A model generated the notes under the pieces. It had not been told where the DNA came from and made no database searches. It saw nothing but the letters and a program-made list of their open reading frames with translations. A stretch of 64,000 nt of DNA from a bacterium. GTDB lineage: Bacteria > Electryoneota > Electryoneia > Electryoneales > Electryoneaceae. A program made the translations under genes and the position numbers. This document shows, piece after piece, positions 1-64,000 of this stretch (the first letter of the stretch is position 1; each line of letters starts with the position of its first letter). The stretch is from positions 2,048,001 through 2,112,000 of the forward strand of contig OY769902.1 in the NCBI GenBank assembly GCA_963669175.1, read 5' to 3'.

Positions 1-300
1 CGGCTACCATTGACGTTCTCCCCAGAATCGTCTTACATGTGCAGTTTGTCACAGGTATGGTATAGATCGCACTTCATCTTCTGCAAGTAGTTCCCTGCTC
101 AAGAGGCCCGAAACTTGCTCACTATGGGGATGATATCGATTCACCGGTAAAACGGAATCGAAATTGTGAAACATAAAGCTATGCTCAAGGTATTGGTAAA
201 CTAAGGGGTTATGTAGGGCGATGATTTGCCGGTCACCATGCTGACGTGTGGTGGAAGCTTCCTGAGAAGGCAAATCGTGCCGTATTCCCCCGGGAGTACC

Positions 301-1293
301 ATGTTCGCGACAAGACGAGTATTGACGGTTTTTATTGCTTTGATGGCTGTTCTGACCGGTCTTTCGACCGGCAACGCTACCGACTGGGAGGCGTTTGTCG
401 GGGAAAGCATGTGGACAGTATCTCACACCACCCAGTTTGTGCTGGACGATCCTGCGAATCGTGGCATGCTGTATCGTGATCTGTGGGAAACCTTCAATAC
501 GCGCCGCTGGAGTTTCAGCGATATCGGTATCCAGACCGGCATGGAAGTGACGACCAGCCCGACTCAATCCGCTGTGGTAACCCCTTTGAAGTTCCGCTAC
601 TACCGTTTCCGTTGCAATGTTATCCTGCCCTGGGCGGTAAATCGTACCGTGGACTACAGCCGTATTGACGCCAGCAAGCTTGGTATCGGCGATATTCGCG
701 CCATGGTCGGCTACCCGATCAAGTTGTGGAAGACAGATGTATATGGGAATGTCGGGGTGAAAGTGCCAACCGGGAGCTTCGATGCGACAGATGGAAGTTA
801 TTTGACGCCTTTCGGTTCGGGAACGTGGGACTATTTCATAGGTTTGCAGACAACGATTCGGATCAAACGCGATCAATGGATTTACCTTGATACGCAGTAT
901 CATTTCAATGGCGACCAGGAGTATCGTGTTTATAACAACGGGTATCGCACGGACATAGAAATGCTGAACCCGAATCTGTTCACGTTTACTTCCTCTTATG
1001 TACGCACCTTCGGCAAGAGTACCAGCGCGTTTCTCGCCGGAACTATGTTTATCACCGCTGAGGGTGAGTCCAGGTTTAACCTTTACGGGCCATCAGGACG
1101 CAGACTTTACGGTAGCTGGACCAATGATCAGCAAGTGGTCTGTATGGAGTTGACACCTGGTTTTAACTACGATATCTGGTTGGTGACGGTGCGTGGAATG
1201 GTAACCGTACCGCTATACCTGGTTAAGGATTCAGACAACCTGGATGATCACCGGAAGTGGTCGGCACGGTTGGGTGTTTCCTATTTCCTGTAA
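301..1293 (+). CDS. Putative outer-membrane beta-barrel ('transporter'-like) protein
   Basis: ORF 226..1293; likely ATG at 301 after GGGAG. Has a signal peptide, the motif GIGDIRA...KVPTGSFD...PFGSGTWD, and an aromatic C-terminus (ARLGVSYFL) typical of OM barrels. Confidence 0.6.
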   Translation: MFATRRVLTVFIALMAVLTGLSTGNATDWEAFVGESMWTVSHTTQFVLDDPANRGMLYRDLWETFNTRRWSFSDIGIQTGMEVTTSPTQSAVVTPLKFRYYRFRCNVILPWAVNRTVDYSRIDASKLGIGDIRAMVGYPIKLWKTDVYGNVGVKVPTGSFDATDGSYLTPFGSGTWDYFIGLQTTIRIKRDQWIYLDTQYHFNGDQEYRVYNNGYRTDIEMLNPNLFTFTSSYVRTFGKSTSAFLAGTMFITAEGESRFNLYGPSGRRLYGSWTNDQQVVCMELTPGFNYDIWLVTVRGMVTVPLYLVKDSDNLDDHRKWSARLGVSYFL

Positions 1294-1314
1294 GTTCACG
1301 GAAGGTCTGGGCAC

Positions 1315-3159
1315 ATGAAGCGAGCATATTGGATTCTGCCGGTACTGGCCGTAGCGCTGTTGCTGACGGGTTCGTGCAGCGATGACACCCCGACAACCGT
1401 GGACTTTGTCGGCGAGTCCTATGAAACGCAGTGCATGGAAATTGAAGGCACAGGGCTGACCATCGAGATGATCCGGATTGAGCCCGGACAGTTTCGGATG
1501 GGGGAACTTGGCACGGCTTCCATGACCGAGTCCAATGAACAGCCACGGCATATCGTGTCCTTTGCTGAGGGCTTCTGGATCAGCAAGTACGAGATTACAC
1601 AGGAACAGTGGCTGGCTATTACAGGATATAATCCATCAACCTTTACCTCTTCGTTGGATTTGCCAGTCGAAACAGTTTCTTGGCGCCAGGTGCAGGAAGA
1701 CTTCCTTTCCGAACTGAACGCTCGTTATCCCAGTGATCCGTGGCGGCTTCCTTCCGAAGCGGAATGGGAATATGCAGCGCGGGCCGGGACACACGGCCTC
1801 TTCCATGTCAGTCAGTCAGATCTGGATTATTACGCGAACTACAACACATGGGCAGATTCCACATTGCCGGTAGGCACCCTGCTCCCGAATCCGTGGGGGC
1901 TGTATGATATCGCGGGAAATGTGTGGGAGTGGTGCTGGGATACCTACCATGATGATTACGATGATGCGCCACTGAACGGCACGCCCTGGAACGATACCGA
2001 TGGTGTGGGTCGGGTGATCCGTGGAGGTGGTTGGGGGGCAACGCCGAATAGCTGTCGAAGCGCGTTCCGTGATTACCGTGCCCCGACCTTCGCTTCCAGC
2101 AGGATCGGGTTCAGGCTGGTCTATGGCGATACCTGGAGTAACAATCCTCCGGTAGAACCCAGTGAACCGACCCCGGTTAATTCCGCTGTGGATGTTGAGT
2201 TTACGATCGAACTTTCCTGGTCCTGCTATGATCTGGATGGTGATCCGTTGATGTATGATGTCTACCTGTCCAAGGATCGTAATCCAACCCTGGTTGCCAC
2301 CGATGTCGCCGATACAACCTTTCACCCGAGTGTCCTGGATGAAGGCTCAACCTATTTCTGGCGTATTGCGGCCAAGGATGAACACGGCGCAATTACCTAT
2401 TCACCAATCTGGTCATTCGCTACTTATGCGCCCTTCGAGCACAATTACGATCTGGGCGGCAGCGGGGAAACCATGACCATGATCCGTGTTGCCGCAGGAT
2501 CATTCTCCATGGGATCGTCCTGGAGTGACGACGGGGCAGCGGATGATGAGCATCCTCCTCATACGGTTACCCTGCCGAGTGTGTTCTGGGCGGGGAAATA
2601 CGAGGTGACGCAGGCGCAGTGGGAAGGGGTGATGGGCGGTAATCCTTCCTATCACGGGGGCTTCCCTGGACGTCCGGTGGAGCAGGTTACCTGGGAGCTG
2701 GCGCAGGCCTTTGTCGATAGCCTGAATGCTTCTGAAGACGGCGATCCCTGGCGTCTCCCGACCGAAGCGGAATGGGAATATATCAGCCGTGCGGGAACCA
2801 CGACGCGCTATGCCTGGGGCGATGATGTGGATTATTCCATCCTGCATACCTATGGCTGGTTTGGCGGTAATGCGGGGGGACGTACCCACGAAGTCGGCAC
2901 CAAACTGCCTAATCCGTGGGGCTTCTACGACCTGAACGGAAACGTATCCGAATGGTGCGAAGACTGGTATCACCCGGACTATACCAACGCGCCTTCCGAT
3001 GGGGGAGCGTGGTTGTATCCTGCCGGGATTTACCGTATCCATCGTGGCGGGAACTGGACCACCGAAGGGAATGACTGCCGTAACGCGGCCCGCTTTGGCG
3101 ATGAACCGGATGGCTTCTCCGCTGGGCTGGGACTCAGGCTGGTCCGGGATGGGAGTTGA
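1315..3159 (+). CDS. Lipoprotein with two FGE-sulfatase (SUMF1, C-type lectin fold) domains joined by an FN3-like segment
   Basis: Lipobox LLLTGSC. Two copies of F.MG...E.P.H.V...YE.TQ.QW...RLP.EAEWEY..RAGT...PNPWG.YD..GNV.EWC...RGG.W...G.RLV. Confidence 0.9.
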   Translation: MKRAYWILPVLAVALLLTGSCSDDTPTTVDFVGESYETQCMEIEGTGLTIEMIRIEPGQFRMGELGTASMTESNEQPRHIVSFAEGFWISKYEITQEQWLAITGYNPSTFTSSLDLPVETVSWRQVQEDFLSELNARYPSDPWRLPSEAEWEYAARAGTHGLFHVSQSDLDYYANYNTWADSTLPVGTLLPNPWGLYDIAGNVWEWCWDTYHDDYDDAPLNGTPWNDTDGVGRVIRGGGWGATPNSCRSAFRDYRAPTFASSRIGFRLVYGDTWSNNPPVEPSEPTPVNSAVDVEFTIELSWSCYDLDGDPLMYDVYLSKDRNPTLVATDVADTTFHPSVLDEGSTYFWRIAAKDEHGAITYSPIWSFATYAPFEHNYDLGGSGETMTMIRVAAGSFSMGSSWSDDGAADDEHPPHTVTLPSVFWAGKYEVTQAQWEGVMGGNPSYHGGFPGRPVEQVTWELAQAFVDSLNASEDGDPWRLPTEAEWEYISRAGTTTRYAWGDDVDYSILHTYGWFGGNAGGRTHEVGTKLPNPWGFYDLNGNVSEWCEDWYHPDYTNAPSDGGAWLYPAGIYRIHRGGNWTTEGNDCRNAARFGDEPDGFSAGLGLRLVRDGS

Positions 3160-3194
3160 TTCAGCAGCAACAAAGATAGCCTGTTTATAGATAA

Positions 3195-3270
3195 GTGTTG
3201 ACAAATAGAAAAAAATTTTATAATATGTAAACGAAGATGTTTTGAGGAATTCTCTCCTTTTTGTCAACAC
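3195..3270 (+). promoter_or_regulatory. Sigma70-type promoter with inverted repeat upstream of the XRE gene
   Basis: TTGACA (3198-3203), 17-nt spacer, TAATAT (3221-3226). Inverted repeat GTGTTGACAAA (3195-3205) / TTTGTCAACAC (3260-3270). Confidence 0.65.
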
Positions 3271-3280
3271 CGAGACAGCC

Positions 3281-4474
3281 ATGATAGGGATGCGTATTCG
3301 CCAGGCACGCCGTGCAGCCGGTCTTTCGCTTGACGAAGCAGCAAAGCGTCTTAGCGTAAATGGTGTTTCTATTACCCGCCAGGGACTTTCCAATTATGAG
3401 ATTGGAAGGCGTCATCCAGGTCCGGGAATGCTGATTCACCTTGCGAAGATTCTACATGTAAAACCTTCTTATCTGCTGGAGGAATCAACAGTACGGATTA
3501 CCTGGACCGCATATCGTTCACGGACTTCTCTGGGAAAGCGTGAGAGAAATCGGATTGAATCAAGAGCCCAACATTATGTTGAGTCATTTATTGGTGTGCA
3601 GGACAAGGTGAATCCGGGACAAGGCGCCAGGTTTCCAAAACCACTGCGTGTAGCCAGCTTACAAGATGCAGAACTTGCTGCAGAGAAGCTGCGACAGGAA
3701 TGGCGCTTGGGAGAAGCCCCGATAGATAGCGTGATGCACACGGTTGAAGATCATGGGGTCATTGTGATCACTCATCCGATGGAAGGCGTTCGTTTTGATG
3801 GTCTGTCAGGATTTGCCAATGAGCTTCACCCTGTTATTGTAGTAAACTCAAGTGTTCCGGATGACCGGTTCCGTCTGGATCTGGCTCATGAACTTGGTCA
3901 TCTGGTCATGGATTGCAGCAAGCTGGATGAAAAAACGGAAGAGAAGTTGGCTAACCGGTTTGCAGCAGCTTTTCTTGTGCCGAGGAATGTTGCAGAAAAT
4001 GAACTTGGCAAGCGAAGAAGCCATTTGTCACTTCGAGAACTCTCCTTACTGAAAGACAAGTATGGAATAAGTATGCAGGCGTGGGTGCGGCGCGGTAAAG
4101 ATGTGGGTATTATTGCGGAAAGCGCCTATAGACAAGCTTGCATCAACTTTTCACAAAAGGGGTGGAGAAAGCAGGAGCCCTATACATATCATGGAAATGA
4201 GAAACCGGAAAAACTTCGTCAATACCTGTTACGTGCGCTTGCAGAGTCTTTGATTACGCCTGATCTTGCAGAACGGATTTTACCGGGATGCACAAATGAG
4301 GTGATTGAAGCGAAAGATGATAAAACGATGACAACTATTGAATTCATGAAGCTTTCAGCGGAAGAACGCAGGCAAGCGCTGGAAGTTGCCGCGAAAGAAG
4401 CGGCTGAAGACTACATGACCAATCCTGAATTGACTGCATTTGACGTGTGTAGCGAGGATGGTCTGAATGAGTGA
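3281..4474 (+). CDS. XRE-family HTH regulator fused to an ImmA/IrrE (M78) metallopeptidase, with an antitoxin-like C-terminal tail
   Basis: N-terminal HTH (RIRQARRAAGLSLDEAA...LSNYEIGRRHP), HExxH motif (LAHELGH) and E..ANRFAAAFLVP. Start moved from 3242 to the ATG at 3281. Confidence 0.9.
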   Translation: MIGMRIRQARRAAGLSLDEAAKRLSVNGVSITRQGLSNYEIGRRHPGPGMLIHLAKILHVKPSYLLEESTVRITWTAYRSRTSLGKRERNRIESRAQHYVESFIGVQDKVNPGQGARFPKPLRVASLQDAELAAEKLRQEWRLGEAPIDSVMHTVEDHGVIVITHPMEGVRFDGLSGFANELHPVIVVNSSVPDDRFRLDLAHELGHLVMDCSKLDEKTEEKLANRFAAAFLVPRNVAENELGKRRSHLSLRELSLLKDKYGISMQAWVRRGKDVGIIAESAYRQACINFSQKGWRKQEPYTYHGNEKPEKLRQYLLRALAESLITPDLAERILPGCTNEVIEAKDDKTMTTIEFMKLSAEERRQALEVAAKEAAEDYMTNPELTAFDVCSEDGLNE

Positions 4475-4856
4475 TGTTTCCAATCCACTAAAAGGCGAAA
4501 TCTGGCGGGTGAATTTCCAGCCGGCGAAAGGCCAGGAAATCAGAAAAACAAGACCGGCAATCGTGATCAATGAAAATGCAATAGGACAATTGATGCAACG
4601 TATTGTAATCCCGCTGACAGGGTGGACCGACAAATACAAAAACTGGCCCTGGATGGTAAAAATCCCTGCATCAAGAAAGAATGGTCTTGATAAAGATGAT
4701 GCCGCGGACACGTCCCAAATAAGATCAGTGTCTATGGAAAGGTTTGGTTGCAAACTGGGCGTAATAACCGCGAAACAACTTGAAGAAGTTTTGTCTGGAG
4801 TGGTTATTTGCATTGGTTATGAGTGCCCGTTTTGTATGAGTGATAATGATATTTGA
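4467..4856 (+). CDS. PemK/MazF-family endoribonuclease toxin
   Basis: Motifs GEIWRVNFQPAKGQEIRKTRPAIVI and NGLDKD..ADTSQIRSVS.ERF...LG. Overlaps the upstream stop codon (translational coupling). Confidence 0.9.
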   Translation: MSDVSNPLKGEIWRVNFQPAKGQEIRKTRPAIVINENAIGQLMQRIVIPLTGWTDKYKNWPWMVKIPASRKNGLDKDDAADTSQIRSVSMERFGCKLGVITAKQLEEVLSGVVICIGYECPFCMSDNDI

Positions 4857-4972
4857 AGTTCATTTGTTCCCCGGTAATGGATGCTCTGTAGTCCTTTCAG
4901 ATGATGTTTTTTTGAAGTATCTTTTAAATGGCCACCAATGACATCCCCGCATGAGACTGAGGCATATCGCTT

Positions 4973-7318
4973 ATGAATGCTCTGACCTGCACTCTACGGG
5001 ACTGTTCTGTTCTGCGCCTCCGTTTGCATATCCTGTTTACCGCATTCCTTTTTTCGAGCCTGTTTGTGTTCGCATCACATGCCCAGGAGTGGTACCACAA
5101 CGGACCGTCCAGTGTGTATGCACGAACAATAGAGGTATGTCCCTATGACACCACAAAAATGTTCATCGGCACCAATGCGCGTGGCATTTTCTTCACTGAG
5201 GATGGCGGGCAGACGTGGCTGGAACGGAATCAGAATATCTCTACTGCCCAGGACACGGCGTATGATTTCAACGCCTATGAGCAGAATTGGTGGGACGGGG
5301 AATATGAGACGGTAAAAGAAATCTGGATTGATCCGTACCATGAAGGAAGCGTATGGGCTTCAACGGCACACTATGTTTACATGATGAATCAGGATTCCAC
5401 CGGTATCATTAGCACCTATGTCAGCACCCTTCTGCATAGTCCGGATTATGGCGAGCACTGGCTGCCACGTGATACGGGAGTGATTGATTCAACCGTGTAT
5501 ACCAACATGGCTTTTGATGAGGATGAAAGAACAATCTACCTGATTTGCGATGAGGCGTTTTATTCGACAACGAATCTTGGCTTGTCCTGGTCACAAGTGG
5601 AAGGCCTATCTGAATGTGATAGTTTTTATGGTCTTACTGTAGCTTCTGATGGATGTGTTTATGTCAGCGGGTCTGAAAACTGTTACGGGGCGTTATTCTC
5701 AAAGGAAGTTGGCAGCGATGATTGGGAACTAATATCAGAAACCGGAATAACAAGACTACATTCGCATCCCTCAGATCCACAACAACTCTGGGGTAATCAG
5801 CGAATATCTATTGGAGATAACAGCCCGCTTCTGGCCAGCTTTGATGGAGGTTGTACCTGGCAGAACCATAGTGGAGTTTTACTGGATATCGCTGCCGACG
5901 GAACCATATATAACTCATACAATGGCACTTTGATGAGAAGTACGGATGCCGGTGAAACCTGGGAACCCATATTTGAAGATATTGACAATTATAACGGAAG
6001 ATTTGGATTCGGTGTTAATCCGGTAAATGGATCAACCGTGTATTACTCATGTCCGGCAGGGCTTCTTGTCAGCTATGACCAGGGCGAAACCCATGAACAC
6101 TTCGACCAGGGTCTGGATAATTCGTATATCCAACGCATTGTAGCTCATCCTTCTGATCCCCAGACCGCCTATGCTGCGGGTGAGACAGGGTTGTGGAAAA
6201 CGGAGGATGGCGGGGCGAGCTGGCAACGGCAGATCGACGGCAAGCTGTCCTTCATTTCGATTGATCCTCTGCATCCGGACACAGTATATGCTTCCGGGGA
6301 TTTTCTTTTTAGAAGCTTCAACGGTGGGGAAAGCTGGGAATACATCGAGGTCTCTTGTCGGCAGGATCCATACGCCGAAACCTGGACTGCTGTGGCGGTT
6401 CATCCCGTTGAAACATCCAACGTGTATGTAATGAGCCAGCATTCATCCACCTACATCGAAAGACTTTATGTAAGTGAGGATTGTCTGAGCACATTTTCAG
6501 ACTCATCAGATAGGAATTTGGACTATCCTGAACCGCCTCCCTATCTCGAGTTTGACTCTGCCGATCCTCCGGCCTTGTATATGGGCAGAATGTACTGGTC
6601 AGAAGATATTCATGAATGGGACGTTTTTACTGCCGGGCCGGGTTTACCAGAAGGTTTTGCCCATGTTCCGGGCAGCCGTTTGTTTGCGATGTCGGGATGT
6701 ACCCATTATGATCCCAACTATCGCTATGAGTTCGGTGTGTATTTCAGCGATGATCGTTGGGAGAGCTATTCCGACGCTACCGGGGAGCTGGATGCGAATG
6801 GCGTCTGGGATGTGGAGTTCGGGCCGGGGAATATGCTGGCTGTAGCGACCACAGAGGGCGTATTAACACGTTACCCGGATACGGAATGGACTCGCCTGGA
6901 TGGTCCCTATGACAATCGCTGCAATACCCTCGCTTTCTCCTGTGACGGTTCCATCCTGTATGTGGGCACGCATGGTTATGGCATCTATGCCGGGTATCAT
7001 GTGGTTGGTGTGGATGAGAAGGATGTTGACGCGCAGCCGACCACATCTGCATTGCTAAGCTGTTACCCGAATCCTGCGAACAGCGGGGTGCAGGTTTGCT
7101 ATCGTCTGGATACACGCTCACCTGTGACAATAACCGTGTATAACGTGCTGGGGAAGCGTGTACGTACGTTAGCGGAGCAGGTGCAAGAGGCCGGGGAGCA
7201 TCGTGTGTATTGGGATGGGGTGTCGGATAAAAGTTTTCCAGTGAGTACAGGCGTGTATTTTGTGTCGCTGAGTATGGATGGACGGAATCTCACCCGAAAA
7301 GTGCTGCTTCTGAAGTGA
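4973..7318 (+). CDS. Secreted BNR/Asp-box beta-propeller protein with T9SS-type CTD
   Basis: Signal peptide, many S/T-x-D-x-G-x-T/S-W repeats, and C-terminal CYPNPAN...VYNVLGKRV...GVYFV...RKVLLLK. Confidence 0.85.
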   Translation: MNALTCTLRDCSVLRLRLHILFTAFLFSSLFVFASHAQEWYHNGPSSVYARTIEVCPYDTTKMFIGTNARGIFFTEDGGQTWLERNQNISTAQDTAYDFNAYEQNWWDGEYETVKEIWIDPYHEGSVWASTAHYVYMMNQDSTGIISTYVSTLLHSPDYGEHWLPRDTGVIDSTVYTNMAFDEDERTIYLICDEAFYSTTNLGLSWSQVEGLSECDSFYGLTVASDGCVYVSGSENCYGALFSKEVGSDDWELISETGITRLHSHPSDPQQLWGNQRISIGDNSPLLASFDGGCTWQNHSGVLLDIAADGTIYNSYNGTLMRSTDAGETWEPIFEDIDNYNGRFGFGVNPVNGSTVYYSCPAGLLVSYDQGETHEHFDQGLDNSYIQRIVAHPSDPQTAYAAGETGLWKTEDGGASWQRQIDGKLSFISIDPLHPDTVYASGDFLFRSFNGGESWEYIEVSCRQDPYAETWTAVAVHPVETSNVYVMSQHSSTYIERLYVSEDCLSTFSDSSDRNLDYPEPPPYLEFDSADPPALYMGRMYWSEDIHEWDVFTAGPGLPEGFAHVPGSRLFAMSGCTHYDPNYRYEFGVYFSDDRWESYSDATGELDANGVWDVEFGPGNMLAVATTEGVLTRYPDTEWTRLDGPYDNRCNTLAFSCDGSILYVGTHGYGIYAGYHVVGVDEKDVDAQPTTSALLSCYPNPANSGVQVCYRLDTRSPVTITVYNVLGKRVRTLAEQVQEAGEHRVYWDGVSDKSFPVSTGVYFVSLSMDGRNLTRKVLLLK

Positions 7319-7425
7319 GGCCCGGCTGTCTGTATTCGTTGTAGAAGGTCGGAAGGGGTGGCTGTATTGCGTTGCTCGAACCTGCCTGCGGGTGATGCGG
7401 TGCAGTTGCTTATAGGCGACGCATG

Positions 7426-7460
7426 GGGGACTGTTCTTCGAGGACAGTCCCCACTTTTTT
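7426..7460 (+). terminator. Hairpin plus U-tract (terminator or REP-like palindrome)
   Basis: GGGGACTGTTC-TTCG-AGGACAGTCCCC followed by a T-run. Confidence 0.6.
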
Positions 7461-7467
7461 GTGGGGA

Positions 7468-7707
7468 GAAAAACGGGATTGTTGCCTTTTCATGGCTATA
7501 GATACAGGATTATGATATAATAATTGGTGAAAAGGTAACTGTACCAGTTATCACTTGTGAAAATTGCAGTATAGGACAGGAAAATGCCGGGACAGCTACC
7601 TTTTCCGCTTACAAATTCTGGTTGAATCATGTATCAGGTAAAACTCAGGTATTATCACTGTTTATAAGCTTGTCGCATGCGGAAAAGAGTAGCAGTCCCC
7701 ATTTCCC
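7468..7707 (+). repeat. Four-motif REP-doublet-like element, copy 1
   Basis: Same four conserved boxes (GGGA.TGTT.CCTTTTC / GAAAAGGTAACTGTACCAG / GAAAATGCCGGGACAGC.ACCTTTT / AAAAGAGT.GCAGTCCCCATTT) as 25560-25803 (reverse orientation) and 29477-29738. Confidence 0.8.
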
Positions 7708-7882
7708 GTGCGAATCACTGCCGTGGTTCACAGGATGATGACAGACACGAGTATGTTGCAGGTTCAGGATGCAGCCCGGCCATGGGGGATTACCTGTTCA
7801 GATGTTCCGACTGCACCACTGCCCGGGTGCGAGCACACCGGGCTACGCGAAACAGCTGGAGATTCAGAGACTCATTTCATAG

Positions 7883-7980
7883 CTCGAGATCCCCGTTCAA
7901 GCCGGGGATGACATGCTTGGGCCGGGGATGACATGCTTGGGCCGGGGAATGACATGCTTGGGCCGGGGAATGACATGCTT
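7883..7980. repeat. REP-like palindrome (GATCCCCGTTCAAGCCGGGGATGAC) plus 21-22-bp tandem repeats
   Basis: GCCGGGGA(A)TGACATGCTTGG repeated about four times. Confidence 0.85.
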
Positions 7981-8075
7981 TGTGGGAATGTCGGGATGAT
8001 ATAATTGGGTGGGGATGATATAAAGAATCCGTGACCTATGCGCCTCATACTATACTGTTTGGGTAGTTCTACCTA

Positions 8076-8182
8076 TGTCCGATAACGGACACTTCCTTGT
8101 AGCAAATCCGTACATGCGCCTTCCCCTGTATCCCTTTATCCTCGCTAAACACAACATTTTACAAAGAGGCATACTCTTCGCA
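8076..8182 (+). promoter_or_regulatory. Sigma54 promoter (-24/-12) with upstream palindromic activator site
   Basis: GG(8168-69)-N10-GC(8180-81) in AGGCATACTCTTCGCA. Palindrome TGTCCG-ATAA-CGGACA at 8076-8091. A sigma54 activator is encoded in the same cluster. Confidence 0.65.
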
Positions 8183-8207
8183 TAGAATCAGGGCAGGAGG
8201 ACAATTC

Positions 8208-9470
8208 ATGGACAGAAAGATAGAAAAGAAAAAATGGCCGCCGAAGAAGATTGCCCTGTACGGGGGCGTCGCGGCGGTAGTGCTGGTGGTCGGGTACATG
8301 TTGGCGTTCGGGGATCGGAGCAGCCGTTTGTATGTCGATCCTGACAAGCATACCATTTCAACCGTTGAGTTCGGTGAATTTCAGGAATGGATACCTGTCA
8401 ACGGCACCGTGGAACCGATAAAGACCGTCTACCTCGACGCCATTGAAGGCGGGCAGGTAGAAGAGATATTTGTGGAAGAGGGCGCTACAGTTGAAGCCGG
8501 TGATCCTCTTGTCCGTCTGAATAACACCAACCTGCTGCTGGACATCATGTACCGTGAAGCGGAGCTTTTCCAGCAGATCAACAACCTTCGTAACACTCGC
8601 ATCACCATGGAGCAGCGTAAGCTTGAATTGCAGGGACGTCTGCTTGATCTCGATTTCCAGATACGTGAAGCCAAACGTCGTCATGAGCGTTACCAGGAAC
8701 TGGCAAAGTCCGGCCTGGTCAGCGAGGAGGAACGTCAACAGGCGGATGAAGATTTTGAATACCTGGTTCGCAACCGTGAGCTGACCCTCGAGACGTTCAA
8801 GCAGGACAGCATGTTCCGCAAGATCCAGATCGAGTCGCTGGAAGGGTCGGTTCATCGCATGGAGACCAACCTTGAGGTCGTGCGCAAAAAGATGGAGAAC
8901 CTGACCATCCGTGCGCCTATCCGTGGTCAACTCACCGCCCTTGATGCCGAAATCGGACAGAACAAACCCCAGGGAACACGACTTGGCCAGATTGACCAGC
9001 TTGATGGTTTCCAGGTGGCGTGCCTGGTGGATGAATACTACCTGTCACGTGTCAGTTCGGGATTGCGAGGCACGTTTACCTTTGCCAACGATGATTTTGA
9101 ATTACGTTCCACCAAGGTCTATCCGCAGGTGCGTGACGGTCGATTCGAAGTAGAAATGTCCTTCACCGGGAGTGAGCCCGAAGGGATACGGCGCGGGCAG
9201 ACAGTACGTGTGCGTCTTGAGCTTGGCGATCCTACGGAAGCAATCATGATTCCGCGTGGCGGCTTCTTCCAGAGTACCGGGGGACGGTGGATCTTTGTCG
9301 TCGATCCTTCCGGCGAAGTCGCGATTCGACGCGATATCCAGCTCGGGCAGATGAATGCGCGCATGTTTGAGGTGCTCGGCGGCGTGGAACCCGGAGAACG
9401 AGTGGTGACGTCTTCCTACGACAACTTCGGTGATGTGGATAAGTTGGTGTTTGAAAAGGAAGTGAAATAA
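8208..9470 (+). CDS. HlyD/RND-type periplasmic adaptor (membrane fusion protein)
   Basis: N-terminal TM anchor, lipoyl-like GGQVEEIFVEEGATVEAGDPL, coiled coil, TIRAPIRGQL. Confidence 0.92.
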   Translation: MDRKIEKKKWPPKKIALYGGVAAVVLVVGYMLAFGDRSSRLYVDPDKHTISTVEFGEFQEWIPVNGTVEPIKTVYLDAIEGGQVEEIFVEEGATVEAGDPLVRLNNTNLLLDIMYREAELFQQINNLRNTRITMEQRKLELQGRLLDLDFQIREAKRRHERYQELAKSGLVSEEERQQADEDFEYLVRNRELTLETFKQDSMFRKIQIESLEGSVHRMETNLEVVRKKMENLTIRAPIRGQLTALDAEIGQNKPQGTRLGQIDQLDGFQVACLVDEYYLSRVSSGLRGTFTFANDDFELRSTKVYPQVRDGRFEVEMSFTGSEPEGIRRGQTVRVRLELGDPTEAIMIPRGGFFQSTGGRWIFVVDPSGEVAIRRDIQLGQMNARMFEVLGGVEPGERVVTSSYDNFGDVDKLVFEKEVK

Positions 9471-9471
9471 G

Positions 9472-9790
9472 TGAAAAAAGTAGGCAGTGAAAAAGGTAAA
9501 AAAGGTAAAGAAAGTAAAAAAGGTAAAGAAGGGAAAGAAGGTTGCAAGATTTGAAAGTTATCTCAGATAGCCCGGCCATGCCTGGCCGGGGAATATGAAA
9601 CCAGAGGTTGAAGTGAGTACAGCAATATGGACTACTCATTCCATCGCTCGAGATCCCCGTTCAGGCCGGGGATGACATACTAGGAAGTTCTAAAGTTCTC
9701 AAGTTCTAAAGTTATAAAGTTATAAAGTTATTTGGATGTGATAGTAATTCCTAATTATCAATTGTCCTATTATCCTGTTAGAAAATTATC
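9472..9790 (+). repeat. Composite intergenic repeat block (9-mer, GTAG-like REP, GATCCCC REP, 8-mer, 7-mer)
   Basis: AAAGGTAAA-type tandem at 9472-9541. TAGCCCGGCCATGCCTGGCCGGG at 9568-9590. Segment 9568-9679 is near-identical to 11260-11371. Followed by AAAGTT(C/A)T repeats. Confidence 0.85.
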
Positions 9791-9849
9791 CTGTGAGAAA
9801 AAAGAGTGTTAGAAAGAAGCGAAGCACATACAGCGGGAAGGAAAGGATC

Positions 9850-10539
9850 ATGATTCGGACAGTGGATCTGGTGAAGGTGTACCGCACGGAAGAGGTGGAG
9901 ACGACCGCGCTGAATAACGTGAACATCGAGGTTCGTGAAGGTGAATTTGTCGCTATCATGGGCCCGTCAGGCTGTGGCAAGTCCACCCTGCTGAACGTCC
10001 TGGGCTTGCTGGATAATCCCTCCACGGGGCAGTATTTCTTCCTGGACAAAGAGGTTGCCAAGTTCAGCGAACGTCAGCGCGCCCACCTGCGCAAGAACAA
10101 CATCGGATTTGTTTTCCAGAGCTTTAACCTGATTGATGAGCTGACCGTTTTCGAAAACGTCGAACTTCCTCTGTTGTATCAGGGCGTCAATAGCGGCGAC
10201 CGTAAGAAGAAGGTAGAGGAAGCGCTGGAGAAGATGAACATCATGCACCGTTCCAAGCACTTCCCGCAGCAACTATCCGGTGGTCAGCAGCAGCGTGTGG
10301 CGGTAGCGCGTGCGGTGGTCGGCTCACCGAAGATCATCCTTGCAGACGAACCCACCGGTAACCTGGACAGCAGCCATGGTGACGAAGTGATGAACCTGCT
10401 GGGCAAGCTGCATGAAGAAGGCACCACGATCCTGATGGTGACACACTCTCCGGCTTACGCGGAATATGCCCAGCGTGTCATTCACCTGTTCGACGGTCAT
10501 GTGGTCACTGAGAATATCACCGAAAAAGCGGGCGTCTGA
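9850..10539 (+). CDS. ABC transporter ATP-binding protein (MacB/LolD-like)
   Basis: Walker A GPSGCGKS, signature LSGGQQQRVA, ILADEPTGNLD. Start at ATG 9850. Confidence 0.95.
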   Translation: MIRTVDLVKVYRTEEVETTALNNVNIEVREGEFVAIMGPSGCGKSTLLNVLGLLDNPSTGQYFFLDKEVAKFSERQRAHLRKNNIGFVFQSFNLIDELTVFENVELPLLYQGVNSGDRKKKVEEALEKMNIMHRSKHFPQQLSGGQQQRVAVARAVVGSPKIILADEPTGNLDSSHGDEVMNLLGKLHEEGTTILMVTHSPAYAEYAQRVIHLFDGHVVTENITEKAGV

Positions 10540-10557
10540 TTCGGAAAGGGAGCCGGT

Positions 10558-11238
10558 ATGATCGAGCTGGATGGACTGTTCCGCTACTACGATAATGCGG
10601 CGGGACGCTACTACGTGCTGCAGGACATCAACCTGAATTTCGCCGAAGGCGAGTTCACCACCATCATGGGACCGTCCGGAGCGGGTAAATCAACCCTGCT
10701 GCATATCCTTGGCCTGCTGGATGAAGCAAACCAGGGCGCGTACCGTTTTATGGGGCAGGATGTTACCCGGTTGAAGGAAAAACAGCGCACCCAGTTGCAT
10801 CGCCAACACATCGGGTTTGTGTTCCAGAGTTACCACCTGATCGATGAGTTGACCGTCTATGAGAACATCGAGACGCCTCTTCTTTACAACAAGGTGAAGA
10901 GCAACGAACGCAAGGGGCGTGTCAGTGATATGCTGGACCGTTTCAATATCGTCGCGAAAAAAGACCTGTTCCCAAACCAGTTGTCCGGTGGTCAACAGCA
11001 GTTGGTTGCCATCGCACGTGCGCTGATCAACAACCCACGTCTGATCCTGGCCGATGAACCGACCGGGAACCTGAATTCGGCGCAGGGCGATGAGATCATG
11101 AAGCTCTTCAGCAAGCTGAACAAGGAAGAGGGTGTGACCATCCTCCAGGTGACTCACTCCGAGAAGAACGCGGAATACAGCAGGCGAGTGATTCACTTGC
11201 TGGATGGGCGTTTGGAAGTTGAAAAGTTTAAAAGTTGA
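10558..11238 (+). CDS. ABC transporter ATP-binding protein (second paralog)
   Basis: GPSGAGKS, LSGGQQQ, ILADEPTGNL. Confidence 0.95.
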   Translation: MIELDGLFRYYDNAAGRYYVLQDINLNFAEGEFTTIMGPSGAGKSTLLHILGLLDEANQGAYRFMGQDVTRLKEKQRTQLHRQHIGFVFQSYHLIDELTVYENIETPLLYNKVKSNERKGRVSDMLDRFNIVAKKDLFPNQLSGGQQQLVAIARALINNPRLILADEPTGNLNSAQGDEIMKLFSKLNKEEGVTILQVTHSEKNAEYSRRVIHLLDGRLEVEKFKS

Positions 11239-11608
11239 AAAGTTGTAAAGTTAATGAGGTAGCCCGGCCATGCCTGGCCGGGGAATATGAAGCCAGAGGT
11301 TGAAGTAAACAAAGAAATGAGGATTACTCATTCCATCGCTCGAGATCCCCGTTCAGGCCGGGGATGACATAATAGCAGTGGATGACATAATGGCCGGGGA
11401 TGACATAATAGCAGTGGATGACATAATAGCCGGGGATGACATAATAGCAGTGGATGACATAATAGCCGGGGATGACATAATAGCCGGGAATGACATAATA
11501 GGAAGTTGAAAAGTTGAAAAGTTATTTAGATGATATAGTCAATTCCTAATTTCTAATTGCTAATTGTATCCGGTTCATTCTTAATTCATCATTTTTAATT
11601 CTTAATTC
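11216..11608 (+). repeat. Composite intergenic repeat block
   Basis: 8-mer AAAGTT repeats, GTAG REP at 11259-11282, GATCCCC REP, about eight tandem 18-mers G(CCGG/CAGT)GGATGACATAATA, and 7-mer AT-rich repeats. Confidence 0.85.
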
Positions 11609-11619
11609 AAGAGGTAAGC

Positions 11620-14007
11620 GTGTTCAGGAACTACATCAAGGTTGCCTTACGCAGTTTGAGTCGTCAGAAGGGGTATGCCTTCATCAACGTAACCGGTCTG
11701 GCGATCGGATTGGCGGCGTTTGCCCTGATCATGATGTATGTCCACTTCCACTGGAGTTACGACCGTTTCAACCAGGACACGGATCGCCTGTACCGCATGG
11801 TTGAGATCCAGCAATGGGGCCCGGAAGATGTGCATGTCGCGGTAACCATGGGTGCGCTTGCCCCGGCCCTGATGGAAGATTTTCCCGAGATTGAAGCGGC
11901 TACGCGTGTACGCCGCATCAGTGACCGGCTGTTCCAGGTCAACGATATCCGTGAATACGAATCTGTGATCTATGTAGCGGATGATCAATTCTTCAACATC
12001 TTTTCCTTTCCCTTAATACATGGCACCACAGAAAATCTGCTTGCAGAGCCATCCCAGATTGTTCTGACCGAAAAACTGGCGATGAAATATTTCGGGCGTA
12101 CGGATGTGATAGGTGAGACCATCCTGGTACAGAACAAGTCCGAACTTCGGGTTGCAGCGGTCATGGCTGATCCACCGTCAAATTCTCATATCCGTCCCGA
12201 TTGCATTATTGCATGGCAGGAATTCGTAAAGGATTCTCCCAACCTGGAATCCTGGTGGACCAATCACCTGGCGACCTATTTCAAGCTTATTCCGGGCGCG
12301 GACATCGAAAGCGTAAATGCCAAACTCCCGGATTTTATTGCCAAGTACCGCGTTTCAGAGGATCCGGATTACAAAGAGAGTATGAAGATGTATGCTCAGC
12401 CGATGCTGGACATGCACCTGCATACCACACATATCAAGTATGACACCAATCCAGATAAAACCGATGCCAATGTGCTCACGATGCTGGTAGCAATTGCGGT
12501 AGGCATTATCCTGCTGGCCTGTATCAACTTCATGAATCTCGCTACGGCACGTTCCATGCGCCGCGCACGTGAGGTCGGTCTGCGCAAGGTTGTCGGGGCG
12601 ATGCGGATCCAGTTGATGCTGCAGTACATCGGTGAGTCCATGTTGTTGAGCCTGCTGGCATTGCTTCCGGCTTTTGTGCTGGTTGAGTTGGCTGGACCAC
12701 ACATGGGGACTTTGCTGGGCAGGGAAGATATCAACTTCCACCTGTTCAACAATCCCTGGATGTCAGGCGGAATGCTGGCTACGGCGTTGGTGGTGGGCAT
12801 TTTGTCCGGAGTATACCCGGCTTTTGTTTTGTCGGCATATCGTCCGGTACGCGTGTTAAAGGGACGTGTTGACAGTCTGAGAAAAGGCGCCTTCTTGCGG
12901 CGTGCGTTGGTCGTGATGCAGTTCAGCCTGTCGATCTTGCTCCTGATCGGAACCGGGATCATCATTCAGCAGATTCATTACTTGCGGAACAAACCCCTTG
13001 GCTACGACAAAAACATGGTTGTAGTCATTCCAATCGGGAGTGAACAGATTCGTGAACGGTTGGATGCACTGACCACAGAGCTAAAGCTTGATCCATCCAT
13101 AGAGAATGTGAGCCTGTCAAACAGTATTCCCAGCTCAGGACGCAGTTCAAGCGGGATGCGTCCGGCGGATACGCCGGAGGACAGGGACTATGTCATCAAC
13201 GTGAATTACGTCGATGAGAACTTCGTCCCGGTATATGGGATGGAAATGGCGATGGGACGGAACTTTAATGCTGATCTGGCATCTGATTCGATGGGTATGA
13301 TAATCAATGAGACCGCGTATCGTCAATTTGGCTGGGATACCATCGACGGCAAGTATATACGCTTCATCAACGATGAGAAACGTCCCGTTGTCGGTGTAGT
13401 AAAGGACTACCATTTCCGTCAATTATCCATCCAGATCGAGCCGTTGGTGCTGATGTTTTATCCCACTTCCATATGGGCTGCAAATGTGAAGTTGGTTGAT
13501 GGTAATGTGCCGGCGACATTGGATCGTATCCGGAAAATATGGGATGGCCTGTACCCGGAGTATCCTTTCGAATACAGTTTCTTTGATGAGAGGATCGAAC
13601 GTCAGTTCGAGGAATATAAACGTGCCCAAGGCATCCTGCTGATTTTCTCCAGCATCGCTATCCTGATCGCTTCGCTTGGTTTGCTGGGATTGGCTTCCTT
13701 TATGGCGAATCGGCGAACACGAGAATTCAGTATTCGAAAAGTGCTGGGCGCCTCTCCCATTACGCTTATTTCCCTGATTTCACGTGAGTTTGTCATCCTG
13801 TTGAGTATCGCCTCGTTGATTGCATGGGGCACGGCGTACCTGATCGCAGAGAAACTGCTGGCGCATATGCCGTATCACGCGCCGCTGCACTGGTCCATCT
13901 TCATTGAAGGGGCCTTGCTGGCGATGGTGTTCGCTATGCTTACGGTATCGGGACAGGCGGCACGCGCGGCGTCGGTGAATCCGGCAGATGCTCTTAGACA
14001 TGAATGA
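11620..14007 (+). CDS. ABC transporter permease (duplicated MacB_PCD/FtsX domains)
   Basis: MFRNYIKVALR...FINVTGLAIG, ACINFMNLATARS..RAREVGLRKVVGA, C-terminal NPADALRHE. Confidence 0.95.
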   Translation: MFRNYIKVALRSLSRQKGYAFINVTGLAIGLAAFALIMMYVHFHWSYDRFNQDTDRLYRMVEIQQWGPEDVHVAVTMGALAPALMEDFPEIEAATRVRRISDRLFQVNDIREYESVIYVADDQFFNIFSFPLIHGTTENLLAEPSQIVLTEKLAMKYFGRTDVIGETILVQNKSELRVAAVMADPPSNSHIRPDCIIAWQEFVKDSPNLESWWTNHLATYFKLIPGADIESVNAKLPDFIAKYRVSEDPDYKESMKMYAQPMLDMHLHTTHIKYDTNPDKTDANVLTMLVAIAVGIILLACINFMNLATARSMRRAREVGLRKVVGAMRIQLMLQYIGESMLLSLLALLPAFVLVELAGPHMGTLLGREDINFHLFNNPWMSGGMLATALVVGILSGVYPAFVLSAYRPVRVLKGRVDSLRKGAFLRRALVVMQFSLSILLLIGTGIIIQQIHYLRNKPLGYDKNMVVVIPIGSEQIRERLDALTTELKLDPSIENVSLSNSIPSSGRSSSGMRPADTPEDRDYVINVNYVDENFVPVYGMEMAMGRNFNADLASDSMGMIINETAYRQFGWDTIDGKYIRFINDEKRPVVGVVKDYHFRQLSIQIEPLVLMFYPTSIWAANVKLVDGNVPATLDRIRKIWDGLYPEYPFEYSFFDERIERQFEEYKRAQGILLIFSSIAILIASLGLLGLASFMANRRTREFSIRKVLGASPITLISLISREFVILLSIASLIAWGTAYLIAEKLLAHMPYHAPLHWSIFIEGALLAMVFAMLTVSGQAARAASVNPADALRHE

Positions 14008-14208
14008 AGTAAAAAAAGGTAAAGAAAAGTAAAAAAAGGTAAAGAAGGTAAGTCAGGTAGCCCGGCCATGCTTGGCCGGGAAATGACTGTTCCCTCTTTT
14101 TGAGCACTGGCAGAGATTCCACGGAAAAGGGGACAGTTTCCTTTTCCACAAGATGAACGAGAGAGTGCTATGCGAGCGCGAGGAAAAGGATCCCGTCCCC
14201 TTTTCCGG
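14008..14208 (+). repeat. 9-mer tandem, GTAG REP and GGGACAG-type inverted boxes
   Basis: AAAAAGGTA repeats at 14008-14050. GTAGCCCGGCCATGCTTGGCCGGG at 14057-14080. GGAAAAGGGGAC...GTCCCCTTTTCC inverted pair. Confidence 0.75.
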
Positions 14209-14263
14209 GACTCGTGCTGAATAACGGTGAGGAATTCGAGCTGAACAAGTAGAGGAGAAGAGG

Positions 14264-16690
14264 ATGATCCGCAACTACCTGGTTGTAGCGTTACGGACGT
14301 TGTGGCGTGGAAAGGTGCATTCGCTGATCAATGTTTTCGGGCTGGCCCTGGGCATTGCGACCTGTTTGCTGATCTACGTGTATGTCCGCTATGACCTTAG
14401 CTGGGATCATCACAATGAGAACCTTGGCAGGTTGTACCGTGTGATCAACCGGACGGATGAACCGGGTAAAGATCCACGATACGCCCGAAACATTACCGCC
14501 CTGTTTGCGGAGACCTGTAAAGGGAATATCCCGGGAATCGAAGAGTACGTGCGTTATACCAATTCGGAAGACGTTATCCGTATCGGCGCACATGTATACG
14601 AGGAAGAGATCGGCTACGCGGAGCCGGGTATTTTCAACAGCTTCACTTTCCCGGTTATACGTGGGCAGCAGGAATCGCCGCTGGAAGACTTGTCCAGTGT
14701 GGTAATCACAGAAGAACTGGCGAAAAAATACTTCAAGGGTTCCAATCCCATCGGGCAAACGATAGAAGTAAAGGTGGACACGGCATTTATTCCACTGGTG
14801 GTTACAGCCGTCGTTCAAAATGCCCCGCCGACAGCAACGATCAATCCCAAGCTGTTTGTTCAATATGAGCATACCTATGAAGTCATGCGCAGGATGATAT
14901 CGTCCAACTGGACAACAGTCTTCTCTGAAACCTATGTGATGCTCGAGGAAGGAGTTTCTCGTGAAGCGGTTGAACAGTCACTGGCCACCTATATCCCCTC
15001 TGTTGTCGACAGGGAGGAAGAAGAGGATGTGTGGAAGCTGAACTTTGTGCTGCAACCGTTGGCCGAACGTCATATGTCACTGTCGCCGGGCAATGTTTAC
15101 CCAACTGAAGTCAAACCTACAGGATTGTATGTCCTGTCTGGGATTGGAATCGCTATCCTGCTGATCGCCTGCATCAATTTTACCACGCTTGCCATCGGAC
15201 GTTCTACCAGCCGGTCACGTGAGATCGGGGTTCGCAAGGTGCTTGGCGCGATGCGAATTCAGCTTGTACGCCAGTTCTTTGTTGAGATTTTCCTGCTGAC
15301 GATCATTGCGATGTCCCTGGGAATCGTGCTGGCAGAATTGTTGTTGCCATTGTTCAATACCATGTTCGAACGTGTCATGACGATTCAGTACGATGTTATC
15401 ACCATATCACTTTTCCTGCTTCTGGCTGCCGCCATTACCCTTGTTGCCGGAGGCTATCCCGCATTGGTCATCAGTGGCTTTCCACCGGTTGCCGCGTTTC
15501 GAGGAGCAATTCGTGTCGGTGGCAAACGACGCTTGCGTCAATCGCTGGTATTCCTGCAATTCGGGCTGTCCATCATGTTGATCACCATTACCCTGGTCAT
15601 GAGCCGTCAGCTTGCTTATGTGCAGAACAAGCAGCTCGGTTTTCACGGCGAGCAGGTTGTTGAGATTGCCGCGCATAGCACCAGTGATGATGCGTTGGTG
15701 GCGATGGAAAGGTTGAGGCAGGAATTACGTGGCGATCCGGGCATTCTATCCATTTCAGGCACTCAGAACGGATTCGGCCACAGGTGGACGTCGCATGGCT
15801 GGACGAATAATGGCGAAGAATTCAGCGGCATCTATTCCAATACGGTTGATCACGTTTACCTGCAAACGATGCAGATTCCTGTTGTGGAAGGGCGAGATTT
15901 TGATCCCGAGATCGCTTCTGATGAGCAACGGTCCTTCATTGTCAACAAGGCGTTTCTTGACTATTTCGGGTGGGACTATGCGGTAGGACGTTCGCTGCCC
16001 GGCAATTTCAAAGACAATGAGATTATCGGAGTGGTGGACAATTTCCATTTCAGCTCGCTGTATGATGAAGTGCAACCGTTGATGATTGGCATCAATCCCT
16101 GGTTGTTTTTCAGTCAGAATGACAATTCTGTTTCCAGCTCCGTCTGGTTCACCATGCAGAATGTGTTGATACGTGTGGACGATCAGGATATCGCCGGTAC
16201 AATGAAGCGTGTTGAGAAAGCATGGCAGGAAGTTGTCCCGGATATGCCTTTCGATTACCGGTTTATCGATGAGAATGTGGATCGACAGTATCGTGAGGAT
16301 CAGCGTTGGAGCCAGCTGATATCTTACGCGTCTATCCTGGCGGTATTGATCGGGGCGTTGGGGGTATTCGGATTGGCGATGCTGGAAGTGAGCCAACGGA
16401 CGCGTGAGATTGGAATACGAAAAGTGTTGGGCGCCAGTGTGCCACGAGTGGTACTGTTGTTGTCGAAAGAAATCACGTTTCTCGTATTGCTGGCGAATGC
16501 GCTGGCGTGGCCTGTTGCATGGCTGCTGATGAACCGTTGGATGGACCAGTTTGCCTACAAGGCGGGCATCAGTCCCTTGTCGATGGTGTTGGCTGGTATG
16601 GTCGCGCTGCTGATCGCTTGGATGACCATTGGCGGATTGGCCTGGAATGCGGCGAACAGTAACCCGGTGGATGCGTTGAGAGCGGAATGA
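14264..16690 (+). CDS. ABC transporter permease (MacB_PCD/FtsX), second paralog
   Basis: MIRNYLVVALR, ACINFTTL...RSREIGVRKVLGA, NPVDALRAE. Confidence 0.95.
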   Translation: MIRNYLVVALRTLWRGKVHSLINVFGLALGIATCLLIYVYVRYDLSWDHHNENLGRLYRVINRTDEPGKDPRYARNITALFAETCKGNIPGIEEYVRYTNSEDVIRIGAHVYEEEIGYAEPGIFNSFTFPVIRGQQESPLEDLSSVVITEELAKKYFKGSNPIGQTIEVKVDTAFIPLVVTAVVQNAPPTATINPKLFVQYEHTYEVMRRMISSNWTTVFSETYVMLEEGVSREAVEQSLATYIPSVVDREEEEDVWKLNFVLQPLAERHMSLSPGNVYPTEVKPTGLYVLSGIGIAILLIACINFTTLAIGRSTSRSREIGVRKVLGAMRIQLVRQFFVEIFLLTIIAMSLGIVLAELLLPLFNTMFERVMTIQYDVITISLFLLLAAAITLVAGGYPALVISGFPPVAAFRGAIRVGGKRRLRQSLVFLQFGLSIMLITITLVMSRQLAYVQNKQLGFHGEQVVEIAAHSTSDDALVAMERLRQELRGDPGILSISGTQNGFGHRWTSHGWTNNGEEFSGIYSNTVDHVYLQTMQIPVVEGRDFDPEIASDEQRSFIVNKAFLDYFGWDYAVGRSLPGNFKDNEIIGVVDNFHFSSLYDEVQPLMIGINPWLFFSQNDNSVSSSVWFTMQNVLIRVDDQDIAGTMKRVEKAWQEVVPDMPFDYRFIDENVDRQYREDQRWSQLISYASILAVLIGALGVFGLAMLEVSQRTREIGIRKVLGASVPRVVLLLSKEITFLVLLANALAWPVAWLLMNRWMDQFAYKAGISPLSMVLAGMVALLIAWMTIGGLAWNAANSNPVDALRAE

Positions 16691-16699
16691 ATCTCTTGA

Positions 16700-16820
16700 A
16701 GTCAGAAAGTTTAAAAGTTTGAAAGTTCTAAAGTTACAGGGTTCTTTGATCATAATATGTAATTCCTAATTCCTAATTTCTAATTTCTAATTCCTAATTA
16801 TCAATTGTTAATTCTTAATT
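16700..16820 (+). repeat. 8-mer (AAAGTT..) and 7-mer (AATTCCT/AATTTCT) short tandem repeats
   Basis: Visible tandem runs downstream of the permease stop codon. Confidence 0.75.
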
Positions 16821-16855
16821 GCCGTTCAACCGGGCCGGGGAAACGGAGGGCAAAG

Positions 16856-17125
16856 ATGCCGAACGTAACCATTCAGATTCCCTTTCAAGAGGGTGAGAAC
16901 TCGATGGAAATCGAGGTGACCGTCAACGGAAACAAGCGCAAGATTCAGTACCGCGTGGAAGTTGTTCGATGGTCGGAAGATTGTGATGATCAGGAAGTCA
17001 AGATCCAGTGCCTGCAACGTCATATCGCCGATAAGAAACGCGATTGGCAGTTGCTGAACATTGGCGCTGGCGGTGACGATCATGTGCCGGTACTATTTAA
17101 AAAGCTGGCGCCATCGACATCGTAG
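16856..17125 (+). CDS. Small hypothetical protein in the exporter/regulator cluster
   Basis: ATG 16856 after GGAGG; 89-aa ORF co-oriented with its neighbours. Confidence 0.65.
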   Translation: MPNVTIQIPFQEGENSMEIEVTVNGNKRKIQYRVEVVRWSEDCDDQEVKIQCLQRHIADKKRDWQLLNIGAGGDDHVPVLFKKLAPSTS

Positions 17126-17141
17126 TGTCCGATTTCGTACA
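17126..17141. promoter_or_regulatory. Second copy of the putative activator site
   Basis: TGTCCG-ATTT-CGTACA, a near match to 8076-8091, just upstream of the regulator gene. Confidence 0.5.
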
Positions 17142-17186
17142 TTGGTGGATTATCTATCCATCGAACCGCGACTGATGGGAAGGGGC

Positions 17187-18578
17187 ATGGGAAACAACAG
17201 CGGTGAACTGCAAGGCTCGATACTGGCCGTTGACGATGACGAGGATGTACTGATCGCGCTACGAATGCTGTTAAAACGGCATGGCGCGACAGTTCATACC
17301 GAAAAGGATCCGGAGAAGATCCCGTCACGGTTGAAAGAGCAACGGTATGACGTGATCCTGCTGGACATGAATTTCACGCAGGATACCACGACCGGCCGTG
17401 AGGGTTTTCTCTGGCTGGACCGTATCCTCACCCTCGATCCTTCCGCCGTTGTCATCCTGATCACCGCGTTTGGTGGCACCGAGACCGCAGTCCGCGCCAT
17501 CAAGGAAGGCGCTGTCGATTTTGTGCTCAAGCCCTGGCAGAACGAGAAACTACTCGCAACCGTTCACGCCGCCCTGCAACTGAGCCGCAGCCGTGCGGAA
17601 GTGGTGTCTCTTCGCTCACGTCAGGAAGCTATTGTCGCAGGCATGACCCCACGCTATGAGGAGCTGATCGGCGGATCAGCGCCCATGCAGCACGTATTCG
17701 CGACGATCGACAAAGTCGCAGGGACTGATGCAACCGTACTCATTCTTGGAGAAAACGGCACTGGTAAAGAGCTGGTCGCGCGTGCGATTCACCGCAAGAG
17801 CAAACGTGATTCAGAAGCGTTTATCAGTGTTGATGTCGGGGCGCTGCCGCAATCCCTGTTCGAGAGCGAGCTGTTCGGGTATGTGAAAGGTGCGTTTACC
17901 GATGCGAGAAGTGACCGTGCCGGACGATTTGAAGCGGCTTCCGGCGGAACCCTGTTCCTCGATGAGATAGGCAATATCTCCCTGTCGCAACAGGCCAAGC
18001 TGCTACGTGTGCTGGAGACACGCTCTGTCACACGTGTCGGCTCGAACAAGCAGATCGATGTGGATATACGCCTGATCTGCGCCACCAACGCTCCCATCAT
18101 GGATAAGGTGGGCAATGGCGAGTTCCGGCAGGATTTGCTCTATCGTATCAATACAGTTGAGATCACTCTTCCGCCTCTACGGGAACGTGGCGATGACATT
18201 CCCCTGCTGGCCGAACATTTTCTGGCAGAATTCAGCCGGAAGTATGAAAAAACGGGGATGCGCTTCTCCCAGGCTACTCTCCAACGGCTTCAGAAGCATG
18301 CATGGCCGGGAAATGTGCGCGAGCTGCAACACGCGGTAGAGCGTGCTGTGATCCTTGCGGATGGTACGACTCTTCAACCTTCTGATTTTTTCCTCGCACG
18401 ACCGGAAGAGGCTTCACAAACCGATCTCGATCTTGATACCTTGAACCTGGACGCTGTCGAACGCAAGGTGATCTTGAAGGCGATGGCGAAACATGACGGG
18501 AATATTCAACGGGCGGCACGGGAACTCGGCCTGACCCGGCCAGCCCTCTACCGGCGGATCGAAAAACATGGTCTTTAG
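17187..18578 (+). CDS. Sigma54-dependent (NtrC-family) response regulator
   Basis: Receiver domain (VDDD...LLDMNF), AAA+ GENGTGKE, ESELFG...GAFTDA, WPGNVREL, Fis-type HTH. Start is 17175 or 17187. Confidence 0.95.
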   Translation: MGNNSGELQGSILAVDDDEDVLIALRMLLKRHGATVHTEKDPEKIPSRLKEQRYDVILLDMNFTQDTTTGREGFLWLDRILTLDPSAVVILITAFGGTETAVRAIKEGAVDFVLKPWQNEKLLATVHAALQLSRSRAEVVSLRSRQEAIVAGMTPRYEELIGGSAPMQHVFATIDKVAGTDATVLILGENGTGKELVARAIHRKSKRDSEAFISVDVGALPQSLFESELFGYVKGAFTDARSDRAGRFEAASGGTLFLDEIGNISLSQQAKLLRVLETRSVTRVGSNKQIDVDIRLICATNAPIMDKVGNGEFRQDLLYRINTVEITLPPLRERGDDIPLLAEHFLAEFSRKYEKTGMRFSQATLQRLQKHAWPGNVRELQHAVERAVILADGTTLQPSDFFLARPEEASQTDLDLDTLNLDAVERKVILKAMAKHDGNIQRAARELGLTRPALYRRIEKHGL

Positions 18579-19911
18579 ACGATTTCGTCTCCTGATCATA
18601 CTGCGAGTCCTTTTCCTCACCGGCACCATTGCCCTTGGGCTGTACCTGTTGTTCGAAACCAGTTATATCGCTTCTACGATCGTCTGCGGCCTGCTGGTGC
18701 TGTACCAGGTGTTCGCCCTGATCCATTTCCTCGAGAAAACACGGCGTGATGTGGCGCATTTCCTGTCGTCGATCAAATACGGCGATTTCACCGAGACCTT
18801 TTCCCCGGTAGCGCCTCGTGACGGGAAGCAGGATACCCTGCGGGAAGCGTTTCATGAAGTAATGATGGACTTTCAGAAAGTCAGGATGGAGCATGAACAG
18901 CAGTACCGTTACCTGCAAACCATCGTCCAGCATATCGGCAGCGGCATCCTGGTGTATGACCGTGAAGGCCGGGTGGATCTGGTCAACAATGCCGCCAAGC
19001 GTATCTTCGGTCTGCCCACCATTCGCAATATCGACAGCCTCTCCCATTTCGGCCCGGAATTATTGGAAACTTTGCGCACCATCGGCCCGGGAAAACGGAG
19101 GATCGTGAAGGCTGCGGACGAGGATGACCTGCTGCAACTGGCGATTGACGCCACTGAGTTCAGACGTGGCGGACAGCGCTTTACCCTGGTTTCGATTCAG
19201 GATATTCAGCGTGAGTTGGAAGAGAAGGAGCTGGAGGCGTGGCGTAATCTGATGCGTGTGCTTACCCACGAAATCCGCAATTCCATCGCGCCCATCGCCA
19301 GCCTTGCCGACACCGCCGAGGAGGCCCTGACATCGGCCTGTGATACCGACACGGCGGATGAGGATCTCGAGGACATTCATTTGGCGATCAAAACCATCCG
19401 TCGCCGCAGCAGTGGCCTGCTGCAATTCATGGAACCCTTCCGCACCCTGTACAAAATCCCGCCGCCGGAGTTTGAGATCGTTCGGGTACGTGACCTGCTC
19501 GAGCATATCCGTGAATTCTTCAAACCGCAATGCGAAGAATATGATATTGAGAGTGTGTTTGAGGTGCAGCCGGAAACGCTTGAAATTACGGCTGATCCTC
19601 GCCAGATCGAACAGGTGCTGATCAACCTGGTGCTGAATGCCCTGGATGTGATGAAGGATGTAGATGAGCCGCGCTTGCTTGTGACGGCAGAGCTGGATCG
19701 CCATAGCCGTCCCGTGATTCATGTCGAGGATAACGGGCCCGGGATACAACCGGACGTGCTGGAAAAAATCTTCATCCCCTTCTTTACCACGAAAAAACAG
19801 GGCAGCGGTATCGGACTTGCCCTTTCCCGCCAGATCATGCGCCGTCATAATGGCCGCATACAGGTTTTTTCTGATCCGGGTGTGAAGACGGTGTTTACAC
19901 TGCGGTTCTGA
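18568..19911 (+). CDS. Sensor histidine kinase
   Basis: Two N-terminal TM helices, PAS-like region, H-box LTHEIRNS, NLVLNA, DNGPG, FFTTK, GSGIGL. Confidence 0.95.
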   Translation: MVFRRFRLLIILRVLFLTGTIALGLYLLFETSYIASTIVCGLLVLYQVFALIHFLEKTRRDVAHFLSSIKYGDFTETFSPVAPRDGKQDTLREAFHEVMMDFQKVRMEHEQQYRYLQTIVQHIGSGILVYDREGRVDLVNNAAKRIFGLPTIRNIDSLSHFGPELLETLRTIGPGKRRIVKAADEDDLLQLAIDATEFRRGGQRFTLVSIQDIQRELEEKELEAWRNLMRVLTHEIRNSIAPIASLADTAEEALTSACDTDTADEDLEDIHLAIKTIRRRSSGLLQFMEPFRTLYKIPPPEFEIVRVRDLLEHIREFFKPQCEEYDIESVFEVQPETLEITADPRQIEQVLINLVLNALDVMKDVDEPRLLVTAELDRHSRPVIHVEDNGPGIQPDVLEKIFIPFFTTKKQGSGIGLALSRQIMRRHNGRIQVFSDPGVKTVFTLRF

Positions 19912-19922
19912 GGGTTCCGTGA

Positions 19923-20510
19923 AGTTGGAAAGTTTGAAAGTTCCAAAGTTATAAAGTTATTGGTAGCCCGGCCATGCCTGACCGGGAATAAGGTAACGCC
20001 TCTAAATGAATTATACTGACTCGCGAAACAAATACCGCCTGCAGTCATCCCCAGCGTAGCAGACTGTATCAGAATGTCCGTTAGTCTCATTCCTTCGAAG
20101 GAAGGAATCCAGTCATGTTGCGATATTACAAGAGGTTAGACATTCTCAAGAAGCACGGTCCATTGAGAGTCGTCTCTATATTCAACTTATTATTTTGTCG
20201 ATACTTGCCTGGATCCCAGCCTTCGCTGGGATGAGAGAATATGTAATTCTGAGACACCTTGGTAGGCGGGGATCCACTCCGTTGGCCGCTCAATCCAATG
20301 ATTGTAAAAGATTTTACCATAATTTTTGAGAATCAAGTATAGAGAAAAGCATGCGACATTGTTTTCAAGCCCCACTGTAGAATAGACCACCGCCGGGCAG
20401 CCGCTTTCGCTTCGCTACAGCGTCTTCAAGCCGGCGGGGCCAATGCGCTTGCGGGAGTTACAGGTTTTTCTGATCCGGGTGCGAAGACTGTGTTTACACT
20501 ACGGTTTTGA
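19923..20510. repeat. REP mosaic block ending in a copy of the kinase 3' end
   Basis: 8-mer repeats plus GTAG REP (19963-19986), GTCATCCC/GGATCCCAGC palindromes, TAGACCACCGCC...GGCGGGGCCAA (20383-20443), then 20459-20510, which resembles 19859-19911. Confidence 0.8.
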
Positions 20511-20556
20511 TGCGCTATTTTATTCTATCAATGATTCAAGCTCTAACGGAGGCGCC

Positions 20557-22863
20557 ATGACCATGAGCAAGCTGCCGTTGCGTGTCGTATTTGTTGTCTT
20601 TCTGACCTGTTTACTCGTCTTTCCATCCCTTTCCCAGGAAACATGGCATCATGGTGGTCCGGTAGGCGCCAAGGCAAGAACCATACTGATCAGCCCCCAC
20701 GATACCACTCTGGTAATCGTGGGGGTTGAGCAATCTGGCGTGTACCGTAGCGAAGATGGCGGCAACACATGGGTGTGGTCGGGAAATGGCTTGCCTTATG
20801 TTGATGAGGGCATAAGGGATGGCATTCGGCAGAGTGGCACCTATGGCGAACCTGTGTGTCTATATGCCGATCCAGTCAATACTGACCGACTCTGGTACTT
20901 AAACGAATATGAAAATCACCCGGAGCATGTCCTGTTCAGGAGTGATAACCGTGGGGAATACTGGGAGCGTGTCGATTTTCCCACGGACTATGAGATATTC
21001 CCACAAGCGATCTGGGTTCACCCGGAACGACCGGATACGGTTCTGGTTGGGGCGTGGCGATCAACGGATGGCGGTCAATCATGGACATTAATGGGGGCTA
21101 TCGGTACAGAAATTCTATATTACTATTATCAGGATCCCAATGTCCCGGAAAAAGTGTATATGGCGTCATGGAACAATTTTCTCGATTATTCCATTGATGG
21201 TGGTGAGACATGGCATGCTCATAGTGATTTGTCAGGTAACTTGTCCTTTGCATTGGCGATCGATCCAGATAACTCGAATAGGATGCTTTCCCTTTGTTCA
21301 AATAGAGGAGATATATATTTAGCCAGAACAAATGACGGAGGTGCCTTTTGGTACGATATTGTGCTTGATGTAGAACAGTGGATCGCTCCTGACTATTTTC
21401 CAATGGAACTGTATGAAAACGGGCAGGGAAATGTTTTTATTGTCACTTTGTATTATGGCGTAGAACGATACAAATATTACAAGAGTTTAGATTTCGGTTA
21501 CAATTGGGAGCTTATACAGGGGATAGATGAAATGACTCCTGTGCATGAGGCCATGGATCGTTTGGCTATCAATCCGCACAATCCTTTCACATTGTTTTTT
21601 GTTCAGTACAACAAGCTACTTCTTTCCCATAATGGTGGGACAACTTTTGATTCCACCGGTCAAGGAATGGATAACTATAATTGCTACTTGTTGATGCAAA
21701 AACCTGGTACTGAAGAGGTCCGGGTTGAGCAGGGTACAGGTTACCTGAGTTGGAGTCTTGCTGATTCTGCTTGGGCGTTTGTTGATGATCCTACTCTGTC
21801 CGAGTATTTTCATCCCGTTTATCCTGATACTCAATATGCCTGGCATTATGGGATAGGTCAGGAGATCAGCTATGATGATGGTGAAACCTGGACCCCGTTT
21901 GGTTATGATCAGGCGTTTGATCCACGGTTTGACCCTTTTGATCCGGAACATATTCTGGGATTAGGCTATGAAGCATTGGTGAACCTAACGGATTACGGTA
22001 TAACAATGATTGATAGTGTAGTGTTCATGCAATACAATGAAGGAGAATGCATCTGTGATGCGCAGTTTGATCCCACTCTGGAGGGGCGGATTTTTGCTGG
22101 TGGATCCGACCATATATTCAGGTCGTTAGATGGTGGCTCCAGTTATCAGGCTGTATATACCTTACCTGAAGAATCTGACGGCCTCTTTAACATCGTTGTT
22201 CATCCATCGGACGGGACGATTTATGCAGTAGAGTATTATCACGTCCCCAATGGTGTTACGCATTCGAGGATATTGCGATCGGATGATCATGGCGACAGTT
22301 TTTATGAACCGGATACGACATTCTGTTTCGAAGTATTGCCACATCTTGCTTTCTCGCCTGTTGCTCCTCATCCGCTGGTAATGGCGGCTACGTCGGGAGT
22401 CTGGTATCAGCCGTATGGGACGGATACCTGGAACCTGTTGCCTTTGCCGGTGAATGTGCGCGCTAATTACCTGCTGTTTTCCTGGGATGAAAGCACGCTG
22501 CATATTGGCACAGCCGGGCGTGGTGTCTGGTCGCTCACCGGGTTTGATTTCAACTCGGTGGAGGAGCAGGAGCTGCATCTGCTGCCGTCCCAGCTAGATC
22601 TGTCCGCCTACCCGAATCCGTTCAACCCGAGCGTGACTCTTACCTATGCCGTACCGCAACGTGGGGATGTGACGCTGACGGTGTACAATGTCCTGGGCGA
22701 ATGTGTGGCGCAACTGGTCAACGGTCCCCTAGCCGCCGGAGTACACGAGGTGACCTGGAACGGCTTGAATAGCGTCGGGCAACAGGTGGCATCCGGTGTG
22801 TACTATGCGACCCTGAAAGCGAACGGCGCTACGATGACACAGAAGGTTGTGATGGTTCAGTGA
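20557..22863 (+). CDS. Secreted BNR/Asp-box beta-propeller protein with T9SS-type CTD
   Basis: ATG 20557 after GGAGG, signal peptide, SxDGGxTW repeats, AYPNPFNP...QKVVMVQ. Paralog of the 4973 and 43562 proteins. Confidence 0.88.
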   Translation: MTMSKLPLRVVFVVFLTCLLVFPSLSQETWHHGGPVGAKARTILISPHDTTLVIVGVEQSGVYRSEDGGNTWVWSGNGLPYVDEGIRDGIRQSGTYGEPVCLYADPVNTDRLWYLNEYENHPEHVLFRSDNRGEYWERVDFPTDYEIFPQAIWVHPERPDTVLVGAWRSTDGGQSWTLMGAIGTEILYYYYQDPNVPEKVYMASWNNFLDYSIDGGETWHAHSDLSGNLSFALAIDPDNSNRMLSLCSNRGDIYLARTNDGGAFWYDIVLDVEQWIAPDYFPMELYENGQGNVFIVTLYYGVERYKYYKSLDFGYNWELIQGIDEMTPVHEAMDRLAINPHNPFTLFFVQYNKLLLSHNGGTTFDSTGQGMDNYNCYLLMQKPGTEEVRVEQGTGYLSWSLADSAWAFVDDPTLSEYFHPVYPDTQYAWHYGIGQEISYDDGETWTPFGYDQAFDPRFDPFDPEHILGLGYEALVNLTDYGITMIDSVVFMQYNEGECICDAQFDPTLEGRIFAGGSDHIFRSLDGGSSYQAVYTLPEESDGLFNIVVHPSDGTIYAVEYYHVPNGVTHSRILRSDDHGDSFYEPDTTFCFEVLPHLAFSPVAPHPLVMAATSGVWYQPYGTDTWNLLPLPVNVRANYLLFSWDESTLHIGTAGRGVWSLTGFDFNSVEEQELHLLPSQLDLSAYPNPFNPSVTLTYAVPQRGDVTLTVYNVLGECVAQLVNGPLAAGVHEVTWNGLNSVGQQVASGVYYATLKANGATMTQKVVMVQ

Positions 22864-23004
22864 GTTGGAAAGTTTGAAAGTTCAAAAGTTGTCAAGTTAT
22901 TGGTAGCCCGGCCATGCCTGGCCGGGAATAGAGTATAAGATGGTTGTGGTAGACGCCCTTTAATGAATTAGAATAGACCACCGCCAGCAAGCTGGCGGGG
23001 CCAA
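22863..23004 (+). repeat. Direct repeat of 19923-19990 plus compact TAGACC hairpin
   Basis: About 68 bp matching with about four mismatches. TAGACCACCGCCAGCAAGCTGGCGGGGCCAA at 22974-23004. Confidence 0.85.
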
Positions 23005-23184
23005 TAGTGCTTGATGGAAAATGTCGTAAATAACCGGTGTCTTCTTCATACACCGGTCATGCAGGATCGTAGAAGTAAGTAATATATAGTTTCTTAATGT
23101 GTTACACGATCTCTTCTGCCTGTCAAACCAATTATAAAGGTTGCTAACAGGAAGTAAATCGCCAAACCTGCCAGGAGTATTTCC

Positions 23185-24033
23185 TTACTTGTTCATTGCA
23201 AGTTGTTGTGGAGCTCCTTTTATAACATTGTTTGAGATGGCTGTCAGGTTATGAGCAACGTACATTTTCTTCAGGAAAGAATGTTCCGGAAAGGGACGAC
23301 CGATATCAACACCGTACCATTTGTCAATCTTTACATGTTCACTTCTCTCGTTGAATTCATCGATTGCCAGTAGTTCTCCCGCGTATTTGTGATTAAATAT
23401 AAATTCAATATCATCAAAATAAATGGGAACATGTTGGAGCATTTTAAGATTAGGGTCGAGAAGAATATTCAATGCTTGGGATGTAGATGAATACAAGTCT
23501 AAATCAAAAGAAATAAAACCAATAGGACTAGCATTATACTTTGTAAAAAAGCTTTTAACAGTCTCTTTTACGTTGCCGAGTATTAATGTTGATCGTTTGG
23601 ATAGTTTTGAACGCAAAGCGACTTCATCCATGGGGTAATCACCCGCTTTCCATTTGTCGGGGTGATCACGATAATCGCCTATCAGCTCTGGCAAACCTGA
23701 GGCTCCAGCATCAAAACCAAAAACTCTGATTTTGACACCGGTTTCCCGCTCGACAGAACGGGCTTCATGCTGCAACGTAAGCAAGCCACTTCCGCCAGCT
23801 ACACCGAACTCAATGACTGAAATCTCCTTGATGCCCTGCTTTATGGCTTGCTGTGCGGCCGTATAAACGCCAAGCAGGTATTGTGGACGATTTGATAGCT
23901 CCCAAATAACTCGTGTTTTAAGGGGAACACGCATTTTCATAAGCGCTGCTTTTGCAAAGAGTCTAAATGGTGGCTCCATGCAAAGCCTGGTAACAAAATG
24001 TGGCAAAGGCCTAAAACTCATCGTTTTCTCCAT
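23185..24033 (-). CDS. Class I SAM-dependent methyltransferase (TylF/MycF-like)
   Basis: IEFGVAGG motif I, FGFD...GLP, FISFDLDLYSST, IYFDD. Visibly AT-rich. Confidence 0.75.
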   Translation of the reverse strand: MEKTMSFRPLPHFVTRLCMEPPFRLFAKAALMKMRVPLKTRVIWELSNRPQYLLGVYTAAQQAIKQGIKEISVIEFGVAGGSGLLTLQHEARSVERETGVKIRVFGFDAGASGLPELIGDYRDHPDKWKAGDYPMDEVALRSKLSKRSTLILGNVKETVKSFFTKYNASPIGFISFDLDLYSSTSQALNILLDPNLKMLQHVPIYFDDIEFIFNHKYAGELLAIDEFNERSEHVKIDKWYGVDIGRPFPEHSFLKKMYVAHNLTAISNNVIKGAPQQLAMNK

Positions 24034-24359
24034 CTGAAAATCGTGAAGTATATGTTTGGCAACTTCCCTGATCCTGAGGACCTTGGGCAGGAGGATTGGA
24101 ATTTCCGCTCCTGGCTACTCAACCGAATATGGTTTCCCTTTGGCGTAATGAAGCAGATGAGGAAATTATAAAGCTCTGCATATGTCAATAATTCAACCAA
24201 TTCTTGCGTATTGAAAACCCAATATACAGATTGGAATATATGCTCTCAACTGGGCTGATCCAACTGATTCATACTCACATTTCATCACTGCCGTTTCCGC
24301 TCTCATGAAAGTGTCCGCCGTCGCTTGCTTCCCTCGTGCGCAAGTGCGATCTTGCCCGC

Positions 24360-25358
24360 ATGGCTACATTACACGAACGACTTCTCCTGGCGGCGTTGGA
24401 ACAGGTCATGACGCGGCTGCAACCGGACGGTGTCCGGGTTGAGTGGAAAGAGATCAACTACGGTCTGAAGCTGGACGCTGTGTCGGGGGCTGCCAAGGCG
24501 GCGGGATCATTGTATTACAGCCCGAAAAAGCGACGGTTCTCCTGGGTTCCCAACGGGAAGAGCGACAAGAGGCTGGCGGAACGGCTGGCATCAACCGTAA
24601 ACGGTGTCATCGGCGCTCCGCTTCCCACAGTACCCGCGAAAGAGACCATGGGCAGCGCTGCGGAAGAAGTATCCGCCAAATCCCCGGAAGCACGCTGGAA
24701 TGTGTGGATCGGCACCGATGAGGCGGGTAAGGGCGACCTGTTCGGGCCGTTGGTCGTGGCCGGATTTGTCGGCTATCGGGATCGCATACAGGGCTTACGT
24801 GAGCTGGGGGTGCGTGACTCGAAAGAGCTGAACACGTCAACCATCGCCAAGATCGCCGAGACTATCCTGGACAAGGCGAAGGATCGTGTGGAAGTGATCG
24901 CAATCGGTCCGAAACGCTACAACGAGATGCATGAGAACTTCCTGAAACAGGGCGGTGTCAACGGTATGCTGGGCTGGGCGCATGGGAAGGTGGCGTCAAA
25001 CCTGGCCGCACGTTTCGAGGACGTCGAAGGGTTGGTCGTGGACAAGTTTGGCGGCGAGTATCGTCTGAAACCCTACCTCGGCGACGCCAAGAAGCTGGAA
25101 CTGGTGCTGCGCAGCAAGGCGGAATCCAATCTTGCCGTAGCGGCGGCGGCGATTGTGGCACGTTATACCTATGACAAAGCCATGGACGCGATGAAGGACG
25201 AGCTGGGCTTTCGTCCCCACGCCGGTTCCAGCCGTGATGCGCAACGAGATCTGCTCAAACTGGCAGGTAAAAGCGAAGAGGAACTGGCGCCGTTTGTGAA
25301 GCTGCATTTCAAGCCGGTACAGACGTTGTTGAGCCACTCGATGTTTGGGAAAAAGTGA
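24360..25358 (+). CDS. rnhC: Ribonuclease HIII
   Basis: WIGTDEAGKGDLFGPLVVAG, GVRDSK, VDKF, KAES..AVAAAAIVAR, FVKLHFK, with an N-terminal extension. Confidence 0.88.
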   Translation: MATLHERLLLAALEQVMTRLQPDGVRVEWKEINYGLKLDAVSGAAKAAGSLYYSPKKRRFSWVPNGKSDKRLAERLASTVNGVIGAPLPTVPAKETMGSAAEEVSAKSPEARWNVWIGTDEAGKGDLFGPLVVAGFVGYRDRIQGLRELGVRDSKELNTSTIAKIAETILDKAKDRVEVIAIGPKRYNEMHENFLKQGGVNGMLGWAHGKVASNLAARFEDVEGLVVDKFGGEYRLKPYLGDAKKLELVLRSKAESNLAVAAAAIVARYTYDKAMDAMKDELGFRPHAGSSRDAQRDLLKLAGKSEEELAPFVKLHFKPVQTLLSHSMFGKK

Positions 25359-25444
25359 AAAAAGTTGGCAGTGAAAAAAGTGAAAAAGGTAAAAACGTAA
25401 AGAAGGTATAAAAGGAATAAGTAGCCCGGCAATGTTTGGTCGGG
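25355..25444 (+). repeat. 9-mer tandem plus GTAG REP
   Basis: GTGAAAAAA/GGTAAAAA repeats, then GTAGCCCGGCAATGTTTGGTCGGG at 25421-25444. Confidence 0.75.
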
Positions 25445-25559
25445 TATGATATCTTGGCATTGTAAAGTTGGTGCTTCGCTGTTTTGTGTGGATAAGATTC
25501 TGTTATACCCTTAACTTGGATATAAGGATCTAATTCGATGGGAAAGGAAAATTACCGAT

Positions 25560-25803
25560 GGAAAATGGGGACTGCCACTCTTTTCGCTTGCGAATATGCC
25601 AGGCATTGTTAATCATGATTTATGTATACGCAAAATCATCGAGCGCTGGGAAAACATGTTGCGAAAAGGTGGCTGTCCCGGCATTTTCCCGTCTGGAACC
25701 ATCTGATAGAGCAGGCGAAAAATCTGGTACAGTTACCTTTTCATCTATACTGGTTTGACTGTTCTGCATTCGAAAGCATGAAAAGGTAACAGTCCCATTT
25801 TTC
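25560..25803 (-). repeat. Four-motif REP-doublet-like element, copy 2 (inverted)
   Basis: Reverse complement of the boxes at 29477-29738. Confidence 0.85.
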
Positions 25804-25921
25804 ACCTATCTACCTATTCAAAATAGCGAGGCACCGTAAAGTTTGAAAGTTATATCGTGCAGAACTTGTAACGTCTGTTTGTTGTGTGATTTGTGTGTGG
25901 ATGTTAAGGAAGGGAACGTAG

Positions 25922-26560
25922 ATGCACTCGTTGATGAAATTGATTCACGGCACCGATATTTATGACGGTTTTACCGGCTTTGCGGAGCAGTACCCGGACT
26001 TGACGATTGAGGCGGGTCACCCGGTTTTTGAGCGTCTGATCGAGGAAAGCCGTCCCCGAGTGGTCATCGATGTCAATAATGACGATGGCAGCACGGCAAT
26101 CCTGCTGGCTGAACTGCTGAAACGCAGGGGACTGGATAGCATCGTGGTGGCTGTGAACCCCTTCCTGGATAATCAGGAGGATATGGCATCGCTACTGGAA
26201 GACAAAACGCCGCCGCATGTCGATTCCGCCACATATAAGCAGTTCATGAATCATGTCATCAAGCACAACCTGCAGGACAGGATTATCCCGTTCCCGGTAT
26301 CCTCGCTGGTTGCCGGACGTATCCTGGGCAAGGCATGGGTGAAAGTAGACATGGTTCATCTTGACGTCAGCAGGGAAGAGCAGGATATGCAATTTGACCT
26401 GCTACACTACGAACCCATGCTTAGTGATGTGAATGCGGTTCTGTGCGGCGGACACCATTCCGATACGGCGCCGAACCTGATGAACGCGGTGAATAAGTAT
26501 TCTGAAGCGGCCGTGCTGGCGCTGGAAATGATGGATGATAAATGGATTCTGTGGAAGTGA
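25922..26560 (+). CDS. Methyltransferase-fold protein (Methyltransf_24-like), degenerate motifs
   Basis: Layout RPRVVIDV...YKQFMNHVI...IIPFP..S...DMVHLD matches class I methyltransferases, but the Gly-rich motif reads DVNNDDG. Confidence 0.6.
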   Translation: MHSLMKLIHGTDIYDGFTGFAEQYPDLTIEAGHPVFERLIEESRPRVVIDVNNDDGSTAILLAELLKRRGLDSIVVAVNPFLDNQEDMASLLEDKTPPHVDSATYKQFMNHVIKHNLQDRIIPFPVSSLVAGRILGKAWVKVDMVHLDVSREEQDMQFDLLHYEPMLSDVNAVLCGGHHSDTAPNLMNAVNKYSEAAVLALEMMDDKWILWK

Positions 26561-27072
26561 AGTAGGTAAAGAAGGTAAAAAAAGTAAAAAAAGTAAAGAA
26601 AGTGATTGAAACATAGGAAGTTGCTGATCCGGGACTTTGACAAGATTCTACCGGTTAAAAATATAGGTTCCTCACAAGAATTTGTGCATCCGGGCATTGT
26701 TGTGGCAGGTCTTGACGCGACATTCTGTCTTCGGCTTTCGTTATGTTTTCCTGAACTCACATTGATACTGAAACCGCTTCTCGCTCTGTTTTTGGCGCGT
26801 TGTGACCTGCCACCGGTATCTGCATTCTCGCTATCGTCATGTCACAACGTGATGCCTGATGTCGATCTATCATGCGAAAAAACACGCGTGAACTCGGACA
26901 GGTATCTTACGTCACGGAGAAAACAAGAAAAAAGCATCACGCCAAGACCTGACGAAACGTACTCGTCGATAGTATGTACAAATTCTTGTAAGCAGCCAAA
27001 ACAGATTGTCATTTGTCTGCCAGTAATGTATTTTAATAGGCACGTCCGCTTCCCCGCTGGACAGAATTGGAG

Positions 27073-29412
27073 ATGACGATGACACGTACCGCACCCCTCC
27101 GTTTGCGCTTCTCGCAACCTGCGATCCTGTTAATACTCTGCCTTCTCCCGCTTCTTGCCCTCTCTGAAGGACGAACGCCCTGGGATGTTGGAGTGGACTG
27201 GCAGGGTGATCATTTCATTTACCGAATGTCCAGGGGAAGCCTGATAGACTCATGCTATCTCTATGCTTCTGATTCCTATGGTGTAAGGTTGTATAAAATC
27301 CAGGAGGATGAGGGGCATGTTGAATTACAGTTATGCGATGAAGAAAGAGCGCAGGCCTCCGGGCAAAGCCTCCTGAAGTTGTATGGTGATACGCTGTTAG
27401 TCGCCTCAGTCAACCGTATCTACTTGTTTTATCGTGAAGGCGATTCCCTGGTCAGGATACATGAAGGGCAATATCCATATTACAGCCCGTATTACATCTC
27501 GGACAGCAGGTTGATGATAACCGCCATGGGTATTTATGATTTGCATGATCTCACCAACCCGCAGTTAGTGGATTCTAGTTCGCACACACCCTACCGCGCA
27601 ATCATTGTCGGTGATCGAAAATACAATGTTGTTGTTTCCAGCCTGCGTGGAAATCCCCTGGTCGTTTCCGATGTTTCTGATCCAGCGAATCCGACAGTTA
27701 TTCAAACGATAGCGCCCAGCACATTCGGGGATCATGGAATCGACGGTTTTACACCTGTTTATCTTGACAGTGTTCTCGCATTTCCCGAAAGAGAAGCAAT
27801 TCGATTTGTCAAGTTGGATGAAAATGGGGAGGTTGTTGATACCTGTTCATGGAATTATTACGCACATTATCCGGAACGTTATCGCTACCAGATCAGTTGG
27901 CTAGGGGTGATTGCCGATACATTGCTTGGAGCTTTCTCCCCGGTAACTTATCAGGATCAAGGTCCACAGTTGTTTCTGTTTGATCCGGATGAAGATCTGG
28001 AGAATATGCATATTGCGACAGTGCAGTTCGAGGAAGAAGTAGCCACAGATTATTGGATCAGTTCACCAGCCTGCTGCGCCGATGATTCACTCCTGTTTAT
28101 CAATCATCTGCGTTGTCCGCACACGCTGTTGTATTCCATAGCTGACATGGATTCTGCGAGATTGCTCTATGATTCAACCGAGTGGAATAATTCAGCCCAG
28201 TCCCCGCAGTATAGCCTGCTAATGGTAACTGACGGTATTCTGGCTGTTGATGAAAATGATTTCAGAACAAGTCTCTACTCCCTGACAGGGAGTAATGCTC
28301 CTGAATTGCTGGTTTCTCTGAGTGAAAATAGAACTTTGTCCTGCGGTTCGCCTGATTTTCTGTATCCCTATTACGTGTTCTGCGCAGAAGAGCCACCACA
28401 GTATCATTGGCTCTTGTATGATGTGTCAGACTATGACTCAATGGAATTCATCTATGATTTTGGCACTCATGGCGGCGGCGGGGCGCATCCGAATGCAAAA
28501 CTCTATGAGGCGGATAATCATTTGTATTGCGCAATTCGTGGTATGGATGAGATTGTGATTTATGAAATACATAATAACAATGTGGATTCCGTGACCATTG
28601 ATCTGCCCGACTACATGTATAGCGCCGCCGGGCTGGCGTGGGATGAAGATGGCTTGTTTGTGCATCGCAATGACACGCTGAGATGGTATGATATCAATTT
28701 CCCTGAGCCGTACAGGTTACACCAACTCATATATTCCCCATACCGGGGAAATACCAACTCGCCCCCCAATCCCCTTTTTAAGAACAATGCATGGGTAGCC
28801 ATATATAATCAAGTCTTTCACATTGAAGATGATTCTCTGAGGTTAATACACACGATTCCCGGTGAGAACCGTACGCTCTATCCCGAGATTTTAGATCTGG
28901 ATAGCGACAGATTGGTATACTGGATGGCGGACGCAAATGGCGGAACAGCGACCGTTCTGAACCTGCATGATGGTTGCTATACAGATACAACTGCCTATAT
29001 GCTTGAGGCAGGACATGCGGCAGACCTGATCGGTGATACCTTATGGCTTGTTGGAACCAATGGCCTGATGCGGTTTGAGTTGACTGGGTATTCAGATACA
29101 CCTGAAGAAAGTAGCACTTCATCCAAGCTTCCCACTACCACACAGCTTGAACCGGCTTTCCCGAATCCTTTTAACCCTTCGGTTACCATTCCATTTACCC
29201 TGGCATCCTCTCAGCGACTCTCTATCGAGATCTTCGATATACTGGGGCGTCGCGTCACGACCCTTACGGAAGGGCTGATTCCCGCCGGGCATCATCAGGT
29301 TCAATGGCAGGGAAAATCATCTTCCGGACAAATGGTCTCGGCAGGGACGTATTTTGTGAGGATGCGTTATGATGGCGGTGAATCCGTAAGGAAAGTATTG
29401 TTGCTGAAATAA
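27073..29412 (+). CDS. Secreted beta-propeller-like protein (LVIVD-like repeats) with T9SS-type CTD
   Basis: Signal peptide, repeats such as IYDLHDLTNPQLV and VSDVSDPANPTVI, C-terminal AFPNPFNP...RKVLLLK. Confidence 0.85.
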   Translation: MTMTRTAPLRLRFSQPAILLILCLLPLLALSEGRTPWDVGVDWQGDHFIYRMSRGSLIDSCYLYASDSYGVRLYKIQEDEGHVELQLCDEERAQASGQSLLKLYGDTLLVASVNRIYLFYREGDSLVRIHEGQYPYYSPYYISDSRLMITAMGIYDLHDLTNPQLVDSSSHTPYRAIIVGDRKYNVVVSSLRGNPLVVSDVSDPANPTVIQTIAPSTFGDHGIDGFTPVYLDSVLAFPEREAIRFVKLDENGEVVDTCSWNYYAHYPERYRYQISWLGVIADTLLGAFSPVTYQDQGPQLFLFDPDEDLENMHIATVQFEEEVATDYWISSPACCADDSLLFINHLRCPHTLLYSIADMDSARLLYDSTEWNNSAQSPQYSLLMVTDGILAVDENDFRTSLYSLTGSNAPELLVSLSENRTLSCGSPDFLYPYYVFCAEEPPQYHWLLYDVSDYDSMEFIYDFGTHGGGGAHPNAKLYEADNHLYCAIRGMDEIVIYEIHNNNVDSVTIDLPDYMYSAAGLAWDEDGLFVHRNDTLRWYDINFPEPYRLHQLIYSPYRGNTNSPPNPLFKNNAWVAIYNQVFHIEDDSLRLIHTIPGENRTLYPEILDLDSDRLVYWMADANGGTATVLNLHDGCYTDTTAYMLEAGHAADLIGDTLWLVGTNGLMRFELTGYSDTPEESSTSSKLPTTTQLEPAFPNPFNPSVTIPFTLASSQRLSIEIFDILGRRVTTLTEGLIPAGHHQVQWQGKSSSGQMVSAGTYFVRMRYDGGESVRKVLLLK

Positions 29413-29476
29413 ATACTCGCGCCAGGGTGGCCGATTCGCATGTGATGCAACTTCCGTTTCGTGGCCTGTATTCGGC

Positions 29477-29738
29477 GAAAAATGGGACTGTTACCTTTTC
29501 GAACTCGCAGATGCAGGACAGTCAAATCAGGGGTGAGGAAAAGGTAACTGTACCAGATTTTTCGCCTGTCTTCTTATGTGAGCGCCACAGTAGGATAGTC
29601 CTCAACGGGAAAATGCCGGGACAGCCACCTTTTTCGCGACACGTTTTCCAAGTACACTATTACATATGCATAATTCAAGCATGATTAACAATCATCGCCA
29701 CTCAAGTATGCGAAAAAGAGTGGCAGTCCCCATTTTCC
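29477..29738 (+). repeat. Four-motif REP-doublet-like element, copy 3
   Basis: GAAAAATGGGACTGTTACCTTTTC / GAAAAGGTAACTGTACCAG / GAAAATGCCGGGACAGCCACCTTTT / AAAAGAGTGGCAGTCCCCATTTTCC. Confidence 0.85.
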
Positions 29739-30024
29739 TGTCACAATCCCGACTCACTCATCGTTTCGTCATGGATTGTAACTGAATCAGAGTATGCAAT
29801 CTGTACCAGTAGCGTCAGATGTATCACTTGTGAGTCGGGCCACCCGGCCATTTTCCTGTCACAATCCCGACTCACTCATCTTTTCGCCAAAGATTGTAGT
29901 TGAATCAGAGTATGCAATCTGTACCAGTAGCGTCAGATGTATCACTTGTGAGTCGGGCCACCCGGCCTGTCACAATCCCGACTCATTCATCGTTTCGTCA
30001 TGGATTGTAACTGAATCAGAGTAT
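29737..30024. repeat. About 2.5 tandem copies of a 111-118-bp unit with internal inverted repeat
   Basis: Units start at 29737, 29855 and 29966. Each full unit has CCCGACTCAC...GTGAGTCGGG arms. Confidence 0.9.
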
Positions 30025-30032
30025 CGCTATAG

Positions 30033-30059
30033 AAAAAAACGCCGGGAAAACCCGGCGTT
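30033..30059 (-). terminator. Intrinsic terminator downstream of recJ
   Basis: AACGCCGGG-loop-CCCGGCGTT followed by a T-run on the minus strand. Confidence 0.8.
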
Positions 30060-30087
30060 GAGAATGCAATGTTGAAAAAGAATAAGA

Positions 30088-31818
30088 TCAGGAATGGCCG
30101 TCCAGCTCCGGGATTTGCCCGTTTTTCACATCCTTCAGCCGAAGTTGAATGCTCACCCGTCCGTTCCATTCGTTTTCCTCAATCGTATACACGATATGGT
30201 TTTTGGGACGAATGGGGTCAATCCTGTTGATCTTTTCACCCAGGTTGAATCCAATGCAGTCGATGGTCGAACCGTTGCGTCGCAACTGGAATTTCAGGTG
30301 GTTGTTGCCGACGATCCGCGGATACCCGGCCAGCGCGACATTGTAGCTCACGAATACCGGTCGTGGGTTGTGCGGCCCAAACGGGGCAAACTGCTTGAGC
30401 TGATCATACAGCGACGCTGTTATGTCCGACAACTCCAGCGCGGCATCAATCTTCTGCTTGGGGATAAGATCATCTTTGCTCAGGCGTTCGGAAGCGACTT
30501 CGTTAAACCGTCGCCTGAATTCAGGGATCTTGGTCTCATCAATGGTCAGACCAGCCGCGTACGTATGTCCGCCGAACTGTGTCAACAGGTCGCTGCACTC
30601 GCGCAGGGCATCGTAGAGGTCGAAACCGGGAATAGATCGCGCCGAGCCTTTGCCGATACAGTCTTCCACTGAAATCATCACAGTGGGACGATAGTAGCGT
30701 TCTATCAACCGGCTGGCGACAATGCCGATAACCCCGCTATGCCAGTCATTTTGCGCGGCAACGATGACACGATCCGAAGAGGGATCGAACATATCCTCAA
30801 CCTGGGCAACAGCTTCTTCCAGAGTGTGGGTGTCGATCATCTTCCGTGTCCTGTTTTCATCTTCCAGTTCACTGGCGAGATGCAGGGCGCGTTGCGAATT
30901 GGCGGTTATCATCAGTTCGACGGCACGTTCTGCGGACCCCAGGCGTCCAACAGCGTTGATCCGTGGAGCGAGTCCATAGATGATCTGGCCGACATCAATT
31001 TTGCCGAAGCGTAGGTTTGCGGTTTCGATCAGCGCTCGAATACCGACATGAGGTTCGTTGTTGATCCTTTCCAGCCCAAACCGGACGAAGGTGCGGTTTT
31101 CATCCACCAGGGGAACAATATCCGCTGCTGTCCCGACCGCAACCAGGTCCTGGTACGGGTCCAGGTAATCGGAAGCGAGTCCCAGTTCCATGCTGACGCC
31201 CTGGGCCAGTTTATAGGCCACACCGACTCCAGCCAGCTCATTGAAAGGGTATCTGCTTCCGGGCAGTTTGGGGTTGACTACAGCGACAGCGTTCGGGATG
31301 CCTTCACCGGCCTGGTGATGGTCGGTGATGATCATGTCCAGCCCGATGGAGCGTGCATATTCCACTTCCGTGATAGAAGTGATGCCGCAATCCACGGTAA
31401 CAATGAGCGAGGCGCCCATTGCCCGGGCCTGGTCAATTCCCATCTGGGAAATGCCGTAGCCCTCTTCCTGGCGGTTGGGGATATGATAACAGACATCCCC
31501 ACCGATTTCTCTGAAAAAGAGGTAGAGTAAACTGACGGATGTTATTCCGTCTACATCGTAGTCGCCGTAGATGCAGATCTTCTCTTTATCCCACAGGGCC
31601 TGCACAATTCTCTTGGCCGCTTCCTCCATGCCATCGAGGAGCATGGGGTCATGCAACGCATCCTGCCTGGGGTTAAAAAAGGCATGCGCCGCATCCGCTT
31701 CCGTAATATTGCGCCGAATCAGGATTTGCGCGATTACGGGGTGGACACCAAGTTTTTGTGCAAGTTGGTCTACGGAATGAGAGTCTACATCACCAGCGAA
31801 CTCCCATCGTTTTTCCAT
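30088..31818 (-). CDS. recJ: ssDNA-specific exonuclease RecJ
   Basis: YGDYDVDG, TVDCG, TDHH, GTAADIVPL, PRINAVGRL, GSARS, GGH.YAAG, PFGPHNP. Confidence 0.98.
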   Translation of the reverse strand: MEKRWEFAGDVDSHSVDQLAQKLGVHPVIAQILIRRNITEADAAHAFFNPRQDALHDPMLLDGMEEAAKRIVQALWDKEKICIYGDYDVDGITSVSLLYLFFREIGGDVCYHIPNRQEEGYGISQMGIDQARAMGASLIVTVDCGITSITEVEYARSIGLDMIITDHHQAGEGIPNAVAVVNPKLPGSRYPFNELAGVGVAYKLAQGVSMELGLASDYLDPYQDLVAVGTAADIVPLVDENRTFVRFGLERINNEPHVGIRALIETANLRFGKIDVGQIIYGLAPRINAVGRLGSAERAVELMITANSQRALHLASELEDENRTRKMIDTHTLEEAVAQVEDMFDPSSDRVIVAAQNDWHSGVIGIVASRLIERYYRPTVMISVEDCIGKGSARSIPGFDLYDALRECSDLLTQFGGHTYAAGLTIDETKIPEFRRRFNEVASERLSKDDLIPKQKIDAALELSDITASLYDQLKQFAPFGPHNPRPVFVSYNVALAGYPRIVGNNHLKFQLRRNGSTIDCIGFNLGEKINRIDPIRPKNHIVYTIEENEWNGRVSIQLRLKDVKNGQIPELDGHS

Positions 31819-31931
31819 GGCGTACGTTATGTATGTTGTTGTTACGAAACAGCATAATCAGGTTCCCAGTGGGGAAGTAGAGCATGACAGCGCCCGACAA
31901 CAGTATTCTGAAGGGCGCTGATACACATAAA

Positions 31932-32308
31932 CTGGAGGCGGCCTGTAAGCCGAATTCTGTACCAGTCCAAGGACTGATGACGGTCATCGATCTGGGATCT
32001 GTCTCACGACAGACCTCTAGCGGCCTACCCGCGGGTCATTCGGGACGAGCAGCCCCTGCCCACCTATTTGGCCTTGCTCCGGATGGGGTTTACCGTGCCA
32101 CATTCGTTACCGAATGCGCGGTGAGCTCTTACCTCGCCGTTTCACCCTTGCCTGTGTCCCGACGAATCGGAACCATCGGCGGTCTATTCTCTGTTGCACT
32201 TTCCGTCGCCTTTCGGCGCCCGGCCGTTAGCCGGCATCCTGCTCTGAGGAGTTCGGACTTTCCTCCCTTCCGGTACAACCGGAAAGGCGACCGTCCGGCC
32301 GCCTCCTG
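31932..32308 (-). ncRNA. rnpB: RNase P RNA (class A)
   Basis: Minus strand reads GAGGAAAGTCCGAACTC...GGAAAGTGCAACAGA...GGTAAACCCCATCCGGAGCAAG...ACAGAATTCGGCTTA, with a terminal GGAGGCGGCC stem. Confidence 0.97.
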
Positions 32309-32349
32309 TAACTGAATCTATGTTACAAAGTTATAATGTCGAGTTTCAC

Positions 32350-33078
32350 CTACTCTTCTTCACTTTCCGGCAGCAGAATCACGCCACAGGATTCGCACAG
32401 AATGATGTCGTTCAGTTTACGAATCTCAGCCTGACGCTGCGGAGGCACTACAGCAAAGCATGAACCACAAGCCTGGTTGAACAGACGGGCGGCGCCGACA
32501 CCCTTGGCCGCACGAATACGTTCGTAGTGAGCCAGAATCGGTTTCTTGATCCGAACAGCAAGCTTGTCACGTTCGTGCTGAAGCTCCAGTTCCTGTTGTT
32601 CGGTTTCTTCTTCCTTCTCGCCCAGTTCCAGTTTGCGCTCGTCCAGATCTTTGGAAATGGTGCCAGCTTCGCCCTTTATCTCTTCAATCTGGCTAAGAAG
32701 CACTTCTTCCTGTTCAAGCAAGGAGAGTTCTGCGGCTTCCTGCGTCTCAATTTCCTTCTCAACAGTATCAATCTGTTGGGTAATGGCGTCGTACTCACGA
32801 TTTGTGGTGACCGTATACAGTTGTTCCTTGTACTTCTTCTGCTTCGCCTTGGAAAGCTGGATCTGGCCTTCAAGGGCGCGCTTCTGTTTACGGACTTCCC
32901 CAACTCGGTTATTCAGCTCATCGATCATGTGGTTGCGTTTATCGAAGTCGTCGTTCATCTTCTGCACGAGCCGTGGGAGATCGCCTTTCTCTTCCTCCAG
33001 ATCCTGGAGTTTGTTATCCACGTCCTGTAACTGGGCGACCATCTGCAATTCTTTGTGTACATCAACAGCCGGCGGCAT
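32350..33078 (-). CDS. Coiled-coil protein with C4-type zinc ribbon (DUF164-like)
   Basis: LQDVD N-terminus, TTNREYDAI, C-terminal CGSC...CESC. Confidence 0.9.
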   Translation of the reverse strand: MPPAVDVHKELQMVAQLQDVDNKLQDLEEEKGDLPRLVQKMNDDFDKRNHMIDELNNRVGEVRKQKRALEGQIQLSKAKQKKYKEQLYTVTTNREYDAITQQIDTVEKEIETQEAAELSLLEQEEVLLSQIEEIKGEAGTISKDLDERKLELGEKEEETEQQELELQHERDKLAVRIKKPILAHYERIRAAKGVGAARLFNQACGSCFAVVPPQRQAEIRKLNDIILCESCGVILLPESEEE

Positions 33079-33117
33079 GCCTTTACTCTCCTACCTATCG
33101 TCTGCCCTGGGGCACGT

Positions 33118-33152
33118 AAAAAAACGTGCTCCAAGTTTTCCTTTGAGCACGT
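33118..33152 (-). terminator. Hairpin plus U-tract downstream of the tRNA
   Basis: AACGTGCTC...GAGCACGTTTTTTT on the minus strand. Confidence 0.55.
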
Positions 33153-33330
33153 TACAACACGTTGCTTCCGATATGATCAAGCAGTGTAAAGTGGAGCACA
33201 GGACATTTACTGCCCTTTCGTCCCAGTACGTTTTCTCGCATGATCAGCATCGTAGCAAAACCTTTTTTGACGTCTATTGTAATAACGTCTACTGTCGTTG
33301 AATGTGAACACCGTTTTGCATTCACATCGG

Positions 33331-33404
33331 TGGGCCCACCAGGACTCGAACCTGGGACCTGCCGATTATGAGTCGGAAGCTCTAACCAACTGAGCTATGG
33401 GCCC
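33331..33404 (-). tRNA. tRNA with CAT anticodon, most likely tRNA-Ile2 (lysidine)
   Basis: GGGCCCATAGCTCAGTTGGTTAGAGCTTCCGACT-CAT-AATCGGCAGGTCCCAGGTTCGAGTCCTGGTGGGCCCA. The Ile-like acceptor stem and paired 1:72 argue against initiator tRNA. Confidence 0.9.
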
Positions 33405-33596
33405 AACAATTTAACCGCTGGGCTCTGAACCGTAAACGAACGAGCCCGTCATTTCCGAACCAAGCCTTAAAATACACGCTTTGCAAACAACTTGCAATAC
33501 TGTTTTCGCTTGCTTCTCAGACTCATGGGGTATCTAAAAAATTGCGATTTCTGAAGTTAACAAGTTTTTTTCCACAAACAATGAAAAAAATATTTG

Positions 33597-34646
33597 TTAG
33601 TCGATCAATGATTTCACAGTGGTTTGTAATATATCCAGCCCATTTGTCCAGACCCATTTCATTCTCAGGCTGTAGACCGGAATAGAACTCTGGAACATTG
33701 CAGGCCATTTGACTGCATCTTTTTCAGTAATAAGTATCGCTTCCGCACTGGATGAGGTTGCCTGTTTCAGCAGCGAGTGAAGCAGCTTGTCATTCAGGTC
33801 TGCATGATCCTTCCATACTGTGGAATGTACAGGATTTATGCCAAGCTGCTGGAGAGTATGATAAAATCGCTGTGGATAGGCGATGCCGCTGGCCGCTGCA
33901 ATTCGCATGGTGCGCATGGCGGAAATCGTAATACCAGGCTTGTTCTCAGTTCGTCCGACGGGGGCAATATCCACCGGTGAAAGTTGACCACGAAGAACCG
34001 GCACATCGCTGTATTTCCTGATCCATTGGGTCAAAGCCTGAATCCTGGCTTTATCCGTATTATCACGCAAGATAACCAGGTCCGCGCGTTTCAGACCTTT
34101 CGGCGATTCGCGCAACCTCCCGGCAGGCAGCCATCGCCAGTGCCAGGAGGGAATGGAAGGATCAAGCAGGACAATATCCAGGTCGCGGATCGCGCTACGA
34201 TGTTGAAACGCATCATCGAGTACAATCGCTCGCGGCTGGAAGAAACGGTTCGCGAGACGAATGCCTTCGGAACGCTTCTCGGAAACAACGACCGGAGTGC
34301 CGGGAAGACTGGTTGCGATCAAGGTGGGTTCGTCACCGGCCAGCCTGGCATCCAGAAGAATTTCATTACGGTTGGAAACAATTTTAACGCCGCGTGAGGC
34401 ACGACCATACCCACGGCTGACGACAGTGAAAACACCGTCTTTATAGATTTTACCCAATTCAGTGACCAGTGAGATCGTAACCGGCGTTTTACCTGTGCCC
34501 CCGGCAGTCAGGTTGCCCACCGAAATGATCGGGACACTGGAAGTTTCCGCTTTTCGCATTCCGGAATCATATGCCAGGTTGCGAAGCGAAGTAGCTGCTC
34601 CATAGACCAGAGAAAGTGGCGCCAGTATGTCCCAACCGTTTCTCAT
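33597..34646 (-). CDS. lpxK: Tetraacyldisaccharide 4'-kinase
   Basis: SVGNLTAGGTGKTP, SRGYG, GDEP, LDDAFQH, LPAGRLRE, ITEKDAVK. Confidence 0.97.
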   Translation of the reverse strand: MRNGWDILAPLSLVYGAATSLRNLAYDSGMRKAETSSVPIISVGNLTAGGTGKTPVTISLVTELGKIYKDGVFTVVSRGYGRASRGVKIVSNRNEILLDARLAGDEPTLIATSLPGTPVVVSEKRSEGIRLANRFFQPRAIVLDDAFQHRSAIRDLDIVLLDPSIPSWHWRWLPAGRLRESPKGLKRADLVILRDNTDKARIQALTQWIRKYSDVPVLRGQLSPVDIAPVGRTENKPGITISAMRTMRIAAASGIAYPQRFYHTLQQLGINPVHSTVWKDHADLNDKLLHSLLKQATSSSAEAILITEKDAVKWPAMFQSSIPVYSLRMKWVWTNGLDILQTTVKSLID

Positions 34647-35299
34647 GATTGAACCCCGGTCAATTCATCGGCTTTTTCTATCAGCTTGAGCAGGCGATGT
34701 TGCAGTTCCAGCCTGAGCGTTTCCATCTCGTCTTTATCCGCACGGTGTGGGACATGCAGGGGCGCACCGTAGACCATTACTCCTTTGCTGAAGGGAAGAG
34801 GTAACTGGAAACGATCCCAAGAGCCGAATTGTTTGTTCGGTTTGGAAGAGGCCAGCAGGGGAAGAATGGGAACATCAGCAAGTCGTGCAATGGCTATGGT
34901 GCCGATTTTGGGATCGTAAATCGGTCCTTTGGGACCATCGACCATGACTGCGCCGTTGTTGCCGCTTTTAATCGCAGACACCATGCCCTTCAGCGCCCTG
35001 CTAGCGCCTTTGTTGCTGCTGCCACGAACAGTGTCGTGTCCCAGGCGGGCAACCAGCCTTGTGACCATTTCGCCATCACGGCTGGAGGATACCAGTGCGG
35101 TGTACCCTTTTTTGCGCAAATGCCAGACAGGGAGGAACATGCGCCCATGGAACAGGGCCAGCAGGTGACCGGTGCCTTCCTTCTCCAGTTTCTCTTTGTG
35201 TTCCAGACCGTGATACTGCATGCGGACTGTCCTGGCGATCAGGCCTACCAGGAAAGGTCCGACTGTTTCACTGATCTTGTACAGTGTTTCATCTTTCAC
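34643..35299 (-). CDS. DUF374 / lysophospholipid acyltransferase-family protein
   Basis: FHGR, VSSSRDGE, VRGSS, DGPKGP, SWDRFQLPLPF; lies between lpxB and lpxK. Confidence 0.88.
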   Translation of the reverse strand: MKDETLYKISETVGPFLVGLIARTVRMQYHGLEHKEKLEKEGTGHLLALFHGRMFLPVWHLRKKGYTALVSSSRDGEMVTRLVARLGHDTVRGSSNKGASRALKGMVSAIKSGNNGAVMVDGPKGPIYDPKIGTIAIARLADVPILPLLASSKPNKQFGSWDRFQLPLPFSKGVMVYGAPLHVPHRADKDEMETLRLELQHRLLKLIEKADELTGVQS

Positions 35300-36441
35300 G
35301 GTTGTTCACTCCCGAACCGTGTGATAACCCAATCCGCCAGTCGTTCGGTTGCGCCGGGCTGGCCCAGACCATCAGCAACCTGTTTCAGGTTATGCTGGAC
35401 TTTCAGCCGTGTTTTGCCATCCCACATACGCAGCAAATCGTCGCAAAGCTGTTCCGGTGTCGCGCGTTCCTGAATGCGTTCCGGGACGATGCGTTTCCCC
35501 GCCAGCACATTGACCATCGCGATATGTCGTGTGCCTCGGATGAGTAACCTTCCCAGGAAATACGTTGTCGGGCTGGTAATATACATAACTGCGAAAGGCG
35601 TTCCGGACAGGGAGGCTTCCACTGTGCTGGTGCCACTTTTGATCAGGGCGACACGTGAGACTGACAACGCATTCGGGGCGCCGTTCTCGACCATATGAAC
35701 CCAGGGACGCCCGGCGATATAGGGATGAAGTGTATCCTGGTCAACCGTGTTGGCGCGAACCAGCAGGGCCAGGGTATCCGGTTTCTGCCGCCGCAAGCGC
35801 TCCATGGTTTCGATCATGGTTGGCAGGTGACGTTCAATCTCCTGGCTACGACTGCCGGGCATAAGCGTAACCGCTTCCTCGCCCGGTTGCATATTATACA
35901 ATGTTTGCAGCTCAGTCGGGGTCGTATCCGGTGCAGTTTCACCGACCATGGGATGACCGAAGAATACGGTTTCCAGGCCACGTCCACTGTACAACTCCTG
36001 TTCAAAGGGAAACAGGACAGCCATTGTGTCCAGGTGTTTGGCCATGAAGGAGATACGCCCCCGTCGCCATGCCCAGACTTGTGGACTGACATAGTACAAA
36101 ATGGAAATGGAGCGTCCGAAGCGTTTGCGTAGTTGTTTCAGCAGGTTCAAGTTAAAATCAGGGAAATCAACCAGGATAACGAGATTGGGTTTTCGATTTT
36201 CAATTTCAGCGATCAGACGGTTTCTGAGTTTGAGCAGGCGTGGGATATGACGGGCTACTTCAGCCAGTCCCATCAGGGCAGCTTCACTTATATCGGCGAC
36301 CTGCTCGCATCCGGCCGAACGCATCTGTTCACCAATCATCCCGGAATGGCGCCAGTCCGATTTACGTTGTTTAATCGCTTCGATCAACCGTGCTGCGTGA
36401 CGGTCGCCGCTACTTTCTCCTACTACCCAGAATAGTTCCAT
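35296..36441 (-). CDS. lpxB: Lipid-A-disaccharide synthase
   Basis: GESSGD, VDFPDFN, YVSPQVWAWR, PFE, GHP, PGSRSQE, SGT. Confidence 0.97.
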   Translation of the reverse strand: MELFWVVGESSGDRHAARLIEAIKQRKSDWRHSGMIGEQMRSAGCEQVADISEAALMGLAEVARHIPRLLKLRNRLIAEIENRKPNLVILVDFPDFNLNLLKQLRKRFGRSISILYYVSPQVWAWRRGRISFMAKHLDTMAVLFPFEQELYSGRGLETVFFGHPMVGETAPDTTPTELQTLYNMQPGEEAVTLMPGSRSQEIERHLPTMIETMERLRRQKPDTLALLVRANTVDQDTLHPYIAGRPWVHMVENGAPNALSVSRVALIKSGTSTVEASLSGTPFAVMYITSPTTYFLGRLLIRGTRHIAMVNVLAGKRIVPERIQERATPEQLCDDLLRMWDGKTRLKVQHNLKQVADGLGQPGATERLADWVITRFGSEQP

Positions 36442-36674
36442 GTTGCCAGGCCTTGTTGTGAATCATATACGTTACACCGATTCGAGTAGCGGTGCAACAT
36501 GGTTACCCGAGTCCCGCTCACTCGGGAATCAACAGTGCTCTCGTAAAAATAGATAAAATGTCCTTCCAGGTTTCATGTATATGTGATTTTTACTCATCTT
36601 GTTGCTGGAAATATCGGGTGCTATTCACATATTTATGTTGACTGATTGCCAGGCCAATTCTTCCGGGGGGAAGC

Positions 36675-37523
36675 ATGTCTGAGAAGTTCGTTATTCGCAG
36701 TATGTCCGAAACAGAAGCGGATATGGTTCGTGGGTGGGCGAACAGTGAAGGATGGAATCCGGGGTTATACGATACCGGCACCTTTTATTGGACTGATCCG
36801 CAAGGTTTCCTGATCGGGTTTCTGGGCGACAAACCTGTTGGCGCCATTTCGGCGGTGGCTTATGGTGACAGCTACGGCTTCATGGGATTCTATATCGTGT
36901 TACCAGAGTTTCGTGGTATGGGCTATGGCATGAAGCTGTGGAATGCTGCGATCAACTATTTGGACGAACGTGTCATCGGGCTGGATGGAGTTGTCGCACA
37001 GCAGGCTAACTACCGGAAATCAGGATTTGTCTTCGCGCATCGGAACCTGCGTTATGAAGGTGTTGCTGCAACAGGGAAGACGGGGATAGAGGGCATTGTA
37101 CCTTTATCAACAGTCAGCTTTCGCACCCTGGTGAACTATGATTATCGATTCTTTCCGGCAAAGCGTCCGATGTTCCTGAAGCATTGGATCGAACAGCCGG
37201 AATCGAAAGCCCTCGGCGTTGTTCGAAATGACGAGATGAAAGGGTTTGGCGTAATCCGCAAATGTGTCATCGGATGGAAGATCGGGCCGTTGTATGCCGA
37301 AACGCCACTCGATGCGCATAACCTCTTCCATGCCCTTGCCGCCCATCCGCATCCCGGAGAACAAATTGTGCTGGATGTGCCGGAAACCAATCCTGCCGCC
37401 AAAGAGTTGGCGGAGATACATGGGATGACCGTCAGTTTTGAAACCGCCCGCATGTATATAGGCGCGGAACCCAGGATTCCACACACGGAATGGTATGGGG
37501 TGACCAGTTTTGAATTGGGGTAG
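36675..37523 (+). CDS. GNAT family acetyltransferase (YitH-like tandem GNAT)
   Basis: EGWNPG, YIVLPEFRGMGYG, LDGVVAQQANYRKSGF, KIGPLYA, FETARMY. Confidence 0.9.
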   Translation: MSEKFVIRSMSETEADMVRGWANSEGWNPGLYDTGTFYWTDPQGFLIGFLGDKPVGAISAVAYGDSYGFMGFYIVLPEFRGMGYGMKLWNAAINYLDERVIGLDGVVAQQANYRKSGFVFAHRNLRYEGVAATGKTGIEGIVPLSTVSFRTLVNYDYRFFPAKRPMFLKHWIEQPESKALGVVRNDEMKGFGVIRKCVIGWKIGPLYAETPLDAHNLFHALAAHPHPGEQIVLDVPETNPAAKELAEIHGMTVSFETARMYIGAEPRIPHTEWYGVTSFELG

Positions 37524-37629
37524 CAGGCCACCCAAGCTCGCCAAAGCCCGACTTGCTCTTCATCCGCATCATGGACGACGACTCACAAATGTGGTCAGCA
37601 TTTTGAGTGTGTCAGCTACATTTCCGGCA

Positions 37630-37985
37630 AATCGGGCCATGCACGCTACCAGAAACGTACAGCCTCCCTACTAACCCGAATATTTCACCAATGCAATTTC
37701 AAATTTGGTATTTGATGGAATGGCCAGTACAAGAACCACGGCAGTGGTTCTCTGTATTAGCCCACCGTCCAGCGCCGTCTGTTTGGCGCTCACGGTGGGA
37801 ATAGGATGTACGCTACTTGCCAACCCCGGCAGCGGGTTGCCTGAATATTTCCACTGTATACTTTTGATATTTATCAGGTTACTCCTTCCGGAGTAAATAT
37901 ATGGTGCGCATTATCTCCCCGGGTAGCCGCCAAACTGACGGCGGCTGCCCGGGGCTAATACAGGTTGCCCCTGCCGGGGCGGTTG
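37630..37985. repeat. Intergenic mosaic of REP/MITE-like palindromes
   Basis: AGCCCACCGT...ACGGTGGG, CCCCGGGTAGCCGCC...GGCGGCTGCCCGGGG, GCCCCTGCCGGGGC. Confidence 0.55.
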
Positions 37986-38311
37986 CCGATTCTCAGCCTA
38001 TTTTGCCAGCGAAACAGGGAATAGACACGCAAAGGGATACCGGAGCAAACTGTCCCCTGAAAAATGCTGTATGAATCAGTTGTATTGTGTTGATATGAAC
38101 TGTGTTAAGATGAATATCCATGTCCCGTTCATGAAATATTCGGGCTAAACAGATTACTATTCAGCGCTACACAAATCACCACTTCTTCGAAAAGCGATTT
38201 CTTACCCATGCCAAACACTGCGAATCAAAAAACGGTACAACCTTTTTCGCAGAGTGTTATCTCAGCGAAAACCGGCTGTACCGTAGATATAAAAAGCAGT
38301 TAAACAGAGTG

Positions 38312-38761
38312 TTAATGCACAATCAATTCCGGATCACCGACCACTTTCCCGCCAGGGATGCCGTAGCCTGTCCACGTATCTGTATCAACATGATAGAACA
38401 TCTCAATGCCCGGCCCAACCAATGTATTCCGATTGGTTGACAAGGCCTGGATGACCTTGCCAGGTTCAAGCGTGAAATACCATTCTTCCCACAAATCATC
38501 GCGAAGGTGGATAAAATCGTACTGTTCGAGCTGATGGATTTTTTCCGGCCAGAAGCCCTGAGAATACTCGAATTCTTTGCAGGCTTTTACGATTTCCATC
38601 ATTTGTACCCGAGCTTCATGCCCACGCCGCAGTTCAACAACACCTTTATACCGTTTTGCGACAAACACACTTGCGACTGCCAAAACAAGAACGATCACAC
38701 CCATTGTGATCAAGCCATTACGCAGCCGTCGCCGGTCTCTCGCCTCTTTCCACTTTCCCAT
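38312..38761 (-). CDS. Pilin/pseudopilin-like membrane-anchored protein
   Basis: Basic leader, then G followed by a hydrophobic helix (LITMGVIVLVLAVASVFV), an amphipathic helix, and G.WP..I.QL. Confidence 0.5.
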   Translation of the reverse strand: MGKWKEARDRRRLRNGLITMGVIVLVLAVASVFVAKRYKGVVELRRGHEARVQMMEIVKACKEFEYSQGFWPEKIHQLEQYDFIHLRDDLWEEWYFTLEPGKVIQALSTNRNTLVGPGIEMFYHVDTDTWTGYGIPGGKVVGDPELIVH

Positions 38762-38781
38762 GATGAACCCGTCCTCGCTGC

Positions 38782-39786
38782 TTAACCTACCTGTGGCAGC
38801 ATCACGCTGCTCTTCAATTCCAGGTGTGTTATGTTGCCATCGGTTTTCACCAGCGCAACATCTCCACGGGGTACTGCTTTAACACGTCCAATGACTGCTG
38901 CCTTTTCACCGCCCTTAATCCTGCGCCATTTGGCAATAATACCCGGCGCTGCTTCAGGAGTGACAATGGCGGCCAGGATTCCGGCTGAAGGCACATATAC
39001 CGGATCGATCATTAAATCGGCACACAAATCAGCTACCGGTTGGCGTAATGGGATCAGTTTCTGCTGCAAATCCACCCCGACACCGGCATCACGGACCATA
39101 CGGATCACGGCGCCCGCCAGTCCGCCACGGCTGACATCGGTCATACGTCGAACGCCACCGCTTTCAAACGCAATCCGTGCAAGCTGGTGCAAAGAGCGCG
39201 CGTCACTGGCGAGGCCACTTCCGGATAGTCCGTTACGGTTGGCAATGACCGCTGCGCCATGTTCGGCAATGGGCGCGTTCAGAATAATGACATCACCCTC
39301 ACGCACCAGCAGGCCATGCAGGTTATGCTCTTCCGCCAGGACACCGAAAGCCGTTACAGTAATAGCGATACGGTCGATTTCACCTTTTTCCACAACACGG
39401 GTATCCCCGGCAACAACTTCTACAGTCGCTTCGGCAGCGGCTTTGGCTGCCGATGCAACCACACGTTCCAGGAGATCGCCGGACAAGCCTTCTTCCAGGA
39501 TGAAAGCGATTGAGATCAAACGTGGTTGAGCGCCCACGACAGCCAGATTGTTTACCGCGCGCATCACGGCGAGACGCCCGATGTCACCGCCTGGAAAAAC
39601 AACCGGACGGACAACACAGGACTGTGTTGTGACAGCCAGACGACCTTCTTTGGGCATGGGCAGGACTGAAGCGTCCATCATCCGGTGCAGAGGAACAGAA
39701 CGAAAGCGGGACAGGAAAACATCTTCAATCAATTTCTTCGCCGGGCCGCCGCCTTCACCATGTGCCTGCTTGATCTCAATATTCAT
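38782..39786 (-). CDS. HypE-like (AIR synthase superfamily) protein lacking the C-terminal PRIC cysteine
   Basis: AHG.GG, FPGGDIGRLAV, FILEEGL, GDTRVV, SRGG; ends in LPQVG. Start likely 39786. Confidence 0.85.
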   Translation of the reverse strand: MNIEIKQAHGEGGGPAKKLIEDVFLSRFRSVPLHRMMDASVLPMPKEGRLAVTTQSCVVRPVVFPGGDIGRLAVMRAVNNLAVVGAQPRLISIAFILEEGLSGDLLERVVASAAKAAAEATVEVVAGDTRVVEKGEIDRIAITVTAFGVLAEEHNLHGLLVREGDVIILNAPIAEHGAAVIANRNGLSGSGLASDARSLHQLARIAFESGGVRRMTDVSRGGLAGAVIRMVRDAGVGVDLQQKLIPLRQPVADLCADLMIDPVYVPSAGILAAIVTPEAAPGIIAKWRRIKGGEKAAVIGRVKAVPRGDVALVKTDGNITHLELKSSVMLPQVG

Positions 39787-40063
39787 GGCGGGAAGGTACT
39801 CTCTTTTTTCCGGGTCTGCCAGTCTTGATGAGATTTTATAGGTGTACACACTGGTGGGGAGCGTTTCTGCCGAGTATGAAAGAAGATGCCATTGAGTATG
39901 GAATTCTGGTATAACTTGTGATTTTTTCAGCGCAATAGCTATCCGTTGAGATCCGGGATTCCTGCCTGTAATTTGTATCTATCTATTGCCGTAACCAGTT
40001 GGTTTGAATACCTTATTATAAAGCACGGGTTCAGAGATTTTACTGCAAGACGGGAGATAGAAC

Positions 40064-42142
40064 ATGAGAATTGCAAAGACGTTTGTAGCGATAGCCGTGG
40101 TTATGGCGTTCATTCTGCCTGCCACGCTGACTGCCTATACCACGCCGGGCACAAGTGTGTACTGGACAGGCGATGACCTGGTGGAAAATTCGAACGGTGC
40201 AGTCACCTGGGATGAAGAGTCCGGACGATACCTGTTCACTGAAGAAGTAACGATTGCAGAGACCGATACAATCGTGATTGAGGAAGACTTGCAGTGTACC
40301 CACACGTCCAATCCTGCGATCACGATCGAGGGTTATTTTGTGATGGGGATACTGGATTCAGCCCAGGTCGATTCACTCGAGTTTATCGGCCCCGATGAGG
40401 AACTGGCAAGCGGCTTCCGTATTGAGGAAACCGGCTACCTGGAGCTGAACCGGGTGATCGCGGATGGCGGTGGTTATGATGGGGAAATCCCGGGCCATTC
40501 CATGGTGCATGTTGTGGATGGTTCCGCCACTGTGACCGGATGCCGATTCACCAACTGGGACCGTTATGTCATGTCCCTGTCGGGTGGGTTTACCAGTGTT
40601 GAGAACTGCATGTTCCACGATAATCACCAATGGACAATCAACATCAACATGAGTGCAGAAGTTGAAATCTCCGGATGTACCCTGATAGACAACAACCTGG
40701 AAGCCAGCAGCGCGAAAAACCCGATTTCCATTGGAACACAAGGATATAACACAGTTAGCATCGAAAATTGTTATATCAGTGGTGAAGAGGGCAACCTGCA
40801 TGGCGGCGTGTCGGTCTGGAACTACCTCGGTTCCGGTGCGGATGTGGAAATCTCCAATGTGACCGTTGAAGGCGCGTCCTTCGGAGTGATTGCGCAGGGA
40901 TCAGGGGTGGAAGTACTGATCACGGATTGCCAGTTTATTGACAACAACATTCATCCCAACCCGATGCAGGGCGGTTCCGGGATAACGGTACAGCAGTTTG
41001 CGACTGTGACAGGCGCGCGCAACATCATCACCGGTAACCACTGGGGTATTACCGTTCTCACCAATGCTACAGTCATGCTTGGCGATGTTGACGCGGAAGA
41101 CCCGGACGAACAGGGCTACAACCAGATTTACGACAACGGCAACGGTGGAGAAGTGTACAACTTCTACAACAACACGTCCGGGGACATGCTGGCTCAGAAC
41201 AACTGGTGGGGGAGCATGGATTCGACCACAGTTGAAAATGGAATCTTCCATGACCCTGATAACGGCAGCCTGGGACTGGTAACCTATATGCCGCTGTGGG
41301 ATCCGGACGCGAATCTGCCGCCTGTTATTACTGAATCGGAACCGTGGTTCCATACCTTCAACTTCCACCCGGTTACGGATCAGGTTTTCACCATTACCGG
41401 AAATGATCCGGATGGCATTGACAGCACGCTGTTTTACCACTGGTTGGTCAATGGTGAATTGATGGGGACAACTTCAAGCTATACCCATACCTTTACCGAG
41501 CTGGGCGAGTTTGAGATCATTGGCGCTTTGATTGATGCGGAAGGTGACAGCGCTTACGTAACCTGGAACGCGACCGGAATCAACGCTGTTCCGGAATTCA
41601 CGCAATGGGCGCCCGAAGGTGAAGAATACACGACTTCGCAAGGAGTTCAGACACTTTTCCGGGTTCGTGCTTCAGATGAAGACGACGATTCGCTTAGCTT
41701 CAGTTTCTATCTGGATGATGAACTGGTCAGCGAAGATACGACGTATTCCTATGTAGGCGCAGATGATATCGGGGAACAGAGCCTGCGATGTATCGTGACC
41801 GATCCGTTTGGCGCTGCGGATACACTCAACTGGGTTATTTACATTGCCATCGGCGTTGATGCTTCCGAATCCGGTCTGCCCGAAACCTTCAACGTGGCAG
41901 CCTATCCCAATCCGTTCAACTCGTCACTTCATGTGCAAATGGCACTGCCTAACGCGGGATATGTGCATGCGGTGGTGTATGATATCACCGGCAGGCAGGT
42001 TGCGACGCTGGCCGATGGCGTGTTTGCAGCAGGATATCGTGAACTGAGCTGGAATGCGAATGGGCTGGCGTCGGGTGTGTATATCGTGCGGATGGAAGCA
42101 CAAGGCGAAACATGCATGATGAAGGTTATGCTTATTAAGTAA
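40064..42142 (+). CDS. Secreted right-handed beta-helix + Ig/PKD-like protein with T9SS-type CTD
   Basis: Signal peptide, parallel beta-helix repeats (I..C.F.DN), AQNNWWG, two Ig-like modules, AYPNPFNS...KVMLIK. Confidence 0.88.
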   Translation: MRIAKTFVAIAVVMAFILPATLTAYTTPGTSVYWTGDDLVENSNGAVTWDEESGRYLFTEEVTIAETDTIVIEEDLQCTHTSNPAITIEGYFVMGILDSAQVDSLEFIGPDEELASGFRIEETGYLELNRVIADGGGYDGEIPGHSMVHVVDGSATVTGCRFTNWDRYVMSLSGGFTSVENCMFHDNHQWTININMSAEVEISGCTLIDNNLEASSAKNPISIGTQGYNTVSIENCYISGEEGNLHGGVSVWNYLGSGADVEISNVTVEGASFGVIAQGSGVEVLITDCQFIDNNIHPNPMQGGSGITVQQFATVTGARNIITGNHWGITVLTNATVMLGDVDAEDPDEQGYNQIYDNGNGGEVYNFYNNTSGDMLAQNNWWGSMDSTTVENGIFHDPDNGSLGLVTYMPLWDPDANLPPVITESEPWFHTFNFHPVTDQVFTITGNDPDGIDSTLFYHWLVNGELMGTTSSYTHTFTELGEFEIIGALIDAEGDSAYVTWNATGINAVPEFTQWAPEGEEYTTSQGVQTLFRVRASDEDDDSLSFSFYLDDELVSEDTTYSYVGADDIGEQSLRCIVTDPFGAADTLNWVIYIAIGVDASESGLPETFNVAAYPNPFNSSLHVQMALPNAGYVHAVVYDITGRQVATLADGVFAAGYRELSWNANGLASGVYIVRMEAQGETCMMKVMLIK

Positions 42143-42309
42143 AAAAGGTAAAAAAGGTAAAGAAGATAAAGAAGGTATAGAAGGTATAGAAGGTATAGAA
42201 GCTGATATCCTTCATACATTGTTTACCTCATTCTTGTTGATTGGATTATACCCGACTGCCTGGCAGTCGGGTTTCTTCTTTCGGTCATCCCTATTCTGTC
42301 ATCCCCGGC
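41903..42309 (+). repeat. Direct repeat copy 1 (CTD coding sequence + 3' tail)
   Basis: 41903-42142 is identical to 45605-45844. After a 9-mer tract of different length, 42198-42309 is identical to 45875-45986. Confidence 0.95.
42251..42281 (+). terminator. Intrinsic terminator (duplicated at 45928-45958)
   Basis: CCCGACTGCCTGGCAGTCGGG followed by TTTCTTCTTT. Confidence 0.8.
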
Positions 42310-43394
42310 CTCCAACGGGGATCGCATGGATGAACGTGAACCGAACGCATGTCATCCCCGGCTCGAACGGGGATCGCATGGATGAACGTGAACCGAACGC
42401 ATGTCATCCCCGGCCCCGAACGGGGATCTCGAGGGTTACAGTGATCAATCTGGTTGTTTGTTTTACTACTGAAGGACTGGTTCTCTCTACTCAATTATAA
42501 TAGACCACCGCCGGACAGCCGCCTTCGCTTCGCTACAGACCGCTTCAAGCCGGCGGGGCCAAGTAAAACTCTTTCTCACTCATGTCATCCCCGTTCTATC
42601 ACCGCATCTATGTCATCCCCGGCTCGAACGGGGATCTCGAGGGTTACCATGTGTATCCTGGTCGTTAGTTTACCTACTGAAGGACAGATTCTCTCTACCC
42701 AATTATAATAGACCACCGCCGGACAGCCGCCTTCGCTTCGCTACAGACCGCTTCAAGCCGGCGGGGCCAAGTAAAACTCTTTCTCACTCATGTCATCCCC
42801 GTTCTATCACCGCATCTATGTCATCCCCGGCTCGAACGGGGATCTCGCGGATTACAGTGATCAATCTAGTTGTTTGTTTTACTACTGAAGGACTGATTCT
42901 TTTTAGTCAATTATAATAGACCACCGCCGGACAGCCGCCTTCGCTTCGCTACGGCCTGCTTCAAGCCGGCGGGGCCAAGTAAAACTCTTTCTCACTCATG
43001 TCATCCCCGTTCTATCACCGCATCTATGTCATCCCCGGCTCGAACGGGGATCTCGCGGATTACAGTGATCAATCTAGTTGTTTGTTTTACTACTGAAGGA
43101 CTGATTCTTTTTAGTCAATTATAATAGACCACCGCCGGACAGCCGCCTTCGCTTCGCTACGGCCTGCTTCAAGCCGGCGGGGCCAAGTAAAACTCTTTCT
43201 CACTCATGTCATCCCCGTTCTATCACCGCATCTATGTCATCCCCGGCTCGAACGGGGATCTCGAGGGTTACCATGTGTATCCTGGTCGTTAGTTTACCTA
43301 CTGAAGGACAGATTCTCTCTACCCAATTATAATAGACCACCGCCGGACAGCCGCCTTCGCTTCGCTACAGACCGCTTCAAGCCGGCGGGGCCAA
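42298..43394. repeat. Palindromic tandem array: 2 x ~52 bp, then ~5 x 208 bp
   Basis: GTCATCCCCGGC..GAACGGGGATC at 42298, 42351, 42403, 42612, 42820, 43028, 43236. TAGACCACCGCC hairpin at 42501, 42709, 42917, 43125, 43333. Confidence 0.97.
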
Positions 43395-43561
43395 TTGTGC
43401 AAACTCACCTTCTGGGAAACAAAGTATACATTTAAACACATGTACTATTGATTTCAGTTTATCCTGTTCCTACGTTAATCATGGCCACCAGAAACAAACC
43501 TTTTGTACCAGCATTCCCGCCTGAAGAATACTCTGTCCAGCAACCTGTTGGAAGGTTTCGT

Positions 43562-45844
43562 ATGGCGAACGCTATTCTGAAGACACGATTCAATACCTCT
43601 TTCCTCGTTTCGATTTGTATCACCGTTGTTGTCTCCGTGCTGCCGTGGTCGGTTCGAGCAGACCTGCGATATCTGGGCCCGGAAAACGCGAATGTGACCG
43701 AGATTGCTTGCAGTCCTGTAGATTCCAATCTTGTTTTTCTCGGCACAAAATATGGTGGGATATACCGCAGCCTGGATGCCGGGCAAACCTGGGAATCAAT
43801 GAATGAAACGTATCCCGCACGTTTTGACAGCACCACCGAATGGGATGATGCCTGGGGAGGAGTTTTTATTCCAATCACCGTAATCAGGACGCATCCCTCG
43901 GATGCGTCGATTGTCTATGTCGGTGGTGGGGATGATGGCAACAGTTTCCTTGCAATGAGCGCCGATACCGGACGGACCTGGCAGACCATTGGCGAAGAGA
44001 TCCCGCCCTGCGAATGTATTACTGACCTTTGGATTCATCCCGAACATCCGGACACCATGTTCACCTGTACACAGTATCCCGGTGGGCTATTCAAGAGTAT
44101 CAACGGTGGCATGGACTGGCAACTGGATACAACAATGGTTCATAATGACCATTACATCTTCGAATGTATAAGCAGCAATGAAACAGAACCGGATGTGCTT
44201 TATGTGGGATTCGGAAGTGATGGTTGTGTACCGTATCCACATTGGGGCGTTTTTAGAACATTGGACTGTGGACAATCCTGGGAACTGGTTCAGGATTTTT
44301 ATGATACTTCGCATCGTGTTAGAAATGTTATTGTTGATCGAAATGATAGCCACCATGCATGGATCGTTTATTGGGGATTTGAATATTATGGAATACCTTT
44401 GGAAACCTTTGATGCAGGATCAACATGGGCATACGGGCAGTGGGGAATAGGTCAAATCAACAATGCATATATTAACTCTTTTAACCGCATCACACTCTAT
44501 TCGGAAGAAGGTCTGCTAATCAGTGACGATCTTGGAGAAAATTGGACTGGGATAGGAACCGACCTGCCGTGGGTTTTTGGACAATCTGCTCTTTGTACCA
44601 GCTGGCATAACCCGCAGCGATTGTATAGCGGTTCATACTTGGGACCGTTTATCAGCGTCGATGGAGGTGTATCAAGCGTCAGGTCTGTATCGGGACTGGA
44701 AAACGCTCGTATCAGCAGTGTGTCGCGTAGCGAGAGTGCGATAACCGTCGCCGGCGGCCAAAGCGGAATCTGGATTTCGCGAGCGGATTCTGCCTGGACG
44801 CATTGTTATACCAATGATATGATCAATCGTGTGCTGGTCGATAGTCAAAATCCGGATTTCATTTACGCGGCGACAAATTACAGTTTCCTGGTAAGCCAGG
44901 ATAGGGGAATGACATGGAATGCAAGCACCATTAATGGGCTAATCGGAATGACTTTCCTGTACGAATTGCCAATAGGAAATGACTCTACGGTTTTATTATG
45001 TGGTGGCGCACATAATGGAGGATACCTGGCAAGAAGTACGAATAACGGCTTCTCATGGTCTATGGTTAATGTCGGGGTGATAGGCCTGCCTACTCACATC
45101 GTCTCCGATCCAAACCATGAGGACCTGATTTATCTATCGCATCATGGCATTTCAAGGAGCTATGATAACGGAGAAACATGGGAGAGGTGTCGGGCATCCA
45201 CTCGGGTGTATGGTATGGATATCGACAGGAATAGCAAGCTCTACTTCTCCACAATACAAGGTTTGTTTTATACTCGTAACGAGGGACACAACTTCTACAA
45301 TGTTCCGATAGACCCAACCCTGCCAATCGAGCGCATCCTGGATATCGAGATTGTCGGTAGCGAAGAGGAGGATCTGATCTATATAGCAACGAATGACGGT
45401 ATCTATTACAGCGAAGATCGTTGTGCGTCATGGATCTATGTTGAGGGGACCCGTGAAATTAAACCCAACTCAATAGAATGGGACAGACAAAATGGTTGTT
45501 TCCTGATCGCTTCCAATAATCACGGTGTATGGGAGTTGGACCTGCGTACCAACCATGTGAATATTGACAGGAAACCAGCTTTACCAACGGCCAGCCTTGT
45601 CGGTTATCCCAATCCGTTCAACTCGTCACTTCATGTGCAAATGGCACTGCCTAACGCGGGATATGTGCATGCGGTGGTGTATGATATCACCGGCAGGCAG
45701 GTTGCGACGCTGGCCGATGGCGTGTTTGCAGCAGGATATCGTGAACTGAGCTGGAATGCGAATGGGCTGGCGTCGGGTGTGTATATCGTGCGGATGGAAG
45801 CACAAGGCGAAACATGCATGATGAAGGTTATGCTTATTAAGTAA
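43562..45844 (+). CDS. Secreted BNR/Asp-box beta-propeller protein with T9SS-type CTD identical to that of the upstream gene
   Basis: Signal peptide ending VRA-DL, SxDxGxTW repeats; the last 79 aa are identical to the 40064 protein. Start likely 43562. Confidence 0.88.
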   Translation: MANAILKTRFNTSFLVSICITVVVSVLPWSVRADLRYLGPENANVTEIACSPVDSNLVFLGTKYGGIYRSLDAGQTWESMNETYPARFDSTTEWDDAWGGVFIPITVIRTHPSDASIVYVGGGDDGNSFLAMSADTGRTWQTIGEEIPPCECITDLWIHPEHPDTMFTCTQYPGGLFKSINGGMDWQLDTTMVHNDHYIFECISSNETEPDVLYVGFGSDGCVPYPHWGVFRTLDCGQSWELVQDFYDTSHRVRNVIVDRNDSHHAWIVYWGFEYYGIPLETFDAGSTWAYGQWGIGQINNAYINSFNRITLYSEEGLLISDDLGENWTGIGTDLPWVFGQSALCTSWHNPQRLYSGSYLGPFISVDGGVSSVRSVSGLENARISSVSRSESAITVAGGQSGIWISRADSAWTHCYTNDMINRVLVDSQNPDFIYAATNYSFLVSQDRGMTWNASTINGLIGMTFLYELPIGNDSTVLLCGGAHNGGYLARSTNNGFSWSMVNVGVIGLPTHIVSDPNHEDLIYLSHHGISRSYDNGETWERCRASTRVYGMDIDRNSKLYFSTIQGLFYTRNEGHNFYNVPIDPTLPIERILDIEIVGSEEEDLIYIATNDGIYYSEDRCASWIYVEGTREIKPNSIEWDRQNGCFLIASNNHGVWELDLRTNHVNIDRKPALPTASLVGYPNPFNSSLHVQMALPNAGYVHAVVYDITGRQVATLADGVFAAGYRELSWNANGLASGVYIVRMEAQGETCMMKVMLIK

Positions 45845-46180
45845 AAAAAGGTAAAAAAAGGTAAAGAAGGTAAAGAAGCTGATATCCTTCATACATTGTT
45901 TACCTCATTCTTGTTGATTGGATTATACCCGACTGCCTGGCAGTCGGGTTTCTTCTTTCGGTCATCCCTATTCTGTCATCCCCGGCTCGAACGGGGATCT
46001 CGAGGGTTACCATGTGTATCCTGGTCGTTAGTTTACCTACTGAAGGACAAATTCTTTTTACTCAATTATAATAGACCACCGCCGGACAGCCGCCTTCGCT
46101 TCGCTACAGACCGCTTCAAGCCGGCGGGGCCAAGTAAAACTCTATCTCACGCATGTCATCCCCGGCCCCGAACGGGGATC
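45605..46180 (+). repeat. Direct repeat copy 2 (CTD + tail + one array unit)
   Basis: See 41903-42309. A single array unit follows at 45975-46180. Confidence 0.95.
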
Positions 46181-46248
46181 GCGAGATTCGTGAAAGCAGG
46201 TTTCAGCGCTATTACATATTCCAAATACTTTTCCCGATACTTATACCA

Positions 46249-46284
46249 AAAACATCCCCCGGAAACACTGGTTTCCGGGGGATG
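46249..46284. terminator. Hairpin between convergent genes
   Basis: CATCCCCCGGAAAC-ACTG-GTTTCCGGGGGATG with a T-run on the minus strand. Confidence 0.75.
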
Positions 46285-46310
46285 ATAGTGTGTAGCGGGT
46301 AGCTACAATA

Positions 46311-46362
46311 TAGCGTGCAAAATCAACCAAGCATGCAAAATCAACCAAGCATGCAAAACCAA
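46311..46362. repeat. 18-bp tandem repeat (about three copies)
   Basis: GCATGCAAAATCAACCAA. Confidence 0.85.
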
Positions 46363-46363
46363 T

Positions 46364-49300
46364 CTAGCGTACCAAAGTCACCTTGTGTACGGCGTTCATC
46401 TTGCCGGGTACATACGCCTGGATGAAGTACAGGCCGCTGGACAGGTTGGTCGCGTTAAAGGTGAAGGAGTGATATCCCTGCGCAAAGCGTCCCTGTGCCA
46501 GCACACTGACCTGCTCACCGAGGATGTTGAATACACGCACGTCCAGGTCAGCCGCGTTGGGCAGGCCGACAACCGCAGTCATGGTCGGGTTGAATGGATT
46601 CGGATAGGCACGTGCGATACTGTATTCCGTGGGAACCTGTGAGAAGAGGTTCTCTTCAACGCCGACACCGTCCCATTCCACAGATGCGGTGTCAGAATTG
46701 GCGGACATACCCTCATCAAACGAGGCAACCACCCAATATTCGAAGGTTCCGGCTGCGATGCCAGTCAGGTCATCGGTGTATACTAGATTTTCCGTTTCCG
46801 TGAGGACTTCGCCATTACGGTAGAGGATGAATTCGATGAACTCGTCGGTTTCAGCGTCTGCGAAGGCCCAGGAAAGCTCGACCATCGGGCTGCCATTTTC
46901 ACGAGTAGCTGCCATTTCAGTTGGCGTTTCCAGAATGGGAGCATGGAAGTCTTCCGCCAGGGATGGGATAATCTGGACAGCATCACGGTACAGACTGATG
47001 GGGCCATAGAATACGATCCAGTCTTCCGCGGCAAAACCACTCAGATCCAGCCCGGCATCCTCGTTGATGTAAACCGTAACCGCTCCGGAACCGTCATCAA
47101 TGGACAAAGTGTAACTTTCCGTTCCCGGATCACCCTGCAATTCACCCATCACCATCGTCCAGGCGCCTTCCATTGCGGAAAGTGCTGCGATTTCAGCTGT
47201 TGTGCCGGTAATGGGCGCGGGAAGGTTGTTGCCTGAACTGAGCATCTCGACGGTGAAGTTCACGATTTCCGTTATGCCGTTGTACTCGGCAACCTGCCCG
47301 GTTACCTGAACTTCATCGCCACGGACCAGGTTGTTTTCCGGGTTCAGCGGTTCGGAATCATACAGCATGACACCGTAGCCGGACGCATCCTGGATGTAAC
47401 AGTCGAAACGGTCCGTGTGAATGGAGTTGGTCTGCAACGTGACAATACCGGTAATGGTTACCCAGGTATCAGTCTCAACCGTAGTCTGGACATTTTCGAT
47501 GGTATAGGTGCCAATTGGTGCAAGGGCAAATTCATAGGTTTCAGGGACATTTGCTTGGAATGTGATGTCGTTCAAGGCGTGAGGAACGTAGCCTTCAAGA
47601 GTGGCTGTCAGGTCGTATGTGCCGGGGAGAAAGTCCCTGAAGTAGTATGTTCCTGCTGCATCAGTTGTTGTGGTCAACGCATCGCCTTCATTCGGGGTCA
47701 AGGTTACAGTCACCCCTTCGAGCGGATCGGAATTTGTCGCAGTGACAGTACCTCTAAGGTTGGCAATATTCGGAACAAGAGTGATCTCTTGCGCTACAAC
47801 ATCACCAGCCGCCAAAGTGAAGTTCTCAACGGTTCCGGTAACGTACCCATCAAGTATTGCTTCCAGGTTATATGAGCTGGGCGCAAGCATTGCGAATTCG
47901 AAGTTGCCGGACGCATCCGTTGTCGTGTTTAACGCATCGCCTGTTTCCGGAGTCAAGATCAGTGAAACTCCCTCGAGCGGATTGTCATCCGGATCAGTAA
48001 CAGTACCGCTGAGGTTAGCGACACTCGGTGAAAGGGTGATGTTCTGGACAGCAAAATCGTTTGCTTCAAAAGAAAGGTCTTCTACTGTATTGGCGAAGTA
48101 CCCCTCAAGCGTGGCTTCCAGATCGTACGTGCCGGGTTCAAGTTCTGCAAATACGTAGTGCCCGGATGCGTCGGAAGTCGCTGTGATGGCATCACCTTCA
48201 TCAGGCGTTAATGTCAGGGTAGCGCCCTCGAGCGGATTGGAATTCGCATCTGTGACCGTACCTCGCAGGTTGGCTGTGGTCCGGTCCAGGTAAACACGTG
48301 CCGAGACCTGGCCTCTGCCAATGGGGTTGTTGTCATCAGGCCCGTAATAGAACTGAACACCCACGGTACCATTTTCATCCTCGAATCCGATAGAGACGTT
48401 CATGTCTTCATCTTCATCTGCGGCAATCGTGTTGTAGTTGGCTGTTACATCCAATGTGGTGAAGTCGAAGATGGCCTGGAACGTATTTGCGGCGTTCAAC
48501 TGATCATAGTAGACTACTTCATCCCATGTGACAACGAGATCGCCATCCACCACTTCAGCATAGATTGTGCCGCCATCGCTGGGATCCAGGTCCGTACCCA
48601 GCACCGAAATGTTCGCGTTCGGTTCTGTCGGGTAGGGCATCACGAAAGCATAGGGGGTTCCATCTATGTCGCCATCGGTGAAACAGAACCGTCCATTGGA
48701 AATCACATAAACAGAACTGTATTCTGTACCGTACCAGGTGAAGTTGCCCAGACCATAGTCGGCAAATGTCAGCAATTCGGAATCGTCATCATCGATGTTC
48801 AGTGCAGTCGCATTTTCAGACACTTCCTGCCAACTGTAGTCAACCTGTTCAAAGTAAATGCGTTTGTCATCCGGCCATGCTTCAAGCCCGAGATTCTGAG
48901 TGTTTTCACCTACAGAAAGCTCGATCTCTTCCGTGATCAAAAGGGTGTATTCAAAACGATTAACCTCAATCGTTCCAGATATGCCGGAATAGAGATCACG
49001 GAAACTGAAGTTGCCATCCCTGTCTGTGGTTGTCGTCATACCCTGGAATGTAACTGTAGCCCCTTCCAATGCGGCGCCGGTATGATCATCTGTAATCGTG
49101 CCGGAAAGAGAAGCATCCGGAACCGGCGGATCGATTTGGATCGCCAGTTCAGGGAAGGGATAGTTCGGTACGTCGTTTTGGAAAAGAATGGACAAGCCGC
49201 AAGATCTGTCTGAATTCTGGGTGCCGATAGAAGCGAGTGTAATATCCATATGGTTTTCAAAGGCGGCGTACTGCAGCAGAATCGTGCCATCCTCGAATAG

Positions 49301-49930
49301 GATTATCTGCACAGTGAAATAGCCATCCGTTTCGTACTCACAAAAGTCGATAGCGCTGATCACCAGGGCTGTCTGCTCGTTGATCGTGGTGGTCTCATAA
49401 TAGAACGTACCGCCATCGCTCGCATTCAGATCGTCCCAGAAATAGGAGATCATCGCGCCGCCGTATGCAGATGGCATTTGATAACCGGTTGCGCCAGGTG
49501 CAATACCGTCAAAGCTGATGTTACCATTTGGTTGGAACCAGAACTCATCGAATATGTCACCGTAATACGGGAAATTAAAGCCGATATCAAACGGCCCTTG
49601 CTGACCCTCATCGGTTACACCTGTGATCTGTGTACCGGTCTCACTGATATCGATCCAGTTGTAGGTCGGTCCACCTTCTTCCTGGCTGTCGATATAAGTG
49701 TAGCCACCGTCATCCGGACCGCCCTGTTCATCGAGTTCGTTCGATGCGGCTTCCGGCAGCATGTACAGCCGGTGGAATTCTGTTGCGAGTTGTTTTTCCT
49801 GCTGGGAGAGTGTTACACCATTAAACTGTTTGTGGTAGGCGGCTTTCATGTCCTCGTAACTTGCGCTATAGGCGAAGGATACCAAGATGAAAGCGGCGAA
49901 CAGAGAAATCCTCACTGCTCTTTGCATCAT
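46364..49930 (-). CDS. Large acidic secreted protein: carboxypeptidase-regulatory-like repeats, OB-fold-like and FN3-like domains, T9SS-type CTD
   Basis: Signal peptide from MMQRAV (49930), four L.GT(V/I)T....LEG.T..L repeats, GDEVQVTGQVAEYNGITEI, AYPNPFNP...KVTLVR. Confidence 0.88.
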   Translation of the reverse strand: MMQRAVRISLFAAFILVSFAYSASYEDMKAAYHKQFNGVTLSQQEKQLATEFHRLYMLPEAASNELDEQGGPDDGGYTYIDSQEEGGPTYNWIDISETGTQITGVTDEGQQGPFDIGFNFPYYGDIFDEFWFQPNGNISFDGIAPGATGYQMPSAYGGAMISYFWDDLNASDGGTFYYETTTINEQTALVISAIDFCEYETDGYFTVQIILFEDGTILLQYAAFENHMDITLASIGTQNSDRSCGLSILFQNDVPNYPFPELAIQIDPPVPDASLSGTITDDHTGAALEGATVTFQGMTTTTDRDGNFSFRDLYSGISGTIEVNRFEYTLLITEEIELSVGENTQNLGLEAWPDDKRIYFEQVDYSWQEVSENATALNIDDDDSELLTFADYGLGNFTWYGTEYSSVYVISNGRFCFTDGDIDGTPYAFVMPYPTEPNANISVLGTDLDPSDGGTIYAEVVDGDLVVTWDEVVYYDQLNAANTFQAIFDFTTLDVTANYNTIAADEDEDMNVSIGFEDENGTVGVQFYYGPDDNNPIGRGQVSARVYLDRTTANLRGTVTDANSNPLEGATLTLTPDEGDAITATSDASGHYVFAELEPGTYDLEATLEGYFANTVEDLSFEANDFAVQNITLSPSVANLSGTVTDPDDNPLEGVSLILTPETGDALNTTTDASGNFEFAMLAPSSYNLEAILDGYVTGTVENFTLAAGDVVAQEITLVPNIANLRGTVTATNSDPLEGVTVTLTPNEGDALTTTTDAAGTYYFRDFLPGTYDLTATLEGYVPHALNDITFQANVPETYEFALAPIGTYTIENVQTTVETDTWVTITGIVTLQTNSIHTDRFDCYIQDASGYGVMLYDSEPLNPENNLVRGDEVQVTGQVAEYNGITEIVNFTVEMLSSGNNLPAPITGTTAEIAALSAMEGAWTMVMGELQGDPGTESYTLSIDDGSGAVTVYINEDAGLDLSGFAAEDWIVFYGPISLYRDAVQIIPSLAEDFHAPILETPTEMAATRENGSPMVELSWAFADAETDEFIEFILYRNGEVLTETENLVYTDDLTGIAAGTFEYWVVASFDEGMSANSDTASVEWDGVGVEENLFSQVPTEYSIARAYPNPFNPTMTAVVGLPNAADLDVRVFNILGEQVSVLAQGRFAQGYHSFTFNATNLSSGLYFIQAYVPGKMNAVHKVTLVR

Positions 49931-50450
49931 GTGCTGCTCCTCTCGTCGTGACAACCGTTCTGTGCACACATAAGTATGTATGCGTTCAAATCAAAGAAAA
50001 CCGTGCTTACTATCCTGCTTCGAAATGCGGCAGTAGTCTCCTTTCCCTGTTTGGGTGTGCGACGACAGAATGTTGCGATATAGTCGCAGGATATAGCATA
50101 TCACCAAATCGCAACAAGCTCCTGGTCAAGAGAGTTGAACTACTCTGAACAATCCTTGAAATACTGGCAGGATCAGTAATTCGGCAGATCCGATAACTTC
50201 TGTTTGTCGAATTAAGATGTCAGAGTGATATATAAACTACCATAGCAGTACTTGGTAGTCAATTTTAAAGGTACATAAATAATCTTTTTTCAATGTGTAT
50301 CGTATCCCAGGAGATTGTTAAGCCAACACTGGGAAGAGTTGCATATCTTCCTTCTGATAGCTATGTTACAAATGGCCACCAGCAAGAATCATTGTAAGCA
50401 TCCCCGCCAGAAGGGCTCTGTTCTCTATCTACCTGCTCACAGGCGCTGCG

Positions 50451-52682
50451 ATGATGTGTACTGAATTTCATGCTGCTATTGACCGATTCAGGCAGCAGGC
50501 ATTGGCATGGGTTACTCTCCTTATATCCATATCCACACTTCACGCCCATGGGCATTGGATTCCGGAGCATCCATCTCCTTCCGCAGGAAATTTCTATGGT
50601 TCCTGGGTATTCGAAAACGATGATGTTCTGCTGACCACAGGCGGAGGATTCTCCTGCCTGTATACCGCGGAATCGGATTCGTGGGAATATTCCTGGATTA
50701 CGGATAATGACGAAGTGGACCACCTCAAAGAGCTGCAAATGATCACTGGGCAGACTGGCTACGCGATCGGTTTCATCGATTGGTTTGAGAACATTCTCTA
50801 TCGGACTGACAATCGTGGCAGGAACTGGTCACATGTTACTACTTGTCCCCTGGAAAATGTCCGTGCATTCTATTTCCTGTCCTCGGATAGCGGTTTTGTC
50901 GGTGGTAACAACGCAGTCTATCGTACCCTTGATGGCGGCGAAAGCTGGACGCTCTGCCTTGCCGATTCCAACGTGACGGTTGATGATATTTTCTTCTTCA
51001 ATAACCAATCGGGATGGCTGACCAGTTCTGGCCGTGAAGGGGTGTACCATACAACGGATTTCGGTGCGACCTGGGAATTGCAGGATGTGACTGTCGAATG
51101 GCCTGAACATATACGCTTTTTTGCGGAAGAACGGGGAATACTTCAGAGCCGTTATGGTAGTCAGCAGACAACGAATGGTGGTGAGACCTGGATTCCATTT
51201 CTGCATAATAGTTTGAACCTCGAGTTGGTCGATTGGGTGCATACCGGCAATTTCAGCTTCGGCGCATCACCGGCAAACCACTATATACGTTCCTTCGACA
51301 ACGGAGAAACATGGGAGTATTCAAATAATCAGTATCCGGATTTTGAGTATCTTTATACCCAGACAGTTGGCGCAAATTCCAGCGGGAAAGTCGTGCTTGC
51401 CGGTGAACGCGGGTACTACGATGTCAGCCATGATTACGGGCATACCTTTTTTCCGGATAGCGGTTTAACCGATCAATCGCTCAGGATCATTGAAGTGCAG
51501 CCCACACATCGATACTGGGTTTCAGGCGCTTTGGGCGTAATTCTGACCAAGGATGGTGAAGAAGGAGCATGGCAGAGATATGAAGGGCTTTCCGACAGGG
51601 AAGGTGTCGGGATTCTTGATATAACTTTCAAGGATGAAAGCGATGGGTGGATTTGTATAAACGCTCCGTACCTGTTGAAAACTGAAGATGGTGGCGAAAC
51701 CTGGCAGGAGGTTGGGCTAGGTCTGGAAGAAAGTGATCATCCCTACGAACTACTAATCAAGAACAATCAGGATTACGTGGTGTTTTCTGCACAGGGCGTG
51801 ATCAAGGAATCCAGTGATGGAGGAGAATCCTGGTCTCTTATCAACGATAGTGGTCCTACCGCAGCAAACAAGAATCCTGTTGAATATGTTGATGATCAAA
51901 ATCTGTGGGTCGGTAGTGGGAGTTTGTATCATAGCAGTGATGGGGGAAGGCATTGGGAAGTCCGGTGGCAAGTGAATTGTCCAGAGGATGAAGGTTTACG
52001 TGTTTACGACATCTATTTCCGTGATTCCCAGACAGGATTTGCGATTATCAGCCATCTGATGGGCAATGGGAACGGAGATTTTGGAAGATCTAGAATTCTA
52101 TGGACTACGGATGGCGGTCAGACATGGAATGATGATCCCAATCGTGAATTCGGCAGTCCTTTGCATGAAATCGATTTTTTTGATGATACTCATGGAATTG
52201 CCGTAGGGGGGAATGGACATAGCTATTATACAGACAATGGCGGGGAATCCTGGAATTGGAAGTCAATGGGAACAGATATCTTCCTGTATTCGGTGAATTG
52301 TATTGATAGTGAGACGTGTTATGCAGTTGGTCAGCGAGGCGCTATCTACAAGCTTAATAATGTGATTACTGACATCGCTGAGGATGTTGTCAGCAGTTCA
52401 CTTCCAACCAGTCTGAACATAACAACCTACCCCAATCCCTTCAATCAATCCGTGATGATCACCTGTGACATTCCAGGCGCTTCCGACCTGGATATCCGTA
52501 TCTACAACCTCAATGGTCGGGAGGTGTGCAGGCTTACAACAGGCAAGGGAGCTCGGGGGATGAATCGGTTCTGCTGGGATGGTAAAGATTCCGCCGGCAA
52601 TCCTGTGAGTTCAGGTGTGTATTTTGTTGCGGTCAGGGATGGTACGCAGGTGAAGGCACAGAAAATTTTGCTGGTGAGGTAA
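50451..52682 (+). CDS. Secreted YCF48/BNR-like beta-propeller protein with T9SS-type CTD
   Basis: T.DGG.(S/T)W repeats, TYPNPFNQ...WDGKD..G.PVSSGVYF...KILLVR. Confidence 0.88.
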   Translation: MMCTEFHAAIDRFRQQALAWVTLLISISTLHAHGHWIPEHPSPSAGNFYGSWVFENDDVLLTTGGGFSCLYTAESDSWEYSWITDNDEVDHLKELQMITGQTGYAIGFIDWFENILYRTDNRGRNWSHVTTCPLENVRAFYFLSSDSGFVGGNNAVYRTLDGGESWTLCLADSNVTVDDIFFFNNQSGWLTSSGREGVYHTTDFGATWELQDVTVEWPEHIRFFAEERGILQSRYGSQQTTNGGETWIPFLHNSLNLELVDWVHTGNFSFGASPANHYIRSFDNGETWEYSNNQYPDFEYLYTQTVGANSSGKVVLAGERGYYDVSHDYGHTFFPDSGLTDQSLRIIEVQPTHRYWVSGALGVILTKDGEEGAWQRYEGLSDREGVGILDITFKDESDGWICINAPYLLKTEDGGETWQEVGLGLEESDHPYELLIKNNQDYVVFSAQGVIKESSDGGESWSLINDSGPTAANKNPVEYVDDQNLWVGSGSLYHSSDGGRHWEVRWQVNCPEDEGLRVYDIYFRDSQTGFAIISHLMGNGNGDFGRSRILWTTDGGQTWNDDPNREFGSPLHEIDFFDDTHGIAVGGNGHSYYTDNGGESWNWKSMGTDIFLYSVNCIDSETCYAVGQRGAIYKLNNVITDIAEDVVSSSLPTSLNITTYPNPFNQSVMITCDIPGASDLDIRIYNLNGREVCRLTTGKGARGMNRFCWDGKDSAGNPVSSGVYFVAVRDGTQVKAQKILLVR

Positions 52683-52693
52683 TTGATTGATAG

Positions 52694-53872
52694 TCAGTTA
52701 CTTTCTGTAATTGCGTCCCACAAGTCGGGCAGTTGGAAGGGATTCATAATGCGGGTATCATGAACAGTGAAGGTCTGATCCCCGGAATACAGGATCAGAC
52801 CGGGCTGAACCTGATTCAGATTCAGCTTTCTGAACAGATCGATACCTTTCAGGAATTCCGTGGTAAAGGTCGCTCCGGACTTTATTTCCACTGGGTAAAG
52901 CTGTCCTTTTTCGCGAATCAGAACATCTACCTCAGAACCATTTGAATCCCGATAGAAAAACAGGTCAGGTCTGATACCACGGTTAAATGCGCCTTTCGCT
53001 ATCTCTGTAATAATCAGGTTTTCGAAAAGCTGTCCTCGAAGCGGATCACGTTGTGCCTGTTGGATCGTATGAATACCAAGTAATGACGCCACAAGGCCGG
53101 TATCTGTGAAGTATAACTTGGGGGATTTAATAACACGTTTCCCCACATTCTCAAAAAACGTCGGCAGCTCATACAGAATAAAGGACGCTTTTAATACGCT
53201 GATCCATTTTTTTATCGTCGTGCTGGAAACACCAGTATCATTCGACAGCGAGGTAAAGTTTACTACCTGTCCAACCCGTCCTGCCAACAGCATCAAGAAT
53301 CGCTGGAAAGTCGATAAATCCTGCACCTGCAAAAGGGATCGGACATCTCGTTCCGCATAGGTCTGTATATAACTGTTGAAGAAACGTCGCGCATCGAGGT
53401 TTTCCTGATGCAGGCGGGGGAAACAACCATTGACAATTAATTCAAAGGGATCAAGGTTCTCACTATAATGACGTAACTCCGGAAAAGAAAAGGGCCATAA
53501 ATTCAGGATCGCAGTTCTGCCAGCAAGAGACTGGCTGATTGCCTGATGCAATTCCGGCTGATGACTGCCAGTTAAAATGAATCGGTATGTAGAGTCTTTT
53601 TCATCCACAATTCCCTGGATGTAGGATAATAACAATGGAAACCGTTGAATCTCATCCAGGATACCACCGTTTTCAAACTGTTTCAGAAAACCACGTGGGT
53701 CCGCTTCAGCCGCCAGACGAATATCCGGAGCTTCCAGGGATGCGTAGTTCATCTCCGGAAATGTCATCCGGGCCAAAGTGGTCTTGCCGGATTGACGCGG
53801 GCCCAGGATGGTAACGACTGGATATTCCCGGGATGCGTGTACTAAAGATGCTGTAATGTCACGTGTTATCAT
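52694..53872 (-). CDS. AAA+ ATPase (AAA_14 + DUF4143)
   Basis: GPRQSGKTT, LDEIQR, LTGS, SLAGR, KSPKLYFTDTGL, FEN, EVD, VEIKSG. Confidence 0.92.
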   Translation of the reverse strand: MITRDITASLVHASREYPVVTILGPRQSGKTTLARMTFPEMNYASLEAPDIRLAAEADPRGFLKQFENGGILDEIQRFPLLLSYIQGIVDEKDSTYRFILTGSHQPELHQAISQSLAGRTAILNLWPFSFPELRHYSENLDPFELIVNGCFPRLHQENLDARRFFNSYIQTYAERDVRSLLQVQDLSTFQRFLMLLAGRVGQVVNFTSLSNDTGVSSTTIKKWISVLKASFILYELPTFFENVGKRVIKSPKLYFTDTGLVASLLGIHTIQQAQRDPLRGQLFENLIITEIAKGAFNRGIRPDLFFYRDSNGSEVDVLIREKGQLYPVEIKSGATFTTEFLKGIDLFRKLNLNQVQPGLILYSGDQTFTVHDTRIMNPFQLPDLWDAITESN

Positions 53873-53890
53873 GTCATAATGGTAAGTAAA

Positions 53891-53930
53891 TTTATGTAAA
53901 TCCGCAAGTCGAGTTATCGATTTACATAAA
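53891..53930. promoter_or_regulatory. Perfect 12-bp inverted repeat upstream of the ATPase
   Basis: TTTATGTAAATC-N16-GATTTACATAAA. Confidence 0.5.
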
Positions 53931-54122
53931 ATTCTCGATTCCTTGATATGGGGATTGTACCTCTCGCAAGAAGAATTGAATAGTAAGAAATGGCTTCTCC
54001 GTTGTGGATACCCGTCGAATCGCGTACCTTTTCTTCATGGATTGTGCGTCGCAAACTATTCTACTTTGCGAACGTACAACAGAAAAAGGGCAGTCCAGGT
54101 ACATTTTCGCGGGGAGGGAAAA

Positions 54123-54560
54123 ATGACTTGGTGGATGTGGGCTGTACTTGGGTTGATCTTCCTGATCGGTGAAATCCTGACACCGGGTGGGATCTTCATC
54201 ATTTTCTTCGCTGCCGGCGCCCTGGTGATGGGTGTGCTTGATCTCGCCGGAATTCATCTCGCACTCTGGTTGGAAATCGTACTGTTTTCCGTGCTATCCA
54301 TTGGATCACTCCTGTTATTCCGTAAACCCATCCTGCGACGTATGGAGAAGGGCGGTCCGGATCACGTGGTCGATTCTGCCGTAGGGCAGGAAGTGGTGGC
54401 GCAGGGGGAGATCCCGGCGAAAGGGCAGGGCCTGGTCGAGCATCGTGGCACACCGTGGAAAGCGATCAACACCAGTGAGGAAGCGATCGCGGACGGTGAA
54501 ATCTGCCTTGTGTCCAAAGAAGCTGGGCTGAAACTGGAAATTGTCAAGAAAACCCAGTAG
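54123..54560 (+). CDS. NfeD-family membrane protein (YbbJ-like)
   Basis: MTWWMWAVLGLIFLIGEILTPG, C-terminal OB-fold G.V..RGTPWKA; upstream of an SPFH gene. Confidence 0.9.
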   Translation: MTWWMWAVLGLIFLIGEILTPGGIFIIFFAAGALVMGVLDLAGIHLALWLEIVLFSVLSIGSLLLFRKPILRRMEKGGPDHVVDSAVGQEVVAQGEIPAKGQGLVEHRGTPWKAINTSEEAIADGEICLVSKEAGLKLEIVKKTQ

Positions 54561-54605
54561 GTTCGGGTGTTTCGTAAATATTCTTCCTGCGAAAGGGGGG
54601 GAATT

Positions 54606-55523
54606 ATGACGGGTGCATTGATTGTAAGCATTATTCTGCTGATCCTGCTGATCATTCTGGTTTTCAAGACAGCAGTGGTGATTCCGCAGCAGAATGCCTA
54701 TGTGATCGAACGGTTGGGCAAATATCACGGCACCTTGAATGCCGGTTTCCATATCCTGTTTCCGTTCTTCGATGTAATTCGCTACAAGCATTCGTTGAAG
54801 GAGCAGGCGCTGGATATTATGCCGCAGATCTGCATCACTCGTGATAATGTGCAGGTCGAAGTAGACGGTGTTCTTTATATGAAGGTGATGGACCCGGAAC
54901 GGGCGTCCTATGGCGTGAACAACTACACCTTTGCCATTACCCAATTGGCGCAGACGACCCTGCGTAGCGAATTCGGCAAGATCGAGCTGGACAAGAGCTT
55001 CGAAGAACGTTCCCAGATCAACGCCGCTGTCGTGCTGGAGTTGGACAAGGCTTCGGACCCCTGGGGGGTGAAGGTGTTCCGCTACGAGATCAAGAACATC
55101 AAGCCGCCGGAAGATATTCTTGCCGCGATGGAAAAACAGATGCGTGCGGAACGTGAAAAGCGCGCCACCATTCTTGCGTCGGAAGGTACACGCGACGCTG
55201 CGATCAATAACGCAGAAGGTGAAAAGCAGAAGGTGATCAAGCAGTCTGAAGCGGACAAACAGCGCCAGATCAACATGGCGGAAGGTGAAGCCCAGGCGAT
55301 TATCGCTGTGGCTGAAGCGACTGCACAGGGAATCCGTACCATCGCCGATTCGATCCAGCAACCGGGTGGTGAAACCGCTGTACAGCTTCGTGTAGCGGAA
55401 AACTATATCGAGGAATTTGGCAAACTGGCCAAGGTGAATAATACAGTCATCCTGCCGGCGAATTTGGGTGATATCGCTTCGATGATCACCACAGCGATGA
55501 CATTTATTAAAAAGGATGATTGA
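54606..55523 (+). CDS. SPFH/band 7 stomatin-like protein (QmcA/paraslipin)
   Basis: VIERLGKY, CITRDNV, AQTTLRS, WGVKV.RYEIK, AMEKQMRAEREKRA. Confidence 0.95.
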   Translation: MTGALIVSIILLILLIILVFKTAVVIPQQNAYVIERLGKYHGTLNAGFHILFPFFDVIRYKHSLKEQALDIMPQICITRDNVQVEVDGVLYMKVMDPERASYGVNNYTFAITQLAQTTLRSEFGKIELDKSFEERSQINAAVVLELDKASDPWGVKVFRYEIKNIKPPEDILAAMEKQMRAEREKRATILASEGTRDAAINNAEGEKQKVIKQSEADKQRQINMAEGEAQAIIAVAEATAQGIRTIADSIQQPGGETAVQLRVAENYIEEFGKLAKVNNTVILPANLGDIASMITTAMTFIKKDD

Positions 55524-55653
55524 CTTGCATCGTCCGGTCACCAGCAAAACGACAAGAGATTTGACATCACTGGTACTTGACCTCTATCAATGAAGTGAGT
55601 AGCGGTAGTCGCTACATTTCGGGAAGGGAGAAGGAAAACAGGGGATATTTGAT

Positions 55654-56244
55654 ATGCGAGGAATGCAGGAACGTATACGCCACAATGCTTTCTGGTATGG
55701 ATTACTGGTTTTTCTGCTGGTAGGCGGACTGCTGTTTGTCATATCCTGTGATGAAGAATCCAGTGTATCCGGTATTGATAACAGTGATGATGGCAGCGGC
55801 GACGACGATGATGATGACGGTGGCGGCACTACCGGCGCCCTGTGGGATGGCACATCCGCAAGCGGTTGGGAAGGAACAACACCTTCCATTAGTGGAAATA
55901 CAGTGTCCTTAGACGGTTCCGGCGTCCTGTATTTCACGGAAGAAATAGATATGTCAGGAATTAGCAGGGCCTACTTCCATGGGGATCTTGCCTTTCAATC
56001 TGACAATGATGTCCGGGCATTCAATCTTTGTGTGCTAGTCTATGGGACTTCGTTCAGTGGGCAATCGTGGGTTTATTATGACGAGTATTATGATATGGAG
56101 CCGGCATCGGATGTCACACACCTGGTATACTCATCCGATTGGGAGCATGAAGGTGAACAGATCGAATCAATCAAACTCAGGTTTGCAGGGGGCAATGAGA
56201 ACGAGCCGATACTTCTGACCTCTCCAAGAGTGATTGTACAATAG
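55654..56244 (+). CDS. Hypothetical lipoprotein
   Basis: Hydrophobic signal with FVISC lipobox, followed by an Asp/Gly-rich linker. Confidence 0.65.
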   Translation: MRGMQERIRHNAFWYGLLVFLLVGGLLFVISCDEESSVSGIDNSDDGSGDDDDDDGGGTTGALWDGTSASGWEGTTPSISGNTVSLDGSGVLYFTEEIDMSGISRAYFHGDLAFQSDNDVRAFNLCVLVYGTSFSGQSWVYYDEYYDMEPASDVTHLVYSSDWEHEGEQIESIKLRFAGGNENEPILLTSPRVIVQ

Positions 56245-56286
56245 ATACTTCATATTCTGCTCAATAAGATCGGTTATCTTGCACGC

Positions 56287-57147
56287 ATGAACTGGACAAA
56301 CCTGCACACGCACACGTGGTATAGTGACGGCTCGTCACACCCGCAAGAATACGTTAAGACTGCGCTTGAAAACCGGATGCAGGGGCTTGGCTTCAGCGAA
56401 CATGCCCCGCTTCCGTTTCCCAATGAGTGGGCTATCGAGGATGGCAGGATTGACGAGTACATCGAAGCCATTGCATTCCAGAAACAGGCCCACAGCCACG
56501 AACTCCCGATTTTCACCGGCCTTGAAATTGACTATGTACCGGATGTGATCTCACCACGTGACAAGCAATGGGACAAGTATAACCTGGATTACCGCATCGG
56601 GTCGGTTCATTTTGTTGACTATTTCGAGAATGGCGAACCCTGGAATATCGATGGGCCGCTGGTACTATTCGAATACGGCCTGAACAGCATTTTCGGGAAG
56701 TCCATTGAACAGGCGGTCGGTCGATACTATGAGTTGGTACGCGATATGGTTCGCAATCACTGCCCGGATATCCTTGGTCATATGGATGTGATGAAAAAGA
56801 ATAACGCGGGGGGAAAGTTCTTCTACGAGGATGAAGCCTGGTACAAGCGTGAGATTGAAGCTACGCTTGACGTAATCGCCCGGTCCGATGTCATTGTGGA
56901 AGTGAACCTCGGCGGCCTGATTCGTAAACGCTTCAACGACTTTTACCCCAGCCAGTGGATACTGGAACGTATGGTCAAGATGGATATTCCCATCACCATC
57001 AGTTCCGACGCCCACAAACCTCACCAGGTCATCAGCAAATTCGGCATGGCTGCGCGCACGTTGCAGGAAATCGGTTATCATGAGATTACCGTCCTGACCC
57101 CGCACGGCTGGCAACAGCAGGAACTCGGGGTGGTGACGCTGTATTGA
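56287..57147 (+). CDS. Histidinol-phosphatase, PHP (HisJ/HisK) family
   Basis: NLHTHT, SEHAP, GLEID, IGSVH, GHMD, SSDAH. Confidence 0.88.
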   Translation: MNWTNLHTHTWYSDGSSHPQEYVKTALENRMQGLGFSEHAPLPFPNEWAIEDGRIDEYIEAIAFQKQAHSHELPIFTGLEIDYVPDVISPRDKQWDKYNLDYRIGSVHFVDYFENGEPWNIDGPLVLFEYGLNSIFGKSIEQAVGRYYELVRDMVRNHCPDILGHMDVMKKNNAGGKFFYEDEAWYKREIEATLDVIARSDVIVEVNLGGLIRKRFNDFYPSQWILERMVKMDIPITISSDAHKPHQVISKFGMAARTLQEIGYHEITVLTPHGWQQQELGVVTLY

Positions 57148-57377
57148 ATTTGCTGATTTACGTTTCGATATGGACAAATCACCCACTGGATCTGGTGTCA
57201 GGTCTACTGTCTCGAAACCTTGTGTTGGGAACCCTTAGATATTACCTGTATATATGAGAGGTATAGAGAAATGATGATGCTATCGTAAGCAGCGAGTCTC
57301 CAGCGTGTCTCCTCGAGTGGAAAAAGGATTTGTAAATCTGTAAAAGACCCTTATATTTATCGGCTGCAAGAACGGAG

Positions 57378-57466
57378 CACACCTGCCCCCGTCAAATGGT
57401 TCGGGGGCCGTGTTTTTGGAACGGTTGCTGAAAGTGACAGCAACTTTAACTACGTCCGGAGGTGAG
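57378..57466 (+). promoter_or_regulatory. Possible S6:S18 ribosomal-protein leader
   Basis: CACCT (5') can pair with the AGGTG Shine-Dalgarno, with an inner GCCCC...GGGGC stem, directly upstream of rpsF. Not tested against a covariance model. Confidence 0.35.
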
Positions 57467-57952
57467 ATGACGAGACGGTACGAAACCCTCGCCATGCTCG
57501 ACGCCACACAGAGCGACGAGAAGATCGATCAGATCATCGGCAAGATGGAAGAGATGATCAAGGGATCTGAAGGCGGGGAGATCCTCACGCTGGACCGCTG
57601 GGGTAAAAAGCGGTTGGCGTATGAGATCGAAAAGAAGCAGTTTGGTTATTACGTGCTCATTGAGTACATGGCCCCAGCGTCATTGCCAGGTGAACTGGAA
57701 CGCTATTGCCGCTATGAAGCCGGCGTGATGCGTCAACTGACCCTGGTCATTTCTGATCGTGTTCTGAAGTTGAAAGAGAAAGAACAGAAGATCAAGGCGG
57801 CCATGGAAGCGCGTCGTCGTGAAGCTGCAGAAAACCGTGACGAAGAGTTTGTCGAAGACATGCTCGAAGCGCGTGAGGGTGATGACGGCGAGGCTGAGGT
57901 TGAAGAAAAGGAATCTGTTAAGGCCGAAGCAAAGGCTGAGACAGAGGAATAG
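57467..57952 (+). CDS. rpsF: 30S ribosomal protein S6
   Basis: MTRRYET...[11 protein letters not shown]...GYY, with an acidic tail. Confidence 0.97.
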
Positions 57953-57975
57953 TCCTGAGCACGAAGGAGAAACCC

Positions 57976-58200
57976 ATGTTGTCCATACGTCGCAAAGTAG
58001 ATCGTTTCCATGAGAACGGCATTCTTTGGATTGATTATAAGGACGTGAAACTGCTGAGCCGTTTCGTGACCGAAACCGGGAAGATCATTCCCCGCCGGAT
58101 CAGCGGCACGTGCGCGAAGAACCAGCGTATGCTGGTCCAAGCGATCAAGCGGGCGCGTTATATGGCGCTGCTGCCCTACGTGGCGGATAATCCGAGGTAG
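57976..58200 (+). CDS. rpsR: 30S ribosomal protein S18
   Basis: [24 protein letters not shown]...QR...AIKRAR..ALLPY. Confidence 0.98.
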
Positions 58201-58272
58201 TTGAAGCAAGCGCGGGGTCGTTGCCGGTTCACACATGTGAATTTACCGGTAACGCAGTACCGGAGGTGTAAG

Positions 58273-58926
58273 ATGAAAGTCATTTTGCGTGAAACATATG
58301 AAAACCTGGGCGAAGTTGGTGACCAGGTTGAAGTAGCCCCCGGGTATGCACGGAACTACCTGCTGCCACAGGGGATCGCCTACCCGGCGAGCCGGTTCTA
58401 TCTCAAGTTGTTTGAAGCCGAACGAGCTGACCTGTTGCAGCGGGACGCACTTGCGCGTGCGCGTGCCCAGGAAACAGCGGGCAAGGCTGCTGGTGTAGAA
58501 CTGGAATACATCGTGAAGATCAACGAACGTGGCCAGATGCATGGCGCCATCACCAATGTCGATGTGGCGAAAGATCTCGCTGACAAAGGCATTGAAGTGG
58601 ACCGTCGCAAAATCGGGTTGCGTGAACCGATCAAGAAGATTGGTACTTTTACCATTCCAGTGAAGCTTCATGGCGAAGTTGGTTTCTCGGTCCAGATCAA
58701 TGTGGTTCCGGAAGAAGTGCCGGAAGATGAATTGACGGATGAGGAGATCGCGGAACGTCAGGCTGAAGCGGAAGCATCGATCGAAGTGAGTGACACAGAC
58801 AGTGTCATGGTAGCTGAAGAAGTGGAAGCTCCGGGCGAACCGGTAGAAGTGGTTGAGATGGTGGAAGCGGTGTCCTCGTCGGCAGATGACGATGAGAATA
58901 CTGAAGAGTCTGAAGAAGAGAAGTAG
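58273..58926 (+). CDS. rplI: 50S ribosomal protein L9
   Basis: MKVIL...LG..GD.VEV.PGYARNYLLP, with a long acidic tail. Confidence 0.97.
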   Translation: MKVILRETYENLGEVGDQVEVAPGYARNYLLPQGIAYPASRFYLKLFEAERADLLQRDALARARAQETAGKAAGVELEYIVKINERGQMHGAITNVDVAKDLADKGIEVDRRKIGLREPIKKIGTFTIPVKLHGEVGFSVQINVVPEEVPEDELTDEEIAERQAEAEASIEVSDTDSVMVAEEVEAPGEPVEVVEMVEAVSSSADDDENTEESEEEK

Positions 58927-58984
58927 GACTCGACTGGTTCCGTGAAGCTGGCGTGGTTGTTGGCTTTGCGGAGAGGGCTCCAGG

Positions 58985-59421
58985 AAAAAGCTCTCAAGGT
59001 ATTGACTTCTTATTCTGATCTTTTTACCATTGGTGTCACAGCGGGCTGCCTGGTGCAGTATTAGGCAGCTGGCTTTTTTTAGGGCTCTTTTAACAAGTTT
59101 CAAATAGCCGACTCACACGGTTCTAAGAAAGTGCTCAAGTGCCTCTTGACAGACGGGGTGATTGAGTGTTACCCTCAGGGTCTACAGGGGCTGCCTGGTG
59201 CAGTAATAAGGCGGTCCATTTTTTAGGGCTGATTTGACAGGCTGAAGAGAACGGGAAACAGAGTCCTAAGAGAAAGTGCTCGAATGCCTCTTGACAAGAG
59301 GGGTTGCAGAGCGGTATCATCGGGGACGCGCAACGAAACGGTTAGATGTTTAAGCAGGTCGTTTCTGACCGGATTGAGTTGCGAGTTTTTTTTCTTCATT
59401 TTTGAGATTGATCTTTGACAA
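58985..59421 (+). promoter_or_regulatory. rrn promoter region: three tandem promoters and boxA-like motifs
   Basis: TTGACT/TTGACA at about 59002, 59146 and 59291, each with a TAcCaT/TATCAT-like -10. boxA-like GCTCTTTAACAA (59083) and GATCTTTGACAA (59410). Confidence 0.7.
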
Positions 59422-59501
59422 GCGTACATGTCGACGTGCGGGTGACTAACCATTACACTCCGTGGTGGTATAGTCATCAAACATAAGTGTGTCAATTCTA
59501 G

Positions 59502-61028
<1,527 letters not shown>

Positions 61029-61205
61029 TAAGGAGCAGGCATACCTGACTGCGATATGTAGGATGATTTGGAGCGACACTGCCGAATCACGAAACACATT
61101 GCACTGATATAGTCAGGAGTTCACTGCCGAAGGTCGAAATGCACTAAGACATGTACGCTTTTTAAGTCTATTAAAATCCCGGCCCTCGGGGCCGGGATTT
61201 TGGTT

Positions 61206-61279
<74 letters not shown>

Positions 61280-61353
61280 CCTCATGTGGGGCGGGCAGGG
61301 CAGTTCGAGTCCGCTTTCACGCTGGGAATGTAAGGCCGACCGCTTACCACACT

Positions 61354-61426
61354 GGGGCGTTAGCTCAGTTGGGAGAGCGCCGGCTTTGCAAGCCGGAGGT
61401 CGCCGGTTCGAGACCGGCACGCTCCA
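61354..61426 (+). tRNA. tRNA-Ala(TGC)
   Basis: GGGGCGTTAGCTCAGTTGGGAGAGCGCCGGCTT-TGC-AAGCCGGAGG...GCTCCA. Confidence 0.98.
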
Positions 61427-61578
61427 CGAAATTTGTTCTTTGACAAGCGAGTCGTCAAGGTCACGGACACGGGTATACCATTCGATTGGTATGCACCGAG
61501 TCAGTACGTAAAAGAAAGAGTACAAGAGTTCTAGAAGCACCATCTGTCCTTGTTTGTGATCGGTAAAAAGCAAGTTTT

Positions 61579-64000
<2,422 letters not shown>

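Follow-up and report, generated by a model that had tools for sequence, protein, structure and literature searches.

Two neighbouring T9SS cargo genes with unrelated cargo share an identical C-terminal sorting domain, probably through gene conversion

Two neighbouring T9SS cargo genes of a bacterium of the Electryoneaceae, termed here gene A and gene B, encode unrelated cargo and end in one and the same C-terminal sorting domain (CTD), identical at every nucleotide. Both lie in the window, i.e., the whole 64,000-nt stretch of DNA analyzed (contig OY769902.1, positions 2,048,001 to 2,112,000, assembly GCA_963669175.1). The arrangement probably arose through gene conversion, i.e., local non-reciprocal homologous recombination, with A as donor and B as recipient, as a recent case of concerted evolution of CTDs across the lineage. 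Among clustered cargo genes, it represents the youngest instance of concerted evolution confined to the CTD, a process also seen in another genus of the family. T9SS-rich bacteria possess hundreds of cargo genes bearing one kind of C-terminal tag, and the origin of such repertoires has been little studied.

Pairwise alignment of positions 41903-42142 and 45605-45844 revealed identity at 240 of 240 nt, extending from TAT, the codon for the Tyr of YPNPFN, to the stop codon, with a third-codon-position identity of 1.0; a repeat search returned the same segment as a direct repeat of 253 nt (41903-42155 and 45605-45857, 99%). Directly 5' of the motif, gene A reads GCAGCC and gene B GTCGGT, and over the 90 nt upstream the ungapped identity is 28%, which is the random level. 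The 240-nt sequence is found at only two sites in the whole genome (5,447,365 bp), the next match elsewhere reaching 74.6% over 67 nt, and the cargo parts of both genes are each unique in the genome. Because the median identity among 54,285 pairs of CTD-coding ends in the genome is only 32%, the identity between the two CTDs is far beyond chance. Both match Pfam PF18962 (Por_Secre_tail; cut-off, 27 bits; scores in Table 1) at the extreme C-terminus of the protein, at residues 614-688 of 692 in A and 720-794 of 798 in B. The initial annotation had reported the 240-nt identity including third positions, its beginning at the Tyr codon, unrelated cargo upstream (beta-helix/Ig as opposed to a BNR propeller) and a shared tail continuing through the terminator into a palindromic array, all of which were borne out.

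Table 1. Features of the locus, with positions counted from the first nucleotide of the window.
Feature	Position	Strand	Description and basis
Gene A, cargo part	40064..41902	+	Right-handed beta-helix, PKD-like domain, linker LPETFNVAA; ORF and translation
Shared CTD, copy 1 (likely donor)	41903..42142	+	T9SS type A C-terminal sorting domain; Por_Secre_tail, 38.1 bits
9-nt microsatellite behind gene A	42143..42201	+	AAAAAGGTA / AAGAAGGTA type, about 7 copies; repeat family and sequence
Shared 3' untranslated stretch	42202..42345	+	Terminator hairpin 42250-42272 and first REP-like hairpin (ATCCCCG..CGGGGAT)
Two 52-nt tandem units	42304..42407	+	Behind gene A only
Tandem array	42409..43395	+	About 4.75 units of 208 nt, each consisting of two dispersed REP-like elements
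Gene B, cargo part	43562..45604	+	BNR/Asp-box beta-propeller of the sortilin-Vps10 type; translation
Shared CTD, copy 2 (likely recipient)	45605..45844	+	Identical to copy 1 (240/240); Por_Secre_tail, 36.0 bits
Tail of gene B	45845..46200	+	4-copy microsatellite, terminator hairpin 45927-45949, REP-like hairpin, 208-nt unit 45981-46164, further hairpin
Terminator hairpin of convergent neighbor	46253..46284	-	Within unique DNA starting at about 46200, the end of the copied tail
Convergent neighbor	46364..49969	-	CarboxypepD_reg-repeat protein (1201 aa) bearing a distinct CTD of its own; Pfam

Between the two cargo parts, no BLASTP similarity was detected at E<1e-3. The Pfam matches of gene A are Beta_helix (43.8 bits) and PKD_3 (28.6 bits), and those of gene B are Sortilin-Vps10 (76.8 bits) and BNR (38.9 bits), in each case followed by Por_Secre_tail. 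As read from the translations alone, both N-termini are hydrophobic and signal-peptide-like, i.e., MRIAKTFVAIAVVMAFILPATLTA in A and, counted from Met39, ...FLVSICITVVVSVLPWSVRA in B. The reading frame of gene B is open from 43448, and Met39 at 43562 is the likely start; a 760-aa form of the protein is on record (P0003).

Past the stop codon, the two genes continue to share a tail of about 345 nt comprising the 9-nt microsatellite (7 copies behind A versus 4 behind B), the terminator hairpin, a REP-like hairpin and one 208-nt unit. About 115 identical nucleotides beyond the microsatellite include the terminator-like hairpin ACCCGACTGCCTGGCAGTCGGGT, located at 42250-42272 and 45927-45949, and the shared untranslated stretch behind A matches 45879-46020 with few bases differing. 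The 52-nt unit has genomic matches confined to this locus (two HSPs, one locus). The elements that make up the 208-nt units are dispersed through the genome, the X element at about 82 loci and the Y element as 97 hairpins, and each unit of the array contains a promoter-like AGGACA-17-TATAAT. With units 2 and 5 of the A array, the unit behind gene B shares 96.7% and 97.4% identity, compared with at most 81% for copies elsewhere, and it appears to derive specifically from that array. A b-type unit also lies directly upstream of gene B, and nothing but repeat DNA and short ORFs expected by chance is present between the two genes. No Rfam family was detected over 41800-46500 at E up to 0.1.

Identical repeats in an assembly may also be an artefact, in that assembly or polishing made two distinct CTDs identical or created a chimeric junction. 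Polishing can homogenize repeats of such size, and short-read contigs do break at the repeat; this explanation is nevertheless scarcely credible in view of the contigs from public runs X1 and X2. Both runs come from a single sample, from which the genome was probably assembled, and thus do not constitute independent support; they were used as contigs only. The A-cargo contig ends at 41932 and the B-cargo contig at 45634, each having entered the shared CTD by 30 nt at full depth. The CTD appears in X1 as one piece of 244 nt that has no variant letters; its depth of 50.2 is near the sum of those of its flanks (30.3 and 26.7). Single depth was found for the A-type microsatellite piece (29.3), and double depth (50) again for the UTR piece common to both genes. 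The depths fit two identical CTD copies and speak against a chimeric assembly. Both junctions, whose verification the initial annotation had proposed, and the two-fold depth of the CTD are hence supported by read-derived contigs of the probable source sample. Three contig joints (42642>45969, 43395>46057 and 45986>42362) were considered as traces of loop-out or circular forms, which contigs are not able to display, and were rejected: each side measures only 27-34 nt and lies within REP-like repeats, and the third joint can be attributed to the path taken through a popped bubble of the assembly graph. Run X3, from another sample, was likewise discarded as a source of strain variation: the gene A pieces showed no differences, the gene B cargo was uncovered, and the depth was low and patchy.

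Comparison with relatives provided insights into the direction of copying. The shared CTD matches the CTD of the gene A ortholog in a genome of the same genus (G001) with 110.1 bits, compared with at most 76.3 bits for the other 328 CTDs of the genome and the other CTDs of A and B homologs tested. Its protein identity to the ortholog CTD is 58.5% over 82 aa, and to three other CTDs of the window it is 32-36%. Because the sister-species ortholog of A has by far the closest CTD, the shared CTD is, judging from these alignments, native to gene A, and gene B is the putative recipient. Within the genome, the CTDs of A and B (100% at the DNA level) are closer to each other than to the sister-species ortholog (58.5% at the protein level). 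Full-length orthologs of gene A exist in relatives, that of G001 being 64% identical, and the linker is kept between A and this ortholog (LPDQFGIAA in the latter). A search with gene A among the genome contigs for related loci found no relative. According to the initial annotation, a recent recombination event had placed new cargo on a constant secretion module. The recent event itself, putting one CTD module on two unrelated cargoes with a breakpoint at the motif, is upheld; the delivery of new cargo is not, the CTD being apparently native to A and the tail copied onto B. The proposed integration of a cassette by a Campbell-type event is not supported either: a single crossover alone would not yield two identical CTDs, and no recombinase was found among the neighboring ORFs scanned.

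CTD sharing of this kind recurs in the genome, which contains 330 CTD genes, 282 of them with [YWFH]PNPFN. For the 301 CTD ORFs with a recognizable motif, the 192 nt after the motif were compared in 45,150 pairs, of which 31 were at least 85% identical. Twenty of these 31 lie within 10 kb of each other, every one on the same strand. Sharing becomes more frequent with proximity and with sequence relatedness. At this threshold, near homologous pairs account for 18 of 77 and far homologous pairs for 11 of 2818; for pairs with unrelated cargo, the counts are 2 of 139 near versus 0 of 42,116 far (Fisher p = 1.1e-5), the second near pair without detectable cargo homology being located at genome position 4078841/4081352. 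Unrelated neighbors overall do not show raised CTD similarity (Mann-Whitney p = 0.36), and events between genes with unrelated cargo are therefore rare. CTD DNA identity of at least 85% together with cargo proteins that are at most 50% identical or unrelated was observed in 17 near pairs (9 clusters, 23 genes); for example, one pair has 99.5% CTD identity versus 22% cargo identity, with a third-codon-position identity of 1.0.

In these 17 pairs, a sharp tract with far more divergent flanks is also seen. The 5' border of high identity lies no more than 3 nt upstream of the motif in 7 pairs, no more than 36 nt in 16, and 39 nt at maximum, and the 3' border falls within 10 nt past the stop codon in 11. 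At the A/B locus, unlike in those 11, the tract extends about 345 nt into non-coding DNA, a feature that counts against conversion. The recurring cases are almost all adjacent genes on the same strand, mostly old paralogs, with CTD identities graded from 85 to 100%, and therefore bear the signature of ordinary ectopic gene conversion. In one cluster, at 14.8-25 kb of the genome, the relatives in G001 are only 28-31% identical, without one-to-one orthologs. The pattern is also found in a genome of another genus (G013), where 20 regions were picked solely for closely spaced CTD matches: the CTDs are at least 80% identical in 35 of the 155 within-region pairs, 29 of which fall below 60% identity in the 90 nt upstream. 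Nine small loci of relatives, too small a sample, contained no CTD pair above 60%. The initial annotation had proposed to test whether near-identical CTDs recur on different cargoes with the switch at the motif, and the outcome is positive.

In the conversion scenario, A and B would have been two ordinary, complete T9SS cargo genes on the same strand, 3.7 kb apart. Very recently, about 585 nt of the 3' end of A would have been copied over the 3' end of B; this stretch starts with the first base of YPNPFN and runs through the CTD, its stop codon, the microsatellite and the terminator, up to and including one unit of the REP array. The route may have been gene conversion or, to the same effect, an unequal exchange with a subsequent deletion. 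The tract would begin at the motif because the block formed by the linker and [YWF]PNPFN is the first island of DNA similarity between CTD genes; the linker has L at -10 and P at -9 (257 of the 301 CTDs with the motif), the LP pair being placed at -10/-9 in 201 of the 301. The 3' end would lie in the REP-like array that flanks gene B on both sides, and the upstream b-type unit may have offered 3' homology. Only 14 of the 330 CTD genes have an X repeat within 600 nt downstream, and prior 3' homology at B is therefore not a given. The motif, at 18 nt, is short for RecA-type exchange. Type A CTDs are established as generic export tags that are cleaved off once the protein has been exported; replacement of one by another should therefore be nearly neutral and could persist.

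A different origin for gene B is conceivable, though unlikely: B, or its ancestor, may have been a newly arrived or previously non-T9SS gene lacking a CTD, to which a duplicate of the 3' module of A was fused in frame, so that the T9SS gained a new cargo. Such a capture retains the core of the initial annotation's idea, minus the dedicated machinery. It would be in keeping with the orphan-like cargo of B, for which no relative above 28% identity was found among 5.8 billion proteins, nor such a relative or an ortholog in the same-genus genome, and with the presence of PF18962 in only 13 of 119 non-self homologs of the B cargo, among the matches listed. The GC3 of the B cargo (0.48) is below that of A (0.60), with 0.57 for the shared CTD, but it corresponds to the 33rd percentile of cargo genes and does not look foreign. 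As a pointer to the donor, GC3 was rejected as not discriminating, CTDs in general averaging 0.58. The copied tract takes in the terminator and repeat DNA, as for the graft of a whole 3' module, and a six-frame search downstream of both genes (45845-46400 on the B side) revealed no trace of a former CTD. On the other hand, an in-frame junction at the first base of the motif is the outcome of homology-guided exchange, and the other 16 near pairs are alike in this respect.

The state of B before the event is not visible, in that the data include no B ortholog with a native CTD that would prove replacement, an observation that also counts against conversion. However, the nearest B-like propellers of the same family, of about 770-780 aa, align through the CTD, and B therefore probably carried a CTD of its own before the copying event, as far as such distant relatives can indicate. 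The linker of B permits two readings. Its LP is at -8/-7, not at the usual -10/-9, an offset that none of the other CTD genes among the 301 shows and that might indicate a non-canonical junction; conversely, an LP..L-like linker is kept before the motif, a weak hint of an older CTD edge given a background for [LIVM]P of 6% per 7-aa window. More generally, the CTD, terminator and repeat tail might be envisaged as a portable 3' module that is grafted between neighbors via the LP..F.L..YPNPFN block, a proposition that must be regarded as doubtful. If it were true, grafting, including onto genes without a CTD or with one of another class, would be a main route by which a secretome of 330 cargo genes was built and is still being reshaped; neighbors might then be selected for one 'address', and B would be freshly recruited or re-addressed.

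The initial annotation had gone further and suggested a candidate cargo-swapping system, with an interval of about 3.7 kb that could excise or amplify. A dedicated or programmed system of this type would use the identical CTDs as recombination sites for exchanging, excising or amplifying the interval in a regulated manner, for example through cassette integration by a recombinase or through switching akin to phase variation. Some points favor it: direct repeats exceeding 400 nt and separated by 3.7 kb should readily undergo deletion or duplication, shared CTDs with the switch at one motif are found repeatedly, and the genome has hairpin repeats and 10 Y1-transposase-like genes (Y1_Tnp matches). 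However, Pfam revealed no recombinase on the six window ORFs scanned (35296-49969), which encode LpxB, a GNAT acetyltransferase, an AIR-synthase-related protein and CTD proteins, and the nearest Y1_Tnp match is about 150 kb away. A and B are both complete, with their own starts and signal-peptide-like N-termini, and no promoterless cassettes are present. The other clusters, graded from 85 to 99%, represent old, decaying events and not ongoing exact switching, and the contig joints have sides of less than 35 nt inside REP-like repeats. With recurring cases that are graded and mostly adjacent old paralogs, and no recombinase on the ORFs scanned, the suggestion was not sustained, and a system of this kind is highly improbable.

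The preferred reading, gene conversion, has partial counterparts in known systems. In polymorphic toxin loci (Rhs, CdiA), orphan modules recombine at a conserved junction motif. Likewise, a coding motif here borders the constant and variable parts and acts as the recombination point; unlike in Rhs and CdiA, the arrangement is mirrored, with a constant C-terminus, both genes are complete, and there are no promoterless orphan cassettes, no immunity genes and no sign of a role in competition. In Helicobacter pylori, the 3' ends of babA/babB and other hop genes are under concerted evolution, with gene conversion homogenizing the export/anchor module while the N-terminal functional part stays divergent. 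The hop genes, however, are paralogs along their whole length and rely on another route of secretion, whereas the present genome has two pairs without detectable cargo homology. The short hairpin repeats that follow both genes and occur at about 82 and 97 places across the genome, together with Y1-transposase-like genes, resemble REP, BIME and REPIN elements; in contrast to these, the locus has a 208-nt tandem array, one unit of which was apparently copied with the coding segment.

In Porphyromonas gingivalis, rgpA, kgp and hagA share identical C-terminal repeats encoding adhesin and CTD regions, which the authors attribute to rearranged domains and to gene conversion through homologous recombination (PMC5266723; Dashper et al., 2017). 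As described there, the shared segments are large functional adhesin blocks in dispersed genes; here, an export tag from its first motif and a non-coding tail are shared by neighbors with unrelated cargo, in a pattern that recurs in 9 clusters. Full-text searches of the literature revealed no paper on CTD-limited gene conversion among T9SS cargo genes, and only PMC5266723 comes close. As shown by this locus together with the genome-wide and cross-genus pattern, the segment encoding the tag evolves as a unit of its own that is repeatedly overwritten between neighbors, with borders at the first conserved motif, and such overwriting can occur between genes with unrelated cargo. CTD sequences are consequently poor markers of cargo ancestry. 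Identical CTDs also constitute direct repeats that are able to delete or duplicate the genes between them, and they cause short-read assemblies to fragment. That CTDs are freely exchanged in nature is in keeping with interchangeable export tags, and no new molecular machine is implied.

Regarding the export machinery, the genome has a match to SprA_N of the T9SS translocon (149.3 bits, in a 2272-aa frame), and GldM_1st (PF12081) was not found in the genome search. A first look with PF18962 gave 340 candidates in the genome, and all 150 of the 150 scored were above the cut-off. Beside gene A lies a purM-like gene whose position is kept in one relative only (G004); the 5-kb contig of G001 has no purM-like gene beside the A ortholog and stops 383 nt past the stop codon of that ortholog. 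On the other side of the locus, the CTD of the convergent neighbor has not been homogenized, its DNA identity to the shared CTD being 51.6%.

Two neighbouring T9SS cargo genes on the same strand, gene A and gene B, end in the same C-terminal sorting domain (CTD). Their last 240 nt (41903-42142 and 45605-45844) do not differ at a single base; the identity begins at the TAT of YPNPFN, the bases just before it differ, and across the 90 nt upstream identity is only 28%, which is the random level. BLASTP found no similarity between the cargo part of gene A and that of gene B. The initial annotation, which had described identical CTDs on unrelated cargo with a break at YPNPFN, was thus accurate on this point. 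Within the host genome, a single contig of 5,447,365 bp, the 240-nt sequence occurs only in these two genes, and each cargo part occurs once.

Features of the gene A/gene B region and contigs of sequencing run X1
Feature	Position	Strand	Description
Gene A	40064-42142	+	692 aa; hydrophobic signal-peptide-like N-terminus, right-handed beta-helix, PKD-like domain, Por_Secre_tail
Gene B	open from 43448; Met39 at 43562	+	BNR/Asp-box, sortilin-Vps10-type propeller and same Por_Secre_tail as gene A; form on record 760 aa, from Met39
9-nt microsatellite (AAAAAGGTA / AAGAAGGTA), A	42143-42201		~7 copies, directly after stop
9-nt microsatellite, B	45845-45878		~4 copies, directly after stop
Terminator-like hairpin, A	42250-42272		within ~115 identical nt
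Terminator-like hairpin, B	45927-45949		within ~115 identical nt
208-nt array, A side	42409-43395		~4.75 units, preceded by two 52-nt units
208-nt unit, B side	45981-46164		one unit
Terminator of convergent 1201-aa gene	46253-46284		in unique DNA past B tail
X1 A-cargo contig	ends 41932		depth 30.3
X1 B-cargo contig	ends 45634		depth 26.7
X1 CTD, single piece	41903-42146		depth 50.2, without variant letters
X1 A-type microsatellite piece	42117-42226		depth 29.3 (single)
X1 shared UTR piece	42197-42309		depth 50 (double)

Three public sequencing runs cover this stretch, all as contigs; two of them, X1 and X2, derive from one sample, probably the source of the assembly, and do not constitute independent support. 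In X1, the contigs carrying the A and B cargo each enter the CTD by 30 nt. This pattern is expected if the CTD exists in two identical copies and both junctions are real, the contigs stopping short of spanning the repeat. Given these contig ends and depths, it is extremely improbable that the shared CTD is an artefact of assembly.

The common tail continues beyond the stop codon, further than had first been seen. In both genes, the microsatellite is followed by ~115 identical nt and then by a REP-like hairpin (ATCCCCG..CGGGGAT). The microsatellite is the sole site of difference between the two fresh copies in the first ~400 nt. The 208-nt unit in the B tail matches units 2 and 5 of the A array at 96.7% and 97.4% identity, as against 88-89% for the other A-array units and at most 81% for dispersed copies elsewhere; thus, the B tail is a condensed copy of the A tail. 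The copied tract at gene B totals ~585 nt and ends near 46200, with unique DNA thereafter, and b-type array units flank the gene (43242-43394 and 45981-46164). The 208-nt units are composed of two genome-dispersed, REP-like repeat families with ~82 loci and 97 hairpins. The genome holds 10 Y1-transposase-like matches, and an Rfam search of the tail region returned no family matches. Every 208-nt unit also has, on the + strand, a promoter-like AGGACA-17-TATAAT. The final one (43305-43333), ~230 nt upstream of the likely start of gene B, is a candidate promoter for that gene.

Full-length orthologs of gene A were found at 64% identity in a genome of the same genus (G001). Identity was 34-46% for those in several further genomes and metagenomes, where the match at 46% spans residues 7-415 only. 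According to precomputed annotation, PF18962 (Por_Secre_tail) is present in all but one (P0125) of the eight closest orthologs. Among the CTDs compared, that of the G001 ortholog resembles the shared CTD far more than any other: it scores 110.1 bits (58.5% identity over 82 aa), whereas each of the genome's other 328 CTDs, like the other homolog CTDs tested, scores at most 76.3 bits, and three other CTDs in the window show 32-36% identity. The linker before the motif is also conserved between gene A and this ortholog. Together, these sequence comparisons indicate that the shared CTD is native to gene A and that gene B is the recipient. The reading of the initial annotation, new cargo delivered to a fixed module, is not supported; the CTD was probably copied onto gene B. 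For the cargo of gene B, no relative above 28% identity was found among 5.8 billion proteins (323 hits, E up to 1e-3), and none was found in G001. In genomes of the same family, the B-like proteins closest to gene B have 771-781 aa, and the alignment runs through the CTD.

Most simply, the neighbouring 3' ends would have undergone non-reciprocal homologous recombination, with the A module, motif through first repeat unit, being copied over the end of gene B. The borders of the copied tract would lie at the motif block (5') and in the REP-like array (3'), units of which are present on both sides of gene B. The same outcome could have arisen through an unequal exchange at the motif and a later deletion between repeat units, a route indistinguishable from the first here. 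The A-to-B event is very recent: the 240 coding nt have not a single substitution, and the tail changes affect the microsatellite only. It is established that CTDs serve as generic tags cleaved off during secretion; replacement should therefore be nearly neutral, which would explain why tracts persist and are confined to the tag. Alternatively, gene B may have lacked a CTD and captured the A module. This is unlikely, although the A/B tract extends into non-coding DNA, unlike that of most other near pairs (CTD genes within 10 kb), the X repeat (one of the two elements composing the 208-nt units) lies within 600 nt downstream in only 14 of 330 CTD genes, and the linker spacing of gene B, with LP at -8/-7, is unique. 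No older CTD remnant was found downstream of gene B.

Of 9192 stop-to-stop ORFs, 330 were found to carry a CTD by iterated profile search, in agreement with 340 first-look PF18962 candidates; the 5.45-Mb genome thus holds 330-340 ORFs of this kind. A motif of the [YWF..]PNPFN type can be recognised in 301 of the 330 (YPNPFN in 211), and the 29 motif-less ORFs were excluded from motif-anchored counts. When the 192 nt after the motif were compared in 45,150 pairs, 31 reached at least 85% DNA identity, and in 20 of these the two genes are no more than 10 kb apart and share a strand. By class, this threshold was reached in 18/77 near and 11/2818 far pairs with homologous cargo, several of the latter being whole-gene duplicates, and in 2/139 near and 0/42,116 far pairs with unrelated cargo (near versus far, unrelated cargo: Fisher p = 1.1e-5). 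The second near pair with unrelated cargo (genome positions 4078841/4081352) has a CTD identity of 95%. As a class, unrelated neighbours are no more alike in their CTDs than distant pairs (p = 0.36), and events joining one CTD to unrelated cargo are rare. Near-identical CTDs with different cargo and motif breakpoints do recur, as the initial annotation anticipated: in 17 near pairs, drawn from 23 genes in 9 clusters, the CTDs match at 85% or more while the cargo proteins are no more than 50% identical or share no similarity. For example, one near pair has CTD DNA identity of 99.5%, all third positions being identical, with 22% cargo identity, which protein-level selection cannot yield.

Upstream of the motif, the stretch of high identity in these 17 near pairs never extends beyond 39 nt; in 16 of them it is confined to 36 nt, and in 7 to 3 nt. 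Its other end falls no more than 10 nt from the stop codon in 11 pairs. Nucleotides -30 to +18 encode a conserved block, L(-10) P(-9) .. F(-6). L(-4) ... [YWF]PNPFN, which is the first similarity island between any two CTD genes. Recombination at the motif, as originally proposed, is real and recurrent; the dedicated cargo-swapping system proposed with it is highly unlikely. No recombinase was found among six scanned window ORFs (35296-49969), the nearest Y1_Tnp match is ~150 kb away, promoterless cassettes are absent, and CTD identities in other clusters are graded and decaying.

A similar pattern was found in a genome of another genus of the same family (G013), in 20 regions chosen only for closely spaced hits among 150 listed of 421 PF18962 candidates. 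These regions contain 80 CTD ORFs forming 155 within-region pairs; CTD identity is at least 80% in 35 and at least 85% in 19. Among the 35, 29 are less than 60% identical in the 90 nt upstream, several with negligible cargo similarity. CTD-limited homogenisation among neighbours therefore belongs to the lineage, not to the A/B locus alone. In a smaller sample, nine other loci of relatives, no CTD-limited homogenised pair was found.

In Helicobacter, outer-membrane protein genes undergo concerted evolution at their 3' ends, and Rhs/CdiA toxins undergo module exchange bounded by a motif; the A/B case works like the former. It also works like hagA, rgpA and kgp of P. gingivalis, the closest published case found, which have identical adhesin-coding repeats and a conserved CTD in common, an arrangement explained there by domain rearrangement and gene conversion (PMC5266723). 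Unlike in P. gingivalis and Helicobacter, the tract is exactly the export tag, partners may carry unrelated cargo, and the pattern recurs in clusters throughout the genome. A full-text literature search turned up no account of T9SS cargo genes undergoing conversion limited to the CTD. The A/B event would be a case of segmental gene conversion with a CTD-limited tract.

The CTD of a 781-aa gene in the window (27067-29412, + strand) is 96% identical to that of a gene 870 kb away (stop 2946991); the DNA past the stop is also similar and the cargo proteins are only 43% identical, making this a long-range case of CTD-limited identity. Two CTD proteins are whole-gene duplicates: one of 1049 aa (stops ~4030089/1369971; 100% over at least 1103 nt; 2.66 Mb apart) and one of 782 aa (stops ~1943968/283642; 99.7% over the at least 1103 nt tested; inverted, 1.66 Mb apart). 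A minus-strand pair (RC ORF ends 4241202/4250062; + strand near 1206163 and 1197303) shows the reverse of the usual pattern, with at least 97% identity in the 500 nt downstream of the stop and CTDs only ~70-88% identical. For the secretion machinery, the GldM_1st profile (PF12081) had no match in the genome and a SprA-like translocon scored 149 bits; motor components may be divergent in this host. Finally, the CTD match at G000:C1:4826832-4827062 (minus strand) ends an 11,594-aa open frame, a giant putative T9SS cargo.
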